A stretch of DNA of 64,000 nt from Candidatus Adlerbacteria bacterium (GTDB lineage: Bacteria; Patescibacteriota; Minisyncoccia; Phycocordibacterales; SBAW01). The notes beneath the pieces were generated by a model. That model did not search any database and had not been told where the DNA came from. It was given only the letters and a program-made list of their open reading frames with translations. Shown piece after piece: positions 1-64,000 of this stretch. The stretch lies in NCBI GenBank assembly GCA_963749085.1, contig CAVVLG010000002.1, forward strand, positions 155,093-219,092, written 5' to 3'. The translations under genes and the position numbers were made by a program. How positions within the stretch are numbered: position 1 is the first letter of the stretch; the number at the start of each line of letters is the position of its first letter.

Positions 1-700
1 GCCCGAGCAGGAAATCGACTTTGTGATAGGCAAAAACTTCCTCATTACCTCGCGCTACGGCAGCACCGACCGGCTTCACGCGTTTGCCAAAGCCTTTGAA
101 GTCAATAGCGTACTCAACCGTCAAACTCCCATGACCCACGGGGGTCACTTGTTCGCCGCCATGGCGCGCAATCTCTATCAAGCCCTTGAGAGCGAGTGCG
201 ATGCGCTGAAGAGGCGGCTTGAAGATATCGAGGAGAAAATATTCAGCGGGGACGAGCGCAGCATGGTCATTGAAATCTCCCAGACCGGGAGGGTACTCCA
301 CGATTTCCGCCAGGCGCTCCTGCCGCACGAGGAGATGATCAATTCCCTTCGACCGGTCGCAACGCGCTTTTTCGGACCGGAGTACAGCTTCTACGTTGAT
401 GCCGTGGAAGGCCAATACGGGCGGGTGCGCAACGTGCTAGAGCATCTGCGGGAATCGCTTCACGAATTGCGCGAAACCAACAACTCTCTTCTTTCAACCA
501 AGCAAAACGACATTATAAAAATGTTCACCATACTGGCATTTCTGACACTGCCCCTTACCCTTATCACTAACCTGTTTGCGATGAACACCCGCTACACCCC
601 CATTATCGGCACGCCGGGAGATTTTTGGATTATCCTCGGTGGTATGCTCATCATCGCCGCCTGCATCACCCTCTACTTCAAGCGCAAGGGGTGGCTCTAG
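1..700 (+). CDS. CorA-family divalent cation transporter, C-terminal part (5' end outside window)
   Basis: ORF open from the window edge. C-terminal pair of TM helices with LFAMNT (AMN variant of the CorA GMN signature) and a preceding coiled-coil-like region. Confidence 0.55.
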   Translation, partial: PEQEIDFVIGKNFLITSRYGSTDRLHAFAKAFEVNSVLNRQTPMTHGGHLFAAMARNLYQALESECDALKRRLEDIEEKIFSGDERSMVIEISQTGRVLHDFRQALLPHEEMINSLRPVATRFFGPEYSFYVDAVEGQYGRVRNVLEHLRESLHELRETNNSLLSTKQNDIIKMFTILAFLTLPLTLITNLFAMNTRYTPIIGTPGDFWIILGGMLIIAACITLYFKRKGWL

Positions 701-773
701 ATACCGCATGGCATTTTTTTCTCTTATTAAGCCAAAACAAAGCGAGCTGCCAACCTTATGGGTGCACAACACC

Positions 774-2171
774 ATGAGCGGCAGCCTTGAGGTGTTCAAG
801 CCCTTAAACAGCACGGTAAGGCTCTATAACTGCGGGCCAACCGTCTACGATCAATCGCACATTGGCAACTTGCGCGGGCCGCTTCTTGCAAACGTGCTGC
901 GCCGCACGCTTGAGCGCTGGGGCTACAGCGTCAAGCACGTCAGCAACATAACCGATGTGGGCCACCTAACAGGAGACAACGAGGGCGATGCCGACGTGGG
1001 CGAAGATCGGATTGAGGCGAGCGCCAGAAAACAAGGTCTCTCCGCACAGGATATCGCGCGGGAATACACGGATGCCTTTTATAAAGACCTCGATCTGCTC
1101 GGTATTGATCTGAAAAAAATATTGTTTGCTCCGGCAACTCACTACATCGGGGAGCAGATAGCGCTCGTCAAAACGTTAGAAGAAAAAGGCTACGCGTACA
1201 AGATACAAGACGGCGTCTATTTCGACACCAGCAAGTTCCCTTCCTACGGTAAGCTCGGGAACGTTGATCTCGCCCAGCTGCGGGAAGGAGCACGGGTGGA
1301 AGAAAACAAAGATAAGAAAAACCCGCACGATTTCGCACTGTGGAAATTTTCCAAACCAAACGAGCGACGCCAGCAGGAATGGGAATCCCCGTGGGGCGTG
1401 GGCTTCCCCGGCTGGCACATCGAGTGCACCGCGATGATTTTCAAACTCTTGGGCAGGCAAATAGACATCCACATGGGCGGTGTTGATCTTATTCCCATTC
1501 ACCACAACAACGAACTAGCGCAGGCCGAAGCCATTACCGGCAAACAATTTGTGCGCTACTGGATGCACAATGCACTCATAACGATCGAGGGCAAGAGAGT
1601 ATCCAAGTCACTCGGCAATACCGTGTACCTCCATAACATTGTCGATAAAGGTCTCTCACCTTTGAGCCTGCGCTATTTATTTTTGACCGCGCACTACCGC
1701 TCGCCGATGAACTTCACCTGGGACGCCGTCGAAGCCGCGGACACGGCGCTCACGCGGCTGAATCGGTCCTTCCTTGAACTGCCCAAGGCCTCCGGAAAGT
1801 CCGAACCTTCTTTCCTGAAAGAGTTTTATGCAGCCATAGCCGATGATCTCGATACGCCGAAGGCCCTTGCGCGAGTATGGGAACTTCTTAGAGACGAAAC
1901 AGTGTCTCTCGCCAATAAACGTGCGTCGCTTTTGGAAGCCGATCGGATCCTTGGACTTGGGTTCTCAGAAATGCGGCCCGTGGCTAAACTTCAGGTTAAA
2001 GCATCTCAGTTGCCGCAGGACGTGCAGCAGATGCTTACTGAACGAGAGTCAGCTCGCATGGAACGGAATTTCCAAAAGGCCGACGAGCTGCGGCTCAAAA
2101 TAGAGGAGGCCGGTTTTGACATACAAGATACCCCGCAAGGGGCGAAAGTAAGCCCCAAAGAGAAGCAGTAG
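774..2171 (+). CDS. cysS: cysteinyl-tRNA synthetase
   Basis: Class I aaRS signatures CGPTVYDQSHIGN (HIGH) and RVSKSLGN (KMSKS-like). Start set at ATG 774 (MSGSLEVFKPL). The longer 639 ORF runs into the preceding gene. Confidence 0.9.
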   Translation: MSGSLEVFKPLNSTVRLYNCGPTVYDQSHIGNLRGPLLANVLRRTLERWGYSVKHVSNITDVGHLTGDNEGDADVGEDRIEASARKQGLSAQDIAREYTDAFYKDLDLLGIDLKKILFAPATHYIGEQIALVKTLEEKGYAYKIQDGVYFDTSKFPSYGKLGNVDLAQLREGARVEENKDKKNPHDFALWKFSKPNERRQQEWESPWGVGFPGWHIECTAMIFKLLGRQIDIHMGGVDLIPIHHNNELAQAEAITGKQFVRYWMHNALITIEGKRVSKSLGNTVYLHNIVDKGLSPLSLRYLFLTAHYRSPMNFTWDAVEAADTALTRLNRSFLELPKASGKSEPSFLKEFYAAIADDLDTPKALARVWELLRDETVSLANKRASLLEADRILGLGFSEMRPVAKLQVKASQLPQDVQQMLTERESARMERNFQKADELRLKIEEAGFDIQDTPQGAKVSPKEKQ

Positions 2172-2226
2172 CTTTATCCCCCGTTTATCCACTGTTCCAA
2201 CACAAAAGCGGCTATTTTTCCATCTG

Positions 2227-3645
2227 TTGCAAGAACCTCAAAAACGCTACTCTAGAGTCATGGCCAGGAAGCGAAACGACCCCTTCAGAGTCCCTCCGCA
2301 AACAACCGAGTCGGAGAAAGCGCTTCTCGGCGCCCTCATGATCCGACCCGAGGGCATGGCGGAGTCGGTCGACGTGCTCTCCCAGGATGCATTTTACAGC
2401 GAGAAGCATCGTATTTTGTATCGTGCGATGCTCGCGCTCTACAGCAAAAACGAGCCCATTGACATCGAGAGTGTGCGCGCCCGCCTAGCTGATGACGGAC
2501 ACCTTGAAGCCGTTGGTGGCGTGCCATATTTGGCGGAATTAGTCTCCGATGTCCCGGCGGCGAGCAACGCGCGCCACTACGCCGGGTTGGTGCAGAAAAA
2601 ATACATGCTTCGCTCGCTTATCGACGCCGGAGAATACGTGGCAGAACTCGGTTACGACGAAGGAGAGGAGCTTGATGAGACGCTCGATAAAGCGGAGAAG
2701 AGAATATACGAAGTGACCGAATCCCCTTCCCTTTCCAAATTCGTGCCGCTGAAAGACACACTCACCGACGCGTGGGCGAGGCTTGAGCGTCTGCAGGAGC
2801 ACAGAGACGAGCTGCGCGGCATCCGCACCGGATTCAAAGATCTCGATGCTCTTCTTGCAGGACTCCAGAAATCCGACCTCGTCATTCTCGCCTCGCGCCC
2901 TTCTATAGGTAAAACCGCGCTTGCGCTTGATATCGCGCGACAAACCGCCATTCACTACGGTACCACGGTCGGACTTTTCTCCCTTGAGATGAGCGCGCAG
3001 CAATTGGTGGACCGCATGGTCGCGGCGGAAGCAAAAGTCAATTCCTGGAATTTACGCATCGGCCGCATCAGCGACGAGGATGACTGGGACCGCATCCGCG
3101 AGGCCTATGAGCGCCTCGGTGCGGCCCCTATTTTTATCGACGCTTCGCCGGGCTCCAATATTTTAAAGATGCGCTCGGTGGCACGAAGGCTCAAGCGCGA
3201 GCACGGCTTGGGACTTCTTATCGTCGACTATTTGCAACTCATGGTGCCGACCGGCACCAAAGCATCCGACTCCCTTGTCCAGCAGGTCACCGAAATATCC
3301 CGCTCACTTAAAACCCTAGCTCGCGAGCTTGATGTGCCGGTCTTGGCGCTTTCCCAACTCTCGCGCGCGGTGGAGCAGCGCCGTGGCAAACCACGGCTCT
3401 CTGATCTGCGCGACTCCGGCTCCATTGAACAAGACGCCGACGTGGTGATGTTCATACACCGCGACGACAAGATGAACGAGAATTCTGAACGCCCCAATGT
3501 TGCCGAGATTATGGTAGAGAAACACCGCAACGGCCCCATCGGCAAAGTGGAACTCTATTTCGATGACAAGCGCACCACGTTTGTCTCGCTTGAGAAGAGC
3601 GACTTCGGGGCATTTGAGAGCGCGGGCTCGACCAACGACCTGTAA
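2227..3645 (+). CDS. dnaB: replicative DNA helicase DnaB
   Basis: N-terminal DnaB domain (EKALLGALM), Walker A SRPSIGKTALALD and the RecA-like C-terminal domain (LIVDYLQLM, SQLSR). Alternative start at 2260. Confidence 0.9.
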   Translation: MQEPQKRYSRVMARKRNDPFRVPPQTTESEKALLGALMIRPEGMAESVDVLSQDAFYSEKHRILYRAMLALYSKNEPIDIESVRARLADDGHLEAVGGVPYLAELVSDVPAASNARHYAGLVQKKYMLRSLIDAGEYVAELGYDEGEELDETLDKAEKRIYEVTESPSLSKFVPLKDTLTDAWARLERLQEHRDELRGIRTGFKDLDALLAGLQKSDLVILASRPSIGKTALALDIARQTAIHYGTTVGLFSLEMSAQQLVDRMVAAEAKVNSWNLRIGRISDEDDWDRIREAYERLGAAPIFIDASPGSNILKMRSVARRLKREHGLGLLIVDYLQLMVPTGTKASDSLVQQVTEISRSLKTLARELDVPVLALSQLSRAVEQRRGKPRLSDLRDSGSIEQDADVVMFIHRDDKMNENSERPNVAEIMVEKHRNGPIGKVELYFDDKRTTFVSLEKSDFGAFESAGSTNDL

Positions 3646-4271
3646 TGAACCCTATTGATCGCCTCACGGAGCTATTTGAGAAATTTCCCGGCATAGGGCC
3701 ACGGCAGGCGCGCCGTTTCGTGCAATACCTCCTCTCAACCCAACCTTCGACGCGCACGGAGCTCGCCGGTTTAGTGGGACGCATCGGGGAGGAGACCGCC
3801 CAGTGCAAAAAATGCTTCCGCTGGTTTTTGTCCAATAGAAGCTCCGGGAAGAAAGCTCATGTGTGCGATATTTGCGCTAGCCCCGCGCGCGACCAAAGTA
3901 CGCTCTTTGTGGTTGAAAAAGACGCCGACATAGAACAAGTCGATCGCAGCGGCTATCGCGGACTCTATTTCGTGCTCGGAGGCACTATTCCGCTTGCCGC
4001 AGAGGACACGCACAAGCATGTTCATTTGCGTGAGCTCGTCAAACGAGTCGAGGAGGATGCGGCACAGAAAAAATCGAAGGAAATTATATTAGGGTTATCG
4101 GCAACCACCGAAGGCGACCATACCCGTCTTATCGTGCAGGAAAAGCTGCTTCCCATAGCGGAAGGCTTCAAACTGAAACTCACCAGCCTCGGACGCGGAC
4201 TTTCAACCGGCAGCGAGCTTGAATACGCAGATCCGGATACTATTGCAAGCGCTTTCAATTCGCGGATTTAA
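3645..4271 (+). CDS. recR: recombination protein RecR
   Basis: N-terminal HhH (FPGIGPRQARR), C4 zinc finger CKKCF...CDIC and a Toprim-like region. Start overlaps the dnaB stop (TAATG). Confidence 0.9.
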   Translation: MNPIDRLTELFEKFPGIGPRQARRFVQYLLSTQPSTRTELAGLVGRIGEETAQCKKCFRWFLSNRSSGKKAHVCDICASPARDQSTLFVVEKDADIEQVDRSGYRGLYFVLGGTIPLAAEDTHKHVHLRELVKRVEEDAAQKKSKEIILGLSATTEGDHTRLIVQEKLLPIAEGFKLKLTSLGRGLSTGSELEYADPDTIASAFNSRI

Positions 4272-4282
4272 AAACTCCCCGG

Positions 4283-4603
4283 CTAGGCGAGTTTGGTTAT
4301 CGTAATCTCAAAATAGGGTTGTCGATGTCCTCGCTTTTTAAAATAGTTTGATTTTGCCTTGTATTTGATGACCGTTACTTTCTTGGCGCGGTCGATTCTT
4401 TTGATCTCGGCGGATACCTTGGCACCCGGGATATAGGGAGCTCCGATAGTTGCATCCTTGCCGTTATCAACCAAAAGGACTTTGTCGAATACGACAGAGT
4501 CACCCACTTTGTGGGCGCCGGAAATTTTCTCTATTTTGACGGTGTCTCCCTGAGAGACCATGTACTGTTTGCCGCCAGTTTCAAATATCGCGAATTCCTT
4601 CAT
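4283..4603 (-). CDS. rplU: 50S ribosomal protein L21
   Basis: 106 aa with MKEFAIFETGGKQYMVSQGD, a basic C-terminus and GHRQPYFEITI, as in bL21. Confidence 0.85.
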   Translation of the reverse strand: MKEFAIFETGGKQYMVSQGDTVKIEKISGAHKVGDSVVFDKVLLVDNGKDATIGAPYIPGAKVSAEIKRIDRAKKVTVIKYKAKSNYFKKRGHRQPYFEITITKLA

Positions 4604-4925
4604 GGTGATAGAAAAATGCGCCTAGGCGCCTCACTAATCTACACTACTCTTTGCCTGTGGGCAAGTTCCATTGACCCCATGGTAAGGGATGGGATGATGA
4701 GGGCGGTTGCGGAGGTTTTGAAGTACGAAGGAAGGGGTGTCATGACGCAATTCGTCCTGGCTATGTGTGCCTTCGGAGGCGTCTACGCGGCTTGGTTGAT
4801 TCGCGACAAGCGGAAGATCAGACACTGCGAGACTTTCAAATTCGACTTCTCAGCCCGGCGAGGAGAACAACGGGCGTGAAGATTCCGCATCCGTTTCGGG
4901 CCCGGCGATTTCCGACGGGCCTTTT

Positions 4926-6017
4926 TTATTCTCTGCCCTCAAGCAGAGGCCGCTCTATAGAATCCACCTCAAGGCCCATGGCCTCGTCTTTGGTAATGCA
5001 CACCACATCTTTTTCTATCTTTCCCAGCTCTTTATACCCGGTATTCCAATGGTTGACCGTGGTTGAAAGCGAGCTGCCTAACTTTTTGTAATAGTCCTCA
5101 TACGCCTTGATGTGCCGACCGAGCGCCTCGACGTTCTTGGAAATTTCCTTCGCCGTCTCCTCCACCTTGAACGCCCGGAAGCCATACAGGACCGACTGCA
5201 AGTACGCCGCGAAGGTCGTCGGTGAGACAATAATCACTTTCTTTTCGTTGTAGGCGTAGTCTATGAGGTTGCGGGTGTTTACCTTGACGGAACCTACCTC
5301 GTTGATAAGGAGATCGTAGTAAATGGCTTCTGCAGGAATATACATGAACGCGAAGGGCAGCGTGTTATCTTTCGGTCGAACATACTTGGCACACTCGTCT
5401 ATGCGCATCTTCAGATCGTTTTTGAAGAGTTTTTCCATCTCGTCGCGCTGTTTGGCATCAATGGCATTGATGACGCGGTTGTAGTTTTCAAGCGAGAATT
5501 TAGCGTCGACGGGAATAAGGCCTTCTTTGGTGACAATCACGGCATCCACCGTTTCTCCCCCTGGAAATTCATACTGCATTTTGTACGCGGTCGGCGGCAA
5601 TATATTCCCCAAGATGAGCTCCAGCGACGCCTCTCCGAGGTTGCCGCGCTGTTTTTGATGCGTGAGCACCTTCTCAAGATTCTGCAGCTGCTCGGCAATG
5701 GTAAATACCTGCTTGGTCGATTCTTTAGTCTCGGAAACACCCTTGGTCACTTCAAGCAGTTGTTTGGAAACCTGATCGGTGATATTCGACATGAGTTGCT
5801 GGCTTTGACTGAATTGCGTTTTCATAGACTCAAACATCCGATCGGTGCCTTCGCTGAGCTTCCCTTCCATGGAACGCGAGAGGTCCTGTAGTTGATTTTG
5901 CAGAAGCATGAGACTATCGGTCGGTGCGGAGTTGTTCTGCCCTCGACGCCAAAGCAGGAAAAGCATGCCGAGATTTCCCAGCACGAGGATAAGCAGGATT
6001 AATATTAACCATTCCAT
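4926..6017 (-). CDS. rmuC: DNA recombination protein RmuC family
   Basis: N-terminal TM helix, a long coiled coil and a C-terminal RmuC-like nuclease-fold region (DAVIVTKEGLIPVDAKFSLENY). Confidence 0.65.
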   Translation of the reverse strand: MEWLILILLILVLGNLGMLFLLWRRGQNNSAPTDSLMLLQNQLQDLSRSMEGKLSEGTDRMFESMKTQFSQSQQLMSNITDQVSKQLLEVTKGVSETKESTKQVFTIAEQLQNLEKVLTHQKQRGNLGEASLELILGNILPPTAYKMQYEFPGGETVDAVIVTKEGLIPVDAKFSLENYNRVINAIDAKQRDEMEKLFKNDLKMRIDECAKYVRPKDNTLPFAFMYIPAEAIYYDLLINEVGSVKVNTRNLIDYAYNEKKVIIVSPTTFAAYLQSVLYGFRAFKVEETAKEISKNVEALGRHIKAYEDYYKKLGSSLSTTVNHWNTGYKELGKIEKDVVCITKDEAMGLEVDSIERPLLEGRE

Positions 6018-6044
6018 TTCGCCATTCTAACATTTTTTGCTACT

Positions 6045-6506
6045 ATGGGACTTATGACACAACAAGATCTGCGGGAGGCAATGAAAACCGCTATGAAGAA
6101 CAAGGAGACCGTGAAGCTCAGCGTCATTCGTGGCCTTATTTCCGCCTGTACCAACGAATTGGTCGCCAAAGGCCGCGGGCCGGAGGGGAAACTCAGCGAC
6201 GACGAACTACTCACTCTTATCTCCCGAGCTGCAAAGCAACGCAAGGACTCTATCGAGCAATTTGAAAAAGGCGGACGTCCTGAACTCGCAGCCAATGAAA
6301 AAGAAGAGCTTGCCATTCTTGAGACCATGCTCCCTGTCCAGATGTCACGTGTGGAAATAGAGGCGGCAGCCAAGGCAAAAGCGGCGCAGTTAGGAATTAT
6401 TGATAAATCAAAGGCTAACCAGCTTATGGGTATGCTTATGAAAGATCTCAAGGGGAGAGCCGATGGTACAGTCGTCAAAGGCGTTGTTGAAGCTCTATTT
6501 CAATAA
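6045..6506 (+). CDS. GatB/YqeY domain protein
   Basis: 153 aa helical protein with the typical YqeY pattern (LREAMKTAMK...KQRKDSIEQFEKGGRPELAANEKEE). Confidence 0.7.
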   Translation: MGLMTQQDLREAMKTAMKNKETVKLSVIRGLISACTNELVAKGRGPEGKLSDDELLTLISRAAKQRKDSIEQFEKGGRPELAANEKEELAILETMLPVQMSRVEIEAAAKAKAAQLGIIDKSKANQLMGMLMKDLKGRADGTVVKGVVEALFQ

Positions 6507-6626
6507 TTTTCCACAACTTCACTTGACTTTTAGTTATTTTTGTGCAAAATTAAACCCAGAGGGAGAGGTTTCGGCCTCATAGGTAATGCGTTCCCTCGTG
6601 TCACCAACTGATGCGAGGAGGCATGT

Positions 6627-6854
6627 ATGTCCATTGATACGCTAGAGTTGGCCTCAAAAGCTGCGAAGCGATGGTTTGAGTCTAGTGACCGTTCGCGTTT
6701 GCGTTTTTACACTATCACTGCAGATGCGGTGAAAGGTACGGGAATCCGGCACAAACCCGATCTTGTTCGTATAACAAAAGAGGTCCGTCGCAAAATGCGA
6801 TTCTTTCATGCCGAACCAGCGAGAGAGAATCGTCTGACAAGGCGGAGAGCGTGA
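6627..6854 (+). CDS. hypothetical protein (75 aa)
   Basis: ATG preceded by GAGGAGG at -11..-5. No recognisable family. Confidence 0.4.
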   Translation: MSIDTLELASKAAKRWFESSDRSRLRFYTITADAVKGTGIRHKPDLVRITKEVRRKMRFFHAEPARENRLTRRRA

Positions 6855-7303
6855 TGGGCGACATCCCTGTCATCGAATTCGCCCATCTGAACTTCCCTTC
6901 GCTTACTGAGTTCGAACTCGATAGCGCCATCGGCTACGCCCGATTGTGTTACGAGCAAACGCTCGATCGCGACTTGCTACGCATCTTAGTCAATACCACG
7001 CATAAGCGGCGCGAACAGAAAGGAGTGATCCTTCCGATGCTTGCGGCGATGGTCGTGAAGGAGAATGTTCGATTGCTCTGGCGCGCTACGCCAGAGCAAA
7101 TCGAAGACTATCGATGGAAAGTTGAGGCGTGCAAAGCGGCTGTCATGAAAATCATGAGCATCCGTCGTGTATGGCAACAACAGCAAGAGGCACAAAAGCG
7201 TGCTCGAGGCGAGCCAGTAGCACGAAAACCCAAAGCGAAGCAGACGGAACATCCAGTTGAAGTAACACCTTCGCAAGAAGATCAGCTCAGGCTCTTTTCC
7301 TGA
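6851..7303 (+). CDS. hypothetical protein (150 aa)
   Basis: 4-nt overlap with the upstream ORF. Followed by a strong hairpin terminator. Confidence 0.4.
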   Translation: MMGDIPVIEFAHLNFPSLTEFELDSAIGYARLCYEQTLDRDLLRILVNTTHKRREQKGVILPMLAAMVVKENVRLLWRATPEQIEDYRWKVEACKAAVMKIMSIRRVWQQQQEAQKRARGEPVARKPKAKQTEHPVEVTPSQEDQLRLFS

Positions 7304-7332
7304 AGCACCGACCGTCACTTCTTCTAGGTTCA

Positions 7333-7371
7333 GACTCCCCATTCGGTATACCGATTCGGGGAGTCTTTTTA
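7333..7371 (+). terminator. rho-independent terminator
   Basis: GACTCCCC-loop-GGGGAGTC stem followed by TTTTTATATTT. Confidence 0.7.
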
Positions 7372-7384
7372 TATTTGTTACTGT

Positions 7385-7409
7385 ATCAACAACTTGAAAT
7401 CCATGACCC
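7385..7409. repeat. 25-bp perfect direct repeat, copy 1 (ATCAACAACTTGAAATCCATGACCC)
   Basis: Identical to 8045..8069. Brackets the ORFan at 7599..7943. Confidence 0.8.
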
Positions 7410-7598
7410 TGACGATGCAGAAGTCAAAACCAATGATGGATTTCCTGAAAGAGTTAAGCAGTGTGGCTTCTAAGTTCTTGAGCTTCCAAAATAAACCTTC
7501 TTTCCTCACCAAGCAAGCTGAGGGAGTAATACCTTATATTTGACTAAAAAACTCCTGTGGTGTTTACTCGCTGTGGTAGTTCACTGTTGGAGAGGAAC

Positions 7599-7943
7599 AT
7601 GAGCACACATTTAGGTAGCAGTGAGTTGGACGAACTTGAGGATTCTATTGGCGCATCTATACTCGAAGCCGATAGAATCGGACGAGTTTCGCAAGCCCAG
7701 GAGTTTGTGTTGAGATTGGAAGCGGCTCTTCAAGTCGAAGATGATCTCAAATTTTGGGTCAGGCGCATTCGGCGGGCGATGAAGTTCAACAACAATTCCA
7801 CTGATAATCATTGGAGCATGCGCGGCAGCATGAGCATCTACTATATAGCTGCACTGCAAAAGCGCCTGGGCACGGACTTCAATGTGCAATCCCTCCGCTC
7901 GCATTTTCTGGATAATGTAGAATTGGTATCAGTTTCGTGGTGA
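7599..7943 (+). CDS. hypothetical protein (115 aa)
   Basis: ATG at 7599 with GGAGAGG upstream. TTGACT-17-TTTACT promoter-like sequence at about 7540. No family recognised. Confidence 0.4.
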   Translation: MSTHLGSSELDELEDSIGASILEADRIGRVSQAQEFVLRLEAALQVEDDLKFWVRRIRRAMKFNNNSTDNHWSMRGSMSIYYIAALQKRLGTDFNVQSLRSHFLDNVELVSVSW

Positions 7944-8044
7944 CCGTCGAGGTTTTGAAGCGGCAGATCAAAAACTCTGCCGCTTTCTTTTTGGTTCAAA
8001 TAATCGTTAGGATCGACATAAAATCCACTCAAAAAGTGGCTCAA

Positions 8045-8069
8045 ATCAACAACTTGAAATCCATGACCC
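8045..8069. repeat. 25-bp perfect direct repeat, copy 2
   Basis: Identical to 7385..7409. Confidence 0.8.
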
Positions 8070-8167
8070 ATTAGGGTGGCTTTCCGAATTTTCACTCTGG
8101 AGGGAGGAAATACAAATCAGCATTAGAGAGTTAGAGGGTTTGATGCTCTACCCAACCTCGTGACTCA

Positions 8168-9076
8168 CTATATCTGCTGGACTATATTACCCCACAAATA
8201 CTCATGGTTTTTGTCTTGAGCAGTATAGTTACAATCATTGCCACACTGTTCAGCAGTGGCAACTTGAAAGGTGGTTGGATCTGCACCTTGAACAATCGAG
8301 GCCCCACCACCCGTATCAACGTACACATTGTTTTTATCCTTGGCGTAAAAATCATTTAAAAGTACAAAGGTGCTTAGATCGACACCTGTTATTAAATGAC
8401 CCATACTATCGTAGACGCCATTTTTATCCTTCGCATAATAATCACTTAGAATTATAAAAGTACTAGGATCGGCGACTGCCACTGTAGAACACTCAAATTG
8501 TGGGTTTATTCCGATACCTTCGCCACAAAAGTAAACATGGTTTTTGTCCTTTCCGTATCCTCTCTCCCCCACCGGTACAAATGTTGCAGGATCGGCTTGG
8601 GGTAACACTTTTTGTTCATCAAAGTATATAGCATGTGCGTCTTTTGCAAATGCGCTATCAGTAAAATCTACAAAAGTAACTGGATCTGAACCTGGTATTA
8701 AATCTCCTCGCCAATAGACGTGATCTTTATCCGCTTCGTAATTTTCATCAATGAGCTTAAACGTGGGTGCATCGGCACCAATAATTTGGGAGCCAGGACC
8801 ACTAATGGCATTTTCCATGCCGAAGACTTGTGTTGCGTCTTTCACATATTCATCCGTCAAGACCATAAATGTGGCTGGGTCTATTTTACCCGTGAATGTT
8901 TGCCATGGGTTCATGGTAATGGCTATACTTTCTTCGATTGGACGATCCTCAAAATAGACTTGTTGAGAACCGAGCAGAGGTGTTAAGGGACTGGCCCAAG
9001 ACTCTGCCCGCAACCGACGATTCAACGTACGGTGCGAACTCCAGCCCTCGAAGGGGAAAGATGTCTCAGCGAACAA
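8168..9076 (-). CDS. DKNYY repeat protein
   Basis: At least five repeats of the (Y)AKDKN(H/G/N)VY-x-...ADP(A/S)TF motif characteristic of the DKNYY family. The true start is probably internal (MNPWQTF). Confidence 0.55.
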   Translation of the reverse strand: MFAETSFPFEGWSSHRTLNRRLRAESWASPLTPLLGSQQVYFEDRPIEESIAITMNPWQTFTGKIDPATFMVLTDEYVKDATQVFGMENAISGPGSQIIGADAPTFKLIDENYEADKDHVYWRGDLIPGSDPVTFVDFTDSAFAKDAHAIYFDEQKVLPQADPATFVPVGERGYGKDKNHVYFCGEGIGINPQFECSTVAVADPSTFIILSDYYAKDKNGVYDSMGHLITGVDLSTFVLLNDFYAKDKNNVYVDTGGGASIVQGADPTTFQVATAEQCGNDCNYTAQDKNHEYLWGNIVQQI

Positions 9077-9121
9077 ACCACTCTTCCTGGGGTGGTTTGT
9101 TCTTTCACATAGGAGTCAGCT

Positions 9122-9511
9122 ATGTCAACCACCGTACACGAGATACAGGCGGAGATACGAAACGAGGCCAAGAGCGGCCTCCACTTCTGTCGGGTATGCA
9201 ATGCATACGCTCTTCATACCCGGCCTCTCCTCATGCTCCCGTTCCGTTGTGTAGCCAGTCACGGAGGCACCACCCTGTGCGATGAATGTCATACCTTTGT
9301 GGCCTTCATAGCAAAGGTAGTCGTCACCGGTCAATGGAGCTACAAGCGATTCTGCTCCCTCTGCTGTGAGCCCGAGTCAGAAGAAAAACAACGGCGGCTC
9401 GACGAACGAAGGAACAGAAATGGAGAAGAGGCCCATAAACCTCTGGACTTGAATGACCCTGCGAGTATAGCTAGGGCGCTCGGAGCATCGTCTTTCGCAA
9501 AGAGGCGTTAA
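9122..9511 (+). CDS. hypothetical Cys-rich protein (129 aa)
   Basis: CRVC...C...CDEC...C..CC spacing suggests a zinc-binding fold, with a charged C-terminal tail. Confidence 0.4.
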   Translation: MSTTVHEIQAEIRNEAKSGLHFCRVCNAYALHTRPLLMLPFRCVASHGGTTLCDECHTFVAFIAKVVVTGQWSYKRFCSLCCEPESEEKQRRLDERRNRNGEEAHKPLDLNDPASIARALGASSFAKRR

Positions 9512-9533
9512 TCTCGCAAAAAGGAGAGGCGTT

Positions 9534-9743
9534 ATGACACGATGGAACCCCTGTGGTGAACGCATTGCCATTCGGTTTGATACTGGAGAGGAGGTCGATG
9601 CGGCCGTCACCTTCATCTACAAGCACCCAGAGTTGAATCGCCTACCCTTCGACTCACCGGACGGCTATGAACTGCATATACCCGCAGAGGCCGAAGCTAT
9701 CTTTAAGCAGAGTGGTCTTCGCTACAAAAGCTTCCGGCTCTAA
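9534..9743 (+). CDS. hypothetical protein (69 aa)
   Basis: ORF with AAAGGAGAGG 6 nt upstream of the ATG. Confidence 0.35.
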   Translation: MTRWNPCGERIAIRFDTGEEVDAAVTFIYKHPELNRLPFDSPDGYELHIPAEAEAIFKQSGLRYKSFRL

Positions 9744-9856
9744 AAAAGTTACCCGCCTCAGAGCAATCTGCGGCGGCTTTTTTCTTTTACAAAAGTTCTG
9801 AAAGTGCTTCTTTTGCAATTTTCAAAACGTTGAAAAATATAGCTTTTCTGACCCCA

Positions 9857-9928
9857 TGACCCTACGGGGAATCGAACCCCGATTTAAGCCTTGAGAAGGC
9901 TCCGTCCTAACCGTTAGACGATAGGGCC
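9857..9928 (-). tRNA. tRNA-Glu (anticodon CUC)
   Basis: Reverse complement folds as GGCCCTA acceptor, GTCT/AACGGTTA/GGAC D-arm, anticodon loop TTCTCAA, TTCGATT T-loop and discriminator A. CCA is not encoded. Confidence 0.85.
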
Positions 9929-9950
9929 GTCAACACAAATTACAGTATTT

Positions 9951-11252
9951 CTATCTTTTTCTCCACTCCGCGTCCTGTCGAACCAACAATTGTTCAGCGC
10001 GCTCAGGGTACGCCATGAGTTCCAAAACCGTGCGCTCCATGCGCATCGATTGGGAACCCTTGACCAAGATGCAGTCGCCCGGCACAACGAGTTCCTCGAG
10101 CTCCTCCCCCGCGCGCTCGGCATTCTCGAACTGCAAAATGTTCTGTTCGCTGAAACCTCCGTCGAGTGCGCCCGCGACGATATCGCGCGCTCGGAATCCA
10201 ATCGTCACTAAAAGGTCGCTTGTTTTAGCCACATGCGCTCCAATTTTTCGATGCTCCTCCACCGAATGGCGCCCGAGCTCGAGCATGTCGCCGAGCACTG
10301 CAATCTTTCTTCCCCTCGGCGCCGCAAGCACCAAGGTATCAAGCGCCGCAACAACGGCTGCCGGAGAGGAGTTGTAGGTATCATCAATAATAAGGGAGTT
10401 CTTGACGCCTTCAATGAGATGCATGCGCCCCGGCGGCGGCTCATAGCTCTTCAGTGCGCCAACTATGTCTGGCAGACTTCTTCCCACTGCATCCCCTACA
10501 GCGGCAGCGGCAAGGGCTGGCAACATAGCGTGACTTCCAAGCGTTCCCACGATTTCAACCGGAGCAGAACTACCTCGGATGCGGATGCGGGCGCTCATGC
10601 CTATCGGCCAGCGCTCGACACCCTCTTCAAAAAGAATCTTAAAATCCTCCACGCGCACGTCACAGGAAGAAGAAAATCCAAACGTACTCACTTTTTTATG
10701 TCCCACTCGCCGTGCGAACTCTGCGGCCCGTTCATCATCACCATAGAGCACCAATACGCCTTCCGGCACCAATGCGTTAATAAGTGACGCTTTTTCCTCT
10801 ATGACCGCTTCGGGCGAATCAAAAAACTCCACGTGCACGGGAACTTCCGGGAGCCGTGTGATGACCGCGACGTCAACCCGAAGCCACTGTGCAACGCGTC
10901 TGATGTCGCCCGGTCGGTCGGCGCCTATCTCAAGCACGAGCCACTGCGGATAACGAGAAGCTGAGAGCGCGAGGAATAACCCGTCCACGACATTTTCAAT
11001 CCAGCGCAGCGGATTGTTCCAGGGGTTGGGTTGCCCGAGAATGGTTAAAGGTAACCCGATGTCTCCGTTGAAGCTTTTTTCGCTTTTGCGGACATAGCTC
11101 CCCATCGCGATGACGGAATAAATGGCGTCTTTGGTTGAGGTCTTGCCGACACTTCCCGTCACCGCGACAATATGCGGCTTGCAGCGCTTCACGACTGCGC
11201 GCGCCTCAAGCATTAAAAGTCCAATCAATAGTTTTTTAAGAAATTTTTTCAT
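9951..11252 (-). CDS. murF: UDP-N-acetylmuramoyl-tripeptide--D-alanyl-D-alanine ligase
   Basis: Mur ligase P-loop VAVTGSVGKTSTK and the MurF-type IDDTYNSSP motif. Last gene of the minus-strand dcw cluster. Confidence 0.8.
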   Translation of the reverse strand: MKKFLKKLLIGLLMLEARAVVKRCKPHIVAVTGSVGKTSTKDAIYSVIAMGSYVRKSEKSFNGDIGLPLTILGQPNPWNNPLRWIENVVDGLFLALSASRYPQWLVLEIGADRPGDIRRVAQWLRVDVAVITRLPEVPVHVEFFDSPEAVIEEKASLINALVPEGVLVLYGDDERAAEFARRVGHKKVSTFGFSSSCDVRVEDFKILFEEGVERWPIGMSARIRIRGSSAPVEIVGTLGSHAMLPALAAAAVGDAVGRSLPDIVGALKSYEPPPGRMHLIEGVKNSLIIDDTYNSSPAAVVAALDTLVLAAPRGRKIAVLGDMLELGRHSVEEHRKIGAHVAKTSDLLVTIGFRARDIVAGALDGGFSEQNILQFENAERAGEELEELVVPGDCILVKGSQSMRMERTVLELMAYPERAEQLLVRQDAEWRKR

Positions 11253-11257
11253 ATCAC

Positions 11258-12961
11258 TTAGCGATCCGGCGGTACATTGTAATAATTAATAAGGAATTGC
11301 ACCATAGAGTGGAAGTAACTTCCCCACGTATCGGAGGAGTAGGGTGCCCCGACCGGCTCAAACGCAAAGAAAAAAAGAATGAACTGCGGATTAGTCGCGG
11401 GGAAATAGCCGAAATAGCTGTGTACATAGGTGTTGGGATAATAGGTGCCAGTCGTCGGATCGGCTATCTGGGCCGTGCCCGTTTTTGCCGCCACACTGTA
11501 ATTGGGAAAGCTCATGCCCTTGGCGAATGCGACATCGACGACGGTGACAAGCATTTGTGTGAGCGTCTGCGCGGTCGAGGGTTTGATCACGGGGCCGATC
11601 TTCGGCCAGTTGAGCGTCTGCGTAACACCAGTATCGTAGTGTATAGCGCTTACGAGGTGCGGGGTCACCAAATAGCCACCGCTTGCAAGAACGTTGAGCG
11701 CGCGAATCATCGTCACCGGTGTTACTGCAATGCCCTGCCCGAAGGCCGCGGTGTCATAATCCACCTGTTCGGACGTATAGAGGTTGTTCACCAGCCCCGC
11801 TTGTTCGTCCGGCATATCAATGCCGGAGATTTGCCCCAAGTCGTAATGGTTGAGAAAGTAATTTCGCATAGTAGTCGATCCCATTTGAGTTGCGACGAAG
11901 GAGGCACCGACGTTGAGCGAATCATTGAGAATGGTCTGCATCGGGATGACGCCGTGCCCAAGGACGTCCCAGTTGCAGATGCGGGACTTGTCGACCGTAA
12001 TGCAGGCAGTGTCTTCGTACGTGGTCGTCGCAGTAATAGCGCCAGAATCTATGCCCGCCGCCATGGTTAAGGGCTTCATAATGGAGCCCATCTCGTAGTC
12101 GCCGCCGACGAGAAAATTGTTGTAGATACTGGGGTCGGTCTGCGCGCCGAAATCATTGAGGTCAAAGGTGGGATTTATGGCCATCGCATAAATAGCTCCC
12201 GTCTGCGGATTCATGACAATGCCGCCGGAGAATTCTGAGTGCCACTGCGCCTGATACGACACCAAGTCGCGCTCAAGTTCCTCCTGCACCGAAGGTTCAA
12301 TAGTGGTAATAATATCTCCCGTCTGCGGCGCTCCTTGCAACAATCCTTTCACCCCTCCGAAGAGTTGCACGAAGAAATTGCTATAGAGGTCATCTATCTT
12401 CGCGAGCACATCCTGATACTCGGCCTCAAGTCCGTAGCGCCCAACCTCTGTGTTGCCGTCGTAGGCGACGAATCCTATTTCCTGCGCAGCCAAGGAGCCT
12501 CCGGGGTAATACGGCCAGCGATCCTCCGCCAAGACAACGCCGGGGAGGTTTTCGGCCTGTATCTGCTGCCCCAGAGGGGTGGCGAGTTGATTGGCGAGAA
12601 TTTCGTACTCTGTTCCTGTCGCGGTCGCCTTCTGCATAAAGTCGCCCTCCGAGAGGGGCACAAAGGCATTGAGTTCCTGGTAGAGCTTCCCAGGGTCCAC
12701 CACCTTGGTCGGGTTTATGGCCAGGGTGAAGCCCGTGTCCATGGTGGCTGCGGTTATCTCGGTACCGTCTTTGGCGGTGAAATAAATGCTGTCGCGATCA
12801 GGGAGCGGAGAGGCCGGGATTTCAAACTGGGCGTCAGCGCGCTCAGTATACGCTGAACCTTCGATTATCTGCAGCAGATAGAGCCTACCGATGATAAGAA
12901 GCGCTACCGCAAGACACAGGAAGGTTACTATCCTCACGCGCGCGACAAAACGGGCATTCAT
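11258..12961 (-). CDS. ftsI: penicillin-binding protein (FtsI-like transpeptidase)
   Basis: N-terminal TM anchor, SIMK (SxxK), SxN and KTG(T) transpeptidase motifs. Sits between ftsL and murF. Confidence 0.85.
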   Translation of the reverse strand: MNARFVARVRIVTFLCLAVALLIIGRLYLLQIIEGSAYTERADAQFEIPASPLPDRDSIYFTAKDGTEITAATMDTGFTLAINPTKVVDPGKLYQELNAFVPLSEGDFMQKATATGTEYEILANQLATPLGQQIQAENLPGVVLAEDRWPYYPGGSLAAQEIGFVAYDGNTEVGRYGLEAEYQDVLAKIDDLYSNFFVQLFGGVKGLLQGAPQTGDIITTIEPSVQEELERDLVSYQAQWHSEFSGGIVMNPQTGAIYAMAINPTFDLNDFGAQTDPSIYNNFLVGGDYEMGSIMKPLTMAAGIDSGAITATTTYEDTACITVDKSRICNWDVLGHGVIPMQTILNDSLNVGASFVATQMGSTTMRNYFLNHYDLGQISGIDMPDEQAGLVNNLYTSEQVDYDTAAFGQGIAVTPVTMIRALNVLASGGYLVTPHLVSAIHYDTGVTQTLNWPKIGPVIKPSTAQTLTQMLVTVVDVAFAKGMSFPNYSVAAKTGTAQIADPTTGTYYPNTYVHSYFGYFPATNPQFILFFFAFEPVGAPYSSDTWGSYFHSMVQFLINYYNVPPDR

Positions 12962-12985
12962 CTCCCTTATTCTACTGCATTTCTC

Positions 12986-13354
12986 CTACTGATCCCCGGA
13001 TGCAGGAGCGGGTGGAGTTACCGCCAACGAAAGTGATTGGGACTCTACGGTATCAACGACAGTGTCTATCTGGGTTGGCACCACAAACCCGAGGGCTTCT
13101 GCTCTGTCGGGCGTGAGCGCTATCGTTTGTGCCAAATATTGCGCCTCTAGGCTGCCGAGTTGTTCGTTGAGGGCACTTATCTGCCCTTGCGCCTCGGTGA
13201 AGCCTGCTGCGTGAGCCACCGCTTCAAGCAAAAAGAACCCGTAGAGAAGGGCGCACACAGCGCACACAATCGCTAAAAGCGCCATGACCCGGTTGAAGTA
13301 GGGTTCAATGGAGAACGCGGCGCTTGTGACTGGTTTTATTATTGTTTGATGCAT
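12986..13354 (-). CDS. ftsL: cell division protein FtsL-like
   Basis: 122 aa bitopic protein with one TM helix and a coiled coil, in the canonical slot between rsmH and ftsI. Confidence 0.5.
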   Translation of the reverse strand: MHQTIIKPVTSAAFSIEPYFNRVMALLAIVCAVCALLYGFFLLEAVAHAAGFTEAQGQISALNEQLGSLEAQYLAQTIALTPDRAEALGFVVPTQIDTVVDTVESQSLSLAVTPPAPASGDQ

Positions 13355-14319
13355 ATCTTTTCTATGGCGCGCAGCTTCGCACTGCGTGCGGAAGGATTGA
13401 GCCCTATCTCCTCCCGTCTGGGAATGAGCGGCTTTTTAAAAATAATGTGACCGTGGGCCGCGCCTTTTTGTTTTGCATAGTGAGCGAACATTCTCTTCAC
13501 CAGACGATCTTCGATACTATGAAAAGTAACGACGGCGATGCGCCCCTCACAGGAGAGATACTTCCATGCGGCGCTCACTCCGCGCTCAATGCTTTTGAGT
13601 TCGTCATTAACGGCGATGCGCAGAGCCTGGAATGTTTTGGTCGCGGGATGGAGACGGCCGTGGCGATAGCGCGCGGGCACCGCATCTTTGATGATCTCAA
13701 CGAGCTCCAGCGTCGTCTCAATTCGTTTTATTTTTCTTCTCTCAACTATTGCCTTGGCGATTGGCCGCGCGTAGCGCTCTTCCCCGTAGCCAAAGAATAT
13801 ATCCGCAAGCACTTTTTCCTCCCAGGTATTGAGTATCTCGGCAGCATTAAATCCAGACGCGGGTTTTTTCCCGTAACTCATGGAAAGCGGCTCGTCGTTA
13901 AGAAAGGAAAATCCGCGACCTGAGAAGAGCTGGGTGCTATTCCATCCCAAATCAAAGAGCACCTTATCGAGCACCGGTATGTGTTCATGCACCAGTATGC
14001 GAGGGAGGTCTCCGAAATTACCCTCAATAACGCGTACCTGTGGGAGACGCGCTTTAGTTGCGGCGACTGCTTCGGAGTCGGCATCAAGAGCGATGACCGT
14101 ACCGCCCGCTTTGTGGAGCGCCTCGCTGTGCCCGCCGAGACCAACGGTCGCATCGAGAACTAGGTCTCCCTTTTTAATAGCAAGTGCTTCGACTGCTTCT
14201 TTGAGCAAGACGCTCGCATGTTTGTGCCGCAATGTCTGCTCGCGAACCGTGCCACTCTCCTCTCGAGAGGAGTGGTGCGACCCACGAACAGGCATCGATG
14301 CAAAAAGTGTAGTCTCCAT
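13339..14319 (-). CDS. rsmH: 16S rRNA (cytosine1402-N4)-methyltransferase RsmH
   Basis: SAM-binding LDATVGLGGHSE and conserved RsmH core (DLGWNSTQL). Follows mraZ. Confidence 0.9.
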   Translation of the reverse strand: METTLFASMPVRGSHHSSREESGTVREQTLRHKHASVLLKEAVEALAIKKGDLVLDATVGLGGHSEALHKAGGTVIALDADSEAVAATKARLPQVRVIEGNFGDLPRILVHEHIPVLDKVLFDLGWNSTQLFSGRGFSFLNDEPLSMSYGKKPASGFNAAEILNTWEEKVLADIFFGYGEERYARPIAKAIVERRKIKRIETTLELVEIIKDAVPARYRHGRLHPATKTFQALRIAVNDELKSIERGVSAAWKYLSCEGRIAVVTFHSIEDRLVKRMFAHYAKQKGAAHGHIIFKKPLIPRREEIGLNPSARSAKLRAIEKICIKQ

Positions 14320-14322
14320 ATA

Positions 14323-14757
14323 TCAAAGAATTCCTAAATCGCCCAGAGTCTGTGCCATCTTATCCGCTCCTTTCTCAATGCGGCGTTTATACTCCTCCCA
14401 CGTTTTTTCGTTCCAGATCTCTATGCGGTCTGAAACGCCCGCGAGGACGACCCGGGAGCGAAGATCCGCAAATGTTTTCAGGAAATCCGGAATGAGCACA
14501 CGACCAGCGCCATCGATATCTACTTCGACCGCGCCGCTTAGGAGAAAGCGACTCATGCCGCGGGTGTCAGCGCCTCCAATCGGGAGCTTCTGCATTTTTT
14601 GTGCTATATCCTTCCACGCGCTCAGCGGAAACATAAAGAGGCACGCATCAAGGCCGCGCGTGATGACCACCTTCCTCCCCATTTCTTTGCGGAATTTCGC
14701 CGGAAGCGAAAGTCGCTTCTTGCTGTCCAGTGTATGTAGATATTCGCCGATGAGCAT
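14323..14757 (-). CDS. mraZ: transcriptional regulator MraZ
   Basis: Two MraZ half-domains each with a D-x-K-x-R-L-S-(I)P type motif (LDSKKRLSLP, IDGAGRVLIP). Start set at MLIGEYLHTLDSKKR. The longer ORF begins at a GTG inside the operator. Confidence 0.85.
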   Translation of the reverse strand: MLIGEYLHTLDSKKRLSLPAKFRKEMGRKVVITRGLDACLFMFPLSAWKDIAQKMQKLPIGGADTRGMSRFLLSGAVEVDIDGAGRVLIPDFLKTFADLRSRVVLAGVSDRIEIWNEKTWEEYKRRIEKGADKMAQTLGDLGIL

Positions 14758-14773
14758 AGCGTTTGTTGAAGAT

Positions 14774-14788
14774 CCCACTTTATCCCAC
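14774..14788 (-). promoter_or_regulatory. putative MraZ boxes (TGGGA-N5-TGGGA on the minus strand)
   Basis: Two direct TGGGA pentamers with 10-bp periodicity 17-30 nt upstream of the mraZ start, resembling MraZ operator direct repeats. Confidence 0.4.
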
Positions 14789-15009
14789 TAACAATGGAGT
14801 TTATACTACTTTGCCCCACTTTGAATGTCTATTTATCCACAAATTTCCTCTAAAATACATACTAGGACAACCCTTCTCGGACGAGACGCTCAAAAAGCCT
14901 TATACCAAAGGCTTTGCAAGTCCTTGACATTTTTATATTTTTAGCCTACACTGTACGCCAGAAACGTTAATGGGAGGCGCTCAGACATCAACCCCCACTT
15001 AAGGAGCGT

Positions 15010-15231
15010 GTGATGACTGCGGCATTAAAAAAGTTTTTCCAACCCGAAACGAACGAAGAGATGCTGAAGCGCGTCGCGATGATTCTCATCGCCTCGATTT
15101 CAGTTCTGTTCGTCACGATTCTACTCAACAAGCTCGAGGAGGTTCGCCACACGAAGTATTATCGCTTCGGCGGTTCCGTCATTGCAGATTCTCCCGATAA
15201 AGTTGTTGTGTACGAATTTCATCACCACTGA
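15010..15231 (+). CDS. hypothetical small membrane protein (73 aa)
   Basis: Single TM helix. TTGACA-17-TACACT promoter-like sequence at about 14946-14974. Confidence 0.35.
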   Translation: MMTAALKKFFQPETNEEMLKRVAMILIASISVLFVTILLNKLEEVRHTKYYRFGGSVIADSPDKVVVYEFHHH

Positions 15232-15356
15232 AGCACGGGCGGCCTGCAATGCGAGCCGCCCGTTTACTTTTCCCCATACTACACGTTTACTTTCATATAC
15301 GAATCTGTTATAAGAAAAAGTAGTTGAGTTCTTCGCTCAAAAAGGAGGCTCGGGAA

Positions 15357-15554
15357 ATGACCCGACGAAATACTAATATCTCACAGTGCGATCGACCAGG
15401 TTGCCAAGGATATCTTGGGCTGAGGTATGTCAAACTTCGTGGTAGGAGGTTTTGCAGTCGCAGATGTCGCAAACGGTATAACTCGGAGAATCCGAGTTCC
15501 TCTATTTTAAAATGGTGGCGATTGTCCTGGTTACGTTTGCGTTCGTATCCGTAA
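15357..15554 (+). CDS. hypothetical small zinc-ribbon protein (65 aa)
   Basis: Strong SD AAAGGAGG 5 nt before ATG 15357. C-x4-C ... FCSRRCRKRY cysteine pattern. The overlapping minus-strand ORF 15308..15628 was judged spurious. Confidence 0.35.
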   Translation: MTRRNTNISQCDRPGCQGYLGLRYVKLRGRRFCSRRCRKRYNSENPSSSILKWWRLSWLRLRSYP

Positions 15555-15644
15555 ACGTAACAACGACAGGTGTCACAACTGCCCTTCCGCTCACGCGGAT
15601 AGTGGAACTTATGAGTTAGCCCCGCCACACTTTGGTGGGGCTGT

Positions 15645-17321
15645 TTATTGCGTTGCTTCCTTAAGTCGCTTTACTACAAACTTCCGCGGGAGCACCGAGA
15701 GAAACCACCCCGCTTTGGGACCAAACGACTTCCCTAAAAATGAAAGATAGATGGCCCCGAACAGTTCTGCCGGGGGAATCGGTACTTCTTCTTTCAGTTG
15801 ATGAAGCTGGTGGTGTATGTCCTCACCGGAGGGCATAGCCTCTGACACTTCAAGATATTGAAGTAATCCAACGAGTGCTTTCTTTTGCACAATACTAAGA
15901 GACCGGGCAGCAGTCGGGAGCGTTTCCTGCAACTTAAAGACAAATTTCTCTGGGGCATATTCATCAAGCCACCGCTTGGCGTAGGTTGAGCGCTCTTCCA
16001 ATTCTTTTTTATCAAAAGCAGTCAAACTACCTCCCTTAAGATGTTCGACTTCCTTCTCCAGATTTAAGTGCTGCATCTGCACTAAAAATGCCACTTGGGA
16101 AAATCGCGGCAAAAACATTTCTGTTGGTACGGTGCGACTGGGATGTACGAATTCAAACAGACGCGCGTAATCGTCTTTGACACCCGACCAATACCCGAGA
16201 GCTAATTTGTCGTACTGATCGTAGAGTACCGGGATGGTGTCTCCTTCCGGATCGAAGTTAAAAGCCTGGTTGATATCCTTACCCAAGAGCGCAAGGCGGA
16301 ATATTTTTGCCGGGAGAAGATCTGAGATCTCTTTAGCGCTTGAGCCTCGGCCTTTAGAGGACGACATTTTTTTGCCGCCGACCAGGAAGAACTCATACGG
16401 AATATCAAACGGCGGCTCGCGGTGGAATACCTCGCGACTTATGTGGTTGGCTACGTCGCGGGCTCCCCCTTTGGTTGAGTGGTCTTTTCCTCCGCCTTCA
16501 ATAGCAACGCCCATAACCTTCCATTTGGCGGCCCACTCAACCTTCCACGGCAATTTGGCACTGCCTCCAAAAGGAGAAACCCGGCCTTCAAAGCCGCAGC
16601 CTTTGGTGTAGGCGACCTTCTCAGCCTGGCAGTGCACCAAAACCGTCGAACCGTCGAAATCCTCCGCCTGTGTGGTCGCTAGCTTACCGCACGTGGGGCA
16701 TATAACTGAGATGGGAAGCCATTTCTCATCGCGCTCTCCTCCGGACACTTCCTTATATATGCGCCGAATGGCGGGAGCACCCATGAGAGCCTCCTTAATA
16801 ACAGAATCCATTTTCCCAGAGAGGTAGAGTTCGCTTCCCCAGTAAAACTGGGGGTTAAATCCCGCGTCCGTTATGACCTTCTGGAATTCGGTGGCAAAAT
16901 ATTCAGCGTAATTCTTTGCCGACGGTTCTGGTGAGGGCACTTGATACAGGAGCATGCCCAGATATTTCTCAAACTTCTCCCGCGGCAAATATGAAGGCAC
17001 GTCATCCATGACGTCAAAGTCGTTATGCTCCCAATAAAACATGGTCTTTACTCCCTGCTCAGCGAGCACCTTGGAGATTAGGCCATGTATAGCCACTCCT
17101 CGCATGGAGCCCACATGCACGCGGCCAGATAACGTTTTCTCATCGCGAATGACGAGAGCTTTATTTGGTTTTCCAAATTGTTTCTCTATCTCCCCTGCAA
17201 TCCGGTCTGCCCAAAACATACGCTCTAGCTTAGCTTTTTTTTGACCGAAGCTATAGTGCTTGACAAAGTAGTTAAGACAGGACATTCCCAACACATCGCG
17301 CCGGGGAATTTTTTTATTCAA
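15645..17321 (-). CDS. lysK: lysyl-tRNA synthetase, class I
   Basis: 558 aa class I aaRS with HVGSMRG (HIGH-like) and KMSSSKG, the KMSKS variant typical of class I LysRS. Confidence 0.65.
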   Translation of the reverse strand: MNKKIPRRDVLGMSCLNYFVKHYSFGQKKAKLERMFWADRIAGEIEKQFGKPNKALVIRDEKTLSGRVHVGSMRGVAIHGLISKVLAEQGVKTMFYWEHNDFDVMDDVPSYLPREKFEKYLGMLLYQVPSPEPSAKNYAEYFATEFQKVITDAGFNPQFYWGSELYLSGKMDSVIKEALMGAPAIRRIYKEVSGGERDEKWLPISVICPTCGKLATTQAEDFDGSTVLVHCQAEKVAYTKGCGFEGRVSPFGGSAKLPWKVEWAAKWKVMGVAIEGGGKDHSTKGGARDVANHISREVFHREPPFDIPYEFFLVGGKKMSSSKGRGSSAKEISDLLPAKIFRLALLGKDINQAFNFDPEGDTIPVLYDQYDKLALGYWSGVKDDYARLFEFVHPSRTVPTEMFLPRFSQVAFLVQMQHLNLEKEVEHLKGGSLTAFDKKELEERSTYAKRWLDEYAPEKFVFKLQETLPTAARSLSIVQKKALVGLLQYLEVSEAMPSGEDIHHQLHQLKEEVPIPPAELFGAIYLSFLGKSFGPKAGWFLSVLPRKFVVKRLKEATQ

Positions 17322-17778
17322 CCTTTAAAATTTTATATTTCTGCGTGCCCTTCGGGGTGTGAAATGAAAACTCGTCGCTTTTCTTTTTGCCTAACAATGC
17401 TGCCCCCAGGGGCGAGTGATAGGAAATTTTGCCTGAAATAACATCAGCTTCCTCCGCACCCACGATAAGATAATGGTGTTTTTCGTCCGCGCCGATTTTT
17501 TGCACCGTGACTTGGGAGCCCATACCGACGGTGTCGCTTTTGGAGCCGCGCACGATTTTCGCGTTCTTTAATATGGCTTCGAGCTTCTGGATACGCTCTT
17601 CAACGGCCGCCTGCATTTCGCGTGCTTCCTGGTACTCGGCGTTTTCCGAAAGATCGCCGAGCGAGCGAGCATATTCAAGCTGCTCCGCCACTTCGCGCCT
17701 ACGAGTTGTGCGCAAATCGTCAAGTTCTTTGGTCAATTCCTCAAATTTCTCCTGCGAGATGAGTTCTTCCTTCGGCAT
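17314..17778 (-). CDS. greA: transcription elongation factor GreA
   Basis: N-terminal coiled coil with SLGDLSENAEY and a C-terminal FKBP-like domain. Start set at MPKEELIS. The longer ORF has no homology-supported N-terminal extension. Confidence 0.85.
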   Translation of the reverse strand: MPKEELISQEKFEELTKELDDLRTTRRREVAEQLEYARSLGDLSENAEYQEAREMQAAVEERIQKLEAILKNAKIVRGSKSDTVGMGSQVTVQKIGADEKHHYLIVGAEEADVISGKISYHSPLGAALLGKKKSDEFSFHTPKGTQKYKILKVE

Positions 17779-17818
17779 ATCGAAAGACAAGTGTATAGGA
17801 AGGGTATAAATTGTCAAA

Positions 17819-19498
17819 CTACTGTAGATACTGCGGCTCGTTTGCTTCCATCCACTCAAAAAACTGCTGCATGACGGTGGGAGATTCAATCAACGTGCCG
17901 GCGGGGCCTTGCTGGAGCACCACCGCGAAGGCGTACTCGGGATCTTGGTACGGCCAATATCCTATCATCGAAGAATTTTGATATTGGTTGTGCGAGCCTA
18001 CCTGCGCTACGCCGTCTTTTGCCGCAATGGCGACAAATGGAAAATTTACCTCCTGGACAATCCCCCAGGTGACGCCGAGTCGCATGCCCTGCTGTACCAC
18101 TTCCAGATCGCCCTGGGGCAAATTCATATTTACTCCCTGCGGAGTCGAACTTGCAAGCAAAGTCGGAGTGAGCAGTATGCCGCCGTTTGCAATTGCGGCT
18201 GCTTCCCGCACGGCCTGCAGTGGCGTTATTTGCGTCCCGTACTGCCCTATCGCGGTGTGGTAGGTGTCGCCGAGACGCCACGTGGGGTCGCTTGGAAAAT
18301 TAAGCGCTTTCCACGCGGGGCTTGAGACCGTGCCCGCCGCTTCGGTAAAGCCTTGAAGTCCCGTCAGGGAGCCGAATCCGAAGAGATTGAAATACTTATC
18401 GAGCTCGGTGATGCCGAGTCCTGGCTGGTTTTGGTATCCCCCGCCCACTTCATAAAAATAGACGTCCGAGGACAGCGCTATCGCCTGCTGCATGTCCATG
18501 AGTCCATTGGCGCGCCAGTCCTTGAAAATAGAGGGCTGCGCCGGATCATACGGGTTGGGAATGGATATAGAGCCGGTTGAAAGTATCTGCGTGCTCGGAC
18601 TGATGACGCCGTCGACAAGCGCCCCGACTGCCACAATGGGTTTGACAATGGAGCCCGGGGAGTACAGACCATCGACCGCGCGATCAAGAAACGGCTGATC
18701 CGGATCGCTATTGTAGGAAGCCACGGCCGCCGCGTTACCGTCAGTCATCGCCGTTTGGGAATATTCCGGATAACTGGTGAGAGCCAAGAGTGCTCCGGTA
18801 TGCACATTCATGATGACGCCCGCGCCTCCCTGAAAACCCGACTGCTGCACTATCTTCGCTATTGTGTCGTAGAAGCCTTGCGTGACGTTTGCGTCTATGG
18901 ACAGCGTGATGGTTTGGCCAGGCACTGGCGGCTGCTCGACGCTTTGGGACACAACGTTGCCGTGCGCGTCAATTTCAGTGAGTGCCAGCCCATTGGTACC
19001 AGAAAGCTCACCATCAAACGCCCGCTCGGTGCCATCCATACCTTCAAAGTCATCCTGGTAATAGACGCCACTGGAGTCTTTGGCCGGCGGCTTCACATAC
19101 CCGACCACGTGGGAGAGTCCGACGTATGGCGCATAGACGCGCTGCGCAAAATCATCGGCCACGCTACTCCTAACATTGTACGCAAGCGGGATACCATTTA
19201 CATCGAGTATGCTGCCGCGATCGGCAAAAATAACTTTCTCTACTAGCTGATTTTGTTGGGCCTGTTGTGCATAGGCACTACCGTCCACGAGTTGGAGATC
19301 GCTGGCGCGCGCAATAAAAGCAAAGAATACCAACACTAAAAAGGCACCGGGGTAAAAGAAGGAGCGGGAACGCAGCGGCCGCTCGATGCGTCCCTCAAAC
19401 TGATCGCGGTCCAACTCGGCAATATTTTCAGCGTCTATGAGTATCTCGTCCGGATGGATTTCAGTATTTATTTTCGATTTTCGTCTGAATATTCTCAT
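17819..19498 (-). CDS. mrdA: penicillin-binding protein 2 (elongasome transpeptidase)
   Basis: TM anchor, SIVK (SxxK), SSD (SxD) and KDG motifs. Immediately downstream of mreBCD. Confidence 0.8.
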   Translation of the reverse strand: MRIFRRKSKINTEIHPDEILIDAENIAELDRDQFEGRIERPLRSRSFFYPGAFLVLVFFAFIARASDLQLVDGSAYAQQAQQNQLVEKVIFADRGSILDVNGIPLAYNVRSSVADDFAQRVYAPYVGLSHVVGYVKPPAKDSSGVYYQDDFEGMDGTERAFDGELSGTNGLALTEIDAHGNVVSQSVEQPPVPGQTITLSIDANVTQGFYDTIAKIVQQSGFQGGAGVIMNVHTGALLALTSYPEYSQTAMTDGNAAAVASYNSDPDQPFLDRAVDGLYSPGSIVKPIVAVGALVDGVISPSTQILSTGSISIPNPYDPAQPSIFKDWRANGLMDMQQAIALSSDVYFYEVGGGYQNQPGLGITELDKYFNLFGFGSLTGLQGFTEAAGTVSSPAWKALNFPSDPTWRLGDTYHTAIGQYGTQITPLQAVREAAAIANGGILLTPTLLASSTPQGVNMNLPQGDLEVVQQGMRLGVTWGIVQEVNFPFVAIAAKDGVAQVGSHNQYQNSSMIGYWPYQDPEYAFAVVLQQGPAGTLIESPTVMQQFFEWMEANEPQYLQ

Positions 19499-19501
19499 GG
19501 G

Positions 19502-19792
19502 TCAGAGTGTTTCCGGAAAATCCTTGTTCATGACGTACCCCATGCCAACGTAGCGGACGAGGGAAAGTACCACTGCGGCGAGCGTAAAGGGAAAGTAGAG
19601 GTAGTGGAGCGTTCCCAAAGGAGCCCCGTAAGCGAGATCAAGGAGCACCCCTATGGCGATCGCAAATACCCATCTCCCCGAGAGAGCCGCGAGTGCAATG
19701 CCCAAAAGCGAAAGCGGCCACAGCGGCAGGAGAAATCCCACTGCCGCAAGGAGAAACGAAATCGAAAGTATCCACTTAGTGTTTGCGCTCAT
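19502..19792 (-). CDS. mreD: rod shape-determining protein MreD-like
   Basis: 96 aa polytopic membrane protein in the slot between mreC and PBP2. Confidence 0.5.
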   Translation of the reverse strand: MSANTKWILSISFLLAAVGFLLPLWPLSLLGIALAALSGRWVFAIAIGVLLDLAYGAPLGTLHYLYFPFTLAAVVLSLVRYVGMGYVMNKDFPETL

Positions 19793-19794
19793 GA

Positions 19795-20556
19795 TTAGTT
19801 AGAGGGTAATTCTACTTCCACATACTGCAGTGAGAAAAGATCAACCGGAAGATTTATATACATAGTCTCAAACGACTGCCCACTGGGCGCTACTATTTGC
19901 GATACTGACCCTATAAATCCACCCGCGATCCCGGGGAACATTACCGTGTCACCCACACTCGCTGCAGTCCCGGCAGGAACGGTACCATCCATAGAGCCCG
20001 CTCCCTGCCCCTCAATGGTAATAGGGACCGTTGTGCCGGAGGAAAGCATAAGCAAGGCCTGATAGGTTTGTCCCGATGCGGAGTAGAGTGTCACGCGAGA
20101 GATGCTGTCGTAGGCGTTGCTCACTTCTCCTATGGCCGTAGTCCCGCCCGCGGAGACTACATCTCCCGCCACGACCCCGTTTTGCGTTCCCACGTCAATG
20201 ATGAGGGTGTCGTATGGAATGCCCGGAGGGCCCTGAAGCACGCCAGCAAGCACCGTGCGGCTGCTTATTTGCCGTCCGAGTTCGGCTTTCAGCGCCAGAT
20301 TTTCCTCATACAGCATATCGCGATCAGCGATAAGTGCCGAGGTGGAGGCAAGCTCCGCTTCTAGTTGTGTAGTTTCACTTTGATCAAGCGAGTTACGCAC
20401 TGCGACGAGAGGGGTGACAACCCGCCACAGGAGTGCGCTAAGTTGTGAGCGCCATAGAATCGCTATGCCGATAATCAAAAGTAACAAAAGTATCAGGAGT
20501 GCGGTCGGGGCCACCGGGGTGCGGCGTCGGCTAGGAGATATCGTCGTCATGTTCAA
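19795..20556 (-). CDS. mreC: rod shape-determining protein MreC
   Basis: N-terminal TM helix, a coiled coil (LYEENLALKAEL) and a beta-rich C-terminal domain. Downstream of mreB. Confidence 0.7.
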   Translation of the reverse strand: MNMTTISPSRRRTPVAPTALLILLLLLIIGIAILWRSQLSALLWRVVTPLVAVRNSLDQSETTQLEAELASTSALIADRDMLYEENLALKAELGRQISSRTVLAGVLQGPPGIPYDTLIIDVGTQNGVVAGDVVSAGGTTAIGEVSNAYDSISRVTLYSASGQTYQALLMLSSGTTVPITIEGQGAGSMDGTVPAGTAASVGDTVMFPGIAGGFIGSVSQIVAPSGQSFETMYINLPVDLFSLQYVEVELPSN

Positions 20557-21586
20557 GGAAGACGTCGCGGTGTGTCTCCAAGTTCTCCAAAATGACGCCC
20601 GTGCCGCGCACGACCGCAGTCAGAGGATCGTCCGCCACAAAGACCGGCACTTTAAGCCACTGGGAGAGCAGCGAATCGAGGCCTTTGAGTAGTGCTCCCC
20701 CGCCCGTGAGAACTATGCCCGAGCGCATGATATCGGAGAGAATTTCCGGAGGTGTTGTTTCAAGCACTTCGCGCACGGACTCAATCAGGGTATCGACCGA
20801 CTGCGAAATGGCTTCGCGAACATCCTGATCCGTCAAAATGACTTCGCGCGGCAGCCCCGTGATAAGATCTCGACCGCGCACCACTGCCTCCGTGTGAGAG
20901 CCGAATTCCATGACCGAGCCTATGGCCATCTTCACGCCTTCGGCACTCTTCTCCCCTATCAATATCTTAAATTCGGAGCGCACGTGGGCGATGATGTCTT
21001 GGTTTAGTTTGTCTCCCGCTATGCGCAGATTTTTGGAGCGGATGATGCCGCCCAAGGAGAGCACCGCGATGTCGGAGGTTCCTCCGCCGATATCGACTAC
21101 CATGGAGCCTACGGCTTCGCGTATGGGAAGCCTGATGCCGAGGGCTGCGAGTATCGGCTCCTCGACGATGTGCACCTCTCGGGCACCCGCGTTTTGCGCT
21201 GCGTCTTTGACCGCACGAATTTCAACGTTGGTGATGCCGGAGGGTACGCCGATGACCGCGCGGGGACCCAGCATTTTTTTCGATACCCCCTGCGAGCGAG
21301 TGATGAGGTAGGCGAGCATCTCCTCCGTCGCTTCGAAATCGGACACGACGCCGTCAATCAGCGGTCGAACGGCGCTCAAATGTCCGGGGGTGCGTCCGAG
21401 CATGGCTTTGGCTGAAGCACCCACCGCAACCACCTGGCCGGTTTTTTGATTTATGGCGACAACCGAGGGCTCGGAGATGACGATACCCTTGCCGCGCAAA
21501 TACACCAGCGTATTAGCGGTTCCGAGGTCAATGCCGACATCGTTTGAGACCAGCGGCCATATCCGATTTTTCACTCGCTCAAGCAT
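20531..21586 (-). CDS. mreB: rod shape-determining protein MreB
   Basis: Actin-fold motifs GIDLGTANTLVY, DIGGGTSDIAV and ALLKGLD. Start set at MLERVKN. The 419-aa ORF extension overlaps proS. Confidence 0.9.
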   Translation of the reverse strand: MLERVKNRIWPLVSNDVGIDLGTANTLVYLRGKGIVISEPSVVAINQKTGQVVAVGASAKAMLGRTPGHLSAVRPLIDGVVSDFEATEEMLAYLITRSQGVSKKMLGPRAVIGVPSGITNVEIRAVKDAAQNAGAREVHIVEEPILAALGIRLPIREAVGSMVVDIGGGTSDIAVLSLGGIIRSKNLRIAGDKLNQDIIAHVRSEFKILIGEKSAEGVKMAIGSVMEFGSHTEAVVRGRDLITGLPREVILTDQDVREAISQSVDTLIESVREVLETTPPEILSDIMRSGIVLTGGGALLKGLDSLLSQWLKVPVFVADDPLTAVVRGTGVILENLETHRDVFLEHDDDIS

Positions 21587-21596
21587 GGGAAGGGGG

Positions 21597-22871
21597 TTAG
21601 GACGTGAGGTGGCCAATAAGTTCTGAAAGACTTTTGTGCGAAATGGTGCCGCTTTTGCGCTCGACGCACTCGAATTTCCCTGCGGCGAGCGTCTTTTCCG
21701 ACACAATGACGCGCGAGGGAATCCCGAGTAGGTCGCTGTCGGCGAACTTCTCCCCCGCGCGCGCATCTCGGTCGTCATAGAGTACTTCAATGCCAGCTGC
21801 GGTCAATTCCCGGTACAATTCTTTCGCCTCGGCGACGACCTCTTCGTTGTCCCCGAGCTCTATAAGATGTACTTGGTATGGCGCCACACTCTCCGGCCAC
21901 ACCAGTCCCTTCTCGTCGGAAAACTTCTCGACCAACACACCCATAACGCGGGAGGTGCCGAGCCCGTAGCAGCCCATGTATACTATTTTTTTCTCCCCGT
22001 TCTCGGCGCTGTAGGTATAGTTAAACGCCGTGCTGAATTTGGTATTGAGCGGGAAGATATTCCCCACTTCGCAGGCCTTCACCTGCTCAAGGGACCCAAA
22101 CTTCACGCCGAGTTTTTTGGTATTCTCCGGGGTGGCTACTTCTTTGTTATAGGCGATGTTGTTTGAGCGGTCGAGATAAATAGTGTCCTCGCCTGCCTCG
22201 CACACCGTTTGAAATTCGTGGCTAAAACCTGTGGTGAAATCTCCGCCGGAGGCGAGCGTAATAAAGGTATCTTCTCCCAGCCCCAGACGCTCAAAAATCG
22301 CATGGTAGGAATCTTTGACACGCTCGTAGTATTTCAGCAAATCTCCCTCATCGGTATGGAAGCTATAGAGATCCTTCATGCGGAATTCCCTTCCACGCAG
22401 GAGGCCCGATTTAGCCCGCGCCTCGTTGCGGAACTTAGTTTGAATTTGATAGAGCGCGAACGGAAAATCCTTATACGACTGGTTGTTCTCCTGGGCTATC
22501 GGCGTGATGATCTCCTCGTGGGAATAGTTGAGCACGTAGGAGGCGTCGCTTTTGGCAAGGGAGAGCTCGTTGGCTCCCATAGTGCGCATGAGGACATCGA
22601 CGGTGGAGAGGCGACCACTTTCCTTCCATACTTCCTGCGACGACAGGCTCGGCATCAGCACTTCGCGCCCTATCTTGTCCATCTCCTCGCGCACAATATC
22701 TTCTATTTTTTGAAGGACCCGCAAACCCAGAGGCAAAAAAGAGTAGACGCCAGCCATCTCTTTGTGCATGTAGCCGGTACGTAAGAGGAGCTGCGCGTTT
22801 TTTGAAACTTCATCCGATGGTGCTTCGCGTCTCGTCTTGGTGAACAACTGAGATTGGCGCATGAGTGCCAT
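21597..22871 (-). CDS. proS: prolyl-tRNA synthetase (short form)
   Basis: N-terminus MRQSQLF..TRRE.P.D.E..SH.LLLRTGY and class II core motifs. 424 aa without an insertion domain. Confidence 0.8.
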   Translation of the reverse strand: MALMRQSQLFTKTRREAPSDEVSKNAQLLLRTGYMHKEMAGVYSFLPLGLRVLQKIEDIVREEMDKIGREVLMPSLSSQEVWKESGRLSTVDVLMRTMGANELSLAKSDASYVLNYSHEEIITPIAQENNQSYKDFPFALYQIQTKFRNEARAKSGLLRGREFRMKDLYSFHTDEGDLLKYYERVKDSYHAIFERLGLGEDTFITLASGGDFTTGFSHEFQTVCEAGEDTIYLDRSNNIAYNKEVATPENTKKLGVKFGSLEQVKACEVGNIFPLNTKFSTAFNYTYSAENGEKKIVYMGCYGLGTSRVMGVLVEKFSDEKGLVWPESVAPYQVHLIELGDNEEVVAEAKELYRELTAAGIEVLYDDRDARAGEKFADSDLLGIPSRVIVSEKTLAAGKFECVERKSGTISHKSLSELIGHLTS

Positions 22872-23004
22872 TGTAGAGCCAAAGTACCCTTATGTAAAAG
22901 CTATTTCGCTCTTTGCGCCATTTATTGACTTTTACATATTTATATGCTAGCTTAAACGCGGCTGTTCCCTGCCCTCAGCCAGGCAAACCACAGGAGAGAA
23001 TCTC

Positions 23005-23619
23005 ATGACGAGTTTAGATGTTGCCCCATTGGCGACCTCGTCACGCATATCGGTCGAAGTTATCAAGCGCGAATCATTGTGGCGCGGGGGGATTGTCGAA
23101 ATCAAAATTCCCCTGGTCTGCCGTGAAGGCATGACCAATGACCTGCACTTCATCCAGTTCGCTCGAACTGTGAAGGGCGGCCTCATCAACTTCTTCGTGC
23201 GGGACGAAAATCCCATCCAGCATTGCGGCAGGACTATCACGGCCGAAGCTGAGATCTTGCGTAAAGAGTACGCCGACGGCCGTTCGTTCGTGTACGTCGA
23301 TCTACGACCCGCTCCCGACAAAGCGGCAACGCTGCGGCTGATCGTTGAGCAGAAACTCAACCTTTCGGTACCACGAAATGAAGTTCTCTTCGCGGCTCAA
23401 ACGACGCTACCGCTTGAGGGCATTGTCGTCATCTCGACACGCAAGGCGGCGCCGAAACAAAGGATCTCCACCACTGGCGACTCGCAGCTCGATCGGCTCC
23501 TCGCCGATGGGTGGGTGGTTACTGCAGAAAGCGCAAGCGAGGTCTACCTTCGAAAAGGTGAGCGGGGCAGTCTCGGTGAGCGCAAGCTGATCCATCATCG
23601 GCCGAAGAAAAAGAAATAA
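23005..23619 (+). CDS. hypothetical protein (204 aa)
   Basis: TTGACT-17-TAGCTT promoter-like sequence at about 22925-22955 and AGGAGAG upstream of the ATG. No family recognised. Confidence 0.4.
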   Translation: MTSLDVAPLATSSRISVEVIKRESLWRGGIVEIKIPLVCREGMTNDLHFIQFARTVKGGLINFFVRDENPIQHCGRTITAEAEILRKEYADGRSFVYVDLRPAPDKAATLRLIVEQKLNLSVPRNEVLFAAQTTLPLEGIVVISTRKAAPKQRISTTGDSQLDRLLADGWVVTAESASEVYLRKGERGSLGERKLIHHRPKKKK

Positions 23620-23685
23620 ATTCCTCTTGTCCAATTCTATATACCGCTGTGGCAATCCCGCGGCGGTTTTTTTATTACCCAACTA

Positions 23686-24771
23686 TTACCCAACTAATTT
23701 CGCAATATCGTGATAGGAAACGACTACCATTAAAAGGATGAGGAGCGCGAAGCCTGCGATGGTAAGCATGTTAACCACACGGACGGAAACCGGCCGGCGA
23801 GTGATGCCTTCAAACACGATAATAAGGAGTCGACCGCCGTCGAGTCCCGGTATCGGAATAAGATTAATGAGTGCGAGATTAATGGAAATAAGTGCGGTTA
23901 ACACCACTCCCGCGGCAAATCCTTGTTTGAGCGCCGCGGCGCCGAAGGCAGTGATGCCTATTGGTCCGGCCACATCGCTGAAATTGGCAGTTCCCGTAAA
24001 AATTTGTGCAAAAAATTGCACCAAGCCGGTCGCAGTTGAGCGTGTGATGTCCCACCCAAGGATTCCTCCCTGGAGCAATGCCAGAGGTGGCGAAAGTTGC
24101 AGCGTCCCTACGTCGTCGAACTCCACTCCTATCGCTTTACGTCCAGGTACTACACCATTGGCGGGTTTGGCAAGAAATATTTTTTGCGCTCCGTCGCGCG
24201 TGACAGTCAAAATCACACTTTCTTCTTGATGCGAAGAAATGAATTGCTGCGTTTGCTCGGCATCTTCCCCTTGCGCCTCGACTGCGGTTGCTGTCTGCAC
24301 CTTCTGAACGACATCGCCCGCCATAAGACCAGCCATGTCTGCGGGTGAATTCGACAAGACGTCCACAATGGTCACTTGTGGATTGCTGACTGTGCCGAAG
24401 CCTTCGTGATCAACTGAGGTCGGCAACCCGACCATATAACCGGCTGATAACAAAAGCCACGCGAAAAGTAGATTGAACACAATGCCGGCGACGATAACCG
24501 TCGCTTGTACCCACCTAGATTTATTGATGAAACTGCGGGGGTCATGTGTGCCTTCATCGTAATTCTCGCCAAAAATCTTCACAAATCCGCCGAACGGTAG
24601 CCAATTTATCGAATATTCCGTCTCTCCCGCTCTCACTGCCGCAATGCGAGGTGGGAAAAAAATTCCAAACTCATCGACGCGGATGCCGAACACTTTGGCG
24701 ATGATGAAATGCCCAAACTCGTGCACAAGTATGAGCGCGACCAGAATGAGGATAAAAAAGACGAAGAACAT
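23686..24771 (-). CDS. rseP: RIP metalloprotease RseP (site-2 protease, M50)
   Basis: HEFGHFIIAK HExxH in TM1, a PDZ-like middle region and a C-terminal LDGG motif. Confidence 0.8.
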   Translation of the reverse strand: MFFVFFILILVALILVHEFGHFIIAKVFGIRVDEFGIFFPPRIAAVRAGETEYSINWLPFGGFVKIFGENYDEGTHDPRSFINKSRWVQATVIVAGIVFNLLFAWLLLSAGYMVGLPTSVDHEGFGTVSNPQVTIVDVLSNSPADMAGLMAGDVVQKVQTATAVEAQGEDAEQTQQFISSHQEESVILTVTRDGAQKIFLAKPANGVVPGRKAIGVEFDDVGTLQLSPPLALLQGGILGWDITRSTATGLVQFFAQIFTGTANFSDVAGPIGITAFGAAALKQGFAAGVVLTALISINLALINLIPIPGLDGGRLLIIVFEGITRRPVSVRVVNMLTIAGFALLILLMVVVSYHDIAKLVG

Positions 24772-24772
24772 A

Positions 24773-25324
24773 TTAACCGGCTATTTCCTTTTCTTTTCGA
24801 GCCAAGGAATTGTCAAAGTTTTTGTTGGCCGCATCAACACGCTTCTGCATTTCCTCTTTGGCGCGAAATTTGTCGTCCTCCGGCATGTTGCCATCCCGTT
24901 CAAGCTTCTGTATGCCGCTCCAGACTTCATCGCGGGCCAGGCGCAGCGAGGTACGCATCTCCTCGACTTTTTCTTTGGCCATTCTAACGAGCGACATCCT
25001 TCGTTCAGAGGTTAATTCGGGAAACGATACACGCACACCCTTTTCATCCATAGCGACCGAAAGTCCGAGATTGGCTAGCGTCAGGGCTTTCTCTATTTCT
25101 TTGGCATTACTCATATCCCAGGGCGCAATCCGCAGGGTGCGTGCATCTTCAATGGATACGGCCGCAAGCTGATGTATCGGCACCCGCGTGCCGTAACTCT
25201 CCACGAGTACGCCATCTAAAATAGCCGGGGCTGCGCGCCCGGTGCGGATACCGCTCAACTCCCTCTGTAATTTTTCGCTTATGTCCGCAATCTTTTTCTC
25301 GAACGGTTTGAAGTCATAGGCCAT
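24773..25324 (-). CDS. frr: ribosome recycling factor
   Basis: 183 aa, conserved RRF sequence throughout (LSGIRTGRAAPAILDGV..., C-terminal helical bundle). Confidence 0.9.
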   Translation of the reverse strand: MAYDFKPFEKKIADISEKLQRELSGIRTGRAAPAILDGVLVESYGTRVPIHQLAAVSIEDARTLRIAPWDMSNAKEIEKALTLANLGLSVAMDEKGVRVSFPELTSERRMSLVRMAKEKVEEMRTSLRLARDEVWSGIQKLERDGNMPEDDKFRAKEEMQKRVDAANKNFDNSLARKEKEIAG

Positions 25325-25581
25325 TCAGACATTGTAGCAAACTTATATAAAAAAGAGCCCCCGCGCTAAACGCGAAGGGCGGTGAGGAGCAGAAAAAGGC
25401 TAAGCTTGCATGAGCCTCGCGAGGCATATAGCGCGCTTAGGATTGAGCAACCCTCGGAACTAGTTGGGTAATCTCTCCGTCAGAGATCCCACATCGCCAG
25501 GACGGCTGGAAGCTCCTTCCGGTTGCCAAGTGCCCGCTTCCCCTACTCCCCACCACTGTCATACCAAAGCTTAAAAAAATG

Positions 25582-26259
25582 TCAAACTCGAAATTTTTTT
25601 GCCGCCTTTGGGTATATTCTCATCAATGGATCCGTGGCGGTATCGTAGGCTCGCGCGGGAGCGAGGCGGCGGCCATACCATATGACGCGATGAGTGAAGT
25701 CACGCCACTCTTTTTTTGGCAGGAGCTGCATCAGATCTTTTTCAATGCGCACTGGATCTCTATAGTTGCTCAAATCAAAACGTTGCACGAATCGAATGAC
25801 GTGCGTGTCCACCGTAATACCCCCCAAAATGCCGTACGTTTCAGTCAACACGACGTTGCCCGTCTTGCGCCCTACACCGGGCAACATGAGGATCCCCTCC
25901 ATCGTTTTTGGCACTCTGCCGTTGAATTTCTCTTTGAGCATTTTTGAAGCACCGAGAATATTTTTTGCCTTGGCTCGATAAAAACCGGAAGCAAAAATAC
26001 CCTTTTCGAATTCGTGTATCCTCCTCTTGGTCCTCCCCGCGCGTACGTAATCCTCGAGCGTCTTATATTTTCTAAACAATGTCGAGGTTATTTTGTTGAC
26101 ATTTTTATCCGTCGACTGGGCCGAGAGCTGCACGGCGACCATAAGCTGCCAGGGGGTCTTGAATTTTAGCTCTATAGCTGCGTGTGGATAGAGTTTCTTA
26201 AGTGTCGCGTTGAGCTTCCGAATGCGTGCCTTGCGCTCCAGTAGTTTTTGAGCATCCAT
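25582..26259 (-). CDS. nth: HhH-GPD family DNA glycosylase (endonuclease III-like)
   Basis: HhH-GPD motif LMLPGVGRKTGNVVL with catalytic Asp region. No C-terminal 4Cys Fe-S motif seen. Confidence 0.7.
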   Translation of the reverse strand: MDAQKLLERKARIRKLNATLKKLYPHAAIELKFKTPWQLMVAVQLSAQSTDKNVNKITSTLFRKYKTLEDYVRAGRTKRRIHEFEKGIFASGFYRAKAKNILGASKMLKEKFNGRVPKTMEGILMLPGVGRKTGNVVLTETYGILGGITVDTHVIRFVQRFDLSNYRDPVRIEKDLMQLLPKKEWRDFTHRVIWYGRRLAPARAYDTATDPLMRIYPKAAKKFRV

Positions 26260-26327
26260 GGTACGACTATACCAAGAATAAAAGCGGCCGCCCCTGGTAA
26301 GGAGCGGCTGCGCTCTAAAGAAGACCC

Positions 26328-26678
26328 TTATGGAATGATCTCGACGTCAAGAAGTCCCACGCTTCCCATTCCAAGTAACTGCTTGAGTGCGTAGGTCACG
26401 TCGAGACTTTTGCCTTTCACAAATGGGCCTCGGTCGTGCACCGTGCAATACGCTACGGTTCCGTTGCCTATGTTGAGAAGTCTCAGGCGCGTGCCGAAAG
26501 GCAATGTACGGTGAGCACAAATGGTTGGGTCGTAGGCACTAAAGGGCGTGCCGTCGGACGTACGCGGGAGGCTGTGATCGTGCAAGCCGTACCAACTCAC
26601 TCTCATCCTCTGGACCTGCGCGGGTGCCGTGGCTCCAATCAGGAGTACGAGGGCACTCGTGAGACATACTCGATACAT
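26328..26678 (-). CDS. RlpA-like double-psi beta-barrel protein
   Basis: Signal peptide, VSWYG, LPFGTRLRLLNIGNG and VHDRGPF motifs of the RlpA/DPBB lytic transglycosylase fold. Confidence 0.7.
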   Translation of the reverse strand: MYRVCLTSALVLLIGATAPAQVQRMRVSWYGLHDHSLPRTSDGTPFSAYDPTICAHRTLPFGTRLRLLNIGNGTVAYCTVHDRGPFVKGKSLDVTYALKQLLGMGSVGLLDVEIIP

Positions 26679-26745
26679 AGGTTACTCCTTATTTGGGTAC
26701 TGTCCCCTTCTCACTAAACCGCACCATGCCTGAAGCGCAAGTGAG

Positions 26746-27390
26746 CTAGAGCGCGGGCAGAGTCGCTGCCAGATGTTCCATGAGCATTTTCAGCGACGGC
26801 GATCGGTCGGCGACATAGGAACGCACCTTGGCTATATCTTCTAGCCCTTCGCGCACCTCTTTGTCTTTCGGGAATTTGATATAGAGTGCTGCTTCAAGTC
26901 CCTGGAGAAATTTCCGGGTGCGCTCTTTCACGCCTTCATCCTCCTCCAGAAGCTCACCTATCATAGCGCTGCGCTCTTTGTAGGAGGAAGCTAGAAATTT
27001 CTTTATCTGAGGGCTCGAGCGGCTAGCCTTCTCTATTTCCTGCGGATAGGGCAAAAATCGAGAGTGCAAGGTCGGTATGAGCATACCGTGCGGTAGGAGA
27101 AGGACGAATATGACACCTTCCTGCGGCTCCTCGAATAATTTCAGGAGAGCCTGCTGCGCTTCGGTGGTGATGGAACTTATCCCGATAACAAAGAGTGAGC
27201 GACCGGAGAATGTTTTAAGAAGTGCCCGCTCTTTGAGACGCTGCGCGTCCTCGATGCCAAATTTCTCCACCTGCTCGACATACACGTCCGGATCATTGCT
27301 CTTTTTGAATGTGAACAGCGCCCGCGCGTGCTCGGCGAGCGTCTTAAGCGATTCCTGCGAACCTTCATACAGATACGCGTGGTGATTCAT
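26746..27390 (-). CDS. holB: DNA polymerase III delta'-like subunit (degenerate P-loop)
   Basis: HAYLYEG (box II region), AQQALLKLFEEPQ (sensor-1 region) and TLHSRF (SRC-like) in clamp-loader order, but no GKT Walker A. Start set at MNHH. Confidence 0.5.
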   Translation of the reverse strand: MNHHAYLYEGSQESLKTLAEHARALFTFKKSNDPDVYVEQVEKFGIEDAQRLKERALLKTFSGRSLFVIGISSITTEAQQALLKLFEEPQEGVIFVLLLPHGMLIPTLHSRFLPYPQEIEKASRSSPQIKKFLASSYKERSAMIGELLEEDEGVKERTRKFLQGLEAALYIKFPKDKEVREGLEDIAKVRSYVADRSPSLKMLMEHLAATLPAL

Positions 27391-27397
27391 CTCTTGG

Positions 27398-28411
27398 TTA
27401 TCTCTTCGCAATGATGGCCTTCTTGTAGGTGTCGAGGTGATCAAGCGCGATGCCGGTGCCGCGCGCAACCGCGGTCAGGGGATCGTCGGCCACCTGCGCT
27501 TTGACCCCGGTACGCCGGAGCACCAACTCCGGGAAGTTTCGTAGAAGCGATGTGCCTCCTGTCATGGTAATGCCGCGATCAATGATGTCGGAGGCGAGTT
27601 CCGGCGGGGTCTCCTGAAGCACGTCGCGAATAGCTTTGACTATCTCGCGTAGTTCCTTGCCTATCGCTTTGACGATGTCGTTGGTCTTTATCTCAACGGT
27701 CCTCGGGAGCCCCGTGATGAAATCACGCCCGCGCACCTGGCACACTAATTCATCTTCAACCGGCACGGCGGAGCCTATGGCGATTTTTACGTCCTCGGCG
27801 GTCTTATCCCCTATGCCGAGATTGAAGGTCTTCTTTATATAGTCCGCTATGGCCCTGTCTATTCTATCTCCCGCGCATTTAATTGACGTTGAGGCCACGA
27901 TGCCTCCCAGGGAAATAACCGCGACATCGCAGGTGCCGCCGCCAAGGTCCACAACCATGTTACCGTGTGCTTCCTGAATGGGAATGCCGGCGCCAATGGC
28001 GGCCAAGACCGACTCTTTGACAACGTAGGCGCTCTTAGCCCCGGCGCGTATCGCCGCCTCGACAACCGCGCGCCGCTCGGTTGAGGTGACTCCGGTCGGC
28101 ACACTTATCATCACTTCAGGTTTGAAGAATTGAAAGCGGCCGAGCGTTTTAGAAATAAAATAGCGCAGCATCGCCTGGGTGACGCGGTAGTCAGCAATGA
28201 CGCCGTCACGCAGCGGACGATAGGCGACTATTTCTCCCGGCGTACGCCCTATCATCGCTTTGGCTTCAGCTCCTATTGCCAAAATCCGTTTGTCCACTTC
28301 CGAAATAGCGACGACCGATGGCTCGTTTAACACCACTCCCTTTCCCGGCACAAACACGAGTGTATTAGCGGTGCCTAAATCAATGCCGAGTTTTGGCGTA
28401 AAAAAAGCCAT
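27398..28411 (-). CDS. mreB: MreB-like actin homolog (second paralog)
   Basis: GIDLGTANTLVF, DLGGGTCDVAV and the same actin-fold motifs as the first MreB. About 55% identical to the mreBCD-linked copy, by eye. Confidence 0.8.
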   Translation of the reverse strand: MAFFTPKLGIDLGTANTLVFVPGKGVVLNEPSVVAISEVDKRILAIGAEAKAMIGRTPGEIVAYRPLRDGVIADYRVTQAMLRYFISKTLGRFQFFKPEVMISVPTGVTSTERRAVVEAAIRAGAKSAYVVKESVLAAIGAGIPIQEAHGNMVVDLGGGTCDVAVISLGGIVASTSIKCAGDRIDRAIADYIKKTFNLGIGDKTAEDVKIAIGSAVPVEDELVCQVRGRDFITGLPRTVEIKTNDIVKAIGKELREIVKAIRDVLQETPPELASDIIDRGITMTGGTSLLRNFPELVLRRTGVKAQVADDPLTAVARGTGIALDHLDTYKKAIIAKR

Positions 28412-28914
28412 AAAGCCAAATCATCATACGCGACTCCAGGGCACAAAACAAACGGACGTATATTTTACGCATGCATTTCTTCACCGGTCTATGTTTTCGG
28501 TGTTTTTATCCTTTAGGTACTCATATTCGTGGTCGGATATTTCCTTTAGGGCCCGCTAAGAGCCATCTAGCTCTACATGTTTTTGGCGGATTCCTCTTAG
28601 GAATGCTCAGCATGAATATAGCCGTGCATGTCTACGGACATTAGAAAGACTAAACTGCTTGTAATGGCCCAAAAGACCAAAAGGTTGACAAAGTAATATA
28701 GTGGGGTAAGATGGTCCTAGGTACGTATGAATCGCGTCTTCGGTTTGTCCTTCCCCGGCTGGACCTCATGCCAGCCCGAATCGAAGGCGTAGCGCGCTGC
28801 GATATGCATGCTAGTAGCTATAGGTCGCATGAAGGACTGAAAAGCGAACTCCATGGTTCACATAACGCACGAGCGCGACAGGCGGGTGGTCCCGGACCAC
28901 TCGCCTTTTACTTT

Positions 28915-30204
28915 TTATATCCTCTCTCTTTTAATATCCAATCCTAATTTTTGCAGACGCTCCTCTATATGCTCATAGCCTCTATCAATGTGATAGACGT
29001 TATCAATGGTTGAGACGCCGTTGGCTATTGCAGCGGCCAGAAGAAATGCCAAACCAGCGCGGATATCCGGGCTTTCAAGATTCCTGCCCCGAAGCGGGGT
29101 CGGTCCCGTAATAGTCACTTGCTGGGGATTCCACAAGGTGATCTTTGCACCCATGCGCACAAGATCCTCAACGTAATTGAGCCGTCCGCCGTAAATCGTC
29201 TCAAACAAAGTGCTCTCGCCCGTGGCCTGGGTGAGAAAAAGCACCATAGGTGGCTGTAAGTCGGTAGCAAAACCTGGATATTCATGCGTACGTACATTGA
29301 GCGCTTTCAAAGCGTTTCGCGCGCCGTGCACTACGATTGAGGCGCCATTAATATCGATATCTACCCCCGACTCCCGCAGAAGTTCTATAAGCATCTCAAT
29401 GTGGGAAGGATCGCAATTGGTGACGACTACTTCTTCGCCCGCCAAGGCGCCCAGAATGACGAAGCTTCCCGCTTCTATCCGGTCGGGCACGGTGGCAAAA
29501 CTTTTTCCTTTCGCCTGAAGCATGCCGCCACCTACAATGGTTACGGTTGGAGTACCGACGCCCTCTATGTGCGCGCCGCAAGCGTTAAGAAAATTGGCGA
29601 GGGCCACTATTTCAGGCTCCATCGCGGCGTTGCGCAATATCGTGGTGCCTTCGGCCAGCGTGGCCGCCATCATTAAGGTCTCGGTGCCTGTGACGCTGAC
29701 GAAACGAAAGAATATTTCCGCTCCCTGAAGTTTCCCGTCTCGCGCGGTTATCGAATACCGCTCGCCCTCAAGCGACACTGTGCAACCCATTTTTACAAAT
29801 CCGTCGAGAAAGAGATCAATGGGCCGAGGGCCGATGATGTCGCCGCCGGGGTGCGGAAACGATGCGCGGCCGAAGCGCCCCAAAAGGGGTCCCGCGAATA
29901 CTATTGAGGCGCGTAGCCGCCTTGCTAGGTCGTTGTTTAAGTCCCTCTTTGACACGCCGCCGGTGCGGATAGAGGCCGTGTGATCTCGGCATTCAACCTC
30001 GGCCCCCAAATCTTTAAGGAGCTCCGCAACCCGCGCTACGTCCTCGATATCGGGTACGTTCGTGAGCTCCACGGTATCCTTAAAAAGGAGTGCGGCGGGC
30101 ATCGATTTCAGTATGGCGTTTTTGGCTCCCCCGACCGCGATAGAGCCTTTCAGGAGGTGCTGACCCCCTAAGCCCTCAACGACGAAGCGCTCGGGCTCAT
30201 TCAT
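28915..30204 (-). CDS. murA: UDP-N-acetylglucosamine 1-carboxyvinyltransferase
   Basis: EPSP-synthase fold with MurA motifs (KNAILKSMPAALL, catalytic region around GGDIIGPRPIDLF). Start set at MNEPERF. The 648-aa ORF prefix has no homology. Confidence 0.9.
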   Translation of the reverse strand: MNEPERFVVEGLGGQHLLKGSIAVGGAKNAILKSMPAALLFKDTVELTNVPDIEDVARVAELLKDLGAEVECRDHTASIRTGGVSKRDLNNDLARRLRASIVFAGPLLGRFGRASFPHPGGDIIGPRPIDLFLDGFVKMGCTVSLEGERYSITARDGKLQGAEIFFRFVSVTGTETLMMAATLAEGTTILRNAAMEPEIVALANFLNACGAHIEGVGTPTVTIVGGGMLQAKGKSFATVPDRIEAGSFVILGALAGEEVVVTNCDPSHIEMLIELLRESGVDIDINGASIVVHGARNALKALNVRTHEYPGFATDLQPPMVLFLTQATGESTLFETIYGGRLNYVEDLVRMGAKITLWNPQQVTITGPTPLRGRNLESPDIRAGLAFLLAAAIANGVSTIDNVYHIDRGYEHIEERLQKLGLDIKRERI

Positions 30205-30506
30205 GGGTGTTTTTTGGGATTGACTTCCCACCAAAATTTTTTTGAGAAGTCGCGCGCCTGCTCGCACACGCTTTTGAGATAATAGAGGTCTTTGGTCGGA
30301 ATAGCGACCAAGATGCGCCCCATACGCGGCATGGTCAGCGAGGGAAGCCCGTCGCGCACGCGAGCGCGGTTGAGGTGTTCCATAAAATAGCGCATGAGCT
30401 CGCCGCGCTCGGTGGCGCGTTCTTTTTTGGCATTGGTTTTTGAAATATGGGCGCTGATGTGGTCCATGAACTCTGTTATTGTATAGTATCGGTATGAAGG
30501 ACCCAA
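30201..30506 (-). CDS. hypothetical protein (101 aa)
   Basis: ORF ending in a 4-nt overlap with the murA start. No family recognised. Confidence 0.4.
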   Translation of the reverse strand: MGPSYRYYTITEFMDHISAHISKTNAKKERATERGELMRYFMEHLNRARVRDGLPSLTMPRMGRILVAIPTKDLYYLKSVCEQARDFSKKFWWEVNPKKHP

Positions 30507-31033
30507 TAGTGCAGGCTGGATCGCCCATTTTGCGCGCGAAGGTCTTGTCTGTCGCTAAAAAAGACATCGGATCTCGAAAACTCAACGGCATTGTGAGGCA
30601 CATGAAAGAGACCCTCAAAAAAGAGAAGTTTGGCGTGGCAATAGCGGCCCCGCAGATAGGAGAGTCTCTGCGCCTGTTTGTCGTCTCAGGAAGGGCGTTC
30701 CAAACCGAAGATAAAGAGGAAGAAAAGTTGCCAGCGGACATGGTGTTTATCAACCCAGAGCTCACGCGCCTGTCGCGTACTAAAAAAGAAGTGACCGAAG
30801 GATGCCTATCGGTGCGGCATAAATACGGCAGCGTACTGCGCCACGAAAAAGCGGGCGTCAAAGCGCTCGACGAAAAAGGCCGCCCCTTTATCTACCACGG
30901 CTCGGGCCTCCTGGCGCAAATCTTTCAACACGAAGTTGATCATTTAAATGGCGTGTTGTACACCGATAGGGCGATAAAGCTCGTCGAGGACAAAGAGTGG
31001 GCACAGCTGAAAACAAAACGGGCGAAAAAATAA
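30479..31033 (+). CDS. def: peptide deformylase
   Basis: GVAIAAPQIG, EGCLSV and HEVDHLNG metal-binding motifs. Confidence 0.9.
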   Translation: MYSIGMKDPIVQAGSPILRAKVLSVAKKDIGSRKLNGIVRHMKETLKKEKFGVAIAAPQIGESLRLFVVSGRAFQTEDKEEEKLPADMVFINPELTRLSRTKKEVTEGCLSVRHKYGSVLRHEKAGVKALDEKGRPFIYHGSGLLAQIFQHEVDHLNGVLYTDRAIKLVEDKEWAQLKTKRAKK

Positions 31034-31034
31034 T

Positions 31035-31877
31035 ATGGCTCGTCCTCTTTTTGCATTTTTTGGCACGCCGCGATTTGCGGTATGCGTCCTTGACGCGCTT
31101 GAGGCGCACGACCTTCTGCCGACGCTCGTGGTATGCGCGCCCGACAAACCTCAGGGTCGCGGGCTTTTACTCACCCCCTGCCCCGCGAAACTGTGGGCGA
31201 ATGAGCGCGGCATAGATATCATGACTCCCGCGACACTGAAGGACGAGTCGCTTGCGGCCGAACTTATAAACAGCGAGTGGGATGTCTTCGCGGTCGCCGC
31301 ATACGCGAAATTAATTCCAAAAAAAGTTCTCGATATACCTCGGCACGGGTGTCTCAATGTTCATCCGTCATTGTTGCCGAAATTCCGCGGGCCCTCCCCT
31401 GCCCGTTCGGCGATATTGGCTGATGAAAGAGAAGCGGGGGTGTCGATAATGCAGATGGACGAGCAGATGGATCACGGCCCCATTGTGGCACAAGCGAAAG
31501 TAGAGCTTAAAGAAGAGGCATGGCCCCCGAAAGGATCACTATTTGAGGACCTGCTCGCGACTGAAGGAGGTAATCTGTTTGCGGAAGTCATGGAGCCGTG
31601 GATAGAGGGCGAGATATTGCCGGAAGTGCAGGATGAATCCAAGGCGACGTTCACCAAAAAATTTAGCGACGAAGACGCGCTCGTCGATATGAGCGGCGAC
31701 CCTCGGACGCAGCTGTTAAAAATCAGGGCGTTTGATAAAAATCCGCGGGCGCATTTTTTCGTGAATGGTATACGAGTCATCATCACTGAGGCCGCTATCA
31801 GAGACGGTTCATTGGCTATCTTGAGTGTTATCCCACAGGGTAAAAAAGAAATGCGCTATCGAGATTTTCGCGTTTAA
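31035..31877 (+). CDS. fmt: methionyl-tRNA formyltransferase
   Basis: Formyltransferase N-domain (CLNVHPSLLPKFRG) plus the C-terminal Fmt domain. Immediately follows def. Confidence 0.9.
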   Translation: MARPLFAFFGTPRFAVCVLDALEAHDLLPTLVVCAPDKPQGRGLLLTPCPAKLWANERGIDIMTPATLKDESLAAELINSEWDVFAVAAYAKLIPKKVLDIPRHGCLNVHPSLLPKFRGPSPARSAILADEREAGVSIMQMDEQMDHGPIVAQAKVELKEEAWPPKGSLFEDLLATEGGNLFAEVMEPWIEGEILPEVQDESKATFTKKFSDEDALVDMSGDPRTQLLKIRAFDKNPRAHFFVNGIRVIITEAAIRDGSLAILSVIPQGKKEMRYRDFRV

Positions 31878-32236
31878 ACGTCCTTCCTCCAGCCCCGCAG
31901 AAACTCTTTGACGCGCAGCGCGCTGTGGCGAAAGATATGGAGGCGCTTTTTTTTGCTGCGGGAAAGCTCTCCGAGAAGCTCCCCCTCCGCAAGGTCTATC
32001 ACCTCGTGGAGGCTGCCGCCTCGTGCTTCGGCGCGCAGCGGTTTATTGCCAGGATCGCGAATAGTGAATTCGGCGCGGTAGGTACGCGCCTCGCCGCGCA
32101 AAAACTCCAATTCAACATCGGCGCGAGCGGCTTCTTTATCCATCAAAAATTTATCGAGCGATGAAAGCCGCTTCTCAAGATATTCCCTGATCTCCGCAGT
32201 TATGGAGAGCTCGGTACCCTTGAGGTTGTAATGCAT
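31874..32236 (-). CDS. hpf: ribosome hibernation promoting factor / RaiA
   Basis: 120 aa. N-terminus MHYNLKGTELSITAEIREYLEKRL matches the sigma54-modulation/YfiA family. Confidence 0.8.
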   Translation of the reverse strand: MHYNLKGTELSITAEIREYLEKRLSSLDKFLMDKEAARADVELEFLRGEARTYRAEFTIRDPGNKPLRAEARGGSLHEVIDLAEGELLGELSRSKKKRLHIFRHSALRVKEFLRGWRKDV

Positions 32237-32320
32237 GTCTCTCTGAGTATATCAAACTGCCTTCTCAAAAGAGCATATATTCGCTATTATCTCCTTATAT
32301 TCCCAAAGGAATATGCATAT

Positions 32321-32392
32321 TCCGCGGTAGCTCAATGGTAGAGCAGCTCCCTGTTAAGGAGTTGGTTGTAGGTTCGAGTCCTACCCGCGGAG
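32321..32392 (+). tRNA. tRNA-Asn (anticodon GUU)
   Basis: TCCGCGG/CCGCGGA acceptor, GCTC-AATGGTA-GAGC D-arm, anticodon loop CTGTTAA, GTAGG-TTCGAGT-CCTAC T-arm and discriminator G. CCA is not encoded. Confidence 0.85.
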
Positions 32393-32497
32393 CTTAATTT
32401 GACAGGTATGAGTGCTCGTGTTAAATAATAGAAAGACTTCGAGTTATTTAAACCCGTTTCTCTAATTCTAAACCACGCGCCAAAGGACGCTTGAGTA

Positions 32498-32848
32498 ATG
32501 CCGATGATTAAGGTTTGGTGTCTTCCCGATGATCTCACCGAAGGAGAGCTTCGCGAAATTCATCAGGACATCGTGAAAGCCGCCATGAGCGTCGAGGTGC
32601 TCGGCTTTAAGGGTGAGGAAGATATGCTCACTCTTTTCCCAAAGGACATGATGACCTACGGTCTTGGGACCGAGATCGCCATCGAAGTAACCGAGCTCTG
32701 GGACAAGCCGGAACGGACTGATGAAGTTCGTGCGGAGCTCGCGAAACAACTCGGCGAGGCGGTCAGCAAGCACTTCCCCACGGCCAAAGTGATGTGCTAC
32801 ATCACTCCCTTCAGTCAACGACAAGGTTTCTGGATGAAGGGTTGGTAG
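32498..32848 (+). CDS. hypothetical protein (116 aa), possibly tautomerase/MIF-like
   Basis: Begins MPMIKVW (Pro after the initiator Met, as in tautomerase-superfamily proteins). Length similar to MIF. Weak call. Confidence 0.3.
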   Translation: MPMIKVWCLPDDLTEGELREIHQDIVKAAMSVEVLGFKGEEDMLTLFPKDMMTYGLGTEIAIEVTELWDKPERTDEVRAELAKQLGEAVSKHFPTAKVMCYITPFSQRQGFWMKGW

Positions 32849-32912
32849 AACTAGGCCACGCATTCTCGAAAGAGGGTGCGTGGCTCTTGCTTTTATATGG
32901 AGGCCAATCGAG

Positions 32913-33590
32913 TTACCACTCCCGTTTCTTTCCAAACTTCCAAAAATTCCCAGAGGCGCTGTTGCTCGTTGCGAGCCGATAAATATCCTCGGCTGCCTGC
33001 TCGGGTTCTCGATCTGGTTTATCAGTTTCCGTCGCAACGGCCATTCCCATATCCGTTTTCACCCAACCTGGATCAAGTGACGAAACGATAATCCCTTTCT
33101 CTTCTAGATGGAGCGCAAGGACCCGGGTGTACATATTTAGGGCCGCCTTACTCATGCGATACCCAGCGGAGGTCTGATCGTCTATGAGGAAAGAGAAGGA
33201 GCCATATACCGAATCAATATTGATGATGTGTGCTCCGCGATCCATCAAAGGTAGAAGATGGTTAGTGAGATCGATGGTTCCAAACAGATTTACCTCGAAT
33301 GTCTGTCGTATTTTATTCAGGTCAATCGTCGAATCGTGATTGTCCTTGATGATCCCCGCATTGTTCACGAGAACGTCCACGCTCGGACATACCCGCTTAA
33401 TATCCTGGGCAGCTCTCTCGATGTCCTTGGGAGATGAAAGATCGAGTTTTATTGAGATCAGCTGCTCGGATGTCAGCGGAATGGCGGTGTTGTTATACGT
33501 CCCGACTACCTTCCATCCGTTTGCAAGGAAGACCTTGGCGGTGGCCAATCCTATTCCCCGGCTAGCGCCCGTAATGACCGCAGTTTTCAT
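32913..33590 (-). CDS. short-chain dehydrogenase/reductase
   Basis: TGASRGIG Rossmann motif, NNAG, and the catalytic YRMSK (YxxxK). Confidence 0.85.
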   Translation of the reverse strand: MKTAVITGASRGIGLATAKVFLANGWKVVGTYNNTAIPLTSEQLISIKLDLSSPKDIERAAQDIKRVCPSVDVLVNNAGIIKDNHDSTIDLNKIRQTFEVNLFGTIDLTNHLLPLMDRGAHIINIDSVYGSFSFLIDDQTSAGYRMSKAALNMYTRVLALHLEEKGIIVSSLDPGWVKTDMGMAVATETDKPDREPEQAAEDIYRLATSNSASGNFWKFGKKREW

Positions 33591-33674
33591 GTCTCAAGCA
33601 TAGCAGACCAGGTTCTAGACTCCCCTATCCAACTCAGCTGCCCCAACTCCCTTTCAATCTGCGCCCAGTTTAGA

Positions 33675-33719
33675 GTTCTGAACTTGACCGCGTGGCGGAG
33701 CCATGTTCTGAACTTGTCC
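33675..33719 (+). repeat. pair of 15-bp direct repeats GTTCTGAACTTG(A/T)CC spaced 30 bp, with GGAGCC between
   Basis: 33675..33689 and 33705..33719. The same bipartite module recurs at 34775..34819. Confidence 0.75.
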
Positions 33720-33836
33720 AACCAGTTTTTGAATGCAAGAATTTCATAGACTTTTTCAAAAAATGTGATAATGTTTTGGCGGATGTTCGCATCCGTCTAT
33801 CAACCCAAATTGGCCCAGCGGGTCAGGAGGTGAGAC

Positions 33837-34667
33837 GTGAATACACAGCTCCAAGCAATGGTTGACGTTGCGGTAGACGATTCCCGAGGTTTAGGGGCGA
33901 TTGGAACTTTGCCGAAAGCCCAAGCAGTCCTGCGCAGATTAATAGGAGTCTTGAGGCCGGAGGAATTGCTCGAGCGTATCCTTCACTCTCCGCTTCAAGC
34001 TGCTTTAATCAAAGCCCTTCCCAATCTTGTCGGCACTACCTCGGTTCAGTTGCGCCCCTATGTGGACGCAATGCTTAACTGGAACGACGAGAATGCTGAG
34101 TGGGAACTCGACTCACACCACGCACTTGCAGCGGCATACTGGCAAGCAGTAGTGCTTGAGCGCATCACGCTCAGGGATTACCGGCGAGCTTGGGATGAAA
34201 TCCGACGGGCATATCGAGGGTTTCAATCTCAAGAAGACTCAAGCTTTGGCGACCCCAACCGAACTCCTACCGATGAGGTGCTCTGCGGTGGCCCGTCTGA
34301 AATGGCGGCGACTTCCGAAGTCGTTGAAAATCTCGTCATCGAACTTTACTCGAAGATGTTGGTGGAAAGGCTGGTACCGGCGGTAAGCAGTACGCCGGTG
34401 CAGGTCGATGACTACGAGAAGCACACCGTCTACCGTGTTCAGAAGCGGGAAGGCAAGCAAACCAAACCCGCCAATTACACAAGCCACAAGCCAGTGCCTG
34501 GCATCGGGTTTGCGAAAGCAGTGGGCAACACAATCAGCGGCTATGATCGGATAGGCCAGATGGTCCTCGCTCTAGCTCGATACGCTTCCTCTGGCCGCAA
34601 CAAGAAGCGGCTAAGGCAACAGAAGCGGGCGTTCGAGAATGCCGTGGCTTCATATCGGCGCCACTGA
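33837..34667 (+). CDS. hypothetical protein (276 aa)
   Basis: GTG start with AGGAGG 6 nt upstream. Followed by a hairpin terminator at 34689..34723. No family recognised. Confidence 0.4.
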   Translation: MNTQLQAMVDVAVDDSRGLGAIGTLPKAQAVLRRLIGVLRPEELLERILHSPLQAALIKALPNLVGTTSVQLRPYVDAMLNWNDENAEWELDSHHALAAAYWQAVVLERITLRDYRRAWDEIRRAYRGFQSQEDSSFGDPNRTPTDEVLCGGPSEMAATSEVVENLVIELYSKMLVERLVPAVSSTPVQVDDYEKHTVYRVQKREGKQTKPANYTSHKPVPGIGFAKAVGNTISGYDRIGQMVLALARYASSGRNKKRLRQQKRAFENAVASYRRH

Positions 34668-34688
34668 GTGCAGATCCCATAATCTTCG

Positions 34689-34723
34689 ACGGCACGACCC
34701 ATCAGGGCCGTGCCGTTTCTTTT
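34689..34723 (+). terminator. rho-independent terminator
   Basis: CGGCACG-loop-CGTGCCG followed by TTTCTTTTT. Confidence 0.65.
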
Positions 34724-34774
34724 TACATAAACCCCAACACCGCAACCTCTTTCGCGATAATCCTCCAATCCAAA

Positions 34775-34819
34775 GTTCTGAACACGTCCAAGGAGGGGAG
34801 CCCTGTTCTGAACTTGTCC
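34775..34819 (+). repeat. second bipartite GTTCTGAAC(ACG/TTG)TCC - GGGAGCC - GTTCTGAACTTGTCC module
   Basis: 34775..34789 and 34805..34819, with the same 30-bp offset as at 33675. Confidence 0.75.
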
Positions 34820-34851
34820 AAGCGGCCCCCTCCAGGGAGGGGTAATGTATA

Positions 34852-34887
34852 ATTTTAAAAAGCGACCATCGAAAAAAACGATGGTCG
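34852..34887 (-). terminator. rho-independent terminator of the minus-strand ORF
   Basis: GCGACCATCG-A7-CGATGGTCGC with a T-run on the minus strand. Confidence 0.6.
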
Positions 34888-34922
34888 CTACTACTGGGGA
34901 AACAAAGCAAGAATCCAGACTG

Positions 34923-35318
34923 TCAATTGCGCCAGCCGTCGCCGGCAAAGATGCCGTCATTGTGGGGCCGGTTGACGTTCTGTGAGACATCACCGCGAGT
35001 TGGGAGCGGACTGGGCTCGGCTTTTTTTGTGCCACGTTTCTTGCGCAGTGCCTTTTCTTCTGCGAGAAGCTTTGAAAGCGCTTCTTCGACACACTGTTCA
35101 TCCTCCATGTCGAGTTGTTTTGCGCGGACCCTGATGAGTTGCCGCCAACTTTTGTGGTTTCGCGGGATTATGCTGGCACACACCAGTGCCAAGTGGGTGT
35201 AGAAGATAAGTCGCCGTTGCCCTAGGTCCGCAGAGAGCAATATGAATTTCTGCCCGAGTTCCCGCATCGCGGCGATGTGATAGGGCCGCGGTTTCTTGGA
35301 TTTTGTGGCCTGTGCCAT
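34923..35318 (-). CDS. hypothetical protein (131 aa)
   Basis: Basic and coiled-coil rich ORF. Two adjacent hairpins lie in its 5' region (35335..35385). Confidence 0.4.
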   Translation of the reverse strand: MAQATKSKKPRPYHIAAMRELGQKFILLSADLGQRRLIFYTHLALVCASIIPRNHKSWRQLIRVRAKQLDMEDEQCVEEALSKLLAEEKALRKKRGTKKAEPSPLPTRGDVSQNVNRPHNDGIFAGDGWRN

Positions 35319-35482
35319 GCCTGCCTCGTTAGTAAGAGCTACTCGTTGTTAAAACGAGGCTCCACGTTATGGAGCCGCAAGAGTATATCATAAAAATCGA
35401 TTATCTCAATACTGTCACGAAAAATGAGGTATTCTTAATTATAAATAAGTGCATTTCCTCCTCAATTTGCCTCCAATTCAGC

Positions 35483-35497
35483 GTTCTGAACTTGTCC
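35483..35497 (+). repeat. GTTCTGAACTTGTCC repeat (single copy) followed by GGAGCC and TTGACT
   Basis: Same 15-mer as at 33705 and 34805. Lies about 95 bp upstream of the 35590 ORF. Confidence 0.7.
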
Positions 35498-35589
35498 TTG
35501 TAGCGGAGCCAGCTATTGACTCAATTTATTTTAAATGTTAAAGAGGTAACAGAAGTACTGCTTCTAAATTCAATATATGGAGGTGCGCA

Positions 35590-36828
35590 ATGGAAGACAT
35601 TGCATCACAACGTCTGCAAGCGGCGCTTAACTATTGGAAATCGGCCTGCTGGCTTCTGGAAGCAAAACTTAGACTTCAGTCTCCGGAATATAAGCTTGTC
35701 GCCCAATCGGATATTATCCCTCCCCAGCTCTATAGGTGGAGGAACTTCGATCACACTGTGTTCGACAACACGGTACAGGAATTGAAGCCAAGCGAATGGG
35801 GCACACCGGACTCGGCAAAAGGCGATCTGAAGGATTTCGATGAGGTCTGTGAGTTTCCTTTCGAATTCTTTCAGTGGAGTCGTAAGTCGCGCCGGGTTTT
35901 CCATCTTCCGGAAGGTCTTACACGGACGCTCATCATGGCGACCTACCCCGAGGTCTTGTGGGAAGATGTCCTATTTCCCTTCGAAAGTTTCGTAATAACT
36001 CTTGACAGGAATATTGGAGAGAGCGATTACGACGGAGAAATGGGCTCTGTTGCCAATAAAGCGGATGCGCTCCTCGTATCAAAAAGTCCTGGAGGTTCAA
36101 AAAGCCCTGGGGGTATCACAATACAGATATTGAACGAAAACACGCCACTTCATAATGTCGTGACGGAAGAGGCACAACACCGCTTTGAGGTCATGCTGAG
36201 GAGAGGTAAAGATAAAGCAACATCTTTTCTCGAGAAGATCGAGAATAGATGGCGCGATAGCTACTCTTTTCCTCCCCTGTGGCTACGCTTCTTGCTGTGT
36301 CGTAATGGGACTTCTCCCCAATCGCGAGTAGGGTTGGAACCAGAGGACCTTCTTGAATTAATCAATCCTTCCGAACGAGAACTTTTCAAAGGAAAAGAAA
36401 AAGACTCGTACGAATGGGACGTTCTTCTGGGAACCTGCAGCGATGCGGCGAAAATTGTAGTCGGATGGTGTCTCTACCTACAGACCCTTTCCACTACGGA
36501 TGTGGCATGGAAGGCACAAGAACGTGTCAAACGGATCCGGGGAACCCGCGGTGCGACTGGCATCATTACGCAGGTGGACCATATCTGCACGGTGCTTGGT
36601 AAGGCTCGTCTAGATCCCTCAACCTACGGGGTACGAGAAAGCCCAAGACAATCTTCTGGCTTCTTCAAGCGACCGCACTGGCGCAGGGCTCATAAGAAGC
36701 GTCCCAACCGGACACCACTTAGTACGCCAAAGACAATCAAGGTTCCACCTCGGTTAATCCGGAAGGATCTGGTTCCCTTTTTCGGTATCATTGGCGGAAC
36801 AAAGACGGAAGTGCTCCCTGAGGAATAG
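35590..36828 (+). CDS. hypothetical protein (412 aa)
   Basis: GGAGGTG 5 nt upstream of the ATG. Hairpin terminator at 36855..36885. No family recognised. Confidence 0.45.
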   Translation: MEDIASQRLQAALNYWKSACWLLEAKLRLQSPEYKLVAQSDIIPPQLYRWRNFDHTVFDNTVQELKPSEWGTPDSAKGDLKDFDEVCEFPFEFFQWSRKSRRVFHLPEGLTRTLIMATYPEVLWEDVLFPFESFVITLDRNIGESDYDGEMGSVANKADALLVSKSPGGSKSPGGITIQILNENTPLHNVVTEEAQHRFEVMLRRGKDKATSFLEKIENRWRDSYSFPPLWLRFLLCRNGTSPQSRVGLEPEDLLELINPSERELFKGKEKDSYEWDVLLGTCSDAAKIVVGWCLYLQTLSTTDVAWKAQERVKRIRGTRGATGIITQVDHICTVLGKARLDPSTYGVRESPRQSSGFFKRPHWRRAHKKRPNRTPLSTPKTIKVPPRLIRKDLVPFFGIIGGTKTEVLPEE

Positions 36829-37006
36829 ATAGACGGAGTAACGAGGTCCCTATAAGCGACTTCCTACGGGGAGTCGCTTTTTTCTTTCCTTACTTCCCTG
36901 CCAACTATGTTTCCAAAATAAGAAATGGCGGACACAAAATTTCGAACTGCTCCTCTATTTCCTTCCAGTTCAGCGTTCTATAGGCGGACAATAGGGGGAG
37001 CTTGAC

Positions 37007-37035
37007 TTGACAGATATTCGAATACGTGATACATA
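37007..37035 (+). promoter_or_regulatory. sigma70-like promoter (TTGACA-17-TACATA) with a conserved downstream leader
   Basis: Near-identical promoter and about 45-nt leader recur at 38496..38570 upstream of the transposase remnant. Confidence 0.5.
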
Positions 37036-37099
37036 AGTAAAAGAATTCGGACTTTGTAATCCGTCTTCCCTTCCATTCTAACGCACACAGGAGGTGGCC

Positions 37100-37699
37100 A
37101 TGCCACCATATGCTAATGCATATCTGAAACTCAATCCGCGAGATACCCTCGATTGGATAAAGTTGCAAAGAATAATGAGTTCGGACATTCCGGACCACCT
37201 ACGCCAGGAGATAGTAAATCACTGTCATGGTTTATTAAATCCTCGCGACACCCTTGATTACATAAAGTTAAACAAACTGACCCAATATCAAAGGGGTGGA
37301 AGAGGCAACGGGGGTAACGCTGCGGCATCCCCGGTAATAGATCGACAGATAGTGTCTCTACAAGGGCAAATCACAAGCTTGCACCGGAAGCTCCGCGAGA
37401 AGGATGCGAGAATAGTTGCTCTTGAAAAAGACGTCCGCTGGGCCGCAGGGGAAATAGTACGGCATATACGTGAAAAGGTGGAACTGCAATCACATCCTCA
37501 CCATAATCATTCTTCCCCACTGAAACCGGAAGAGTTTCTAAGGGATATAAAGCGGCGCGGATTATCACAGGCGGAGCATGTGATGAACGGTAAGAGTATC
37601 CCGGCTGGTCAAAGTCGGAAACATGCCGTGCATATGCGGGCCGTGCACCTGATCCACGAAGCGATAAACGAGCTAGTCCGAGAGGCTCGTAAGCTCTGA
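37100..37699 (+). CDS. hypothetical protein (200 aa) with internal NPRDTLD(W/Y)IKL repeat
   Basis: AGGAGG 5 nt upstream of ATG 37100. Two copies of LNPRDTLDxIKL. Terminator 37692..37726. Confidence 0.45.
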   Translation: MPPYANAYLKLNPRDTLDWIKLQRIMSSDIPDHLRQEIVNHCHGLLNPRDTLDYIKLNKLTQYQRGGRGNGGNAAASPVIDRQIVSLQGQITSLHRKLREKDARIVALEKDVRWAAGEIVRHIREKVELQSHPHHNHSSPLKPEEFLRDIKRRGLSQAEHVMNGKSIPAGQSRKHAVHMRAVHLIHEAINELVREARKL

Positions 37700-37924
37700 C
37701 CACTGTTGGTCGGAGCTTTTTTCTTTCCCGATATTGACTCTGTAAAAAATATGCTGTATTCTGCCTTTGGATTGTTGGGAGGAATACATGTTCCAAGAAC
37801 AATTCGGTCAAGTGGACGCTAAACACAGGAGTGGAAAATGAGCGATAGTCTAACGGATTTCTTTCTTTTCTCTGCTCCCCACTAATTCATTGACCATAGG
37901 AAAACATATCTATATATTTCTAGG

Positions 37925-38065
37925 TATGGGAACTCGACAATGAGGCCCTCAGGCGTCGCGTCGACTGGGTTCGCGACCCTCTTGGACAGTCTGTTGGCGG
38001 GGTAAACGCCCACCAAGACAAGACGCCTCCAAACATCAGGCCGTCTCATGTGGACGGCCTTTTTC
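37925..38065 (+). ncRNA. candidate small RNA / micro-ORF transcript (about 140 nt)
   Basis: TTGACC(37890)-17-TATATT(37913) promoter, an internally structured region (GTCGCG...CGCGAC) and an intrinsic terminator GGCCGTC-N7-GACGGCC+TTTTT at 38038..38068. Contains only 5- and 21-codon ORFs. Confidence 0.3.
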
Positions 38066-38172
38066 TTTCACCTACTTCCCCACCACAAACTATAGTGAGT
38101 CACACGGTCGGGAACAATCGGTGGTAGAATGAGGCGAAGGCCGTCCATTCACCGGATCAATACTTATTACTA

Positions 38173-38346
38173 TGAACTCTCCATACGTTGTAGCAGTCGT
38201 CGTCGTGCTGTTGGTTACCGTCGTAGTCAGCGTGGATCTTCTGTTTTTCAGATACCACTTCTGGGAACGGCTGATCGCGAATGTAGGAATTGTCCTTGTA
38301 TTCTTAGCATTCTCCTTGAGATTCCTGAAGTGATGAACCCGCTCGT
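38173..38346 (+). CDS. hypothetical 57-aa hydrophobic peptide (two predicted TM segments)
   Basis: ATG ORF MNSPYVVAVVVVLLVTVVVSVDLLFFRYHFWERLIANVGIVLVFLAFSLRFLK. Below the 60-aa cutoff of the ORF track. Confidence 0.3.
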
Positions 38347-38730
38347 TTTTCTTATCCTCAATCTCGGGTGGGTAAACAATCAATAGACTAAGTCTGCTCT
38401 GTGGTCGTAGGTCTGGGACGTAAATATATATCTTTCCTTCCTCTCCAAAATGGTTCTAACGTTGTGCACGGTGCGGAGCCATCCATCGACAGGTATTTGA
38501 CAGGTATTTTTAATACGTGATATACAAGCAAAAGACTCCGGACTTTGTAATTCGTTTCCTCCAACATCCTATCGCGCCTGAAAGGACGCTGGGCCAATGA
38601 CGATACCACAACAACTTATTGAATTCTGGACGTGGGTGCGTGTCCAATTCTTTGAGTTAATGGAAAAAATATCAGGCTGATTTCGTGATACCATGGCTTT
38701 ACTGCAAGCTAATTTGCATACAAACTAACT

Positions 38731-39509
38731 ATGCGTACTAAAAAAGAGTTCGAAAGTGCCCCGCGTGCGGTTCGCTGAAGACGAAAAGGAACGGGGCTCC
38801 GAGAGGAGTCCAGTGGTTTCGTTGCCGCGCGTGCGGTACATCATTTCAATCAGGACGGCGTCCGAAAGCGAAACAATCTGAGCTCTACGAGCAGTACGTC
38901 TTCAAACGCCAGACCCTGGCAGAACTCGCCATGCGTGAAGAGAAGAGCGTGCGCTGGGTGCAGACACAGCTCGATGCGGCGACATCGGATTTCCCTCCGC
39001 TTCCTCCGCGGGCAACCGTCATGCTCGCCGATACCACTTTTCTGGGTCGCGCCTACGGCGTGTGCGTGTTTCGCTCGCCCACCCTCAAACGTAACCTCTG
39101 CTGGACTGAAGTGGAGCAGGAGACCGCAGCGGTCTACACCCAAAGCCTCATAGGACTCCGGGACAGAGGATGGACTGTCACTGCCGCGGTCATCGACGGG
39201 AGGCGAGGCGTGGCAAGGGTGTTCGAGCGACAGGGTATCCCGGTGCAGTACTGCCAGTTCCACCAGATGCAGACGGTGACGAAGTACCTTACCCGCAGGC
39301 CGGAGAGCGAAGCAGCGCAAGAGCTACGCGCACTTTCTCTCATGCTGCACAGGACCACTGAACAAACATTTACCGCAGCCCTTACTGCGTGGCACGCACG
39401 GCACGAAGTCTTCCTCAAGGAGCGGTCGCCGGCTCCGCACACCAAGCGCGGCTGGGAGTACACGCCAGTCCTTATGTTGCGGAGGCAAAAGCAGATTTCA
39501 AGATCATAA
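38731..39509 (+). pseudogene. zinc-ribbon + DDE transposase (IS1/IS1595-like), disrupted by a frameshift near the 5' end
   Basis: ATG 38731 gives MRTKKEFES then stops. The +2 frame continues CPACGSLKTKRNG...FRCRACGTSF (C2C2 zinc ribbon), an HTH-like segment and a DDE-like core (DTTF, IDGRRG, QYCQFHQ) to 39509. A single missing T at about 38756 would restore one 259-aa ORF. Confidence 0.5.
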
Positions 39510-39693
39510 CCATTCTGCATCCAAGACCGCCTTGAGGAAGCTTGAGGCGGTATTTTTCTTTTCCTACTTTCCTCTCCTGCAGGTTCTAACGTCGTTCAGC
39601 AAGAGCAAATTAGTTTTCCCTTCATCTTGCAAACAGATACAAATGATAGAACGTTAGGGGTCCAGGCTTTTGTCATCACAGGGGAGGAAGGTA

Positions 39694-39870
39694 GTGGAGA
39701 AGCAAGAACATGAAAGCAGGGATGAGATATTGTTGCCTCGCCAAGACCTAGAGTTTATTGCAGGGGTAATTACCCTGCAGCGTCGAAAGCAAAAAATACT
39801 CGGGAAGTGGCGTGGTGTGCCGTTAGCTCGAGAGCAAATCGACATGGGTGACAACTTGGTCGCGGTATAA
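39694..39870 (+). CDS. hypothetical small protein (58 aa)
   Basis: GTG start after GGGAGG. Followed by the CCGCCAAAACTTTTGGCGG hairpin and T-run terminator at 39877..39912. Confidence 0.3.
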   Translation: MEKQEHESRDEILLPRQDLEFIAGVITLQRRKQKILGKWRGVPLAREQIDMGDNLVAV

Positions 39871-39955
39871 CTCGGCCACCCTTACCTAAACGACCGCCAA
39901 ACTTTTGGCGGTTTTTTCTTTCCCCATTCCCCTCTTATATCGCAGAACTAATCTG

Positions 39956-40237
39956 TTAAAAGCCAAAATAGACATTGTTCAAGCATGCCCACGGCAGATC
40001 GCCTTGAAGAAACCAACGTCCGTGGTACTCCACGATAGTTATGGTCTGCCCATCGGTAGTCTTGCAGACGCCCGACGTGTCCGTACGGCTCATCAGCTGT
40101 GTGCATCCACGAAATGCGTAGTAGTTCTCAAACGTGCTGTGCGCAATCCGGAGATAGTTCCATTGATACACCGCAAACGTACCGCCGGCGAGGACTAGGC
40201 AGAGCGATACAATCCAGAAAATCTTATTTTTTACCAT
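39956..40237 (-). CDS. hypothetical secreted/membrane-anchored protein (93 aa)
   Basis: N-terminal signal-anchor helix. Cys-containing mature part. Confidence 0.4.
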   Translation of the reverse strand: MVKNKIFWIVSLCLVLAGGTFAVYQWNYLRIAHSTFENYYAFRGCTQLMSRTDTSGVCKTTDGQTITIVEYHGRWFLQGDLPWACLNNVYFGF

Positions 40238-40309
40238 CGTGCTATCTACAACTCTTTAGAAGTAAATTAGTTCTAACTATATACCACTGCTGAATGATAG
40301 AATGAGAAA

Positions 40310-41098
40310 ATGAGAAAAGTTCCCTCCGTGACGGTGTTCTTTTGGATAGTGAAAATCCTTACCACCGCCGTTGGTGAGAGCACCTCCGATTACTTTGTCC
40401 GGACTATCAATCCAGTCGTCGCGGTAGCGATTGGAGGCATTGTATTTGTCTTGGCGCTCGCATTACAGTTTTGGACGCGACGCTACAATGCGTGGGCCTA
40501 TTGGTTTTGCGTTGCCATGGTTGCTGTGTTCGGCACCATGGTGGCCGACGTGTTGCACATCGGCTTAGGTATTCCGTACCTCGACACAACGACGTTCTTC
40601 ACCGTCGCGCTCATTATTGTATTCATCCTTTGGTACGCAGTTGAAAAAACGCTCTCCATCCATAGCATTTATACAAAACGCCGCGAGCTGTTTTATTGGC
40701 TGACGGTAGTAACGACATTCGCGCTCGGCACCGCTGCCGGCGATATGACCGCTAGCACGCTCGGTTTGGGATATCTGGTTTCAGGTATTTTGTTTGTGGT
40801 ACTGATTGCAGTTGTCGCTCTCGCGCACTACATCGCGAAAAGCACCTTGGCCGTCGAGCATACACAGCAATCGAGAAGTGTGGTTGTCGCTTTTTGGCTC
40901 GCGTACATTCTTACCCGGCCGATCGGCGCCTCCTTCGCCGACTGGTTCGGCAAGGCTAAGAGCGTAGGCGGCCTTGGATGGGGCGACGGGACGGTCACTC
41001 TTGTGCTCACGGTTGTCATCGTCGTCTTTGTGGCATACCTTGCGATTACTCAAGTAGACGTTGAAAGAGAGCCGGCTACTCCTGTGTCACGTAGATAA
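40310..41098 (+). CDS. membrane protein with internal duplication (DUF347-like repeat)
   Basis: Two homologous halves each with a TTAVGE/TAAGD motif inside TM helices, as in the COG4705/DUF347 repeat family. Confidence 0.45.
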   Translation: MRKVPSVTVFFWIVKILTTAVGESTSDYFVRTINPVVAVAIGGIVFVLALALQFWTRRYNAWAYWFCVAMVAVFGTMVADVLHIGLGIPYLDTTTFFTVALIIVFILWYAVEKTLSIHSIYTKRRELFYWLTVVTTFALGTAAGDMTASTLGLGYLVSGILFVVLIAVVALAHYIAKSTLAVEHTQQSRSVVVAFWLAYILTRPIGASFADWFGKAKSVGGLGWGDGTVTLVLTVVIVVFVAYLAITQVDVEREPATPVSRR

Positions 41099-41238
41099 TC
41101 ACGTCTTTGGTTTTTTTCTCTCTACATACCGCGCTGACTACGGCGTACCTGTATACTTAGCTCATGTTCTTTCATCACCCCGACCGCAGAAAAGCACGTG
41201 GAAGATCTCGATCTTCTGCGGCGGTGACGTCGGCAAGG

Positions 41239-41505
41239 ATGTACATTCTTGACCGCGTTATATATGTCGTCGGGATTGTTGGTCCTCTGTTTACGATTCC
41301 GCAGCTAATCAAAATTTATTATTTCCAGAGTGCCTCCGGCGTGTCTGTCATCTCCTGGGGTGCGTACGCTCTGTTCGATATTCCCTGGATACTGTACGGC
41401 ATACTTCACAAAGAGCGTCCGATAACGCTCACGTACATATTATGGTTTTTCTTTAATGCGCTGGTATTCGTGGGTGCGATACTGTATAGCAACAATCCCC
41501 TATGA
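41239..41505 (+). CDS. SemiSWEET-like PQ-loop transporter
   Basis: 88 aa, three TM helices, and a PQ motif in helix 1 (VGIVGPLFTIPQLIKIY). Start set at MYILDRV. Confidence 0.5.
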   Translation: MYILDRVIYVVGIVGPLFTIPQLIKIYYFQSASGVSVISWGAYALFDIPWILYGILHKERPITLTYILWFFFNALVFVGAILYSNNPL

Positions 41506-42782
41506 AAAAGCGTCTGCGACGATTTTTTCGCATCTTCGGCCCCGGTTTTATTACTGGCGCAGCGGATAACGATCCGGCAGGGATAGCGACCTACACGCAG
41601 GTGGGAGCGCAGTTCGGATACGGACAGCTCTGGACGGCGGTGTTTGCACTCCCTCTCCTCATGGCCGTACAAGAGGCATGTGCGCGGATAGGAGCAGTCA
41701 CGGGAAAAGGCCTCGCCACGGTTATCAAGGAGCATTACAACAAAACGATACTGTATGGAGCTATCGTCATTCTTTTGGTCGCGAATACTCTCAATATTGG
41801 CGCCGACATCGGCGCCATGGGGGAATCGATACGGCTGGTCATTCCGCTGCCTTTCACGGTGCTGGTACTCTTTTCGACGTTTATGACCTTGGTGCTTGAA
41901 ATATTTACCTCCTATCGGGTCTATGCGAGGTACCTCAAATGGCTCGCGGCGGTATCCTTCTTATACTTGGCGACGGTCTTTGTGGTGAGCGAACCGTGGA
42001 CGGTCATACTCAGAGCGACGTTTGTGCCACATATAGAGCCGAGCTTTGCGTTTTTCTTTATCATCGTGGCTAACATAGGTACGACTATTTCTCCCTATAT
42101 GTTTTTTTGGGAGGCCTCGGAAGAAGTCGAGGAAGCTAAACAGCATCGGCTCATCGACGGCATCGGAGAGGTATCAGTCTCTAAACACTGGATGCGCAAA
42201 GTACGTCTCGATAACGCCATTGGCATGTTCGTCTCCCAACTTATTTCCTGGTCAATTATCGTCGTCGCCGGAACCGTTCTCTATGCCAATGGCATCACCA
42301 CCCTTACGAATGCCGCCGATGCGGCAAAAGCGCTCGAGCCCTTGGTGCACACTTTTCCCTATGCGGGTACGCTCGCGAAAACGCTCTTTGCTATCGGCAT
42401 CATAAGCGCAGGGTTGCTGGTCGTGCCGATCTTGTCCGGCTCCGCAGCCTACGCGCTCTCGGAAACAGTCAATTGGAAAGAGGGCCTTAATCTTAAACTC
42501 AAACGGGCGCACGGTTTTTACGGCATTATTACCATCGCAACCCTTATTGGGTTGAGTATTAACTTCTTCGGCATCAATCCCATACGACTCCTTATTTATA
42601 CGTCAGTGCTCAACGGCGTCGCCGCTGTACCGCTCCTCTTTCTCATTGCCCGTATCGGAAGCAATAAGAACATTATGGGCGAGTATAGCAGTGGGAAATT
42701 ATCCCTCCTTCTCACCTGGATAGCATTCGTCACGATGGCGGGTGCCGCTATCGGCGCTCTCTTAACTTTCTCATATACTTGA
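41502..42782 (+). CDS. mntH: NRAMP-family divalent metal transporter
   Basis: GPGFITGAADNDPAGIATYTQVGAQFGY and MAVQEACARIG consensus transport motifs. 11-12 TM helices. Confidence 0.85.
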   Translation: MKKRLRRFFRIFGPGFITGAADNDPAGIATYTQVGAQFGYGQLWTAVFALPLLMAVQEACARIGAVTGKGLATVIKEHYNKTILYGAIVILLVANTLNIGADIGAMGESIRLVIPLPFTVLVLFSTFMTLVLEIFTSYRVYARYLKWLAAVSFLYLATVFVVSEPWTVILRATFVPHIEPSFAFFFIIVANIGTTISPYMFFWEASEEVEEAKQHRLIDGIGEVSVSKHWMRKVRLDNAIGMFVSQLISWSIIVVAGTVLYANGITTLTNAADAAKALEPLVHTFPYAGTLAKTLFAIGIISAGLLVVPILSGSAAYALSETVNWKEGLNLKLKRAHGFYGIITIATLIGLSINFFGINPIRLLIYTSVLNGVAAVPLLFLIARIGSNKNIMGEYSSGKLSLLLTWIAFVTMAGAAIGALLTFSYT

Positions 42783-42785
42783 CCT

Positions 42786-43250
42786 ATGGACCGAGGTACA
42801 TGGATTGCGCTTATTGTGCTCATCGTGGCAAGTGTCGGTTTTATTGCTATACAGACGATCATTACCTCGCCTAATATCCCTGCTCCCTCCCCCTCCACGG
42901 GTACTAATACTACCGACACACAAGGAAGTCCTACACCTCAATCGCTTGACACTGCGTCGGGATGTCAGACCTTAGCTGCCGACACGGCCCAAAATGATCA
43001 AACTGCAACGGGAGAAACGACGTCGGTCATTGAAACTAATTTTGATCAGGCACTTGGGCAGTGTTATTACGAACTTGATATCTTTACGCCCTCCGGCAAC
43101 GAAACCGACCTTCGAGTGGCGCCCAACGACGGGGTGGTCGCCTCCTGTACCACCAATACCAACGACACGCTCGCCTGTCGGAACGGGACAGGTGCCACCA
43201 TAACCGAGCCGCAGTTTAAAGCGCTCCTTACCACATACCTTGGAGATTAA
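42786..43250 (+). CDS. hypothetical secreted protein (154 aa)
   Basis: N-terminal TM/signal, then a Thr/Ser-rich linker and a Cys-containing domain. Confidence 0.4.
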   Translation: MDRGTWIALIVLIVASVGFIAIQTIITSPNIPAPSPSTGTNTTDTQGSPTPQSLDTASGCQTLAADTAQNDQTATGETTSVIETNFDQALGQCYYELDIFTPSGNETDLRVAPNDGVVASCTTNTNDTLACRNGTGATITEPQFKALLTTYLGD

Positions 43251-43273
43251 GCAGCGATTGGTATACTGACCGT

Positions 43274-43654
43274 ATGATTGAGCACCTATCCATTCCTATA
43301 AGCAATTACAAAAAATCAGTCGCGTTTTATTCCGCGGCCCTCAAACCCATGGGATATCGACTGCTGAGAAAATATCCGCCCTATGCGGCCGGCTTCTGCG
43401 AGGGAGACTCAACGAGCGTGTGGGTAGCGCGCCAAAGCGGCAAAGTGCAGCCGATACACATAGCGCTGCGAGGAAAGAGCAAAAAGTCGGTGGAACAATT
43501 CCACAAGGAGGCGCTCAAGGCGGGTGGCAGAGACAATGGCAAGCCGGGTTTTCGCAGGGACTACGGTGACAATTACTACGCCGCATACGTGCTTGATCCA
43601 GACGGCAACAATGTCGAAGCGTGCTTTTTCGGAGCCAAGGCGCCCAAGCAATAA
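43274..43654 (+). CDS. glyoxalase/bleomycin-resistance/VOC family protein
   Basis: 126 aa paired beta-alpha-beta-beta-beta modules (MIEHLSIPISNYKKSVAFY..., YAAYVLDPDGNNVEA). Confidence 0.75.
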   Translation: MIEHLSIPISNYKKSVAFYSAALKPMGYRLLRKYPPYAAGFCEGDSTSVWVARQSGKVQPIHIALRGKSKKSVEQFHKEALKAGGRDNGKPGFRRDYGDNYYAAYVLDPDGNNVEACFFGAKAPKQ

Positions 43655-43668
43655 TAAATACTTTTTAA

Positions 43669-43719
43669 AGAGTCTGAACAATGCATCGCATGGTTCAGAC
43701 TCTGAACTTTAGAATTTTT
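43669..43719 (+). terminator. hairpin terminator (11-bp perfect stem AGAGTCTGAAC / GTTCAGACTCT) with a distal T-run
   Basis: Perfect inverted repeat 43669..43679 / 43693..43703. T7 run at 43713..43719. Confidence 0.5.
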
Positions 43720-44133
43720 TTGCTGCAAATGAGATAGCATCGTTCATGCATTCCATTCTCGTGCTCAAGGCGCAGATCACACCGGGCAGTGCCATCCGCA
43801 GAAAAGTCGTATCCCAGGTTCTCAACCGCTTTAATAGTGCCTCCGACGATTGGTATGGTACGGCCTCGCTTCGGTACTATCGGCTGGGCTCGTACGCCCG
43901 GACAGCACCTGCGTCGGCAACGATATTCTGTCATGAGTACCTCCTGAAAAGGACCTCTGCAGTACACTACCGCACGCTATAACAAGAAACAACCAGTCGC
44001 TGTGGTATTGCCAGACGTGTGCACCGCTCTCGTTTTTAAGCGCGTATATACTTCCAGAGGCTCCCTTAGAACCAATCTCAAAAATACCGTTGTAGACTAA
44101 AGGCACAGGGCGTTACCCGTAATTTGCCTGCCC

Positions 44134-44676
44134 ATGCCTCTCACCAACGAGCAGTGGAGCGTCATCGCTCCGTTTGTCACACCCCTCAAGCGTTTGGAAA
44201 CCCGCGGCCGTCCCCGGCAGGACGACCGCAAGATACTGGAAGGTATCCTCTGGGCACTGAAGACCGGCGCCCAGTGGAAGCACCTGCCGAAAGACTACCC
44301 GCCCTACCAGACCTGCCATCGCAGGTTCCAGCAGTGGGTGGAGAGCGGCGCCTTTGACCGCATCGTCGAAGCCCTGGCCATGGACATGGAATACCGGGGG
44401 CGCATCAAGCTCAGGAGCTGCTTTCTCGATGCCACCTTCGCGGGGGCAAAAAAGGGGGTCTTGGCGTGGGACCCACGAAGCGTGGGAAAGGCACCAAGAT
44501 CATGGCGATTGCGGACGAAGGCTCTCTTCCAGTCGCCGTCTATGTGGCCTCTGCTTCTCCGAGCGAAGTCCGGTTGGTTGAAGACACGCTTGCCCGGCGA
44601 TTTACCCGACAGAATCCGCTTCGCCTCACGGCTGACCGAGCATATGATTCCGATCCGCTGGATGGAACGCTCCTGA
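44134..44676 (+). CDS. IS5-family transposase OrfA (N-terminal DNA-binding part)
   Basis: LTNEQWSVIAPFV...GRPRQDDRKILEGILWALKTGAQWKHLPKDYPPYQTCHRRFQQW matches the DUF4096-type N-terminus of IS5/IS427 transposases. Confidence 0.8.
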   Translation: MPLTNEQWSVIAPFVTPLKRLETRGRPRQDDRKILEGILWALKTGAQWKHLPKDYPPYQTCHRRFQQWVESGAFDRIVEALAMDMEYRGRIKLRSCFLDATFAGAKKGVLAWDPRSVGKAPRSWRLRTKALFQSPSMWPLLLRAKSGWLKTRLPGDLPDRIRFASRLTEHMIPIRWMERS

Positions 44677-44906
44677 ACAAATACCGCATCAAACTCATTT
44701 CACCGCATCGCAGAGGCCGGGTGCGCAGAGCAACACAGGACGGCAGGGCGCTGCGCTCCTACAAGCGCCGGTGGAAGATTGAGCGGCTGTTCGCGTGGAT
44801 GCACAACTGGAGAAAGCTCGTGACTCGCTACGAATACAAACTGCAGAACTTTGCCGCCTTCGTGAAGCTCGCGTGCATCATGCTATTACTCAAACATTAT
44901 TTTTGA
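44452..44906 (+). CDS. IS5-family transposase OrfB (DDE domain), expressed as an OrfAB fusion by -1 frameshift
   Basis: The -1 frame from the A6G5 tract reads KKGGLGVGPTKRGKGTKIMAIADEGSLP...ADRAYDSD...YKRRWKIERLFAWMHNWRKLVTRYEYK, the DDE_Tnp_1 C-terminal signature. Confidence 0.8.
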
Positions 44907-44955
44907 GACTGGTTCTAGTGTTCGTTATTAATCCACATAATTAATTTAATTCAGT

Positions 44956-45714
44956 ATGAAAAGTAAACTGACACTTCTAGTTACCTCCTCGGCACTTCTC
45001 GGCTCCCTCCTCATAGTGGGAGTTGCCTCCGCGCAGACCACGACTCCCCCGCTCTCGGGTTCCCAAGGCGGCCACTGGGGTATGGGCACGGGTAGCCGTA
45101 TGCCTGGCGTCTTTGGCACCGTCTCAGCAATTAACGGCACGACGCTCACTGTCACGAGTAAGGGCTTCGGCCAAAACGCAACCGCGACGACCTATACGGT
45201 TGATGCTTCGAATGCGACCGTCTCGAAAGCCGGCGCAAGTTCATCGGTCTCCGCCATCGCAGTCGGCGACACGGTCATGGTACAGGGCACCGTCTCGGGC
45301 GACTCGGTTACGGCAACCTCTATTCGCGACGGCGCAATGCCGGGCGGCCCAGGCATGGGACAGAATATTATCCAGGGTAACGGCGAGCCCGTAGTCGGCG
45401 GAACGGTAACGGCTATAAGCGGCTCGACGGTAACTATCACCAACAAAAGCAATGTAACCTATACCATTGACGTCTCAAGCGCGACGGTTGAGAAGGATAA
45501 TGCAACCTCCTCAGTCCCCGCTATTGCGGTCGGTGACAATGTCGTCGTCCAGGGTACGGTCAATGGCACCTCGGTCACTGCTTCTTCGGTTATTGATAGT
45601 GGTGTCTCCACGGGAACTTCTTCCTCAGGCGGCATGTCAGACATCAGCCACCGGTTGAGCGGATTCATGGGGGCCATTGGGGGTTTCTTCCAGCATCTCT
45701 TCGGATTCTTCTAA
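44956..45714 (+). CDS. secreted tandem-repeat protein (DUF5666-like beta repeats) with C-terminal QHLFGFF
   Basis: Signal peptide. Two ~100-aa repeats (GTVSAINGTTLTVTSK...TYTVDASNATVSK...SAIAVGDTVMVQGTVSGDSVTATSI). C-terminus GGFFQHLFGFF. Confidence 0.5.
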   Translation: MKSKLTLLVTSSALLGSLLIVGVASAQTTTPPLSGSQGGHWGMGTGSRMPGVFGTVSAINGTTLTVTSKGFGQNATATTYTVDASNATVSKAGASSSVSAIAVGDTVMVQGTVSGDSVTATSIRDGAMPGGPGMGQNIIQGNGEPVVGGTVTAISGSTVTITNKSNVTYTIDVSSATVEKDNATSSVPAIAVGDNVVVQGTVNGTSVTASSVIDSGVSTGTSSSGGMSDISHRLSGFMGAIGGFFQHLFGFF

Positions 45715-45780
45715 AACACCAGTGGGTTGCATCAGCACAAGGCCGGCGCTGCCGGTCTTGTGTGTTAGAATGGAGCACCT

Positions 45781-46368
45781 ATGGATACACTGAAGATAAG
45801 GGTGATTATCGGCAGCACGCGACAAATGCGCTTCAGTGAGAAACCTGCGCAATGGATATTCGAGCTCCTGGCGAAAAAGGAAGGGGTTGGGGCGGAGCTT
45901 TTGGATTTGCGCGATTACTCCATGCCGTTTTTCGAGGAAGCAGCGACGCCGTCGTATAAAACCGCCCCGTACACCAACCCCGTCGTCGCAGAGTGGACGA
46001 AAAAAATTGCTGAAGCTGACGCCTTTATCATCGTGACTCCCGAATACAATCACGGCTATCCGGCGGTGCTGAAAAATGCGCTCGATTATGTCTATCAAGA
46101 ATGGAATAACAAGGCGGTGGGGTTCGTGGGCTATGGAAGCGTCAGTGGCGCGCGCTCAATTGAACAACTGAGGCAGGTAGTTGTGGAGCTTCAAATGGTG
46201 CCCATACGAAGCGCCATACACGTGCCTCCCGATATGTTTAGAGCCTACTGGACGGGAGACGGAGCAAAAAATCCCGACTTCTTTAAGCCTCTGGAACCCT
46301 TCGCTGAAACATTTCTGACGCAGCTTTTGTGGTGGGCGCGGATGCTCAAAGGGGCGCGAGGGAAATAA
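45781..46368 (+). CDS. NAD(P)H-dependent FMN reductase (flavodoxin-like fold)
   Basis: IIGSTRQMRFSEK and TPEYNHGYPAVLKNALDY motifs of the SsuE/ArsH-like FMN reductase family. Confidence 0.8.
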   Translation: MDTLKIRVIIGSTRQMRFSEKPAQWIFELLAKKEGVGAELLDLRDYSMPFFEEAATPSYKTAPYTNPVVAEWTKKIAEADAFIIVTPEYNHGYPAVLKNALDYVYQEWNNKAVGFVGYGSVSGARSIEQLRQVVVELQMVPIRSAIHVPPDMFRAYWTGDGAKNPDFFKPLEPFAETFLTQLLWWARMLKGARGK

Positions 46369-46448
46369 CACAAAAATGCATCTCTGTCTCCTGCACCCTC
46401 AAAAGGAGCTTTTTCGTATTTATTTTATTAACATGTTATTCATAATTC

Positions 46449-48233
46449 ATGAATGAAAAAACTGCGGGCCGTGTGGGCGTGTATGGGTTTTTGGCGTTTC
46501 TTTTGGTTTTGTTCATTCCTCTCTCCTTTGCCCTGGCACAAAGCGCTCCGTCGCTCTCCATTACCTCCCTCACGCCGGGAGGCACCGTCAACGCGGGAAC
46601 ACAGGTGTCCTTCGCAGTCGTGGCAACCGGATTCACGAACCCTACTTATTCCATAAGCGACTCCTACAGTGGCACCTCCGTCTCAAGCTCCGACCTTAAC
46701 TCCTCCGGGGTCTTCACCTGGACGCCCGCGCAAGGCGACATCGGCACGCACAACCTCACTATTACCGCCATTGATTCCTCGGGCGACAACGCGAGCATCA
46801 CTCAGCAAATCATCGTCAACAACACGCCGTCGCTGTCGGTCTCCAGTCTCTCTCCGGGCACCTCGGTGAGCGTGGGTCAGGATATTACGTTTGACGCCTC
46901 TGCTTCGTATTTCACCGGCACCCCCGCGTATTCCGTGAGCGATTCCTTCTCGGACTCCTCGATGACGACGGGCGCCATCAATTCCTCCTCCGGCACATTT
47001 TCCTGGACGCCTGAATCGCAGGATGTCGGTACGCACACGATAACGATTTCTGCGACCGATTCCAACGGGGACAGCGTCAACACGACCGAGACCATCACGG
47101 TCAACCAAAGCGCCTCGCTTTTCATCACCTCTCTGTCTCCCGGATCAAGCGTTGCCTATGGCAATCCGGTGGCGTTCACCGTGACGGCAACCGGATTCAA
47201 TAGTCCCACCTTTACTATTGGAGATTCGGACTCCGAGACGAGTGTCAATAACGGCGACATAAACTCCTCCGGGTATTTCAGCTGGACGCCTTCGAGCTCC
47301 GACGTCGGCACCCACACACTCAGCATCTTCGCGACCGACTCCTCAGGCCACAGCGCCAACGTTTCGCAGACGATAACGGTGACGAGCGCCGCTCTTACGA
47401 TTGAGTCCATCTCACCGGGCTACGTCGACACAGTCGGGGAACCTCTGACCTTCACGGTCTCGGCTCCCGGATTCTCAAGCTCCACCACCTACTCAGTGAG
47501 TGATTCCTTCGGGGGGTCGACACCCACACAAACCAGCATCACCAGTGCGGACATAAACGCTGCCGGATACTTTAGCTGGACGCCCCTTGCAACCGACGCG
47601 GGCGTGCACGACATCACGATAACCGGCGCGGACACCTCCGGGCACAGCGGAAACGCGAGCATCAATATCATTGTTGATCCCGCGACTACCACCACCTCGG
47701 TCACCCCGACAACCACAACCATCTCCGCTCTGACTACCACCACTTCAACCACCGAATTCACCGAATACCTCTCGCTGGGTTCGACCGGCTCGCAAGTCAC
47801 GGCGCTCCAGCAGATCCTCTATACCGACGGGTATCTCAGCGTTCAACCGACGGGATACTTCGGCACTCTCACCGCCGCGGCCATCAACGAGTTCCAGGCG
47901 GCACACGGGATTTCGCAAGTCGGCGTTGTGGGACCGCTTACACGGGCGGCGCTCAATGCGCTCGGTTCCTCCTCAACGTCGAGCGCCTCAAACACTTCAA
48001 CTACCACCACTTCAACCACCGAATTCACCGAATACCTCTCGCTGGGTTCGACCGGCTCGCAAGTCACGGCGCTCCAGCAGATCCTCTATACCGACGGGTA
48101 TCTCAGCGTTCAACCGACGGGATACTTCGGCACTCTCACCGCCGCGGCCATCAACGAGTTCCAGGCGGCACACGGGATTTCGCAAGTCGGCGTTGTGGGA
48201 CCGCTTACACGGGCGGCGCTCAATGCGCTATAA
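46449..48233 (+). CDS. secreted cell-wall-associated protein: 5 Ig-like (putative Ig / He_PIG-type) repeats + 2 peptidoglycan-binding domains
   Basis: Signal peptide. Five ~95-aa repeats (LSxTSLxPG...F(T/S)WTP...D(I/V)GTH(N/T)(L/I)TI(T/S)A(I/T)DS(S/N)G). Two identical PG_binding_1-like modules (LQQILYTDGYL...GYFGTLTAAAINEFQAAHGI). Confidence 0.6.
   Translation: MNEKTAGRVGVYGFLAFLLVLFIPLSFALAQSAPSLSITSLTPGGTVNAGTQVSFAVVATGFTNPTYSISDSYSGTSVSSSDLNSSGVFTWTPAQGDIGTHNLTITAIDSSGDNASITQQIIVNNTPSLSVSSLSPGTSVSVGQDITFDASASYFTGTPAYSVSDSFSDSSMTTGAINSSSGTFSWTPESQDVGTHTITISATDSNGDSVNTTETITVNQSASLFITSLSPGSSVAYGNPVAFTVTATGFNSPTFTIGDSDSETSVNNGDINSSGYFSWTPSSSDVGTHTLSIFATDSSGHSANVSQTITVTSAALTIESISPGYVDTVGEPLTFTVSAPGFSSSTTYSVSDSFGGSTPTQTSITSADINAAGYFSWTPLATDAGVHDITITGADTSGHSGNASINIIVDPATTTTSVTPTTTTISALTTTTSTTEFTEYLSLGSTGSQVTALQQILYTDGYLSVQPTGYFGTLTAAAINEFQAAHGISQVGVVGPLTRAALNALGSSSTSSASNTSTTTTSTTEFTEYLSLGSTGSQVTALQQILYTDGYLSVQPTGYFGTLTAAAINEFQAAHGISQVGVVGPLTRAALNAL
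47733..48229 (+). repeat. perfect 230-bp direct tandem duplication (period 267 bp) inside the 46449 gene
   Basis: 47733..47962 is nucleotide-identical to 48000..48229. Encodes the duplicated PG-binding module. Confidence 0.85.
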
Positions 48234-48283
48234 TTATTCAATATTTATCATCTAATCTTTACATTTAATCGGCAACAACCCTT

Positions 48284-48757
48284 ATGAAAACATCTACCAT
48301 TATCTGGATCGTCGTCGCCATAGTTATCATTCTCGGCGCCGTCTTTTGGTTCACTTCCTCAAGTACCGCAACACCAACCGTATCCCCGGTACAAACGAGC
48401 ACAACACCTCCCACCACAACCGCCGTGCTCTCGCTCGCCTCGAGCACCACTCTCGGCAGCTATCTCACGGCGTCAACCAATAATCTCACCCTCTACACCT
48501 ATGCGGACGATCAGCAAAACGTGAGCAATTGCACGGGTACGTGCGCCACCACCTGGCCTCCCTACACAGTGCAAAGCACCGCGGGACTCACTGCGGGAGC
48601 GGGAATAAGCGGCACCGTCGGCACAATCACACGCACGGACGGCACCATTCAGGTGACCTACAACGGAGAGCCCCTCTACTTCTATTCAGGCGACGTCAAT
48701 CCTGGAGATACCAACGGCAACGGCGTGAGCGGCACCTGGTCCGTCGCCACACCCTAA
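48284..48757 (+). CDS. secreted protein of the Yx(FWY)xxD lipoprotein repeat family (COG4315-like)
   Basis: LTLYTYADDQQNVSNCTGTCATTWPPY and TYNGEPLYFYSGDVNPGDTNG motifs typical of this family. Confidence 0.6.
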   Translation: MKTSTIIWIVVAIVIILGAVFWFTSSSTATPTVSPVQTSTTPPTTTAVLSLASSTTLGSYLTASTNNLTLYTYADDQQNVSNCTGTCATTWPPYTVQSTAGLTAGAGISGTVGTITRTDGTIQVTYNGEPLYFYSGDVNPGDTNGNGVSGTWSVATP

Positions 48758-48765
48758 GAGCACAA

Positions 48766-49524
48766 TTATGATTTGTCTGACTGGATGAACTTCAGTGCCT
48801 CGCGCACGGTCGACATGAATTGCGCCGGGAATATAATGGTCGAATTTTTTTCGACGCTTATCTCCGCCATAGTCTGCAAGGTTCTGAGCTGCAGCGCCAC
48901 CGGGTGCTTGCTGATGATGTCGGCCGCGTCCGCGAGCTTCTGAGCCGCCTGCATCTCTCCGAGTGCCGCGACGATTTTTGCGCGGCGCTCCCGCTCGGCC
49001 TCGGCTTCCTTCGCCATGGCCCGCTGCATGTTATCCGGAAGCACGATGTCCTTTATCTCCACCGCGGTGACCTGCGCGCCCCAAGGTTCGGTATGTGTGT
49101 CAATAACGTTCTTGATCTGGGTATTGATATCCGCGGTCTGCGACAGCAGCTGGTCGAGCATGAATTGCCCCACGACGTTGCGCACCGTCGTCTGGCTTAT
49201 TTGATTGACAGCATCGTGCACGTTTTGAATGGCAACGACTGCTTTTAAGGGGTCGACGACGTGGTAGTACGCGACGGCAGCGATATCAATGGAAACGTTA
49301 TCTTTAGTGATAATCTTTTGGGATGGTATGGCCATAGTAATCGTGCGCAGTGTCACCTTGGTCATGAGCTCAATCAATGGAATGAGATAGATGAGGCCGG
49401 GACCGCGTACATCGACGACCCGGCCCAAACGGAAGACGACGCCGCGGTCGTATTCTTTGACGATACGGATGGAGAGTAATGTCACAAAGGCAACGACGGC
49501 GACCAGTATCCAGATAGTAAGCAT
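48766..49524 (-). CDS. SPFH/band-7 (stomatin-like) protein
   Basis: N-terminal TM helix followed by an SPFH domain ([25 protein letters not shown]) and a C-terminal coiled coil. Confidence 0.8.
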
Positions 49525-49584
49525 GGGAGCGATTATATAGCAGATAGCCGGACAAGTATATGCGGAGTCTGATACACTACGAAA

Positions 49585-50418
49585 ATGCTTTCATATCCGC
49601 AGGCGATTATCCTTGGGCTCCTCCAAGGCATAACTGAGCTCTTCCCCATCTCCTCCCTCGGCCACAGCGTCCTAATCCCCGCACTTCTCCATTGGCAGGT
49701 AAACCAATCGAGCAACCAGTTCGTAGCGTTCGTGGTTCTCACGCATTTAGCAACGGTACTCGTGCTAGTTCTCTTTTTCTGGAGGGATTGGGTGCGTATT
49801 ATATTTGGCCTCATCCACTCCCTCGTGGTACGTCAGCTTTCAAACCCCTATGCGCGGCTGGGATGGCTTCTGGTAGTGAGCACCGTACCGGCCGGACTTC
49901 TCGGACTTCTCTTCCAGCAAAAAGTGCAGGATCTTTTCAGTGACGCCTCATTAGTGGCCTGTGTGCTTGTGGTGAACGGCGTCGTGCTGTATGCGGCGGA
50001 CCACCTGCGCAAGCGCGCCGAGGAGGGTTCAATGAATACGCTTGCGGGGCTTACCTTCTGGCAGGCTGTCTATATCGGGCTTTTGGAGTGTTTTGCCCTC
50101 ATTCCCGGATTCTCTCGTACCGGCTTTACCATGACCGGCGGCCTATTGGGCGGCCTCTCCAGAGAAGACGCAGCTCGCTATTCCTTTCTTCTGGCGACCC
50201 CGGTTATCTTTGCCGCATCAGTGCTGAAAGTTCCGGATCTTTTTAAAAACGGGCATGCGGGTCTCTTTCCTGCCCTTGTGGGTGCTGTGTGCGCTGCAGT
50301 GGCTTCGTTTGTATCCGTGCGCTTCTTGGTGAAGTACTTCCGCACAAAAACGCTGAAGCCGTTTGCCCTCTACTGCATCCTCGCGGGTCTACTCTCCCTT
50401 ATACTTCTCATGCTCTAA
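49585..50418 (+). CDS. uppP: undecaprenyl-diphosphatase
   Basis: [17 protein letters not shown] and [12 protein letters not shown] BacA/UppP motifs. 8 TM helices. Confidence 0.85.
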
Positions 50419-50467
50419 GGAAAAACCGCCTTTTGGGGTGGTTTCTCTTTAAAAACGTAGATTTGAA

Positions 50468-50725
50468 TTAGGTAAGGTGGTCTGAGACCAACTTGGTCAT
50501 TTCAAACATGGAGACTTCCTTTTTGCCACCAAAGACGACTTTGAGTTTCTCGTCAGCCAAGATATTCCTCTTATTCTGCGGGTTCTGGAGGTTGTGCTTC
50601 TTAATATAGACCCAGATCTGCTTGACGACCTCGGAACGAGGCATAGGACCCTTGCCGACAACCGCTTCAAGATCGGAAGACAGATGCATCGGTTTTAATA
50701 GAGCTGGGTTGGCTTTTCTGACCAT
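50468..50725 (-). CDS. SWIB/MDM2 domain protein
   Basis: 85 aa with LSSDLEAVVG...RSEVVKQIWVYIKKHNLQNPQNKRNILADEKLKVVFG, the SWIB domain signature. Confidence 0.75.
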   Translation of the reverse strand: MVRKANPALLKPMHLSSDLEAVVGKGPMPRSEVVKQIWVYIKKHNLQNPQNKRNILADEKLKVVFGGKKEVSMFEMTKLVSDHLT

Positions 50726-50820
50726 AAAATATAGTTCTTGTTAATGGCTAACTCGACCGGCCTATTGTAGCAGCCTATAGAAGAGCCTGCCACCCCCTTA
50801 GGGGATAACCCCTTTTAGGG

Positions 50821-51579
50821 CTATTTTGGCCGTACGTCCTTATACACATGACTAAAGGGCTTCCCGAAAAAGGTTATCCAGAAATAATTGATCGTATAGC
50901 GCATGCTGGTGACGACTATACCCTCCCCCTTAAGGCGCCTCCCGGAGGCGTAGACCGGGAGTCTAAAGGTCCATTTGACCTTCCCCACTTTGTTGAGACG
51001 CTTTGCCACGTCCGTGTCCTCACCGTAGAAGGTTATGGTGGTGTCATAGCCGCCTGCTTTGTCCATGGCGGCGCGTCGTATGACAAAATTGCCACCCTGG
51101 AGCATGGAGCCTATGTGCAGTACGAATCGGTTGAAAAGATACAGGAGGAAGGCAAAGAAATAAAAGATTTTGACCAGGGTGCGGAACAAAGCTGAGAGAT
51201 CGTAGTAAATGAAGGGCCCAGAAAGCGCCACCAGTTGGCTGTCTTTTTGAAACTCATTCATGACCGTGTGAAGCCAGCCCGAAGGCAAAATGACGTCAGC
51301 GTCTATATTGGCAACCAGATCGCCCGTCGCCGCTTTATGTCCTGCTTGGCGCGCCATGACAAGGCCTTTCTTCGGTTCATCGACAATTTTCACTCCAGGG
51401 AAACTAAGTGCTGTCTCTTTAGTCTTATCGGTTGAGGCGTTGTTGACAACGATGGTCTCGGCCTCATACCTGCCTCCCTTGAGCTCCGTTTGGATAGATT
51501 CCAGGCACGCCCCTATTCGATCCTCCTCGTTATAGGCAGGGACGACGAAACTGATTTTCATGTTATGTAAGCCTACCAC
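50821..51579 (-). CDS. glycosyltransferase family 2
   Basis: ISFVVPAYNEEDRI and a DAD (DxD) motif. C-terminal membrane-associated segment. Confidence 0.8.
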   Translation of the reverse strand: MVGLHNMKISFVVPAYNEEDRIGACLESIQTELKGGRYEAETIVVNNASTDKTKETALSFPGVKIVDEPKKGLVMARQAGHKAATGDLVANIDADVILPSGWLHTVMNEFQKDSQLVALSGPFIYYDLSALFRTLVKIFYFFAFLLYLFNRFVLHIGSMLQGGNFVIRRAAMDKAGGYDTTITFYGEDTDVAKRLNKVGKVKWTFRLPVYASGRRLKGEGIVVTSMRYTINYFWITFFGKPFSHVYKDVRPK

Positions 51580-51633
51580 CCCTTATAAAAAACAAAAACC
51601 GGACGGGGATTCTATCCCCGTCCGGCCAAAAAC

Positions 51634-52248
51634 TCAGCGAAGTGACAACCAGGAGAGGGCCGTGAGGCCAAAGCCTGCACCTGCCCACACCACAAGCGTT
51701 ATGACGTCTGCCGGCGGTTGTGGCGAAAACCATGCTGGCGACCACAACTTCACCACCAAGTGAGTGCCGAGGACCACATGAATCCAGAGCAAAACGCTTG
51801 AGCCTACGACGATCCATACCGGTAGATCGGTCGTGCAGAGGAAAAAGAGGCCGATGATGGTTAGCGCTGCCAGCATAAACCAGAAATGCACGTATGCCGG
51901 CGCAGTGAGTCTTCCGTGATGCATGTGCGAATTGGGGATGTGGTCTTGCAAGTACTGATAGTGCATCACTGCACTCAGTACAAGCGCGGCCAACCCCACA
52001 TACAGGATTTCTCGTCCGCTCCATTGATAGCCGTAGTTCGCCACGACGATTCCGCACCACAGAGCGATGACTATATCGCCCCACATGATGCCGAAGTGCC
52101 ACACCATCGGTAATCCCTTACCATGATGGAGCATCATGTCTTGGGGAGTGAAGAAATGGTCCTCATAGGCAAGCGCTGCCTGAAGGAAGATCAGACTTAT
52201 TCCGACGAGAGAGATCAGAATGCCTGAGATAATGCTTTCGAGCGCCAT
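51634..52248 (-). CDS. hypothetical polytopic membrane protein
   Basis: 6-7 predicted TM helices, His-rich loops. Alternative start at 52275. Confidence 0.4.
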   Translation of the reverse strand: MALESIISGILISLVGISLIFLQAALAYEDHFFTPQDMMLHHGKGLPMVWHFGIMWGDIVIALWCGIVVANYGYQWSGREILYVGLAALVLSAVMHYQYLQDHIPNSHMHHGRLTAPAYVHFWFMLAALTIIGLFFLCTTDLPVWIVVGSSVLLWIHVVLGTHLVVKLWSPAWFSPQPPADVITLVVWAGAGFGLTALSWLSLR

Positions 52249-52388
52249 ACGCGCCTCCTCTGTTTGTTGACCCAAGCTCGATGAAGTTACAAGGACCTAA
52301 TTCATTTTGGAGAGTATCATATTTAATTAAAAACGTCAAGATTAAAAACCCTTTGTACGCAAGGGGAAAAAGGCACATACTTACTTTA

Positions 52389-53582
52389 ATGCGTATCGCC
52401 TATTTTGCCGACAATTTTTATCCGGAGATAAGCGGTATTTCGGATTCGATCATCACGACTGGCGAGGAACTACGCAAGCGCGGGCACGAGGTGGTGTACG
52501 TGGCTCCGCGATACGGCAGAAAGGAATATGAGCCCGCGCAGCGCTTCGACGCCAATAAAAAACCGCTTCATGACCCGCGCGGAGATTTGCCGGTACGGCG
52601 CGTCCCGTCTCTCCCCTTCCCGAACTCGCCGACGAGCCAGTCGCGCATCGCCGTGCCTTTGGGATTTATGCTCCCTTTCATGCGGCGCTTTAAGCCCGAT
52701 ATTATTCACAGCCAAGCGCCCCACGGTGTGGGACTTGAGGCGCTCTACACCTCGAGAGCCTTGGGAGTTCCGCTCATCGGCACGGAGCACACCCCTATTG
52801 AGGAGTTTTTCCATTACAGTCCCGCCGTTTCAAAAACGTTTGGAGCGGCCTGGCTACGCTGGGAAGTCTGGTACTACAACCGCTGCGACTTTGTCACCAC
52901 CCCCTATCAAGGCCTTATTGAGGAGATGCGCGGGCGAGGTCTTCGCTCAAGGGCCCGCGTCCAGGCAAATCCTGTTCCGTTTGAATCCATGCTCTCAAGC
53001 GCTCCGCAAAAAGAGGCGGCCAAAAAGGGCAATGGGTTTACGGGCTCAGTCCTTCTGTGCTCTGGACGTTTAGCTCCGGAGAAAAAAGTCGATGATATCA
53101 TTAAGGCGCTTCCTTCCGTGCTCAAGCAATTCCCCAATGCAACCCTGGTCGTTACCGGACACGGGTCAGCTGAAGCGGCGCTCAAGGCGCTTACCAAAAA
53201 ACTTGGTATAGAAAATAATGTCCGTTTTGTAGGGTTTGTCTCAAACACGCAGTTGGAAACGCTCTACCGAGCAGCAGATATCTATCTCATCATGTCGACC
53301 GCCGAGACTCAATCGCTCTCGCTCATGGAAGCGTTTGCCAGCGGCATTCCCGCCATATCTGCCCGCGCACGCGGTCTTATCGACTACACACCTCCTGAGT
53401 GCGGTTTTTTAATTGAACCCGGCGATGACAAGGGATTGTCTGAAAAAATACTCCTTCTTTTAAGCGACAACGCACTCAGGGAGCGTATGGGTAGCGCGGG
53501 AACGCAGTTTGTCAAAAAATTTACGCCACAGACAATAGCCGAGGACTGGGAGCGGATATACCAAGAAAACCTTATAAATTAA
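52389..53582 (+). CDS. glycosyltransferase family 4 (GT-B, group 1)
   Basis: N-terminal ISGISDSI...GHEV and the C-terminal E-x7-E region (LMEAFASGIPAI). Start set at MRIAYFADNFYPE. Confidence 0.8.
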   Translation: MRIAYFADNFYPEISGISDSIITTGEELRKRGHEVVYVAPRYGRKEYEPAQRFDANKKPLHDPRGDLPVRRVPSLPFPNSPTSQSRIAVPLGFMLPFMRRFKPDIIHSQAPHGVGLEALYTSRALGVPLIGTEHTPIEEFFHYSPAVSKTFGAAWLRWEVWYYNRCDFVTTPYQGLIEEMRGRGLRSRARVQANPVPFESMLSSAPQKEAAKKGNGFTGSVLLCSGRLAPEKKVDDIIKALPSVLKQFPNATLVVTGHGSAEAALKALTKKLGIENNVRFVGFVSNTQLETLYRAADIYLIMSTAETQSLSLMEAFASGIPAISARARGLIDYTPPECGFLIEPGDDKGLSEKILLLLSDNALRERMGSAGTQFVKKFTPQTIAEDWERIYQENLIN

Positions 53583-54190
53583 AGGCTTTTCTCCTCCGCC
53601 TCTTCTTGTTTGAGCAGGCGGCGGCGCATGAAATGCGTGAAGATGTAGTATCCAGTGACGAAGATGCTCACCGCCAGAAGCACCAGCGCCAGGTTATTGA
53701 GGATATTGGAGACCGTTCCGAATGCGCTGCCGAAATAGTAGCCCAAAAACAGGAGCGTGCCGTATTGGAGTATAGTCACGATGATGGCACAGGTAAAAAA
53801 CTTTTTTGGCGACATCTTCACAAGTCCCGCCACCACCAAAAATGTCCCTGCAAGCCCGTAGGAGAGCTTGCTGAAGAACATGGTCCTGCCCGGATATTTC
53901 TCCCACAGCTTATGAACGCCCATGAGGTGCTCGTGCGTGACCCCTATTTTTTTGAGAAACCACTTCGCCACGCGCGTCTGTCCCCCGAAGCGCCCGAGCA
54001 CGTACATGAATGCGTCGACAATGATGTCGCGGAGGAAAAATATGACTGCCAAGAGGATCAGGTTGAAATACCCGAGCGACGCTAAGGTACCGGCGACGAA
54101 GGCCACAATGGGCCCCTCAAGAAAGCACAGCGGAATGAGTATCCAGTAGCGGTAGGTGAGGATAAGGTGGGTGAGGGTCTGTGCGGACAT
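53579..54190 (-). CDS. DedA/SNARE-associated (TVP38/TMEM64) family membrane protein
   Basis: CFLEGPIVAFVAGTLASLGY and GRFGG motifs of DedA proteins. Confidence 0.75.
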   Translation of the reverse strand: MSAQTLTHLILTYRYWILIPLCFLEGPIVAFVAGTLASLGYFNLILLAVIFFLRDIIVDAFMYVLGRFGGQTRVAKWFLKKIGVTHEHLMGVHKLWEKYPGRTMFFSKLSYGLAGTFLVVAGLVKMSPKKFFTCAIIVTILQYGTLLFLGYYFGSAFGTVSNILNNLALVLLAVSIFVTGYYIFTHFMRRRLLKQEEAEEKSL

Positions 54191-54237
54191 TCTGCCAGTA
54201 TATACGATCGAGTAGTATACTGAGGGAAAAGAAATCT

Positions 54238-54909
54238 ATGTATGCGAATTACTACAGTGAGGTTATCAAGCGCTACCGCGTGCACTGCTCCAAACGTTCG
54301 TTCTGGAAAGCGTCCTTTATTGCTTTCCTGTTATTTTTTGCGGCACTTAGTATCAACAGCTATGCGGAAAATTACACGACTTCGGTGGCAAGCAACTCCG
54401 TCACCGATATCGTGCTCTCCAATACCCCGGTATTCGACGTCGACGCGCTCTTCGTCTACGGCATCACGATATTTATTGTTTTTGTCGTCTTAGTGTTGCT
54501 CGCGCACCCGCAGGAAATTCCCTTCACACTCTGCAGCTTCGCGCTGTTCTACCTCACCCGCTCGGTGTTCGTCTCTTTGACTCACATTGCGCCCTTCCCC
54601 ACCGAGACGCCGATAAACTTCACCAGCAGCATAGGGATATTCCTTAGCCATATTTTCTTCGGCGGGGACAGCCTTTTCTTCTCCGCCCACACTGGAGCGC
54701 CTTTTTTGCTGGCGCTCATATTTTGGCGCCAAATCTGGCTTCGATATATCTTCCTCGCCTCCTCGGTCTTCTTTGGCGCGGTGGTACTCCTAGGACATAT
54801 CCACTATTCGATAGACGTCCTCTCCGCCTTCTACATTTCCTTCGGCATCTATCACATGAGCGTATGGCTTTTTAGGAAAGACTACCTGCAATTCCTCGCC
54901 GGGCCTTAA
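54238..54909 (+). CDS. hypothetical membrane protein, possibly PAP2-like
   Basis: 6 TM helices with SAHTGAP and GHIHYSIDV resembling PAP2 motifs 2 and 3. Weak call. Confidence 0.3.
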   Translation: MYANYYSEVIKRYRVHCSKRSFWKASFIAFLLFFAALSINSYAENYTTSVASNSVTDIVLSNTPVFDVDALFVYGITIFIVFVVLVLLAHPQEIPFTLCSFALFYLTRSVFVSLTHIAPFPTETPINFTSSIGIFLSHIFFGGDSLFFSAHTGAPFLLALIFWRQIWLRYIFLASSVFFGAVVLLGHIHYSIDVLSAFYISFGIYHMSVWLFRKDYLQFLAGP

Positions 54910-55098
54910 AAAAGAAACGCCTGGGGTCTCTCTCAGGTTCTAAAGGGCATACCAGATAACCAGCGCGTCGGTATGAAGTACCGGTCTTAAGCCGAGGGGG
55001 CCCCGAAGCACTGCAAGGAGCCCCCTCGGCGCGCCCGCGGACGAAACTTCTCCACTTTTTTTGCACCACCGGAGAGGATTCTAGCGTATAATGAGCGA

Positions 55099-55452
55099 AT
55101 GGATGGCCTTCCCAACTACGAGAGGGAGATTCGCCCGTGGGGAAACTTCGAGCGATTCACCCTTAATGAGAAAACAACGGTCAAGATAGTGACCGTCAAT
55201 CCCGGCGAGGCCATTAGTTTGCAAACGCACGAGCATCGGGACGAATTTTGGCGGGTTATCCGTGGGCTGGGCACTATCCGCATAGGAGATACCACGCACG
55301 AGGCCACCGCAGGCGCCTCGTATTTTAGTCCGCGACACTCTGAACACCGGGTCGAGGGGGGTTCGGAGGGTCTGCAGTTTCTTGAAATCGCGTTCGGCGA
55401 TTTTAATGAGCAAGATATTACAAGACTAGAAGACAAGTATGGGCGCGCGTAA
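55099..55452 (+). CDS. cupin protein of the type II phosphomannose isomerase (ManC C-terminal domain) type
   Basis: REIRPWGNFERF...VKIVTVNPGEAISLQTHEHRDEFWRVIRG...EHRVEGGSEGLQFLEIAFGDFNEQDITRLEDKYGR matches the MannoseP_isomer cupin. Confidence 0.7.
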   Translation: MDGLPNYEREIRPWGNFERFTLNEKTTVKIVTVNPGEAISLQTHEHRDEFWRVIRGLGTIRIGDTTHEATAGASYFSPRHSEHRVEGGSEGLQFLEIAFGDFNEQDITRLEDKYGRA

Positions 55453-55465
55453 TCATTAAGCAAGC

Positions 55466-56599
55466 ATGAGCATGTTGGCGGCGGCAGTTGCGTTCACGGA
55501 GATAACCGTTGTCGGTCTTGTTGGCCTTTTGCTTGTGTGTATTGCGCTCCTCTTCGCCCTTCTCGCGCTTTTCGGCTGGTGGAAAAAGAAGCCCCTGCTC
55601 CTCAAACGCGTACCCGAAAATCCCATTCTCTCGCCCGTACCGGAACATTGGTGGGAATCGCAGGCGGTGTTTAATCCCGCGGCCTTTGCCGAGGGCGATC
55701 GCGTTCACCTTTTATATCGAGCACTCGGCCAAGACGGCATCTCACGCATCGGCTATGCCTCAAGCCTCGATGGTTTGCATTTTGACGAGCGACTTCCCTA
55801 TCCGGTCTACACGCCCTCGCGCGATTTCGGTATTCCGCAGAAAAACCGCGTCTATGGGCCCCTTTCCTACGACACCTATACCTATGCTTCGGGCGGCGGT
55901 TGGGGAGGAGCGGAGGATCCGCGCGTTGTCAAAATAGATGGGGAGCTCTATATGACTTTTGTTGCCTTCGACGGCTGGGGATTTGTGCGCATGGCTCTCA
56001 CCGGATTGGGTCTTGAACATTTCCGCAATAAAAATTGGAAGTGGAGAGTGCCGGTGCTCCTCTCCCCCCCGGGCGAGGTCAATAAGAACTGGATTCTCTT
56101 TCCCGAAAAAATACACGGTAAGTTTGCCATCCTGCACAGTGTTTCGCCTGAGATTCGCATCGAATACGTCGATGATCTCAATGAATTTAACGGCAAAAAA
56201 TTTATTCAAGGCTCGACCCGTTCGGGGGGACGCCCTCATCATTGGGACAAACTGGTGCGCGGGGCCGGTGCCCCTCCCATAAAAACCCCTTACGGATGGC
56301 TTCTTTTGTATCACGGCTTTGATCCGGCACACTCGGAGGTAGCGTATAAAGTGGGTGCCATGCTTCTTGACTTGGAAGATCCGACTAAAATTTTATACCG
56401 CTCCAGCAACCCCATACTGGAGGCCAAGGAGTGGTACGAGAATGACTGGAAGCCGGGCGTTACCTATGCCTCGGGCGCAGTGGTGTTTCATGATGACTTG
56501 CTCGTGTTCTACGGCGGGGGCGATAAGCGCGTCAACGCGGCAAAAATGAATCTCAAGCTGTTTTTAACAGAGCTCAGAGAAGAGAGGAATAGGGTATGA
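55466..56599 (+). CDS. GH130-family (DUF377) beta-mannoside phosphorylase-like protein with N-terminal TM anchor
   Basis: TM helix, then WESQAVFNPAA...HLLYRALGQDG-SRIGYASSLDGLHF...GAEDPRV...YMTFVAFDG...LFPEK...GAPPIKTPYGWLLLYHG, the 5-bladed propeller motifs of GH130. Confidence 0.65.
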   Translation: MSMLAAAVAFTEITVVGLVGLLLVCIALLFALLALFGWWKKKPLLLKRVPENPILSPVPEHWWESQAVFNPAAFAEGDRVHLLYRALGQDGISRIGYASSLDGLHFDERLPYPVYTPSRDFGIPQKNRVYGPLSYDTYTYASGGGWGGAEDPRVVKIDGELYMTFVAFDGWGFVRMALTGLGLEHFRNKNWKWRVPVLLSPPGEVNKNWILFPEKIHGKFAILHSVSPEIRIEYVDDLNEFNGKKFIQGSTRSGGRPHHWDKLVRGAGAPPIKTPYGWLLLYHGFDPAHSEVAYKVGAMLLDLEDPTKILYRSSNPILEAKEWYENDWKPGVTYASGAVVFHDDLLVFYGGGDKRVNAAKMNLKLFLTELREERNRV

Positions 56600-57189
56600 G
56601 ACTGCTACAAAAGGTCAGACCATTGGAAGTGAAAAGATCTTTCGTGCTGTCTGATTTCATCCGGCATCATGAATACAATACCCAGGCCATGGCTCCTCTG
56701 AGTCCTTCCCAATACAAGCGCGAGGTGAAAAGGGCGAACCGCATCGTGCGGGAGATACCTGAAGTGCTGCTCGATCGCATCATCAAGGGAACGTTTGAAA
56801 AGCGTCTCACGGCCTATAAAAAGTTAACGTGGCACATCGGCATAGTGCGCACCGACGAGGTGCGGGTCTGGAGGGGCGCGGGAGGATTGCCAAAAAAATA
56901 CACTATCGGATCTGTAGCTCATACCGGCGATGTCGTACGGAAGGTGCTGGCGAAAAATCCTCGCACGCTCGGAGCGCGTGCACGAAGTGCTATACCAAGC
57001 ATCCTGCACACGTCCCTTTCCATCATCCAACGGGAGAAGTATCTGTTACCGATTGTCATTCCTGGAGGAACGCTCGACAAGAGTGGCTCTCCTGCGTTTC
57101 TTGATATCGATGACGGCTGTATGCGCTCCATTGCGCTTGCGGTCAGTGGAAAGAAAACAATAAAAGTCTACGTCGGCAGGAAAAAATAG
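56596..57189 (+). CDS. hypothetical protein (197 aa)
   Basis: Start overlaps the upstream stop (ATGA). No family recognised. Confidence 0.4.
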   Translation: MRLLQKVRPLEVKRSFVLSDFIRHHEYNTQAMAPLSPSQYKREVKRANRIVREIPEVLLDRIIKGTFEKRLTAYKKLTWHIGIVRTDEVRVWRGAGGLPKKYTIGSVAHTGDVVRKVLAKNPRTLGARARSAIPSILHTSLSIIQREKYLLPIVIPGGTLDKSGSPAFLDIDDGCMRSIALAVSGKKTIKVYVGRKK

Positions 57190-57208
57190 CCTATAATCAA
57201 ACACTATC

Positions 57209-59128
57209 ATGTACGTCATCCGCCGCTCCTCCCATAATCCCTTAATCTCGCCTATCGCCGACAAAGCGTGGGAGGCGCGTGGCACCTTCAATCCCTGTCC
57301 TATACGGTGCGGCAACATTACCCATGTGCTCTATCGCGCCTTGGGACGCCCCGACGCACTTATGACTCCTGCAGGCGTTTCAACGATAGGGAAAGCGCTC
57401 TCCATAGACGGCAAGCACTTCCAGAACCGCCGGCAGTTTATCGCTCCCGAGGAACCCTGGGAGAAATTCGGCTGCGAAGATCCGCGGGTTACGTTTTTTG
57501 AAGGACAGTACCTTATTTTCTACACGGCGCTTGGTGGCATGCCGTTCGGCCCTGGAAACATCAAAGTAGCGTGCGCGATTTCCAAAGATCTTGAGAGTAT
57601 TTCGGAGCGTCACCTTATCACTCCCTTTAACGCCAAGGCGATGGTACTCTTCCCTGAGCGCGTGAATGGAAAAATTACCCTGCTACTCACCGCGCACACC
57701 GATGAGCCTCCGGCCAAAATCGCTATAGCCCAGTGCGACAGGCTCGAGGAGCTCTGGGACCTTTCGTTTTGGGAGAAATGGCATTCAGAAATTGACGAGC
57801 ATACGCTCCACCCGCTGCGCAGCGACCGCGATTTTGCCGAAGTCGGAGCACCGCCGCTAAAAACCAAGGACGGGTGGCTCCTGTTTTACTCCTACATGCA
57901 AAATTACTACGATGGCGAGCAAAAGCGTGTCGTCGGTGTCGAGGCCCTACTTCTCAATCTCAAAGACCCCCACGAGATAGTCGGGCGCACCAAAGGCCCC
58001 ATTATGGTGCCGGAGGAAATTTACGAGAAATACGGCATCGTGCCTAACGTCGTCTTTCCTACAGGAGTGCTGCTGTATAAAGACCGGCTGGATCTCTACT
58101 ACGGCGCGGCGGACACGGTGTGTGCGCGGGCCTCGCTTAATCTTCCTGATCTGTTGGATGCCTTGGTACCTGAGCGGCGGGTTGAACTCGTAATGCGTGC
58201 CAAGGAAAATCCGATACTGAAGCCCCTCGACTCCCACCCGTGGGAGAAGAAAGCGGTGTTTAACCCGGCGGCGGTTGATATCGGGGGCTCGGTGCGCCTG
58301 CTCTACCGCGCTATGGGGGACGATAATACCTCAGTCTTAGGGTATGCCGCGAGTAAAAACGGGGTAAAGATAACCGAGCGCTCTTTGGAGCCGGTGTACA
58401 AACCGCGAGAGGATTTTGAAATGAAAAAAAACTCCGGCAACTCCGGCTGCGAGGACCCACGCATCACGCGCATGGGCAGTACCTTATATATGACCTATAC
58501 CGCCTTCGACGGAGTACACGCGACTCGAGTGGCCCTTACCTCCATTACTATAAAAGATTTCCTCGCGGGACGATGGGAAAAGTGGCAAAAGCCGCAGCTC
58601 ACCACCCCTGAAGGGATCAACGACAAGGATACCTGTCTCTTCCCCGAGAAGATAGGCGGACAATATATGTGGCTTCATCGTATCGATCCGCAGCTGTGTG
58701 CCGATTTTCTCGATACGCTCGATTTCTCCAAAAGCCACCTCACCCGCTGCATTGAAATCATGGGTCCGCGTCGGGGCATGTGGGATTCAGAGAAAATAGG
58801 CATCGCGGGCCCCCCGATAAAAACTCCCAAGGGCTGGCTCCTTATCTACCATGGGGTTTCCAAGACCTTGACCTACCGCCTCGGAGCCGTGCTACTTGAT
58901 CTCAAAAATCCCTCCATTATTATCTCGCGCACGGTGGATACTATTTTCGAGCCCATTGAGGAGTATGAGCGAGTCGGCGTGGTTCGGAATGCAGTGTTCT
59001 CCTGCGGCGCCATTGTGCGCGGCGATACCATATATATCTACTATGGAGGTGCTGATACGGTGACTGGGGTTGCTACATGCTCGATGAAGAAATTGCTGAA
59101 GATTTTACTGCCAAATAATTTAAAATAA
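57209..59128 (+). CDS. tandem double GH130-domain protein (639 aa)
   Basis: Two complete GH130-like modules, residues ~1-320 and ~330-639. Each has WE.(R/K)(G/A)(T/V)FNP, LYRA(L/M)G, GCEDPR(V/I)T, Y(T/M)(A/T)(L/F), LFPE and GWLL(F/I)Y motifs. Confidence 0.65.
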   Translation: MYVIRRSSHNPLISPIADKAWEARGTFNPCPIRCGNITHVLYRALGRPDALMTPAGVSTIGKALSIDGKHFQNRRQFIAPEEPWEKFGCEDPRVTFFEGQYLIFYTALGGMPFGPGNIKVACAISKDLESISERHLITPFNAKAMVLFPERVNGKITLLLTAHTDEPPAKIAIAQCDRLEELWDLSFWEKWHSEIDEHTLHPLRSDRDFAEVGAPPLKTKDGWLLFYSYMQNYYDGEQKRVVGVEALLLNLKDPHEIVGRTKGPIMVPEEIYEKYGIVPNVVFPTGVLLYKDRLDLYYGAADTVCARASLNLPDLLDALVPERRVELVMRAKENPILKPLDSHPWEKKAVFNPAAVDIGGSVRLLYRAMGDDNTSVLGYAASKNGVKITERSLEPVYKPREDFEMKKNSGNSGCEDPRITRMGSTLYMTYTAFDGVHATRVALTSITIKDFLAGRWEKWQKPQLTTPEGINDKDTCLFPEKIGGQYMWLHRIDPQLCADFLDTLDFSKSHLTRCIEIMGPRRGMWDSEKIGIAGPPIKTPKGWLLIYHGVSKTLTYRLGAVLLDLKNPSIIISRTVDTIFEPIEEYERVGVVRNAVFSCGAIVRGDTIYIYYGGADTVTGVATCSMKKLLKILLPNNLK

Positions 59129-59224
59129 GTAAATAGAGCTTGTTGTCTAGTACGATGTTGGAACCATTGTGACAAAAAAGGGAACGTCCGACTGAGGACG
59201 CCCCTGTGTCTCGCTCTGCATGGT

Positions 59225-59623
59225 TTACACGGTTTGAAGTGCTCGAGCTAGTTGAAGTCTCGGTCTCACGGCGCTCGGTTTGTACCTTGAAAGATACTCG
59301 CCTCGCTGGTGTGTGATGGATTCGGTCACCACCAAGAAGAAGACCCAGATGTAGAAAGTCACTAGACCCATGCATATGAGGATCAATGTCGGTGGCGCAT
59401 CGAAAGCTCGCGGTACCACGAGGGTCATCACGCGAGCCGATTCAAAGCAGTTCGTGATCAACCCACAAATCAGGCATGCCCCTAAATACCCTACCGACAG
59501 CCAGATGCCAATCGTTGCGTACCAGCCCACCACTTGGACTAACACGAACACTGGAACGAAAACTGGAATCGAAAAGATCGTTCCCACTATCAAAGCCATG
59601 AATACTCGCAGATATAACGGCAT
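59225..59623 (-). CDS. hypothetical membrane protein (132 aa)
   Basis: Four predicted TM helices. Confidence 0.35.
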   Translation of the reverse strand: MPLYLRVFMALIVGTIFSIPVFVPVFVLVQVVGWYATIGIWLSVGYLGACLICGLITNCFESARVMTLVVPRAFDAPPTLILICMGLVTFYIWVFFLVVTESITHQRGEYLSRYKPSAVRPRLQLARALQTV

Positions 59624-59723
59624 GAGATATCCTCCCTTTGTGTTCGTCTAACTACACGATACAAAAATTAGATTAAAAAGTCGAGCTGGGAGACTAGGAT
59701 TCGAACCTGTTATAGTTACCTCT

Positions 59724-60476
59724 ATGAATTTCAAACCGAAGCTAGTCGCGTTTGATCTCGATGGGACTATCGCAGAAAGTAAAAGTCTTGTCACTGTTGA
59801 TATGGGCGAGCGCTTGAGTCGGTTATTACAAAAGATACCGACCGCAGTGATGTCGGGGGCTGGTTTCCCCCAGTTTGAGCGGCAACTCCTCCCTGCCATC
59901 CCGGAAGGTGCCCGATTAGAGCATCTCTATATATTCCCGGATAATGCAGCGCAGTGCTTTACTTATCAAAGTGGCGCCTGGAGCATGCGCTATGACAATG
60001 CCTTTACGATGATGGAGCGCGACCGCATACTGCAGTGCTTAAAGGAGGCGCTCGAAGAGACAGGGCTCAGTGACGTGCCGGTGCGCGTGTGGGGGGAACA
60101 GATAGAAAATAGAGGCGCGCAGATAACATTCTCGGGCTTGGGCCAGCAGGCTCCGGTTGAGGAGAAAAAGATGTGGGATCCGACTGGTGAGAAGCGCGAG
60201 CGCCTTCGCGCTGCTCTTATGAAGCGCCTGCCTGAATTTTCAGAGGCAACGGGAGGCATGACCTCAGTCGATATCACACGAAAAGGCATCACCAAAGCCT
60301 ACGGAATACGAAAACTGGTCGAGATGACCGGAATTACGGTGTCTGAAATGCTCTATGTGGGCGATGCGCTTGAGGAAGGTGGCAATGATTACGTTGTGGT
60401 AGAAACAGGGGTACGTACGCAGCCCGTGTTCGGACCTGAAGAAACCGCCAAACTTATCGAGCAGTTACTTTCATGA
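59724..60476 (+). CDS. HAD-IIB hydrolase resembling eukaryotic-type phosphomannomutase
   Basis: FDLDGTI (DxDGT), a cap region, and GGMTSVDITRKGITKAY / GDALEEGGNDYVVV colinear with the PMM family (GGQISFDVFPDGWDKRY / GDKTMPGGNDHEIF). Confidence 0.55.
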   Translation: MNFKPKLVAFDLDGTIAESKSLVTVDMGERLSRLLQKIPTAVMSGAGFPQFERQLLPAIPEGARLEHLYIFPDNAAQCFTYQSGAWSMRYDNAFTMMERDRILQCLKEALEETGLSDVPVRVWGEQIENRGAQITFSGLGQQAPVEEKKMWDPTGEKRERLRAALMKRLPEFSEATGGMTSVDITRKGITKAYGIRKLVEMTGITVSEMLYVGDALEEGGNDYVVVETGVRTQPVFGPEETAKLIEQLLS

Positions 60477-60586
60477 TGTGCGAAGCCCATTGAAATGAGC
60501 CGGAAAGGGTGGTATAAAAAACCGTACACTATTGGGTATAGCGTAGAGCGTTTTTCGCGGTTTGTAGGCGGTGTCTCTCTATAAAA

Positions 60587-61834
60587 ATGACTCGTATACA
60601 ATTAGGCATAATGTCAGCAATCTTTCTTAGCGCGATCTTGTTGGGCGGCGGCGCTACTGCCTACGGCCAGGAAACGAATGTGCCGGGAGACGCCCAATTC
60701 CAGCAAAGGATTGCCGACAGGCTTGCCGAGCTTTCCCAGATACAAAATAAAGGGGCATGTGCCGAAGCCGCCAACGGGTATGCATCTTGTGGTGTACGGG
60801 TGGTTGTCGATTCAAGCGGCCGTGCAAGAGCGAATGTAGCGCCCAGCGGGTACGGTCCGAGTCAATTTCTCGGAGCCTACGACCTCACCGGACTTTCTTC
60901 TTCAAATACGATCGCCATTGTCGATGCATACGATGATCCTAATATCGCGAGCGACCTTAGCACGTACGACTCCTATTTTAAACTTCCCGTGTTTCCGGCC
61001 TGCAGCAGCACCATCACGACTAGTTGTTTTGAGAAGCTAAATGAGAACGGCAAGACCTCTCCCCTGCCGCAATCAAATTCGTCGTGGGATCTTGAAATTT
61101 CGTTGGATGTCGAGGTCGCTCACGCCACGTGCCAAAATTGCCGCATTTTCTTGGTTGAGGCCAATTCCAGCAGTTTTGCTGATCTGCTCAAGGCGGTCGA
61201 TACGGCGGCGAGCAATTCGAGCGTGGTATCGGGCTCCTGGGGCGCAAGCGAATTCTCCGGCGAGACAGCCTACGACAGTACCTTTGACAAGACGGGCGTC
61301 GCGTTCACCTTCAGCGCGGGGGACGGCGGCTATGGGACTTCCTATCCAGCAGCCTCGCCGTACGTGACCGCAGTCGGAGGAACAACGCTGCTGCTCAACG
61401 GCAATTCCTATCTCAGCGAGAGCGTCTGGAGCGGAACGGGCAGCGGCTGCAGTGTCTATGAAACTAAGCCTGCCTGGCAGAATAGCCCCTGCGCCAAGCG
61501 GACCATGAATGACGTTTCGGCAGATGCCAATCCGGCTACTGGTGCTGCTATCTATGATAGTGTCCCATACGATGGGGTTTCGGGATGGTTTGAAGTAGGC
61601 GGCACAAGTCTATCAGCGCCCCTCATCGCCGCAGTGTATGCCCTACAGGGAGTGCCGAGTGGCGTTAAAGCTAATGCATTGCCGTACAGCCAAGGCACTG
61701 CTTCTAATTTAAATAAGGTAACCACCGGGAGCAACGGGTCCTGCGGCACCTATTTGTGTAATGCTGCAGATGCGCTCTTAGGCTATAGCGGTCCCATTGG
61801 AGTAGGTACTCCGAGGGGTACCTCGGCATTCTAG
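60587..61834 (+). CDS. secreted serine peptidase, S8/S53 (sedolisin-like) fold
   Basis: Signal peptide, TIAIVDAYDD (Asp), SAGDGGYG (sedolisin SGDxG-like oxyanion Asp) and GGTSLSAPLIAA (catalytic Ser). Confidence 0.6.
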   Translation: MTRIQLGIMSAIFLSAILLGGGATAYGQETNVPGDAQFQQRIADRLAELSQIQNKGACAEAANGYASCGVRVVVDSSGRARANVAPSGYGPSQFLGAYDLTGLSSSNTIAIVDAYDDPNIASDLSTYDSYFKLPVFPACSSTITTSCFEKLNENGKTSPLPQSNSSWDLEISLDVEVAHATCQNCRIFLVEANSSSFADLLKAVDTAASNSSVVSGSWGASEFSGETAYDSTFDKTGVAFTFSAGDGGYGTSYPAASPYVTAVGGTTLLLNGNSYLSESVWSGTGSGCSVYETKPAWQNSPCAKRTMNDVSADANPATGAAIYDSVPYDGVSGWFEVGGTSLSAPLIAAVYALQGVPSGVKANALPYSQGTASNLNKVTTGSNGSCGTYLCNAADALLGYSGPIGVGTPRGTSAF

Positions 61835-62148
61835 AGCGGTACGGCTTGATTTTGTGCCACGCACACTCTCCGGGGCACCTGGCCTACCACTATAGGACCT
61901 TCCGCCAGGCAGGAGTACCCGGCGGGGCAATCGCTCGTGCTTGTGCAAGTAAGCGTGCCGTGATGTGAGGTCGGCACACTCGGGTTTGACGTTGGGATGC
62001 TGGGGACGGTTTGTATAGGTGCTGCGTAATACTCCTGCGTTTGTTGATATAGCGCACCGGTTTTAAATCCGATGAAGAAGGTCGCTATGAACACCAGCAC
62101 GGCGAGCGCTTTGGAATACCAGGTTACCGTGTTCCATTCAATAGCCAT
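61831..62148 (-). CDS. hypothetical small membrane-anchored protein (105 aa)
   Basis: One TM helix. Cys-rich C-terminus. Confidence 0.35.
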   Translation of the reverse strand: MAIEWNTVTWYSKALAVLVFIATFFIGFKTGALYQQTQEYYAAPIQTVPSIPTSNPSVPTSHHGTLTCTSTSDCPAGYSCLAEGPIVVGQVPRRVCVAQNQAVPL

Positions 62149-62214
62149 TGAGCCTTAGTATACCGCGTGCTCGTACAGTGGTGAGGATACCGCTGACTCA
62201 CCTTCCCTCTTTGG

Positions 62215-62565
62215 TTACCATTTGAAAAATCCAAACACATGCTGCAGGAGCGCGGAGATATGTCCGAAGAGTCGCGCGGTGAACGCAGGCGCTATGGGAG
62301 GGGTGGACGTCGCAGAAGAAGCGGCAACATAGATATGGATAGTCTGATGACCTCGTGGAGATGAGGTCGTGGTCGCATATTGATAGTGTGTACCATCAAC
62401 GTCGGTAGTGATAGAGATGCTCGAAGTCCCGCCCCCGCTCATCTGCGTGTCTATATCAGCCGAGGCACTTGAGGAGCCGCTTGCGCTCGCCTCAGTGTAG
62501 TCATAGGTGTAGTTGTACACCTGGGGCATGGGAGGTAGTGGTGGGATAAGCATACGTAGCGTCAA
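62215..62565 (-). CDS. hypothetical Ser/Thr-rich protein ending in QHVFGFF
   Basis: Start overlaps the upstream stop (ATGA). C-terminus LFGHISALLQHVFGFFKW parallels the C-terminus of the 44956 protein. Confidence 0.35.
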   Translation of the reverse strand: MTLRMLIPPLPPMPQVYNYTYDYTEASASGSSSASADIDTQMSGGGTSSISITTDVDGTHYQYATTTSSPRGHQTIHIYVAASSATSTPPIAPAFTARLFGHISALLQHVFGFFKW

Positions 62566-63998
62566 AAAGAAAAGACGGATTTCAGCCAGCTACTCAACGT
62601 TGGGGGGGTACTGTGAGTGCTTGCGGGCGTTTTCTTTTTGGGAGTGGCCGGTTTTAGTTTCGCCGGTTGAACAGATGCCTGCGGGACAGATACTTGCGAG
62701 GAGGTGGAAGAGGGAGTGACAGGGGCGGATGCCTGCGTACCGCAGGAGAGCTGGTTAATTCTAGTTTTGGTAAGCGTGTAGACATTCCCGGTCGCGGGTA
62801 TGCCGTTTGCTGCCTGAAATTTCTTCACTGCTGCTTCAGTGAGGTTACCGTAGTAGCCCGTTGGCTCAACCGAGAGATACCCCTCCTGATTGAGGATAGT
62901 CTGCAGCACAGTCACATCGGCGCTGCTATTATTTTTTGACCCGGGGAACAGATAACCGGCAAGCGGGGGCGTGCACGAGGTGGTTTCATTCGACGTGTTC
63001 TTGTTGATCGATACGTTCGCGAGATCCACGGTCGATGTCCCCAGTACTTCCCCTCCCCCCGAAAAACCGCTCGTTGAAGTGGCGATCATGCTTCCGTTGG
63101 GGAAATACTCCACATCACCCTCTCCATCAACAGGGGTTATAAAGTTGGTGTCGAAGTCCTGTCCGGTCACTTCAGCAACGTTATGGTAGATACCCGGCGT
63201 GGTGCTGGCCGTAAATTGCGCCGCGTACGTAAGGGTGACTTGATCTCCCGGCTCAAGAACATCCAGATTCCACGAGCGGGTATACACGATCCCTCCTGAG
63301 GGGTTATAGAGCGTGTCAGTCAGCGTTGAATTGTAGAGGGGTCCGGCATTTGGATCGTCGGTGACCACGACTTGATAGTTTACCGAGGCAGGCGTGGTGT
63401 CGGCTACCGTGAAGGTTTTCACCACGGTTATCTCTGCGGAAGACAAAATATTTGATCCGGAGCTGCCTCCTCCACCTCCGCTGCCGCCTCCCCCTGCGCC
63501 TCCTCCTCCTGCGCTCGAGGACGTAGTACTCGAAGGACTACCCGTAGTGCCACTGGAGGCGCCGCTGCTTGCGCCCCCACCGCCGCCTCCACCTCCGCTT
63601 GAGGTAGAGCTGCCTCCGGTTGTACTGCCGGTGGTAGGTGGAGCGCTACCACCCCCGCTTCCTGAGCTTGCGCTGCCTCCGGTAGGTGGATCGCCGCCGC
63701 CGCTTCCTGAGCTTCCGCTGCTGGGGTCAGTGCCTGAGGCCGAAGAAATGACGATCGAGACGGTTTGGGTATTATCGGTGTCGTTCTGGTTGTGCTCGTC
63801 TGAGGTGGCGGTTGCGGTCAATGGCACGGCCACCGAATCCCCGGTCGGCAATCCGGGCGCTTCCACGCGCATGATGGCGTCTATCTCAACCGAAGCACCC
63901 GGGGCGATGCTGCCGAGCGTCCACTGCGTGCCTCCTGAGATGCTGGAACTCGTGCCACCGTCGCTTCGCTCCAGAAAGAGCAGGTTCTGATTGTACAC
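62562..63998 (-). CDS. cell-surface protein with Gly/Ser-rich linker and C-terminal peptidoglycan-binding domain (N-terminus outside window)
   Basis: ORF open to the window edge. PG_binding_1-like VLQTILNQEGYL...GYYGNLTEAAVKKFQAANGI. Long G/S/T low-complexity tract. Confidence 0.5.
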   Translation of the reverse strand: MYNQNLLFLERSDGGTSSSISGGTQWTLGSIAPGASVEIDAIMRVEAPGLPTGDSVAVPLTATATSDEHNQNDTDNTQTVSIVISSASGTDPSSGSSGSGGGDPPTGGSASSGSGGGSAPPTTGSTTGGSSTSSGGGGGGGGASSGASSGTTGSPSSTTSSSAGGGGAGGGGSGGGGGSSGSNILSSAEITVVKTFTVADTTPASVNYQVVVTDDPNAGPLYNSTLTDTLYNPSGGIVYTRSWNLDVLEPGDQVTLTYAAQFTASTTPGIYHNVAEVTGQDFDTNFITPVDGEGDVEYFPNGSMIATSTSGFSGGGEVLGTSTVDLANVSINKNTSNETTSCTPPLAGYLFPGSKNNSSADVTVLQTILNQEGYLSVEPTGYYGNLTEAAVKKFQAANGIPATGNVYTLTKTRINQLSCGTQASAPVTPSSTSSQVSVPQASVQPAKLKPATPKKKTPASTHSTPPTLSSWLKSVFSF

Positions 63999-64000
63999 CG

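Follow-up and report, generated by a model that had tools for sequence, protein, structure and literature searches.

The 15-nt repeats found in the window, as the whole 64-kb stretch of DNA analysed here is called, are probably attachment-site junctions of small integrative units, piled in tandem at the 3' end of a tRNA-Asn gene. On sequence grounds, they appear to be the scars of an orphan cassette array, and not regulatory sites.

Repeats and units in the window

The 15-mer GTTCTGAACNNGNCC is present in five exact copies, at 33675, 33705, 34775, 34805 and 35483, all on the + strand and spanning 33675-35497; no match was found in 100 dinucleotide-preserving shuffles of the 64 kb. The only exact GTTCTGAAC 9-mers of the window are those contained in these five copies. 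The preliminary description had reported paired 15-mers, offset by 30 nt and with GGAGCC between them, at 33675-33719 and 34775-34819: the arrangement is confirmed at both loci, and the GTTC-T-GAAC dyad within the 15-mer is real. Chance frequency, or copies lying in coding regions, had been named as grounds for discarding the observation: the copies are non-random and intergenic. Two details had to be corrected. The quoted 22-mer, CCAGTTCAGCGTTCTGAACTTG, is inexact at both places, where the window reads CCAGTTTAGAGTTCTGAACTTG (33665) and CCAATTCAGCGTTCTGAACTTG (35473), so that neither of these longer copies has a perfect 7-bp inverted repeat AGTTCAG/CTGAACT. The copy at 35483 is single, yet N7-GGAGCC comes after it as well.

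The repeat family is not limited to the coordinates first reported, as degenerate homologous junctions are found around 36950-37002, 38425-38482 and 39560-39610. Six co-oriented junctions, J1 to J6, thus follow the tRNA-Asn gene: the nearest three are well preserved, the farthest three decayed, which is what entry of new units at the tRNA would produce. The features are listed below from 5' to 3'.

32321..32393, + strand: tRNA-Asn(GTT), anchor of the array and putative left arm of attB (ARAGORN, Rfam); T-loop 9-mer GTTCGAGTC at 32372-32380; GGAGC, with the centre between its second G and the A, at 32389-32393 (sequence)
32394..33612, no strand given: unit 0, with a TTGACA promoter directly after the tRNA, a 116-aa gene at 32498-32848 (+ strand), a bidirectional terminator at 32854-32885 and a short-chain dehydrogenase gene at 32913-33590 (- strand)
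33613..33704, + strand: J1 module, left part degenerate (nhmmer match 33642-33703, E=7e-10; alignment)
33675-33704: putative P-arm core of J1, GTTCTGAAC TT GACCG CGTGGC GGAGCC AT
33705..33721, + strand: second 15-mer of site 1, GTTCTGAACTTGTCC(AA), the first bases, at the left end, of unit 1
33837..34667, + strand: cargo of unit 1, gene for a 276-aa protein
34720..34804, + strand: J2 module (nhmmer match 34720-34802, E=4e-12)
34775-34804: putative P-arm core of J2, GTTCTGAAC AC GTCCA AGGAGG GGAGCC CT
34805..34821, + strand: second 15-mer of site 2, GTTCTGAACTTGTCC(AA), the first bases of unit 2
34923..35318, - strand: cargo of unit 2, gene for a 131-aa protein, no domain match
35437..35512, + strand: J3 module (nhmmer match 35437-35511, E=1e-12; alignment)
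35483-35512: core of J3, GTTCTGAAC TT GTCCT TGTAGC GGAGCC AG
35590..36828, + strand: cargo of unit 3, gene for a 412-aa protein, no domain match
36950..37002, + strand: J4, degenerate, CTCCTCTATTTCCTTCCAGTTCAGC GTTCTATAG GC GGACA ATAGGG GGAGCT
38425..38482, + strand: J5, degenerate, GTTCTAACG TT GTGCA CGGTGC GGAGCC AT (repeat families D4 and D10; alignment)
38931..39509, + strand: truncated IS256-family transposase (Zn-binding variant), inside unit 5
39560..39610, + strand: J6, strongly decayed, GTTCTAACG TC GTTCA GCAAGA GCAAAT (alignment)

The core of J3 is followed by AGCTATTGACT, the promoter-type left end of unit 3, an arrangement also seen in the related loci L055 and L112. J4 is followed by a TTGACA promoter and by a conserved leader at 37021-37084 (repeat families D11 and D10; alignment), and the tail peptide discussed below matches 36941-37015, at J4, by tblastn; after J5, a promoter is again found, with a leader at 38512-38575 that is 78% identical to the one following J4.

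Among the cargo proteins of the window, no Pfam, NCBIfam or PHROGs domain was found, except in the IS256-type transposase fragment of unit 5 (NCBIfam NF048019, E=8e-39, profile positions 61-228 of 304); the 276-aa protein of unit 1, which has no match in these three collections, has a single, distant homologue. Exact-protein look-ups of the flanking genes, made in search of strain variants, returned the source contig only. The reverse open reading frame of J1 gave a weak match to DGR Avd (E=0.099), judged spurious.

The leading interpretation of the preliminary description, where the palindromic 9-mers are operators or iterons, bound by a dimeric transcription factor or replication initiator regulating the neighbouring genes, is very unlikely. 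The dyad is compatible with it, and so are the TTGAC -35-like box, present within about 10 nt after GGAGCC in J3, J4 and J5, and the promoter-type right flanks of 11 of 106 junctions elsewhere. The sites, however, mark unit boundaries and are co-oriented, whatever the direction of the genes: J1 and J3 are flanked by divergent gene starts, J2 by convergent gene ends. For the second locus, two convergent terminators had been proposed: plausible hairpins are recognized there by eye (34686-34722, + strand; 34859-34891, for the - strand gene), but a consensus terminator scan was not passed. Genes for HTH, Rep or ParB proteins neither co-occur with the sites nor are linked to them. Moreover, the motif closes a module of about 108 nt, conserved at the nucleotide level phylum-wide and across phyla beside unrelated genes; its last 6-7 nt are common to the tRNA-Asn 3' end, and a recombinase reading frame crosses it.

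The terminal module and its distribution

The 15-mer and GGAGCC form the conserved end of this module, which closes each unit of the array. It is sharply delimited, by (T)AGTTCTGAAGT at its left edge and by GGGAGC(C)A at its right edge, and its final 28 nt may be written as GTTCTGAAC-NN-GTCCA-N6-GGAGCC. This 28-nt core is found in 112 loci of species-representative genomes, versus about 17 expected by chance; the hosts are overwhelmingly Patescibacteria, with a few Atribacterota, while a scan of viral contigs with the same core gave no match. It often lies 0.5-1.2 kb downstream of a tRNA-Asn gene, and often in arrays with varied accessory cargo. At least two co-oriented modules, 0.6-3 kb apart, are present in 26 of 102 loci, and four in L040. 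Of the 54 loci tested, about 16 have, like the window, a co-oriented tRNA-Asn gene upstream.

The cargo is diverse and accessory, and includes methyltransferases, Fic, GDSL lipases, peptidase S51, DUF3800 and a DpnII-type restriction-modification system. The locus is variable: behind a common tRNA flank, related genomes carry different cassettes. One cassette is found in two contexts: in L009 it adjoins a true tRNA-Asn, in L044 a tRNA-like remnant, and the stretch of homology runs from GGAGCC to the next GGGAGCC. For a second pair, L040 and L095, homology begins about 30 nt past GGAGCC, at a conserved box after a hairpin. Fragments of tRNA 3' ends are present inside the arrays of L095, L049 and L012.

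To the right of GGAGCC, sequences are heterogeneous, and only the next base, A, is conserved (77 of 106 junctions). A mirror TGGAC, in the form GTCCA-N6-GGAGCC-N4-TGGAC, occurs in about 10% of the junctions, with GTCCC/GGGAC in L033 and a dyad in L012; most mini-cassettes, therefore, have no obvious second half-site. In many junctions inverted GTTCTGAAC and GTTCAGAAC boxes flank a hairpin; covariation between the P core and the post-hairpin box, sought by eye, was inconsistent. At the gathering score, Rfam 15 recognized only tRNAs in the window, and E-value scans, covering 33500-35650 and the L040 array, found only matches at chance level.

The inverted boxes around a hairpin, together with the arrays of single-gene cassettes separated by conserved elements of about 100 nt, recall attC sites, served by a tyrosine integron integrase. 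This reading is extremely improbable: by inspection, TCTGAAC and GTTCAGA do not fit RYYYAAC and GTTRRRY, the cassettes have their own promoters and terminators, and the physically linked recombinase is of the serine type. No tyrosine recombinase was found in any of the loci by phmmer with an XerD query and a box II regular expression, which is a weak negative. DGR template/variable repeats, CRISPR and MITEs were also considered and rejected: the cargo between repeats is unrelated, the copies lie outside genes and there is no A-specific variation.

The linked serine recombinase and the proposed half-site geometry

The preliminary description had mentioned recombinase core and arm sites as an alternative, which turns out to be essentially right: related loci tie the module and GGAGCC to a large serine recombinase (LSR) and to the tRNA-Asn 3' end. 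LSR genes abut a module or a tRNA in L010, L012, L055, L115 (GCA_028865255.1) and L117. The proteins, composed of Resolvase, Recombinase and Zn_ribbon_recom domains, read into the module (L012, L010) or into tRNA-Asn/tRNA-Ala (L115, L055), the frame crossing GGAGCC to enter either the tRNA, as in an attL, or the module, in an attP-like arrangement. Collinearity among the LSR homologues extends to ...SSLGL, the antisense reading of GGAGCC; past this point either the module peptide (P0033) or tRNA-antisense peptides are found, such as RELDSNQRPIA and RGQGSNLGHPR. The P' sequence CTAGTGACGAAAC likewise follows GGAGCC behind the tRNA in L115 and behind the module in L012 and L117. In L117, tRNA-Asn is followed by a 109-aa cassette with its module, and then by an LSR remnant, an HTH protein, an RM system and a further module: this order indicates that the far end of the LSR element itself is a module. 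The LSRs are distant from those of solved structure (SPbeta integrase, E=6e-14; A118, E=4e-7). No LSR gene or remnant was detected in the 64-kb window by tblastn or phmmer; with no LSR encoded in it, the array of the window is an orphan.

The continuation of the LSR frame into the module bears on another reading, quite unlikely, where the module is a gene of its own, copied along with the cassettes: a small RNA or a - strand microprotein of 28-35 codons, (V/L)DxFRTxNW..IK..L.FS.I..LFP...LQN followed by a stop, with the 15-mer conserved for encoding DKFRT. A free-standing microprotein was at first favoured because of codon-periodic variation: substitutions have a three-base period, and in the proposed frame 45% of single-base codon differences are synonymous, versus 16-19% in four other frames. 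Two peptide subfamilies, moreover, share the same hydrophobic pattern, and gene callers occasionally predict the module, as 30 small hypothetical proteins. Yet the start codon is not conserved (CTG in about 20% of the copies, AAG in J3), a Shine-Dalgarno sequence is missing, a hairpin immediately precedes the frame, and the antisense frame with the same wobble positions scores equally. There is no Rfam match either. The LSR open reading frame of L012 and L117, moreover, runs on in frame into the module, so that the peptide forms its C-terminal end; this accounts for the coding signature with no need for a separate gene.

The geometry of the sites supports their reading as attachment sites. The sequence common to the module and to the tRNA-Asn 3' end is limited to GGAGCC(A). 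When the centre is placed at the G/A step of GGAGCC, GTTCTGAAC occupies half-site positions 16-24 in the module, and GTTCGAnnC positions 11-19 in tRNA-Asn, in 24 of 24 genes of the related loci; in all 24, 8 nt separate the tRNA 9-mer from the GGAGC that follows. Although the centre was placed so as to fit the half-site model, the offset is independent of that choice: GTTCTGAAC lies exactly 5 bp farther from GGAGCC than the tRNA T-loop 9-mer. In the model of the A118/LI integrase, the ZD motif is at 16-24 in attP and at 11-19 in attB (PMC3783163), and the offset between module and tRNA matches the published attP/attB offset of serine integrases. The palindromic 9-mer is thus found where the zinc-ribbon-domain motif of an attP-type half-site is expected, and from geometry the crossover is most likely at the G/A dinucleotide of GGAGCC.

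In the proposed mechanism, the 28 nt of the module would be the attP-type left half-site (P arm) of an LSR, with GTTCTGAAC, at half-site positions 16-24, as the 9-bp zinc-ribbon-domain motif, GTCCA as the recombinase-domain motif, and GGAGCC(A) as the short core common to the tRNA-Asn acceptor end, where strand exchange would take place. On integration of a circular element, its LSR end would come to lie beside the tRNA (attL), and its module would form the far boundary (attR); the array may be built by successive rounds of integration, and loss of the LSR gene by internal deletion may generate one-gene mini-cassettes, perhaps still mobile in trans. One point counts against this mechanism: canonical serine integrases recombine attP with attB only, and a tandem array would need recombination of hybrid sites or a permissive enzyme.

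The sites in the window look bipartite because the left end of the following unit, its first 15-17 nt, supplies the second 15-mer. In the lineage of the window, the unit to the right of the putative crossover starts with its own 15-mer, two bases past GGAGCC. A 15-mer directly after GGAGCC-NN is also found behind modules in L119 and L120, and behind a tRNA-acceptor-like remnant in L120. In a metagenome scan, the strict 39-nt bipartite pattern gave no match, and a relaxed 23-nt pattern two informative loci. The 9-mer of the second 15-mer falls at half-site positions 7'-15', with neither attP nor attB geometry. A bipartite site acting as an attB-type full site with two ZD motifs was considered and set aside as a coincidence: the gap between the 9-mers is 21 nt, while the model needs 20.

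Alternatively, homologous recombination alone, after natural transformation, might now maintain and shuffle the array, with modules and tRNA fragments as portable homology arms and the recombinase signature as a fossil. The window without an LSR, the right flanks, mostly devoid of a recognisable half-site, the breakpoint between L040 and L095, located at the conserved post-hairpin box and not at GGAGCC, and the many fragmentary LSR homologues in the database all fit this reading, which is nevertheless unlikely. Between very distant lineages the 28-nt core is still alike at the nucleotide level, and breakpoints fall precisely at GGAGCC: both observations point to a site that has moved recently or is still under selection. 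Relatives, in addition, carry full-length LSR genes at the same locus.

More broadly, attachment-site junctions of this kind may belong, in Patescibacteria, to an integron-like platform for gene capture, built from an LSR and the tRNA-Asn 3' end and jointly involving an exchange of recombinase tails and a variant attP; this is put forward tentatively. Autonomous elements and one-gene mini-cassettes would share the terminal module of about 108 nt as the attP arm. An LSR on a circle, or behind a unit, would receive the conserved module tail of about 35 residues (...LPLVDEFRTLNW..IK..L.FS.I..LFP...LQN), and a tRNA-adjacent one a short tRNA-antisense tail, a state-dependent change that could bias directionality. 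The bipartite junction, with P, O and 15-mer, would be a variant attP with a T-loop-like 9-mer in both arms.

Should the reading of the repeats as attachment-site junctions hold, a single, readily recognised 28-nt signature would mark the variable gene-capture locus of much of the Candidate Phyla Radiation, whose genomes are tiny and whose routes of gene gain are poorly understood. It would also add an LSR family naturally targeting a tRNA gene, not a known habit of serine integrases (PMC7192596). Att half-sites would be readable straight from genomes, which matters because serine integrases are tools for genome engineering, and a natural landing pad beside tRNA-Asn could aid the genetics of Saccharibacteria. 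Since the recombinase frame lies over its own attachment site, the enzyme may be under state-dependent control.

Relation to known systems

Integron arrays, and in particular CALINs (attC clusters without an integrase), resemble the present array in being made of orphan, co-oriented single-gene units, mostly without an assigned function, with a conserved recombination element of about 100 nt at the end. The recombinase class is different, however, no attC box consensus is found, the units have their own promoters and the anchor is a tRNA, not attI.

In SSV1-type archaeal integrases, which are tyrosine recombinases, the gene is split by integration. Here too the putative attP lies within the integrase frame, so that integration alters the product; the enzyme, however, is a serine recombinase, and only its last 35 codons or so are exchanged (module tail versus tRNA-antisense tail), leaving the catalytic body intact.

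Site-specific accretion of ICEs and cis-mobilisable elements (CIMEs), like tandem genomic islands at tRNA genes, depends on tyrosine integrases and involves units of many kilobases. The likeness lies in the gathering of integrase-less, att-bounded units beside a tRNA gene, with tRNA 3' fragments left inside; the linked recombinase, in contrast, is here of the serine type, and the units have the size of integron cassettes. Tandem arrays of genomic islands are discussed in PMC7192596.

With the serine-integrase systems of phages (A118/LI, Bxb1, phiC31, SPbeta), the recombinases described here share the Resolvase, Recombinase and Zn-ribbon composition, and the sites share a short identity between partners; as in the half-site model of Rutherford et al. 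2013 (PMC3783163), the 9-bp distal motif is 5 bp nearer the centre in the host site. Conservation is here limited to the left half-site, however, the right ones being heterogeneous; the LSRs are distantly related to the phage enzymes, and no recombination directionality factor was identified. According to PMC7192596, moreover, S-Ints are not known to target tRNA genes.

Judging from this comparison, the closest known analogue is represented by SCC composite islands. In the staphylococcal cassette chromosome (SCC/SCCmec), elements enter the chromosome at a single place, the 3' end of the conserved gene rlmH, through the action of LSRs; successive insertions produce tandem arrays, where short direct repeats containing the integration core delimit the units, and many of these, known as pseudo-SCC, have no recombinase genes and need the enzymes in trans. 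Such composite islands are the subject of PMC3900703 and PMC9430635. Tandem units at one site, bounded by a core and in part recombinase-less, are likewise found in the window, in L040 and in L117. The target here is tRNA-Asn (positions 71/72 to CCA), not rlmH, and the hosts are Patescibacteria; the units go down to about 0.7 kb, with a single gene, and each carries the conserved terminal module of about 108 nt, while the frame of the recombinase runs over the attachment site.

Repeats, junctions and units of the array

The window contains five copies of the 15-mer pattern GTTCTGAACNNGNCC (33675, 33705, 34775, 34805 and 35483), each of them on the + strand, and 100 dinucleotide-preserving shuffles yielded none; within the 64 kb, the exact 9-mer GTTCTGAAC is confined to these five copies. 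At 33675-33719 and 34775-34819 the 15-mers are paired, offset by exactly 30 nt, with GGAGCC in between; the single copy at 35483 is likewise followed by N7-GGAGCC. The repeats of the preliminary description are thus borne out; the longer string quoted there shows 1-2 mismatches at both places, so that its 7-bp inverted repeat is present in imperfect form only. Decayed copies of the family, detected by ungapped repeat finding and alignment, lie further right (~36950-37002, 38425-38482, 39560-39610). Overall, six co-oriented junctions are recognized (J1-J6, numbered outward from tRNA-Asn), spaced by 1100, 708, 1492, 1478 and 1130 nt and separating the units of a cassette array.

The region involved (33.6-40.3 kb) carries short genes without recognisable domains (276, 131, 412 and 201 aa) and is flanked by ordinary genes: upstream, the order is MreB, EPSP synthase, deformylase, formyltransferase, hibernation factor and tRNA-Asn. 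The features referred to are:

32321-32393, + strand, as the repeats: tRNA-Asn(GTT)
37021-37084: 64-nt leader, downstream of the promoter after J4
38512-38575: 64-nt leader, downstream of the promoter after J5

J1 and J3 lie between divergent gene starts, J2 between convergent gene ends. Junctions, accordingly, have no fixed placement relative to promoters, and their reading as operator or iteron sites is rejected. The core of the P arm, the putative attP-type left half-site, is kept in J1-J3 and degrades stepwise from J4 to J6, the gradient that would result from entry of new units at the tRNA and gradual displacement of older ones. The left ends of units 4 and 5 have in common a promoter and the leader (AATACGTGATA.A.AAG.AAAAGA.T.CGGACTTTGTAAT.CG...), 78% identical, which forms a conserved left end (or 5' UTR) in both. 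Since it is shared despite unlike cargo, each unit combines a left end and a right module that are conserved with cargo that varies.

Other features were observed in the window. At J1, on the - strand (33587-33721), the 30-nt duplication is in frame and gives a predicted 44-codon ORF (MDKFRTWLRHAVKFRTLNW...), its stop codon sharing bases with the ATG of a dehydrogenase gene (ATGA); a comparable 32-codon ORF is predicted at J2. Five terminator hairpins (36854-36900, 37691-37730, 38038-38085, 39526-39575, 39892-39935) are each followed by TTTTTCTTTCC(n)TACTTCCC, a signature which also precedes a bipartite junction (paired 15-mers) in metagenome contig L119; as these copies outnumber the recognisable modules, further, fully decayed unit boundaries may exist. 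In unit 5 (38757-39509) lies a transposase of the IS256 family (Zn-binding variant) that is truncated and directly preceded by a CxxC...CxxC stretch in a different frame; this is probably what is left of an insertion sequence that decayed inside the array. DUF4096, a domain found at the N-terminus of IS4/IS5-type transposases, is matched by one window ORF (E=8e-28). A 594-aa ORF (46449-48233) includes a perfect 230-nt duplication (47733-47962 and 48000-48229, 267 nt apart) as well as older repeats of ~280-294 nt, and appears to encode a repeat-domain protein that underwent internal duplication very recently. Two paralogous stretches, 20593-21537 and 27448-28389, lie 6855 nt apart and are 74-84% identical in blocks; the second falls within an MreB-like gene (27398-28411), so that the window seems to hold two MreB/Mbl paralogues.

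The conserved module and the recombinase reading into it

The core GTTCTGAACNNGNCCNNNNNNNGGAGCC (18 specified bases), scanned against one genome per species (596 Gb), matched 112 loci, versus ~17 expected by chance according to our own arithmetic. By label, most belong to Saccharibacteria, Paceibacteria/Parcubacteria, Kaiserbacteria, Uhrbacteria, Gracilibacteria or Patescibacteria, and a few to Atribacterota; GC-rich non-CPR matches look like the chance fraction. Alignment of four copies from one locus, L040, defined a module of ~108 nt, sharply bounded by (T)AGTTCTGAAGT on the left and GGGAGC(C)A on the right. The three good copies of the window are recovered by a profile derived from 84 copies; in 26 of 102 loci, this profile also finds at least two co-oriented modules at distances of 0.6-3 kb. 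About 16 of the 54 loci tested have a same-strand tRNA-Asn at an upstream distance of 0.5-1.2 kb. Genes between modules have varied accessory functions, and no recurring recombinase was found among the 148 nearest ORFs.

Several contigs of Atribacterota genomes feature a 28-nt core, GTTCTGAACGCGTCCAATAGGGGGAGCC, along with a terminator hairpin. In these loci, from Atribacterota and relatives (L002, L003, L023, L054, L056, L062, L067, L098, L102, L109), the CPR-type module is absent and the upstream sequence differs: they may represent a related system in another phylum.

On its - strand the module contains an ORF of 28-35 codons, (V/L)DxFRTxNW..IK..L.FS.I..LFP...LQN*, varying with a 3-base period. 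A conserved start codon is not found, an antisense frame with the same wobble positions scores equally, and database homologues are tiny hypothetical proteins only. Clustering of all ORFs across loci revealed large serine recombinase (LSR) genes, with Resolvase, Recombinase and Zn_ribbon_recom domains, on the strand of this ORF and reading into the module. In locus L012 the LSR ends ...SSLGLPLVDKFRTLNW...LQNS*; the module ORF is there an in-frame continuation of the recombinase, and a free-standing "microprotein" is rejected. L117 agrees with this over 162 residues. In the protein collection, LSR homologues remain collinear as far as SSLGL, the antisense of GGAGCC, and then proceed into either the module peptide or peptides read antisense from the 3' half of a tRNA (such as RELDSNQRPIA and RGQGSNLGHPR). 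The 64-kb window lacks any LSR gene or fragment, and the array is consequently an orphan there.

Exchange point and site geometry

Locus L115 has the chromosomal synteny of the window. In it, tRNA-Asn ...CCTCC-GGAGCC precedes CTAGTGACGAAAC and a hairpin, beyond which lies the 3' end of an LSR gene that reads towards the tRNA; in L012 and L117, an identical CTAGTGACGAAAC follows the GGAGCC of a module. Since the left partner is either tRNA or module, the right one is constant and GGAGCC is common to all, the exchange point would lie within the GGAGCC core. L117 features, in order, tRNA-Asn, a 109-aa cassette with its module, an LSR remnant, an HTH protein, a DpnII-type restriction-modification system, two more genes, a module and the next unit: as the far end of the recombinase element is itself a module, the latter would be the element-side left arm. 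The far end of L115 carries a variant arm, TTCGACCTTTCACTTTGGAGCC, akin to GTTCGAACATCCTCCCACCTTTGGAGCC of L040 and L044.

One cassette is found both beside a true tRNA-Asn (L009) and beside a tRNA-like remnant (L044), with homology beginning at GGAGCC and stopping at the next GGGAGCC. The related genomes of L095 and L008 have a common tRNA flank and unlike cassettes; tRNA 3' fragments occur within the arrays of L095 and L049. A further recombinase lies 3 kb from a tRNA-Asn cassette array:

L055, 4972-6642, strand opposite to tRNA-Ala: full-length LSR, 554 aa, ending inside tRNA-Ala

This position suggests that different tRNAs can serve as targets of the recombinase family. At array borders, tRNA-acceptor-like remnants (such as TTCCGAACATCCTCCAACGTTCGGAGCC) replace tRNA or module in L040 (2525-2560), L044, L120 (4120-4160) and L115 (~240-262); they could be a second type of P arm or deleted tRNA genes.

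Rutherford et al. (PMC3783163) showed that the 9-bp motif recognized by the zinc-ribbon domain occupies half-site positions 16-24 in attP and lies 5 bp further inwards, at 11-19, in attB. With GGAGCC centred on its G|A step, the module reads GTTCTGAAC (24-16), NN, GTCCA (13-9), N6, GG (2-1), and the T-loop 9-mer GTTCGAnnC falls at 19-11 in 24 of 24 tRNA-Asn genes examined. The 5-bp offset between module and tRNA is independent of the chosen centre; the absolute fit to attP and attB positions suggests G|A as crossover dinucleotide. The mirror TGGAC, four bases past GGAGCC, is present in about one tenth of junctions; other right flanks are heterogeneous, only the next A (CCA end) being conserved, which is what chiefly weakens a simple picture of two half-sites.

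The 30-nt double 15-mer is found, among the loci of the species-genome scan, in the window only, L020 having a 23-nt variant. In metagenomes, a strict 39-nt bipartite pattern gave no matches and a relaxed one gave two contigs. L119 has the signature of the window, terminator then TTTTTCTTTTGCCTACTTCCCC, and inside its array reads ...GGCTCTGAACTTGCGTACGCTGGGGAGCC-AT-GTTCTGAACTTGTCC. In L120 a 15-mer lies two bases past GGAGCC, behind a tRNA-acceptor-like remnant (GCTCCGCGGG...CCCGCGGAGCC), and another such 15-mer lies behind a decayed module. This arrangement assigns the second 15-mer to the unit right of the crossover. It recurs five times in the lineage of the window, with its 9-mer at 7'-15', fitting neither canonical geometry.

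Interpretation and known systems

With LSR genes reading into the module and the exchange point placed at GGAGCC, the alternative originally proposed, recombinase core and arm sites, gains support: the repeats are likely to be junction, or att, sites. An integron-like LSR platform, where the C-terminal tail of the recombinase varies with integration state, is a tentative and rather doubtful extension. No report of this arrangement in Patescibacteria was found in a literature search of incomplete coverage, which leaves its novelty unproven. Tyrosine integrases serve the tandem islands and cis-mobilisable elements found at tRNA genes. Closest among known systems is the SCC composite island of staphylococci, where serine recombinases drive tandem accretion at a single chromosomal site, and some units are devoid of recombinase genes.

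Follow-up and report, generated by a model that had tools for sequence, protein, structure and literature searches.

The question raised by this locus is whether a C-terminal ending that is common to two of its open reading frames (ORFs) belongs to a protein-sorting system. Here, the window denotes the whole stretch of DNA that was analysed, 64,000 nucleotides from Candidatus Adlerbacteria. A preliminary description of it had singled out a QH(L/V)FGFF ending as a candidate sorting or processing signal on two secreted, otherwise unrelated proteins. The ending itself is present: the C-terminus of the 44956–45714 protein is ...GFMGAIGGFFQHLFGFF and that of the protein encoded at 62215–62565 on the opposite strand is ...LFGHISALLQHVFGFFKW, the terminal residues of the two ORFs (252 aa, + strand, and 116 aa counted from a TTG start, − strand) being ...SHRLSGFMGAIGGFFQHLFGFF and ...ARLFGHISALLQHVFGFFKW, respectively. 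The likeness extends beyond the last seven residues and spans approximately 18 (xxLFGxIxxLLQHVFGFF versus GGFFGAIGGFFQHLFGFF), and the second ORF, referred to below as the orphan ORF, matches a profile of the family tail with 25.3 bits and E = 6e-6 among 9,548 ORF ends; the resemblance of the two tails is far beyond chance. Translated in all six frames, the window contains FGFF at three places, namely these two ORF ends and one intergenic site 15 codons past a stop. The tail-coding DNA of the two loci is only moderately alike, with many differences at synonymous sites, and a recent duplication of this DNA from one locus to the other was therefore rejected. The features of the window are collected in Table 1.

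Table 1. Features of the window, with positions counted from its first nucleotide and the evidence on which each assignment rests.
Feature	Position	Strand	Evidence
Gene for exported tandem OB-fold (DUF5666) protein, 252 aa	44956..45714	+	Pfam PF18914, homologues, AF2, Foldseek
Signal peptide, aa 1–26, MKSKLTLLVTSSALLGSLLIVGVASA then Q	44956..45033	+	Read from sequence; family consensus
C-terminal tail SGFMGAIGGFFQHLFGFF, aa 235–252, predicted amphipathic helix, proposed membrane anchor	45658..45711	+	Family profile, hydrophobic moment, AF2
Exported Ig-like (He_PIG) repeat protein, two terminal PG_binding_1 modules	46449..48233	+	Pfam
Orphan ORF, 116 aa from TTG (104 aa in public gene call), second tail copy	62215..62565	-	Database searches, codon usage
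Orphan tail ARLFGHISALLQHVFGFFKW	62218..62277	-	Tail profile 25.3 bits, E = 6e-6
Large surface-protein gene, 3' part, ends LSSWLKSVFSF	62562..63998	-	Pfam; L001 extends gene past window

An exported OB-fold family with a conserved C-terminal tail

The 44956–45714 protein is laid out as a signal peptide, two β-barrel domains, a Ser/Thr/Gly linker and the C-terminal tail, and it matches the Pfam model DUF5666 with E = 1.6e-11 and 44.8 bits (gathering cut-off 27). The AF2 model of the full-length protein contains two β-barrels with pLDDT values above 90, followed by a disordered linker and a low-confidence tail, and the barrels match S1/cold-shock-type OB folds in Foldseek. A homology search with this protein gave 1,855 matches, the named ones of which come from Paceibacterota/Parcubacteria and related CPR groups. 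A genome scan gave 80 loci, in which nearly all of the taxon-named records are CPR/Patescibacteria metagenome-assembled genomes, including Kaiser-, Adler-, Nomura-, Yanofsky- and Staskawiczbacteria, among others. As seen in an alignment of 46 members, the family architecture runs from a signal peptide through two to three DUF5666 domains and a Ser/Thr/Asn-rich linker to the tail, and the 44956 protein has this architecture throughout, including the family tail consensus G-phi-phi-G-x-I-G-x-F-F-x-H-L-F-G-F(F). The family consensus of the signal peptide is M..K...hydrophobic...AFAQT, with an invariant Ala26, and a signal-peptide heuristic based on the best 12-residue hydropathy with a cut-off of 1.6 is passed by 105 of 120 DUF5666 family members. 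The same tail closes approximately 115 of the best 120 homologues, the part of the 1,855 matches that was inspected. Further proteins thus end in the motif and its carriers have signal peptides, and the tail is therefore an element that selection maintains at the C-terminus of exported proteins. It lies outside all Pfam and NCBIfam models; PF23284 and PF21159, which match some of the homologues, were discarded as tail models since they map to the β-barrel domains. The titles and abstracts found in a literature search on DUF5666 hold nothing that bears on the tail.

Positional conservation was derived from 185 members anchored on the final [LIM]-F-G-F. Counted back from this anchor, the conserved residues are Gly at −16 (0.81), −13 (0.79), −10 (0.90) and −2 (0.98), Ile at −11 (0.89), Phe at −8 (0.95), −7 (0.96), −3 (1.00) and −1 (0.99), Leu at −4 (0.80) and His at −5 (0.60), with F/I/V/M/L at −15 and −14 and H/K/Q/S at −6; an extra final Phe is found in 43% of members. 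In 84% of members, a His is among the three residues that precede the [LIM]-F-G-F core, and in 63% a second His is found 16–28 residues from the end. The composition is 31% Phe and 28% Gly with less than 1% acidic residues, and of the about 16 residues in the hydrophobic stretch, six or seven are Gly or otherwise small. The columns of the tail have a mean identity of 61%, compared with 49% over the whole protein, and a low-complexity linker always precedes the tail. Upstream of −20, the 185 tails contain no conserved column, none exceeding about 25% apart from a Gly-rich patch. Short additions at the C-terminus are tolerated (GK or SK in a few members and KW in the orphan ORF), and one protein (P0134) has an internal copy of the tail besides the terminal one.

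The last 18 residues have a clear helical periodicity. The family mean of the hydrophobic moment is 0.36 at 100°, with a sharp peak, and 0.08 at 160°, where the profile is flat; against shuffled tails the mean z is 2.6, and z exceeds 1.64 in 90% of tails. For the 44956 tail the moment at 100° is 0.32 versus a shuffle mean of 0.13 (p = 0.001), and for the orphan tail it is 0.39–0.49. On a helical wheel, Phe, Ile and Leu occupy one face of approximately 160°, with Gly, His, Lys, Asn and Ser opposite; the variable positions (−12, −9, −6 and −5) all belong to the polar side, and the conserved bulky residues to the hydrophobic one. The Wimley–White interfacial energy of the family tails is about −6 kcal/mol, compared with −5.0 for PBP5. 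When an isolated 30-residue tail was modelled in AF2 together with 102 aligned tails, a single helix was predicted over residues 5–28 with pLDDT values of 86–90, which lends the helix weak support, as AF2 tends to make short peptides helical. The full-length model is uninformative on this point, with a tail pLDDT of only 45–55 and a helix of four residues. The mean hydrophobicity of the tail is 0.59, and this value together with the moment of 0.36 places the tail near the Eisenberg boundary between surface and transmembrane helices, so that either orientation in the membrane may apply.

Carriers of the tail and the orphan ORF

A C-terminal motif that recurs on unrelated cargo is what the preliminary description had in mind. 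The carriers were surveyed in three independent samples. In the window and 80 Paceibacterota loci (1.28 Mb, 9,548 ORFs), searched with the tail profile, the carriers are the DUF5666 genes, the orphan ORF of the window and one weak match (L054:4638–6017, E = 1.7), so that the orphan ORF is the only significant carrier outside DUF5666. Searched with a profile of the tail alone, 1.84 billion representative proteins yielded 31 matches at E ≤ 1e-3. Two of these are repeat proteins of eukaryote type that match internally by chance; the remaining ones are DUF5666 proteins or fragments, or seem to be frameshifted or chimeric derivatives of them, the non-DUF5666 matches P0129, P0132 and P0135 being of this last appearance. 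A family-blind DNA pattern (F-F-x-H-[LF]-F-G-F-F followed by a stop codon) applied to metagenome contigs gave 80 loci, in which 18 of 18 real carriers are DUF5666 proteins and the remainder are short random ORFs in T-rich DNA. The tail profile had no match among PDB sequences at E values up to 10, and a padded tail alignment searched against a word-indexed database of 5.8 billion proteins gave 624 candidates, none at E ≤ 10, an uninformative outcome. In the three samples, the canonical tail is thus essentially exclusive to the DUF5666 family, the source genome being represented by 64 kb, and the supposed conservation across unrelated cargo did not hold.

Looser endings occur on a few other exported surface proteins. 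The weak match in locus L054 is a 459-aa exported Ig-like repeat protein with the C-terminus SIGGFILSSVINFFGSIFKLF, a divergent tail that stands where the similarly built 46449–48233 protein has PG_binding_1; this is the position of an envelope-anchoring module, and it was counted in favour of an anchoring role. A PG_binding protein (L031) and an Ig-like protein (L005) have looser aromatic amphipathic endings after a low-complexity linker, IFTRFWNFLKSLF and GFLSQFWSWLSGLFH, respectively. The large surface protein upstream of the orphan ORF, of at least 1,162 aa, contains HYR, DUF11/CARDB and PG_binding_1 domains and a Pro/Thr/Lys linker before a short weak tail. Its ending SSWLKSVFSF, which the preliminary description had called aromatic and hydrophobic as well, is present in the sequence but passes only a relaxed regular expression, as do three evidently spurious ORFs. 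Generic aromatic amphipathic C-termini were counted at three of 905 ORFs of at least 200 aa versus 0.12% of internal windows (p = 0.10), and a broader class of such C-termini on Paceibacterota surface proteins was not established.

The orphan ORF is a rare exception, the sole significant carrier outside the DUF5666 family in the samples, and is of doubtful biological status. Neither Pfam nor NCBIfam models match it, and it has no homologue among 5.8 billion proteins, where its sole match is itself, and without its tail it has no relatives in the 80 related loci. Of the two proteins that had been called secreted, only the 44956 protein has a signal peptide; the best 12-residue hydropathy of the orphan product is 0.72, under the cut-off of 1.6. 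The TTG start of the orphan ORF overlaps the TGA of the upstream gene within a T5 run at about 62,563–62,570, in which one extra T would fuse the two, and the translational coupling described earlier depends on this start, the public gene call beginning 12 codons later. Continuation of the large upstream protein into the orphan frame is disfavoured, because the upstream ORF has a short tail of its own of the L031 type; for this reason the upstream stop is taken to be probably real and a fusion less likely. A frameshifted DUF5666 pseudogene was also rejected, since only the tail matches in any frame.

For this second copy, it is quite conceivable, though we rate it below an even chance, that the orphan ORF is non-functional, or else a young or decaying gene, and that its tail is a leftover or chance acquisition, so that its sharing would carry no functional message. 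The missing homologues and signal peptide point in this direction, as does a codon-usage score of 0.007 per codon, which is below the 5th percentile of real genes; the other non-DUF5666 matches in the global search, as described above, likewise resemble broken derivatives of the family. Against this, the same score is by far the best of the six frames (the others are −0.36 or lower), the tail matches significantly over all 18 residues, the surrounding frames contain no DUF5666 remnant, and the peptide has been kept while the DNA differs at synonymous sites. Binding to the inner membrane surface, facing the cytoplasm, is the most that the orphan copy could achieve without a signal peptide, if it is functional at all.

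Known terminal anchors and sorting signals

The last 18 residues of PBP5 form an amphipathic helix that tethers this periplasmic protein to the outer face of the inner membrane, and a PBP5 version confined to the cytoplasm is likewise brought to the membrane by this helix (PMC2909392). For the comparison with this protein, the C-terminal end of the E. coli K-12 dacA product was verified. Like PBP5, the DUF5666 family, though not the orphan ORF, is exported with a cleavable signal peptide, and its terminal 18–20 residues combine a helical periodicity with a comparable moment and interfacial energy, membrane binding being a prediction in the DUF5666 case. The endings bear a striking likeness, with G-N-F-F-G...F-H-H-W-F-G in PBP5 and G-G-F-F-G...F-x-H-L-F-G-F in the DUF5666 tail, although no sequence homology between the two was detectable in the profile search of the PDB at E values up to 10. 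Unlike PBP5, the DUF5666 cargo consists of OB folds and is not a DD-carboxypeptidase, the tail is far richer in Gly and Phe and almost uncharged, it is joined through a long low-complexity linker, and its conservation is much stricter. PBP6 is another low-molecular-weight PBP with a C-terminal amphipathic anchor.

MinD and FtsA bind the membrane reversibly through a short terminal amphipathic helix, an analogy that is relevant to the orphan ORF without a signal peptide; these are intracellular proteins, in contrast to the exported DUF5666 family. From approximate sequences, we take the MinD and FtsA helices to be cationic and weakly hydrophobic, with a mean hydrophobicity of about 0 or below, compared with 0.59 for the tail. 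The core of the tail (...G-I-G-x-F-F-x-H...) also presumably resembles magainin 2 (GIGKFLHS...), with small or Gly residues on one face of a lipid-seeking helix. Melittin, magainin and bombinin are free, cationic, lytic, membrane-active peptides that start with GIG and are rich in Gly; the DUF5666 tail, in contrast, is uncharged and covalently attached to a folded protein.

With the LPXTG/sortase, PEP-CTERM/exosortase, GlyGly-CTERM/rhombosortase and PGF-CTERM/archaeosortase systems, the tail shares a conserved element at the extreme C-terminus after a linker. It differs from these tripartite signals in lacking a signature cleavage motif, a full transmembrane helix, an Arg/Lys cluster at its end and a partner enzyme in the vicinity, and in not extending across many cargo families.

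The proposed membrane anchor and its alternatives

We consider it probable, with moderate confidence, that the tail is an uncleaved, in-plane amphipathic anchor that tethers the exported DUF5666 protein to the cell surface. According to this proposal, the protein would be exported via Sec and its signal peptide removed. The tail would be disordered in water and would fold on the membrane into an amphipathic α-helix with a Phe/Ile/Leu face and a Gly/His/Lys face, embedded, perhaps obliquely, in the outer leaflet of the cytoplasmic membrane. It would then stay uncleaved and, through a flexible linker rich in Ser, Thr and Asn, keep the OB-fold domains at the cell surface, much as PBP5 of E. coli is held by its final 18 residues. 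What the sequences show is the conservation across the family, the signal peptides, the helical periodicity, the lack of marks of a processed sorting signal and the confinement to one family; membrane binding, the lie of the helix and the lack of cleavage are what we infer. By this analogy, the tail would be PBP5-type in its working while standing outside the PBP5 protein family, as a lineage-specific and unusually conserved variant.

The strictness of the conservation is the main point at which other readings have to be weighed. Phe, Gly at −16, −13, −10 and −2, Ile at −11 and His at −5 or −6 are conserved beyond what a generic lipid anchor needs, which hints at a specific partner or at helix–helix packing, and on the sequence pattern there is a real chance of such a partner or of oligomerization through the Gly face. 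It is accordingly conceivable, though rather unlikely, that the tail is primarily a family-specific interaction or oligomerization motif to which lipid binding would be secondary, a GxxGxxG or glycine-zipper-like face and the invariant Phe and His packing on another copy of the tail, on a neighbouring DedA/VTT protein or on a MacB-type ABC transporter. The tail is conserved as strongly as the folded domains, its canonical form is restricted to one family, and certain neighbours recur around the DUF5666 genes of the 80 loci: PG_binding surface proteins of the 46449–48233 type in 18, DedA/VTT proteins in 16, HlyD-type proteins in 11 and MacB/FtsX proteins in nine. However, no single neighbour exceeds about a quarter of the loci, and a lipid-facing helix would be expected to vary on its polar side and to keep its bulky residues on the hydrophobic side, as the tail does. 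We give a smaller chance, about one that would be called slim, to a Paceibacterota-specific recognition or insertion element in place of a passive anchor, either an envelope-attachment or secretion tag of a CPR system as yet unknown or a helix that inserts into a host membrane. If this were true, the near-invariant Phe, Gly and His would be receptor contacts or oligomer interfaces, the divergent tails on a few other surface proteins would mark further clients and, in the host-insertion variant, the OB-fold protein would be anchored into the membrane of the host cell that carries these episymbionts.

A sorting or processing signal in the strict sense would be read by a dedicated protease or transpeptidase that removes the tail and attaches or releases the cargo, on the model of LPXTG, PEP-CTERM, GlyGly-CTERM or the T9SS C-terminal domain. 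Its location at the extreme C-terminus of exported proteins, its strong conservation after a linker and the divergent aromatic tails of some further exported surface proteins (L054, L031, L005 and the large protein of the window) would suit such a signal, which we nevertheless hold to be improbable. Upstream of the 185 tails a signature cleavage motif is missing, and the tails themselves do not combine a long transmembrane stretch with a basic cluster behind it, Lys and Arg amounting to about 0–1% at the last four positions, where acidic residues are essentially absent as well. The canonical form is confined to one family, C-terminal extensions and an internal copy are tolerated, generic aromatic amphipathic C-termini are not significantly enriched, and one carrier, the orphan, has no signal peptide. 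Within ±10 kb of the 80 loci, no sortase, rhomboid, rhombosortase or exosortase-type gene or other candidate processing enzyme recurs, although such enzymes need not be linked to their substrates; besides the neighbours listed above, ABC transporter proteins recur in 26 of these loci and an ECF sigma factor in nine. Of the original proposal, a role in localization, as a membrane anchor, is thus likely to stand, whereas a cleaved or transpeptidated tag for general cargo is unlikely. The aromatic residue at the very C-terminus, with Phe at −1 and −3, would also fit the β-signal by which outer-membrane barrels are inserted in a BamA-type manner; this reading is effectively refuted by the periodicity, which is helical and has no β component, and by the architecture, in which the tail comes after soluble OB folds and a disordered linker instead of a membrane barrel. 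To our knowledge, moreover, CPR/Paceibacterota are regarded as having no outer membrane.

In conclusion, the CPR, including the Paceibacterota, account for a large share of bacterial diversity, are almost all uncultured and have a poorly known surface organization. The family described here comprises more than 1,800 exported OB-fold relatives with a strictly conserved tail in nearly all of those inspected, which until now is represented by no Pfam or NCBIfam model. Judged from sequence, the tail may serve as an annotation rule that marks surface-tethered proteins, with the caution that a C-terminal motif common to proteins of one window need not mean a sorting system. It offers a testable handle on how proteins are retained at the CPR membrane without lipoprotein or sortase signals and, if its conservation reflects a specific partner, would point to a lineage-specific envelope system.

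Surroundings of the orphan ORF and the insertion sequence

At 62560-62570, the TTG start codon of the orphan ORF, the second carrier of the tail in the window, overlaps as TTGA with the stop codon of the large surface-protein gene within a run of five T, and slippage or a one-base length error in this run would fuse the two reading frames. On the other side, the orphan ORF adjoins two further genes (see table); the Pfam search with the 415-aa protein gave no match, and NCBIfam gave just a weak match to mycosin. The start codon of the DUF5666 gene of the window lies just 39 bp downstream of an IS5-family insertion sequence. The overlapping ORFs of this element encode DUF4096 and DDE_Tnp_1, which are presumably joined by frameshifting, and the element is flanked by 25-nt inverted repeats (44067-44091 and 44893-44917) that are 88% complementary. 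The element may influence the expression of the DUF5666 gene.

Features of the window and of related Paceibacterota loci
Feature	Position	Remarks
IS5-family insertion sequence	window 44067-44917	two overlapping ORFs and terminal inverted repeats
Neighbourhood example in the window	window 44956-48233	DUF5666 gene and PG_binding_1 surface-protein gene
Tandem duplication	window 47733-48229	267-bp unit, 1.9 copies, 100% identical; 3' end of gene 46449-48233
Exported 415-aa protein gene	window 60587-61834	adjoins orphan ORF; subtilisin/sedolisin-like GTSxSAP motif
105-aa Cys-rich protein gene	window 61831-62148	N-terminally anchored; adjoins orphan ORF
Neighbourhood examples	each around position 10,000	L007, L008, L013, L026, L029, L041, L042, L048, L050, L061 and others

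Tail-like segments and other C-terminal endings

P0134, a DUF5666 protein matched by the tail-only profile, contains two tail-like segments, PGFFGKVGHFFSNLFGGG, which is internal and precedes the DUF5666 domain, and PGFFKKIGNFFSNIF, which is C-terminal; the internal copy therefore indicates that the motif is possible at non-C-terminal sites. In P0123 and P0136, which are very long eukaryote-type proteins, the profile also matched where each repeat ends (...DFFKSLFGW, ...DFFRKIFGW). Their repeats look like those of insect-allergen type, and the match to the tail profile is taken to reflect chance or convergence. A different ending recurs in L022:5189-6082 (...GGGGFAGGGFGGGGGGSW) and L061:2-622 (...GGGGFSGGGFGGGGGGSW), in which a Gly-rich tail with a final Ser-Trp is carried by proteins not related to DUF5666.

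Possible envelope neighbourhood of the DUF5666-tail gene

The exported proteins encoded at 46449-48233 of the window and at L054:4638-6017, in another Paceibacterota locus, share a similar architecture of He_PIG/Big Ig-like repeats but differ at the C-terminus, which consists of PG_binding_1 domains in the former and of a Pro/Thr linker followed by the divergent aromatic tail SIGGFILSSVINFFGSIFKLF in the latter, and it looks as though envelope-anchoring modules have been swapped between the two types. The two PG_binding_1 modules of the window protein are identical, as they arise from the perfect 267-bp repeat; this repeat either was duplicated very recently or is an artefact of the assembly. 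Across the 80 loci, a large exported PG_binding_1 protein adjoins the DUF5666-tail gene in 18, and DedA/VTT (16 loci), HlyD-type (11) and MacB/FtsX (nine) genes also recur nearby. These recurrent neighbours suggest that the DUF5666-tail gene lies within a loosely conserved cell-envelope neighbourhood.

Follow-up and report, generated by a model that had tools for sequence, protein, structure and literature searches.

A surface protein of 594 amino acids from a Patescibacteria (CPR)-type bacterium ends in two peptidoglycan-binding (PG-binding) modules that are encoded by identical DNA, and we think it likely (roughly 70%) that a recent intragenic gene conversion, or a template switch, copied module 1 over module 2. 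The original prediction had attributed the identity to either a very recent duplication or gene conversion. We favor conversion over duplication because the spacer between the two copies is unique and because both copies are of the module 1 type.

The gene lies at 46449..48233 on the plus strand of the window, by which we mean the whole 64-kb stretch of DNA that was analyzed. Unless stated otherwise, all of the features that we describe are on this strand. Based on the ORF listing, Pfam, AlphaFold, and the homologs, the gene encodes a signal peptide, four Ig-like domains, a Thr-rich linker, a PG-binding module, a Ser/Thr linker, and another PG-binding module, in that order. The Sec signal peptide (MNEKTAGRVGVYGFLAFLLVLFIPLSFALA, followed by QS; 46449..46538) is predicted from its basic n-region, a hydrophobic helix (residues 7-21 in the structural model), and an A-L-A motif. 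The four tandem Ig-like domains (46542..47678; amino acids 32-124, 127-219, 220-312, and 318-410) match Pfam's He_PIG (PF05345) in four stretches, with a score of 46.2 bits against a cut-off of 24. The two stretches that match PG_binding_1 (PF01471; 101.5 bits, cut-off 23) have envelopes at amino acids 440-503 and 529-592, or nucleotides 47766-47957 and 48033-48224.

We also examined an AlphaFold model of the 594-residue protein, which was built on 45 homologs and has a mean pLDDT of 86.4. From the N terminus, the model has a hydrophobic helix, four beta-sandwiches, a disordered linker (414-433), a three-helix module (448-507), a second disordered linker (509-521), and a second three-helix module (537-593). 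The beta-sandwiches have pLDDT above 90 and, together with the HMM matches, identify all four Ig-like domains as He_PIG. The first disordered linker, which has pLDDT below 50, is the Thr-rich sequence DPATTTTSVTPTTTTISAL (47679..47732); the second corresponds to the spacer between the two DNA copies. The helices of the PG-binding modules (448-459, 473-485, and 496-507 in the first; 537-548, 562-574, and 585-593 in the second) mostly have pLDDT of 84-94, and each module forms the compact three-helix bundle of PG_binding_1.

Using Foldseek, we found that the string of Ig-like domains matches tandem Ig- or cadherin-like adhesion proteins. By sequence, the PG-binding module matches solved PG_binding_1 domains from the ErfK/YbiS L,D-transpeptidase (4lpq), the Zn D-Ala-D-Ala carboxypeptidase of Streptomyces albus (1lbu), the N-terminal domain of SleB (6tci), and endolysins (7rum). 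The modules in the window resemble these domains in that they exceed the Pfam gathering score and have a predicted three-helix bundle. Unlike them, they seem to anchor Ig-like domains rather than to target a hydrolase, and the 594-residue protein has no catalytic domain. No NCBIfam family matched above its cut-off; the hydrolase and SleB models match via the binding module alone, with scores far below their cut-offs. Overall, this is a Sec-secreted, beads-on-a-string surface protein with a predicted signal peptide and a putative role at the surface or in adhesion. Its four Ig-like domains appear to be anchored on peptidoglycan by the two C-terminal PG_binding_1 modules, whose binding to peptidoglycan is predicted from sequence. 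The original prediction of two PG-binding modules in a surface protein was correct: they lie at the C terminus of a secreted multi-domain protein.

Both the coding sequence in the window and the locus of one of the homologs (P0029) have a DUF5666 gene upstream. A scan for promoters and terminators found nothing above the expectation from shuffled sequences. Rfam and ARAGORN both reported the same two tRNAs and nothing else in the window, and no RNA feature overlaps the repeat. Two antisense ORFs over the repeat (47489-47800 and 47843-48067, minus strand) were rejected as mechanical, as they have no supporting evidence.

The two DNA copies, 47733..47962 (R1) and 48000..48229 (R2), match at all 230 nucleotides. 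As had been predicted, they are identical with a period of 267 nt; reading the sequence directly, Tandem Repeats Finder, and a repeat finder all agree on this. Tandem Repeats Finder reports a single array for them (47733-48229, period 267, 1.9 copies, 100% matches, score 994). This is the only tandem array in the 64-kb window with a score of at least 80, and the pair is also the only long exact repeat in the window, so the repeat is far beyond chance. R1, the putative donor, comprises seven Thr/Ser codons, the sequence EFTE, and PG_binding_1 module 1. R2, the putative recipient, places module-1-type sequence in the C-terminal slot. Because the period of 267 nt corresponds to 89 codons and because position 47733 is the first position of a codon in the ORF, the repeat is in frame. 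The same 77-residue peptide is encoded twice, as was originally claimed, with a synonymous difference in the final Leu codon (CTc or CTa), whose third base is just beyond the 230 identical nucleotides. The identity stops 1 nt short of the TAA stop codon (48231..48233).

Between the two copies is a 37-nt spacer (S; 47963..47999), which finishes the Leu codon that begins in R1 and then encodes GSSSTSSASNTS. The spacer occurs once in the window, even if up to three mismatches are allowed, and has no twin before R1 or after R2. The layout is R(230)-S(37)-R(230), with a periodic stretch of 497 nt, rather than the 534 nt that a true head-to-tail duplication of a 267-nt unit would give. Because S is unique, simply duplicating a 267-nt unit could not have given this layout, and the description of the repeat as a perfect tandem duplication needs to be dropped. 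What we see instead is an exact tract, 230 nt at 100% identity, between paralogous segments whose flanks are unrelated: the Thr-rich linker as compared to S on the left, and S as compared to the stop codon and intergenic DNA on the right.

To interpret this tract, it is useful to consider the family. We found 191 significant homologs, and their source names point to Patescibacteria, Minisyncoccia, and Kaiserbacteria. These Patescibacterial proteins share the architecture of the window protein, with a signal peptide, tandem He_PIG domains, a Ser/Thr linker, and C-terminal PG_binding_1. They are annotated as "peptidoglycan-binding protein" or as [quoted passage not shown]. The best homolog besides the protein itself is about 47-50% identical, and scanning genome and metagenome contigs for peptide patterns gave no confirmed closer relative.

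Having two C-terminal modules is the norm for this family. Among the 120 homologs listed, 76 have two modules, 44 have one, and none have more than two, so the repeat did not add a second module, contrary to what had been proposed. The question had also been raised of whether related proteins have one, two, or more modules; both one and two do occur among the 120, and higher numbers do not. Among the ten closest matches other than the protein itself (P0002-P0011, with at most about 48-50% identity), eight have two modules (d1-d2, for the first and second slots) and two have a single module (P0003 and P0004). The spacing between the modules is also typical: it is 25 amino acids in the window protein and mostly 20-30 in the family. 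Furthermore, S aligns with the Ser/Thr-rich linker that separates the modules in the family. A family-like spacer and typical spacing are as expected if module 2 was replaced in place, and we interpret S as a retained ancestral linker, based on this alignment.

What is unusual about the window protein is the similarity of its two modules. Across the 75 other homologs with two modules, the modules within a protein are 38-69% identical (median 53%), as compared to 100% in the window protein. At the DNA level, five of the six homologs whose loci we fetched have 59-65% identity between modules 1 and 2, and just 27-48% identity at third codon positions. The exception among these six is P0034, with 74% DNA identity, which we return to below.

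We asked which slot the repeated module comes from by building profiles for d1 and d2. We tested these profiles with five-fold held-out tests, using repeated random splits of the 75 two-module homologs. All of the held-out d1 cases (125/125) scored above zero, with a mean of +13.6 bits, and all of the held-out d2 cases (125/125) scored below zero, with a mean of -15.0 bits. These results indicate that modules 1 and 2 are ancient, position-specific paralogs within the Patescibacterial family of proteins with Ig-like domains and two PG-binding modules. The window's module, which is the same in both copies, scored +9.7 to +13.1 bits towards d1 with the held-out profiles. Its N-terminal half is strongly d1 and its C-terminal half leans d1. 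By plain identity, its six nearest neighbors are all modules from slot 1.

Individual positions agree. A strict search for signature columns (at least 60% consensus in both slots) found one column, and we learned more from a total-variation analysis and from the HMM tests. The column that best discriminates the slots in the total-variation analysis is column 17, where the window's module has Ile, which is the d1 state, instead of the Arg or Lys of d2. In the alignment, R2 lacks the d2 hallmarks GDGYVFNNF, ELQxRLTALG, VGYVGP, and ALNQ*. The C-terminal slot of the window protein does not hold the position-2 paralog, and R2 carries the signature of its putative donor rather than that of its positional orthologs. 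Both copies are classified as module 1 type, which makes the window protein d1-d1, where d1-d2 is usual. Among the 76 two-module members, the window protein alone has a C-terminal slot that is identical to module 1, with the typical module 2 missing. Among the homologs with a single module, 73% are d2-like and 27% lean towards d1.

The exceptional homolog, P0034, comes from a separate assembly (locus L006) and shows a partial version of the same pattern. It has a 96-nt exact tract (L006:4336-4431 and 4681-4776) in the 3' halves of its two modules. Like the tract in the window, this one reaches to the very end of the module. The 5' halves of the modules in P0034 have diverged, with scores of +15 to +20 bits for d1 and -16 to -20 bits for d2; with half-module profiles, the type of the shared half is ambiguous. 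The two modules share an identical run of up to 32 amino acids in P0034 and 64 in the window protein. As a null, we compared d1 and d2 modules of different proteins, whose longest identical run has a mean of 5.7 amino acids and a maximum of 16. A duplication cannot yield such a mosaic, so P0034 implies that non-reciprocal recombination between the two slots has occurred in another member of the family.

The most parsimonious scenario, as regards the ancestor, the direction of transfer, and the mechanism, is as follows. The ancestral gene would have been d1-linker-d2. In a recent, non-reciprocal recombination within the gene, module 2 would then have been overwritten by 230 nt or more from module 1, with 21 nt of upstream Thr/Ser codons included. 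The tract would begin in the distal portion of the linker between the modules and extend to the codon that precedes the stop, and the old linker's proximal 37 nt (S) would have stayed intact. The route could have been gene conversion or a microhomology-seeded template switch in the tract of Thr codons. That the ancestor had two modules, d1-d2, is inferred from the family because the closest relatives are just about 48-50% identical. A d1-only ancestor is conceivable because 27% of the single-module homologs lean d1.

As to the mechanism, typical d1 and d2 DNA from the homologs' loci is around 60% identical and has exact runs of 11-21 nt, so RecA-type conversion would be inefficient. We consider a microhomology-primed template switch to be equally plausible as classical conversion. 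The left junction is within low-complexity Thr codons. A 9-nt sequence, CACTTCAAC, spans the junction of S and R2 (47993-48001) and is found again inside the repeat at 47741-47749 and 48008-48016. The right junction, at the last codon, is next to a palindrome (GGCGC-TCAAT-GCGCT), which is not above chance. Because the tract ends 1 nt before the stop codon, the proposed event requires that the lost module 2 had homology at its end or that in-frame products were selected.

The four Ig-like domains, which are old and diverged, are an internal control. Pairwise, they are 54-62% identical at the nucleotide level, and their longest exact runs are 10-14 nt. Because these repeats in the same gene remain diverged, there has been no gene-wide homogenization. 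We also considered sources for the tract outside of module 1. The GC content at third codon positions is 0.72 for both the tract and the gene, which implies that the tract is native, and we rejected a horizontal origin on this basis. The window contains another PG_binding_1 module (62754-62951, minus strand), which we rejected as the donor because it has just 56% nucleotide identity and its longest exact run is 9 nt.

To see if identical modules occur more broadly, we searched with a profile of d1-linker-d2, which matches 94,090 cluster representatives at E ≤ 0.001. The best 150 of these 94,090 each have 3-16 PG_binding_1 modules. A pair of modules that are 100% identical is found in seven of these 150, and a pair with at least 90% identity in 12. 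Because identical PG-binding modules recur across this class of domains, a homogenized pair of modules is a known kind of phenomenon.

Could the second copy have arisen de novo instead? In this scenario, the ancestor had a single d1-type module that ended in ...AALNAL*, and a second copy, along with 37 nt of new linker, was inserted recently. This would account for the lack of divergence between the copies. Also, it is not hard to find single-module homologs (44 of the 120 listed), a minority of which lean d1 (27%), and the identical pairs in seven of the best 150 multi-module proteins resemble recent duplications of a unit. However, S has no source copy in the window, which excludes a simple tandem duplication, and filler DNA would need to encode, by chance, a Ser/Thr linker with the composition and length that are typical of the family. 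A single d1-type ancestor also fits poorly with the relatives, as eight of the ten closest have two modules and most of the single-module relatives (73%) are d2-like. Finally, P0034 shows that conversion operates between both slots. We consider a de novo duplication to be unlikely.

An error in assembly or polishing is another explanation: the copies might not truly be identical, or there might not truly be two of them. Possible causes include bubble-popping, consensus polishing that homogenized similar copies, or traversing the repeat loop the wrong number of times. The contig appears to be from a metagenome-type assembly. Because typical k-mers are shorter than an exact repeat of 230 nt, additional copies could be concealed in an R-S loop (R-S-R-S-R), and a small number of real mismatches could have been lost to smoothing. 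On the other hand, a collapse would leave one copy, not two, and the assembled path requires three distinct junctions (from the end of R to S, from S to the start of R, and from the end of R to TAA and the intergenic DNA), all of which would have to occur in the reads. If the second module were a normal d2, with around 60% nucleotide identity to d1, there would be no ambiguity in the graph to resolve incorrectly. Comparable tracts are found in independent assemblies, and the product is a clean, in-frame protein that folds well in the AlphaFold model. These considerations make an artifact quite improbable.

It had also been proposed that the repeat is a hotspot of expansion and contraction, in which frequent unequal recombination keeps the repeats identical and the population varies between one, two, or more modules, which would tune the valency of wall binding. 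From this point on, RecA-dependent deletion or expansion has a good substrate in the two direct repeats of 230 nt with 37 nt between them, and other PG_binding_1 proteins have 3-16 modules with some identical pairs, but we think this idea is very unlikely to be right: the 120 listed homologs have one or two modules, which is not the variation in copy number of a VNTR or contingency locus, no other member has a near-identical pair (or any pair above 69% identity), and the positional paralogs are kept distinct across the family. The stable number of modules and the maintenance of positional paralogs imply long-term stability rather than ongoing turnover. Any instability at the repeat would be a consequence of the proposed conversion, not its purpose.

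Concerted evolution, or intragenic gene conversion of tandem modules, is known from bacterial surface proteins and wall-binding proteins. The window protein resembles these cases in that an exact tract joins paralogous modules of one gene, a relative (P0034) has a partial mosaic, and the recipient clusters with its neighbor in the same gene instead of with its positional orthologs. It differs in that this seems to be a single, one-off event in a pair of modules that is otherwise stably diverged, rather than a multi-copy array that is continuously homogenized. A review of tandem-repeat variability (PMC3899988) and an analysis of repeat evolution (PMC5120217) can be compared. We view the window protein as a new instance of the well-known homogenization of repeat modules, which makes it ordinary as genome evolution. 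The corrected reading is that the protein has a homogenized pair of modules, not a gained module, and the family-wide baseline puts numbers on this.

More broadly, these surface proteins are a large, widespread, and uncharacterized family in the Patescibacteria, and their C-terminal modules are conserved as position-specific paralogs. The conservation of d1 and d2 by position suggests that the two modules are not functionally redundant, and the window protein, as a naturally occurring d1-d1 variant, offers a way to test this. Extracellular proteins with PG-binding, Ig-like, or PKD domains are among the most highly expressed in Paceibacteria, where a role in attachment to the host has been proposed (PMC10936435), so a handle on the anchoring modules has some value. 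We can also speculate that d1 and d2 have distinct binding roles, such as the bacterium's own wall and that of the host, or different chemotypes of peptidoglycan, and that overwriting one with the other is a recurrent and selectable way to re-tune attachment in episymbiotic Patescibacteria. This idea is a long shot. If it were true, then the overwriting of modules, in full in the window protein and in part in P0034, would re-tune the specificity of an abundant surface adhesin.

Partial homogenisation of the two peptidoglycan-binding modules is also seen in an independent homolog of the surface protein. In the gene for P0034 (L006:2677-4785), L006:4336-4431 and L006:4681-4776 match exactly over 96 nt. 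This tract is common to the 3' halves of both PG-binding modules; the 5' halves are still diverged, with module-1 and module-2 signatures, respectively. Such a pattern is a partial gene-conversion mosaic.

Two short sequence features lie at the edges of the 230-nt repeat in the window. Each copy ends at its 3' side with the small palindrome GGCGC-TCAAT-GCGCT (47948-47962 and 48215-48229). At copy 2 alone a T-rich stretch comes next, so that the palindrome there resembles a terminator, but such features were no more numerous than expected from shuffling. The palindrome might act as a weak terminator, or as a pause site, at the tract's edge. At the other end, the 9-nt sequence CACTTCAAC straddles the junction between the spacer and copy 2 (47993-48001). 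CACTTCAAC is found again 15 nt downstream, within both repeat copies (48008-48016 and 47741-47749). This sequence may be microhomology at the left junction, or its recurrence may be due to chance, because the tract of Thr codons is of low complexity.

The surface-protein gene is preceded, at a distance of about 1.5 kb, by a split transposase gene of the IS4/IS5 family (44134-44906, + strand). Its two frames overlap: ORF 44134-44676 encodes DUF4096, and ORF 44466-44906 encodes the DDE_Tnp_1 domain. With its frames split in this way, the gene either uses a programmed frameshift or is a pseudogene. We saw no sign that the transposase had a role in the 230-nt repeat.

Also upstream is a gene for a secreted DUF5666 protein (44956-45714, + strand); an FMN reductase gene separates it from the surface-protein gene. 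At the locus of another homolog, P0029, a DUF5666 gene (L003:4068-4895) is directly upstream of the homolog's gene. These genes may form a conserved neighbourhood of secreted proteins.

Elsewhere in the window, a 57-nt element with GTTCTGAACTTGTCC-like motifs occurs in three imperfect copies (33665-33721, 34765-34821, and 35473-35529), with identities of 77% and 67% when compared with the reference copy, spaced by 1100 and 708 nt among ORFs without an assigned function.

The window encodes a second large, secreted-looking protein with PG_binding_1 (62562-63998, - strand), which extends past the window's end. It has long, low-complexity Gly/Ser-rich tracts and a single PG_binding_1 module (62754-62951, - strand), whose sequence is module-1-like (56% nucleotide identity to the repeat).

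More broadly, among the best 150 of 94,090 profile matches, seven proteins with 4–8 PG_binding_1 modules each (P0267, P0241, P0213, P0150, P0145, P0144, and P0132) contain module pairs that are 100% identical, and the largest arrays have 16 modules. Expansion in copy number, like homogenisation, seems to occur commonly across the broader PG_binding_1 class.

Follow-up and report, generated by a model that had tools for sequence, protein, structure and literature searches.

We analysed a window of 64,000 nucleotides from a Paceibacteria genome, part of a contig of ~518 kb, which carries genes for a PMI-type cupin, a short GH130 protein, a tandem GH130 protein and a HAD protein, together with GT2, GT4, DedA/VTT, PAP2_C and UppP/BacA genes (Table 1). 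An HMM check found all open reading frames named in the first-pass annotation at their coordinates, with Pfam and NCBIfam in agreement on the families. Two further reading frames, ORF197 and ORF132, were missing from that annotation. The start of ORF197 overlaps the stop of the short GH130 gene by 4 bp, and in related loci this ParB/Srx-fold protein recurs as an insert or accessory gene of the GH130 operon. The best NCBIfam match of the GT4 protein is a glycolipid synthase, at 104 bits far below the cut-off of 400. A scan of the 64-kb window, covering the majority of its non-overlapping ORFs of at least 150 aa and a few shorter ones, detected no NTP_transferase/manC-type domain.

Table 1. Genes and domains of the cassette and its surroundings in the window.
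Feature	Position	Strand	Family match and remarks
UppP/BacA	49585-50418		just outside the range 50821-60476
GT2	50821-51579	-	PF00535, E 3e-26
GT4	52281-53582	+	PF00534, E 9e-37
DedA/VTT	53579-54190	-	PF09335, E 3e-11
PAP2_C	54181-54909	+	28.1 bits vs cut-off 27; borderline
Cupin	55099-55452	+	117 aa; PF01050 MannoseP_isomer, 75 bits vs cut-off 23.6
Short GH130	55466-56599	+	377 aa; PF04041, E 6e-39
ORF197	56596-57189	+	between both GH130 genes; ParB/Srx-fold protein
Tandem GH130	57209-59128	+	PF04041 twice, E 1e-92
Tandem GH130, N-terminal domain	57209-58171	+	
Tandem GH130, C-terminal domain	58172-59128	+	
ORF132	59225-59623	-	between tandem GH130 and HAD gene
HAD phosphohexomutase (proposed)	59724-60476	+	PF03332 PMM, 50.7 bits vs cut-off 22.4

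The catalytic (proton-donor) Asp and the Glu/Lys pair, the latter being the published signature for beta-1,2-mannosides (PMC7660257, PMC4599007), are invariant in 223 of 223 domain sequences covering all three GH130 domain types. The closest solved enzymes among the PDB sequence matches, Teth514_1788/1789, Lin0857 and Uhgb_MS, are all beta-1,2-specific, and the nearest relatives of all three domains are Teth514_1788/1789 from Thermoanaerobacter sp. X-514, which are 1,2-beta-oligomannan and beta-1,2-mannobiose phosphorylases (E 5e-58 for the C-terminal domain, 1e-39 for the N-terminal domain and 3e-47 for short GH130). GH130 phosphorylases additionally require a phosphate-binding Arg/His pair (PMC7660257). 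In a residue census numbered after Uhgb_MS (positions R202, R242 and H261) the complete pair was present solely in the C-terminal domain of tandem GH130. The first-pass annotation had treated all three domains as candidate phosphorylases; the catalytic Asp is indeed found in each, whereas a phosphorylase role is supported for the tandem C-terminal domain and not for the acidic N-terminal domain or the Arg-less short GH130.

The C-terminal domain looks like a canonical beta-1,2-mannoside phosphorylase. Its best PDB match is 9FJ8, the oligomannan phosphorylase Teth514_1788, NF052550 scores 265 bits against this domain alone, and E415, D416, K473, H490, R491, K529, Y547 and H548 are invariant in 79 orthologs (K529 as K/R). 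In 79 orthologs of the N-terminal domain E90, D91 and K143 never vary; T/S stands in place of R202, H (F in the window) in place of R242 and S in place of H261, and D165, D208, E211 and E245 vary little or not at all. This charge pattern suggests a hydrolase-like domain in which the sugar subsites are kept and an acidic pocket replaces the phosphate pocket. A similar exchange is known from the Bacteroides GH130_3 beta-1,2-mannosidases BT3780 and BACOVA_03624, which have carboxylates in place of the phosphate-binding basic residues (PMC4599007, PMC7660257) and retain the sugar-subsite residues Asp, Glu and Lys. These enzymes are, however, secreted and distant (E ~1e-17; NF058598 84 bits vs a cut-off of 550), whereas the N-terminal domain is predicted to be intracellular, is fused to a putative phosphorylase and lies closer to GH130_6-type enzymes. 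Known GH130 hydrolases are secreted and the N-terminal domain is not, which counts against reading it as a hydrolase. Both halves of the tandem protein are under equal constraint, with a mean pairwise identity of 0.561 for the N-terminal and 0.560 for the C-terminal domain.

Short GH130, for which Teth514_1788 (E 4e-47) follows directly behind Teth514_1789 as best PDB match, keeps E150, D151 and K207. The position of R202 is occupied by Ser in the window and never by Arg in 65 orthologs, and that of R242 has become Val, while R265, K295, K329 and H283 (own numbering) are conserved; the phosphate pocket is thus apparently rearranged into a rebuilt basic pocket. Uhgb_MS, a GH130_4 enzyme from the human gut with the same beta-1,2 specificity that acts as phosphorylase and as weak GDP-Man transferase, differs in retaining K184, R202, R242 and a 48-residue lid. 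The absence of Arg in short GH130 parallels the situation in family GT108, where the equivalent Arg (catalytic Asp +65) is His in strict mannosyltransferases and where R153H abolishes phosphorylase activity (PMC10913872). At its N-terminus short GH130 has one hydrophobic TM helix (~residues 13-38, nt 55502-55579). Such a helix is present in 19 of the 65 orthologs, and the other 46 carry a soluble polybasic tail instead. All 19 TM-bearing orthologs have K/R residues only after the helix and none before it, and the predicted orientation places the catalytic domain on the cytoplasmic side. The membrane anchor described earlier thus exists, but it would hold a cytoplasmic domain, and most orthologs do without it.

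The cupin aligns with the C-terminal PMI part of TIGR01479 (GMP_PMI, positions 357-467), and its motif SLQTHEHRDEFW is conserved in 42 orthologs; a sequence search yielded no solved relative. Stand-alone PMI-type cupins are poorly characterised. We propose that it is a stand-alone type II PMI-like protein interconverting Fru6P and Man6P. The HAD protein matches the Lactococcus lactis alpha-phosphoglucomutase PgmH (4BND) over residues 6-248 (E 1e-41), followed by eukaryotic PMM2 and PMM1 (E 1e-13 to 1e-7), and its motifs FDLDGT and GD..EEGGNDY are conserved. This full-length similarity, along with the HAD-IIB mutase architecture and the DxDGT and GGND motifs common to PgmH and PMM1/PMM2, points to a phosphohexomutase of the eukaryotic PMM/L. 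lactis alpha-PGM type rather than a generic phosphatase, in line with the first-pass annotation, and we propose Man6P <-> Man1P as its reaction. The nearest solved relative is a phosphoglucomutase, which counts against reading mannose specificity from the sequence. PgmH has been described as a mutase of glucose phosphates, whereas the HAD protein of Paceibacteria has genomic partners that appear mannose-specific.

We compared the gene order at 80 loci from different species, 51 of which had full flanks and were used for the cupin and HAD counts. The core consists of two adjoining genes, short GH130 followed by tandem GH130, with the former on the same strand and at most 200 bp upstream of the latter in 75 of the 80 loci. 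This grouping is far beyond chance, and the cassette is kept throughout Paceibacteria, one large ultra-small CPR group (Parcubacteria); the literature searched contained no description of it. Across more than 100 genomes, all with very small gene sets, the tandem protein keeps 73-80% identity, which fits a core function. The cupin gene lies directly upstream of short GH130 at 24 of 51 fully covered loci, and a HAD mutase gene stands beside the GH130 pair at 27 of 51 (23 PMM-like and 4 Cof-type HAD). This synteny across many lineages supports the earlier view that cupin, PMM-like HAD protein and GH130 form one functional unit; about half of the related loci, however, have the pair without an adjacent cupin or mutase, which counts against our main reading. 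In one lineage (L082/L083) the HAD protein has given way to a classical PGM_PMM alpha-D-phosphohexomutase, a non-orthologous displacement which argues that the Man6P <-> Man1P step is required. A gene for an HldC/RfaE-II-like sugar-1-phosphate nucleotidyltransferase accompanies the GH130 pair in 16 of the 51 fully covered operons and in L082/L083, usually as first gene of the operon (~30% of related operons).

GT2, GT4, DedA, PAP2 and UppP recur beside the cassette only in a handful of closest relatives and are missing from most of the 80 loci. We therefore rejected them as members of the module, leaving the partnership and envelope-polymer link suggested in the first-pass annotation without comparative support. 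No recurrent transporter, solute-binding protein, signal peptide or secreted glycanase was found near the cassette at the 80 loci, which argues for an internal substrate. Host-attached as they are, CPR cells might take up mannosides, so that a missing neighbouring transporter does not prove an endogenous substrate.

We give an even chance to the reading that the cassette serves a mannogen-like beta-1,2-mannoside metabolism of Paceibacteria, an intracellular cycle Fru6P <-> Man6P <-> Man1P <-> beta-1,2-mannoside. Its substrate would be an endogenous beta-1,2-mannoside pool, cytoplasmic or associated with the inner membrane. The cupin would connect Fru6P with Man6P and the HAD-type mutase Man6P with Man1P, and the tandem C-terminal domain would catalyse beta-1,2-(Man)n + Pi <-> beta-1,2-(Man)n-1 + alpha-Man1P. 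The N-terminal domain and short GH130 would bind the same beta-1,2-mannoside without being classical phosphorylases. Most likely, the N-terminal domain would hydrolyse or trim phosphorylase-resistant parts, for instance a primer or the final residues, and short GH130, tethered at the inner membrane face via its TM helix or polybasic tail, would be a chain-starting or chain-extending transferase with Man1P or NDP-mannose as donor. We know of no report of beta-1,2-mannan from CPR bacteria, nor of mannogen shown in bacteria.

A purely catabolic role is possible but rather unlikely. Beta-1,2-mannosides of the host or community, e.g. yeast-type or bacterial glycan caps, would be taken up, trimmed hydrolytically by the N-terminal domain and phosphorolysed by the C-terminal domain, with Man1P entering glycolysis via mutase and cupin and thus saving ATP; short GH130 would likewise act in degradation, with another chain-length or aglycone specificity. 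Characterised bacterial GH130 systems have all been interpreted as catabolic or salvage pathways (PMC4264767, PMC4599007), and Thermoanaerobacter likewise has two adjacent GH130 genes without signal peptides, both with the Glu/Lys beta-1,2 signature and differing in chain-length preference (PMC4264767). Moreover, the path Man1P -> Man6P -> Fru6P would be usable by a fermentative CPR cell, and GAPDH and similar glycolytic genes lie close to the cassette at many loci. However, the 12-gene cluster of Thermoanaerobacter includes an ABC transporter, a GH5 enzyme, a mannose-1-phosphate guanylyltransferase and a GT4 (PMC4264767), whereas the surroundings of the cassette at the 80 loci show no conserved transporter, binding protein or secreted enzyme. 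Teth514_1788 and Teth514_1789 are both complete phosphorylases, whereas two of three domains in Paceibacteria lack the phosphate site, which would be odd for an ATP-saving design. The tandem fusion, the membrane or polybasic tether and the partnership with PMI cupin and HAD mutase also set Paceibacteria apart; a salvage role leaves the tether unexplained and makes the operon-linked nucleotidyltransferase of ~30% of relatives superfluous.

Synthesis of an envelope glycoconjugate appears improbable. Here, the tethered GH130 would transfer beta-1,2-mannose onto a lipid-linked or membrane-glycolipid acceptor made by GT4/GT2, and DedA, UppP and PAP2 would flip and recycle the carrier lipid. Some or all of the DedA, PAP2_C, GT4, GT2 and UppP genes adjoin the cassette in the window and in L001, L003, L008, L009 and L014, the TM anchor occurs in exactly the clade with these neighbours, and the GT4 match to a glycolipid synthase, weak as it is, fits as well. 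Yet the GH130 pair is universal and these neighbours are not, the anchor gives way to a soluble tail in most orthologs, DedA and GT2 are encoded on the opposite strand, and all these neighbours are common housekeeping envelope genes of small genomes.

The strict version put forward in the first-pass annotation, a beta-mannoside synthesis from Man1P only by three phosphorylase domains, is the least probable reading: although genes for the PMI and PMM steps exist, the C-terminal domain resembles a complete reversible phosphorylase and the ORFs scanned hold no manC-type gene, two of three domains fail the Arg/His criterion, relatives carry the operon-linked HldC-like gene, the manC scan covers 64 kb of ~518 kb, and in vivo Pi/Man1P ratios normally push glycoside phosphorylases towards cleavage. 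Of the proposed nucleotide-sugar-free route the PMI and PMM steps and one phosphorylase domain have support, but the term 'nucleotide-sugar-independent' is insecure, given the HldC-like gene and the fact that characterised beta-1,2 GH130 phosphorylases, among them Uhgb_MS, take GDP-mannose besides Man1P (PMC12814180).

The mannogen-like cycle has a counterpart in Leishmania, where the GT108 proteins MTP1-7, strict mannosyltransferases and dual transferase/phosphorylases, are beta-propeller paralogs of one fold acting on beta-1,2-mannan; paralogs with the pocket Arg phosphorolyse, whereas Arg-less ones only transfer (PMC10913872). Mannogen serves Leishmania as an internal reserve with links to Man1P and Man6P. 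Its enzymes belong to GT108 and not to GH130, no GT108 structure was found among the PDB sequence matches of the three GH130 domains, and the Arg position of the Leishmania transferases holds His, as opposed to Ser/Asn/Ala/Gly in short GH130 of Paceibacteria. A mannogen-like cassette of this kind would connect central sugar metabolism with chains of beta-1,2-linked mannose.

ORF listing and profile searches confirmed, at their coordinates, the genes that the first-pass annotation had placed around a short, membrane-anchored and a tandem GH130 protein, and two genes absent from its list, ORF197 and ORF132, were also located in the cassette region (see table, where L-numbers designate related loci from other Paceibacteria-type genomes). 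By the names of its homologs the window belongs to class Paceibacteria (Parcubacteria) of the Patescibacteria, close to Adlerbacteria and Kaiserbacteria. The remainder of the window carries housekeeping genes, and a promoter and terminator scan gave counts not above those of shuffled sequence. The small hydrophobic ORF132, which has a terminator-like hairpin just past its stop codon, intervenes between the genes for the tandem GH130 and the HAD mutase, the gap in relatives being 3-35 bp. No homologs of ORF132 were found in 80 related loci, and it looks like a lineage-specific insertion.

Coordinates of features in the window and in related loci
Feature	Locus	Position	Strand	Basis or remark
UppP	window	49585-50418	+	profile search; just upstream of the range of the first-pass annotation
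GT2	window	50821-51579	-	profile search
ORF without family	window	51634-52275	-	ORF listing
GT4	window	52281-53582	+	profile search
DedA/VTT	window	53579-54190	-	profile search
PAP2_C protein	window	54181-54909	+	borderline profile score
PMI-type cupin, 117 aa	window	55099-55452	+	profile search
Short GH130, 377 aa, N-terminal hydrophobic helix	window	55466-56599	+	PF04041
ORF197	window	56596-57189	+	start overlaps short GH130 stop by 4 bp
Tandem GH130, 639 aa, two GH130 domains	window	57209-59128	+	PF04041
Terminator-like hairpin	window	59204-59181	-	just past ORF132 stop
ORF132, 132 aa, between tandem GH130 and HAD gene	window	59225-59623	-	ORF listing
PMM-family HAD-IIB protein, 250 aa	window	59724-60476	+	profile search
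MreB paralog	window	20531-21790	-	
MreB paralog	window	27398-28411	-	
MreC	window	19795-20556	-	
ORF, 648 aa	window	28915-30861	-	C-terminal EPSP_synthase/MurA-type match
SWIB/MDM2-domain protein, 85 aa	window	50468-50725	-	
Surface-protein region	window	46449-48233	+	
Secreted-looking protein, 415 aa	window	60587-61834	+	
Surface-protein region	window	62562-63998	-	
HldC-like gene	L014	6113-6598	-	
HldC-like gene	L022	1065-1568		
HldC-like gene	L039	8157-8660		
HldC-like gene	L082	4644-5180		
PGM_PMM, 547 aa	L082	5182-6825		mutase position
PGM_PMM, 547 aa	L083	2037-3680		mutase position
ORF197 relative	L081	8001-8609		
ORF197 relative	L082	8001-8597		
ORF197 relative	L084	6001-6603		
ORF197 relative	L085	6001-6609		
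ORF197 relative	L086	6001-6624		

Outside the cassette the window of this small-genome bacterium encodes MreC and two MreB paralogs, one of which, taken as an ORF, seems to be extended at its N-terminus by ~80 aa. It also has a 648-aa ORF that matches EPSP_synthase/MurA-type enolpyruvyl transferases over its C-terminal 400 aa and no family over its N-terminal ~230 aa. A secreted-looking 415-aa protein without Pfam match lies between large surface proteins that contain PG_binding_1, He_PIG/Ig and DUF11 domains. The SWIB/MDM2 protein, a small chromatin-type domain, is unusually well conserved in CPR bacteria (82-83% identity in the relatives L003 and L010) and is also encoded near ORF197 homologs (L081).

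When one genome per species was scanned, relatives of the tandem protein turned up at 226 loci. Analysis was carried out on the best 80, which represent Adler-, Taylor-, Nomura-, Zambryski-, Lloyd-, Moranii-, Harrison-, Jorgensen-, Campbell- and Wolfebacteria. In 75 of the 80 loci tblastn located the short GH130 gene on the same strand less than 200 bp upstream of the tandem gene, and 2 further loci have no upstream sequence. Partner genes were counted in the 51 loci with enough flanking DNA: the cupin gene lies beside the GH130 pair in 24, a HAD-IIB gene in 27 (23 of PMM type, 4 of Cof type) and a small cytidylyltransferase-fold gene in 16, with none of the three in 9. When all ORFs of the 80 loci were clustered no other widely recurring neighbour emerged. 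A Pfam scan of 20 cluster representatives returned housekeeping families only, among them HisRS, Fmt, Def, signal peptidase, Pth, HPF, MsrA, GAPDH, Pif1, EamA and a two-component system, and neither a sugar transporter nor manC was among these 20. GT2, GT4, DedA, PAP2_C and UppP, which the first-pass annotation had grouped with the cassette, are found again only in the nearest relatives (L001, L003, L008, L009, L014 and a few others). We therefore rejected them as module members and regard them as local neighbours.

GH130 proteins (PF04041) are five-bladed beta-propeller mannoside-active enzymes, among which beta-1,2-mannoside phosphorylases, hydrolases and dual transferase/phosphorylases are already known. 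Against a PF04041 cut-off of 26, the bit scores are 134 for the short GH130 and 311, in two stretches, for the tandem protein, and the closest solved proteins for all three domains are the beta-1,2-specific enzymes Teth514_1788, Teth514_1789, Lin0857 and Uhgb_MS. We split 79 tandem proteins into N- and C-domains and aligned them, together with 65 short paralogs, with Teth514_1788 and Uhgb_MS. In GH130 a proton-donor Asp is required (Uhgb_MP D104, Uhgb_MS D137, BT3780 D142), a Glu/Lys pair signifies the beta-1,2 linkage, and an Arg/His pair (Uhgb_MP R168/H231, Uhgb_MS R202/H261) binds phosphate in phosphorylases, with carboxylates instead in hydrolases (PMC7660257, PMC4599007); in BT3780 the Glu beside the catalytic Asp and the Lys at the +1 subsite are E141 and K199.

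The proton-donor Asp is invariant throughout the alignment, in both domains of the 79 tandem proteins and in the 65 short paralogs, as are the Glu and Lys of the beta-1,2 pair. At the phosphate site (Uhgb_MS numbering) position R202 is Arg in 79/79 C-domains, Thr or Ser in 78/79 N-domains and Ser, Asn, Ala or Gly in the short paralogs (Arg in 0/65); R242 is Lys or Arg in 79/79 C-domains, His in the N-domains (Phe in the window) and hydrophobic in the short paralogs; H261 is His in 79/79 C-domains, Ser in 77/79 N-domains and His in 61/65 short paralogs. Thus, of three GH130 phosphorylases that had been proposed, the C-domain keeps the complete Arg/His pair, but the N-domain and the short GH130 do not. 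In our reading the C-domain would be the one true phosphorylase. The cut-off of the beta-1,2-mannobiose phosphorylase equivalog NF052550 (450 bits) was reached by none, the whole tandem protein scoring 430, the C-domain 265, the N-domain 169 and the short GH130 207 bits.

The N-domain also lacks a fourth conserved basic residue, and D165, D208, E211 and E245, invariant or nearly so, lie in its phosphate-pocket loops; E211 was placed by HMMER on Teth R195 or two residues beyond, in an alignment to the phosphorylase. BT3780-type GH130_3 beta-1,2-mannosidases have carboxylate bases in place of the phosphate-binding residues, and a signal peptide; the N-domain has carboxylates in the corresponding loops but no signal peptide, and it scores 84 bits in NF058598 vs a cut-off of 550. 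Since its mean pairwise identity (0.561, with 68 highly conserved columns) matches that of the C-domain (0.560, with 66), the N-domain is not decaying; we read it as probably hydrolase-like with an acidic pocket. The short paralog conserves other basic residues (R265, K295, K329, R79 and K308 in its own numbering), and we regard it as a candidate transferase that may still bind an anionic group in a different geometry. All characterised beta-1,2 GH130 phosphorylases also have weak GDP-mannose transferase activity (PMC12814180). In the related GT108 family the corresponding Arg, equally far from the catalytic Asp, is replaced by His in strict transferases, and an Arg to His change abolishes phosphorylase activity (PMC10913872). 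PDB sequence searches with each of the three GH130 domains (E <= 1e-3 to 1e-5) returned no GT108 chain; the resemblance to the GT108 mannogen enzymes is functional only, the GH130s of the cassette lying outside GT108 by sequence.

The helix taken as a membrane anchor of the short GH130 is present in the window (~residues 13-38, with 0 basic residues before and five after it) but is found in only 19 of the 65 orthologs. The same charge asymmetry occurs in 19/19 and predicts an N-out/C-in orientation with a cytoplasmic catalytic domain. The segment was rejected as a secretion signal, there being no positive N-region and a K/R cluster after the helix in 19/19; no signal peptide-like N-terminus was detected among the cassette proteins. 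In 46/65 orthologs (e.g. L021, L042, L046, L059 and L075) a Lys/Arg-rich low-complexity tail of 40-90 residues, its exact length being uncertain as start codons were chosen mechanically, replaces the anchor. Such tails would suit binding of acidic lipids or another polyanion.

The PMM-like HAD protein proved to belong to a mutase family, scoring 50.7 bits in PF03332 (cut-off 22.4) and matching, along its entire length (residues 6-248, E 1e-41), the Lactococcus lactis alpha-phosphoglucomutase 4BND, with PMM2 and PMM1 as the next PDB matches. Because of this full-length match, and because the FDLDGT (DxDxT nucleophile) and GGND motifs are kept, its sequence identifies it as a mutase rather than a generic phosphatase. 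HAD-type PMMs, for example Plasmodium HAD5, commonly act on both glucose and mannose phosphates. In L082 and L083 a classical PGM_PMM alpha-D-phosphohexomutase occupies the mutase position, a non-orthologous displacement which speaks for a requirement of the cassette for a hexose-1-P/6-P mutase. The HAD protein is thus a putative phosphomannomutase, its mannose preference being suggested by the adjacent mannose-specific GH130s and by this replacement. For the cupin, too, the PMI-type assignment is supported by sequence, with 75 bits in PF01050, above the Pfam PMI threshold of 23.6, and a conserved metal-site motif SLQxHxHRxExW that is present in the window. Its alignment is with the C-terminal PMI portion of the bifunctional GMP/PMI enzymes, and the N-terminal guanylyltransferase half of TIGR01479 is missing from it (74.8 bits vs 372.95); a sequence search found no solved relative.

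The route had been proposed to be independent of nucleotide sugars, and no NTP_transferase or manC-type gene was detected in the ORFs scanned within the 64-kb window. In relatives, however, the cytidylyltransferase-fold gene (CTPtr) is usually the first of the operon, in the orders CTPtr-HAD-cupin-GH130-GH130x2, CTPtr-PGM_PMM-GH130-ORF197-GH130x2 and CTPtr-GH130-GH130x2. Its best family match is RfaE domain II/HldC (70-84 bits, under the 181.5 cut-off), with PDB matches to 3GLV and 5X9Q. HldC is a D-glycero-beta-D-manno-heptose-1-phosphate adenylyltransferase, and to our knowledge CPR bacteria have no LPS needing ADP-heptose. HldC-like proteins of ~160 aa are encoded at the operon head in ~30% of relatives. 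In the window tblastn found no such gene, and none of the best 120 of 5778 homolog matches lies on its source contig. The family is very large in CPR, with 65-78% identity among top matches across CPR phyla, and may have a housekeeping role. As the HldC-like gene is repeatedly found in operon position, independence of the pathway from nucleotide sugars is weakened.

ORF197 is a conserved protein of ~200 aa from a 97-member family without Pfam match. Its confident AF2 model (pLDDT 90.4) predicts a ParB/Srx fold with a DGxxR-type motif after a beta-strand, in agreement with the invariant DIDDGCMRS motif. Homologs lie inside or head GH130 operons in 4 of 6 contexts examined, and PilM-like genes adjoin in the other 2. 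The closest homologs adjoin PilM_2/FtsA-like genes.

In the mechanism we propose the cupin would interconvert Fru6P and Man6P, the HAD mutase Man6P and Man1P, and the C-domain phosphorylase Man1P and a beta-1,2-mannoside, while the N-domain would hydrolyse or transglycosylate bonds beyond the reach of the phosphorylase and the tethered short paralog would initiate or lengthen chains on the inner face of the membrane. Over a purely catabolic salvage role, the main rival, we favour an endogenous substrate because conservation of the cassette does not extend to any uptake or secreted component, because its proteins are predicted to be cytoplasmic, because it is highly conserved in minimal genomes, and because an Arg-less paralog coupled to a phosphorylase has its parallel in the mannogen enzymes of Leishmania. 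An envelope role may exist only in the clade whose short GH130 is TM-anchored. A tentative idea to which we assign a low probability is that Paceibacteria, and possibly other CPR bacteria, have a bacterial counterpart of Leishmania mannogen, a beta-1,2-mannan kept inside the cell at the inner face of the membrane as a reserve or osmolyte. The Arg-less tethered GH130 would be its synthase, using Man1P or an unusual NDP-mannose from the HldC-like enzyme as donor, the fused hydrolase-like/phosphorylase GH130 would turn it over, and the ParB/Srx-fold protein would be an accessory nucleotide-dependent factor.

Among open-access papers on CPR/Parcubacteria and GH130/DUF377 our sole find was a brief note that a Microgenomates genome has two GH130 genes lacking signal peptides. 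No description was found in the open-access literature of a tandem fusion of a hydrolase-like with a phosphorylase GH130, of its obligatory pairing with an Arg-less tethered paralog, of an association with a stand-alone PMI cupin and a mutase of HAD type, or of class-wide conservation of such a cassette in CPR bacteria.

The genomes of CPR/Patescibacteria are very small, and little is known of how these bacteria store carbon and energy. Cassette proteins are 73-80% identical across many lineages of one class, so that the cassette is likely central to the physiology of the class. The three natural, co-evolving versions of the GH130 active site (phosphate-binding, acidic and rearranged basic) offer a test of what sets phosphorylase, hydrolase and transferase chemistry apart, and beta-mannoside synthesis is of practical interest. 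Should the cassette both make and break down a pool of beta-1,2-mannosides inside the cell, bacteria would have their first described storage-type mannan system, one plausibly related to the bacterial donors of the mannogen enzymes of Leishmania.
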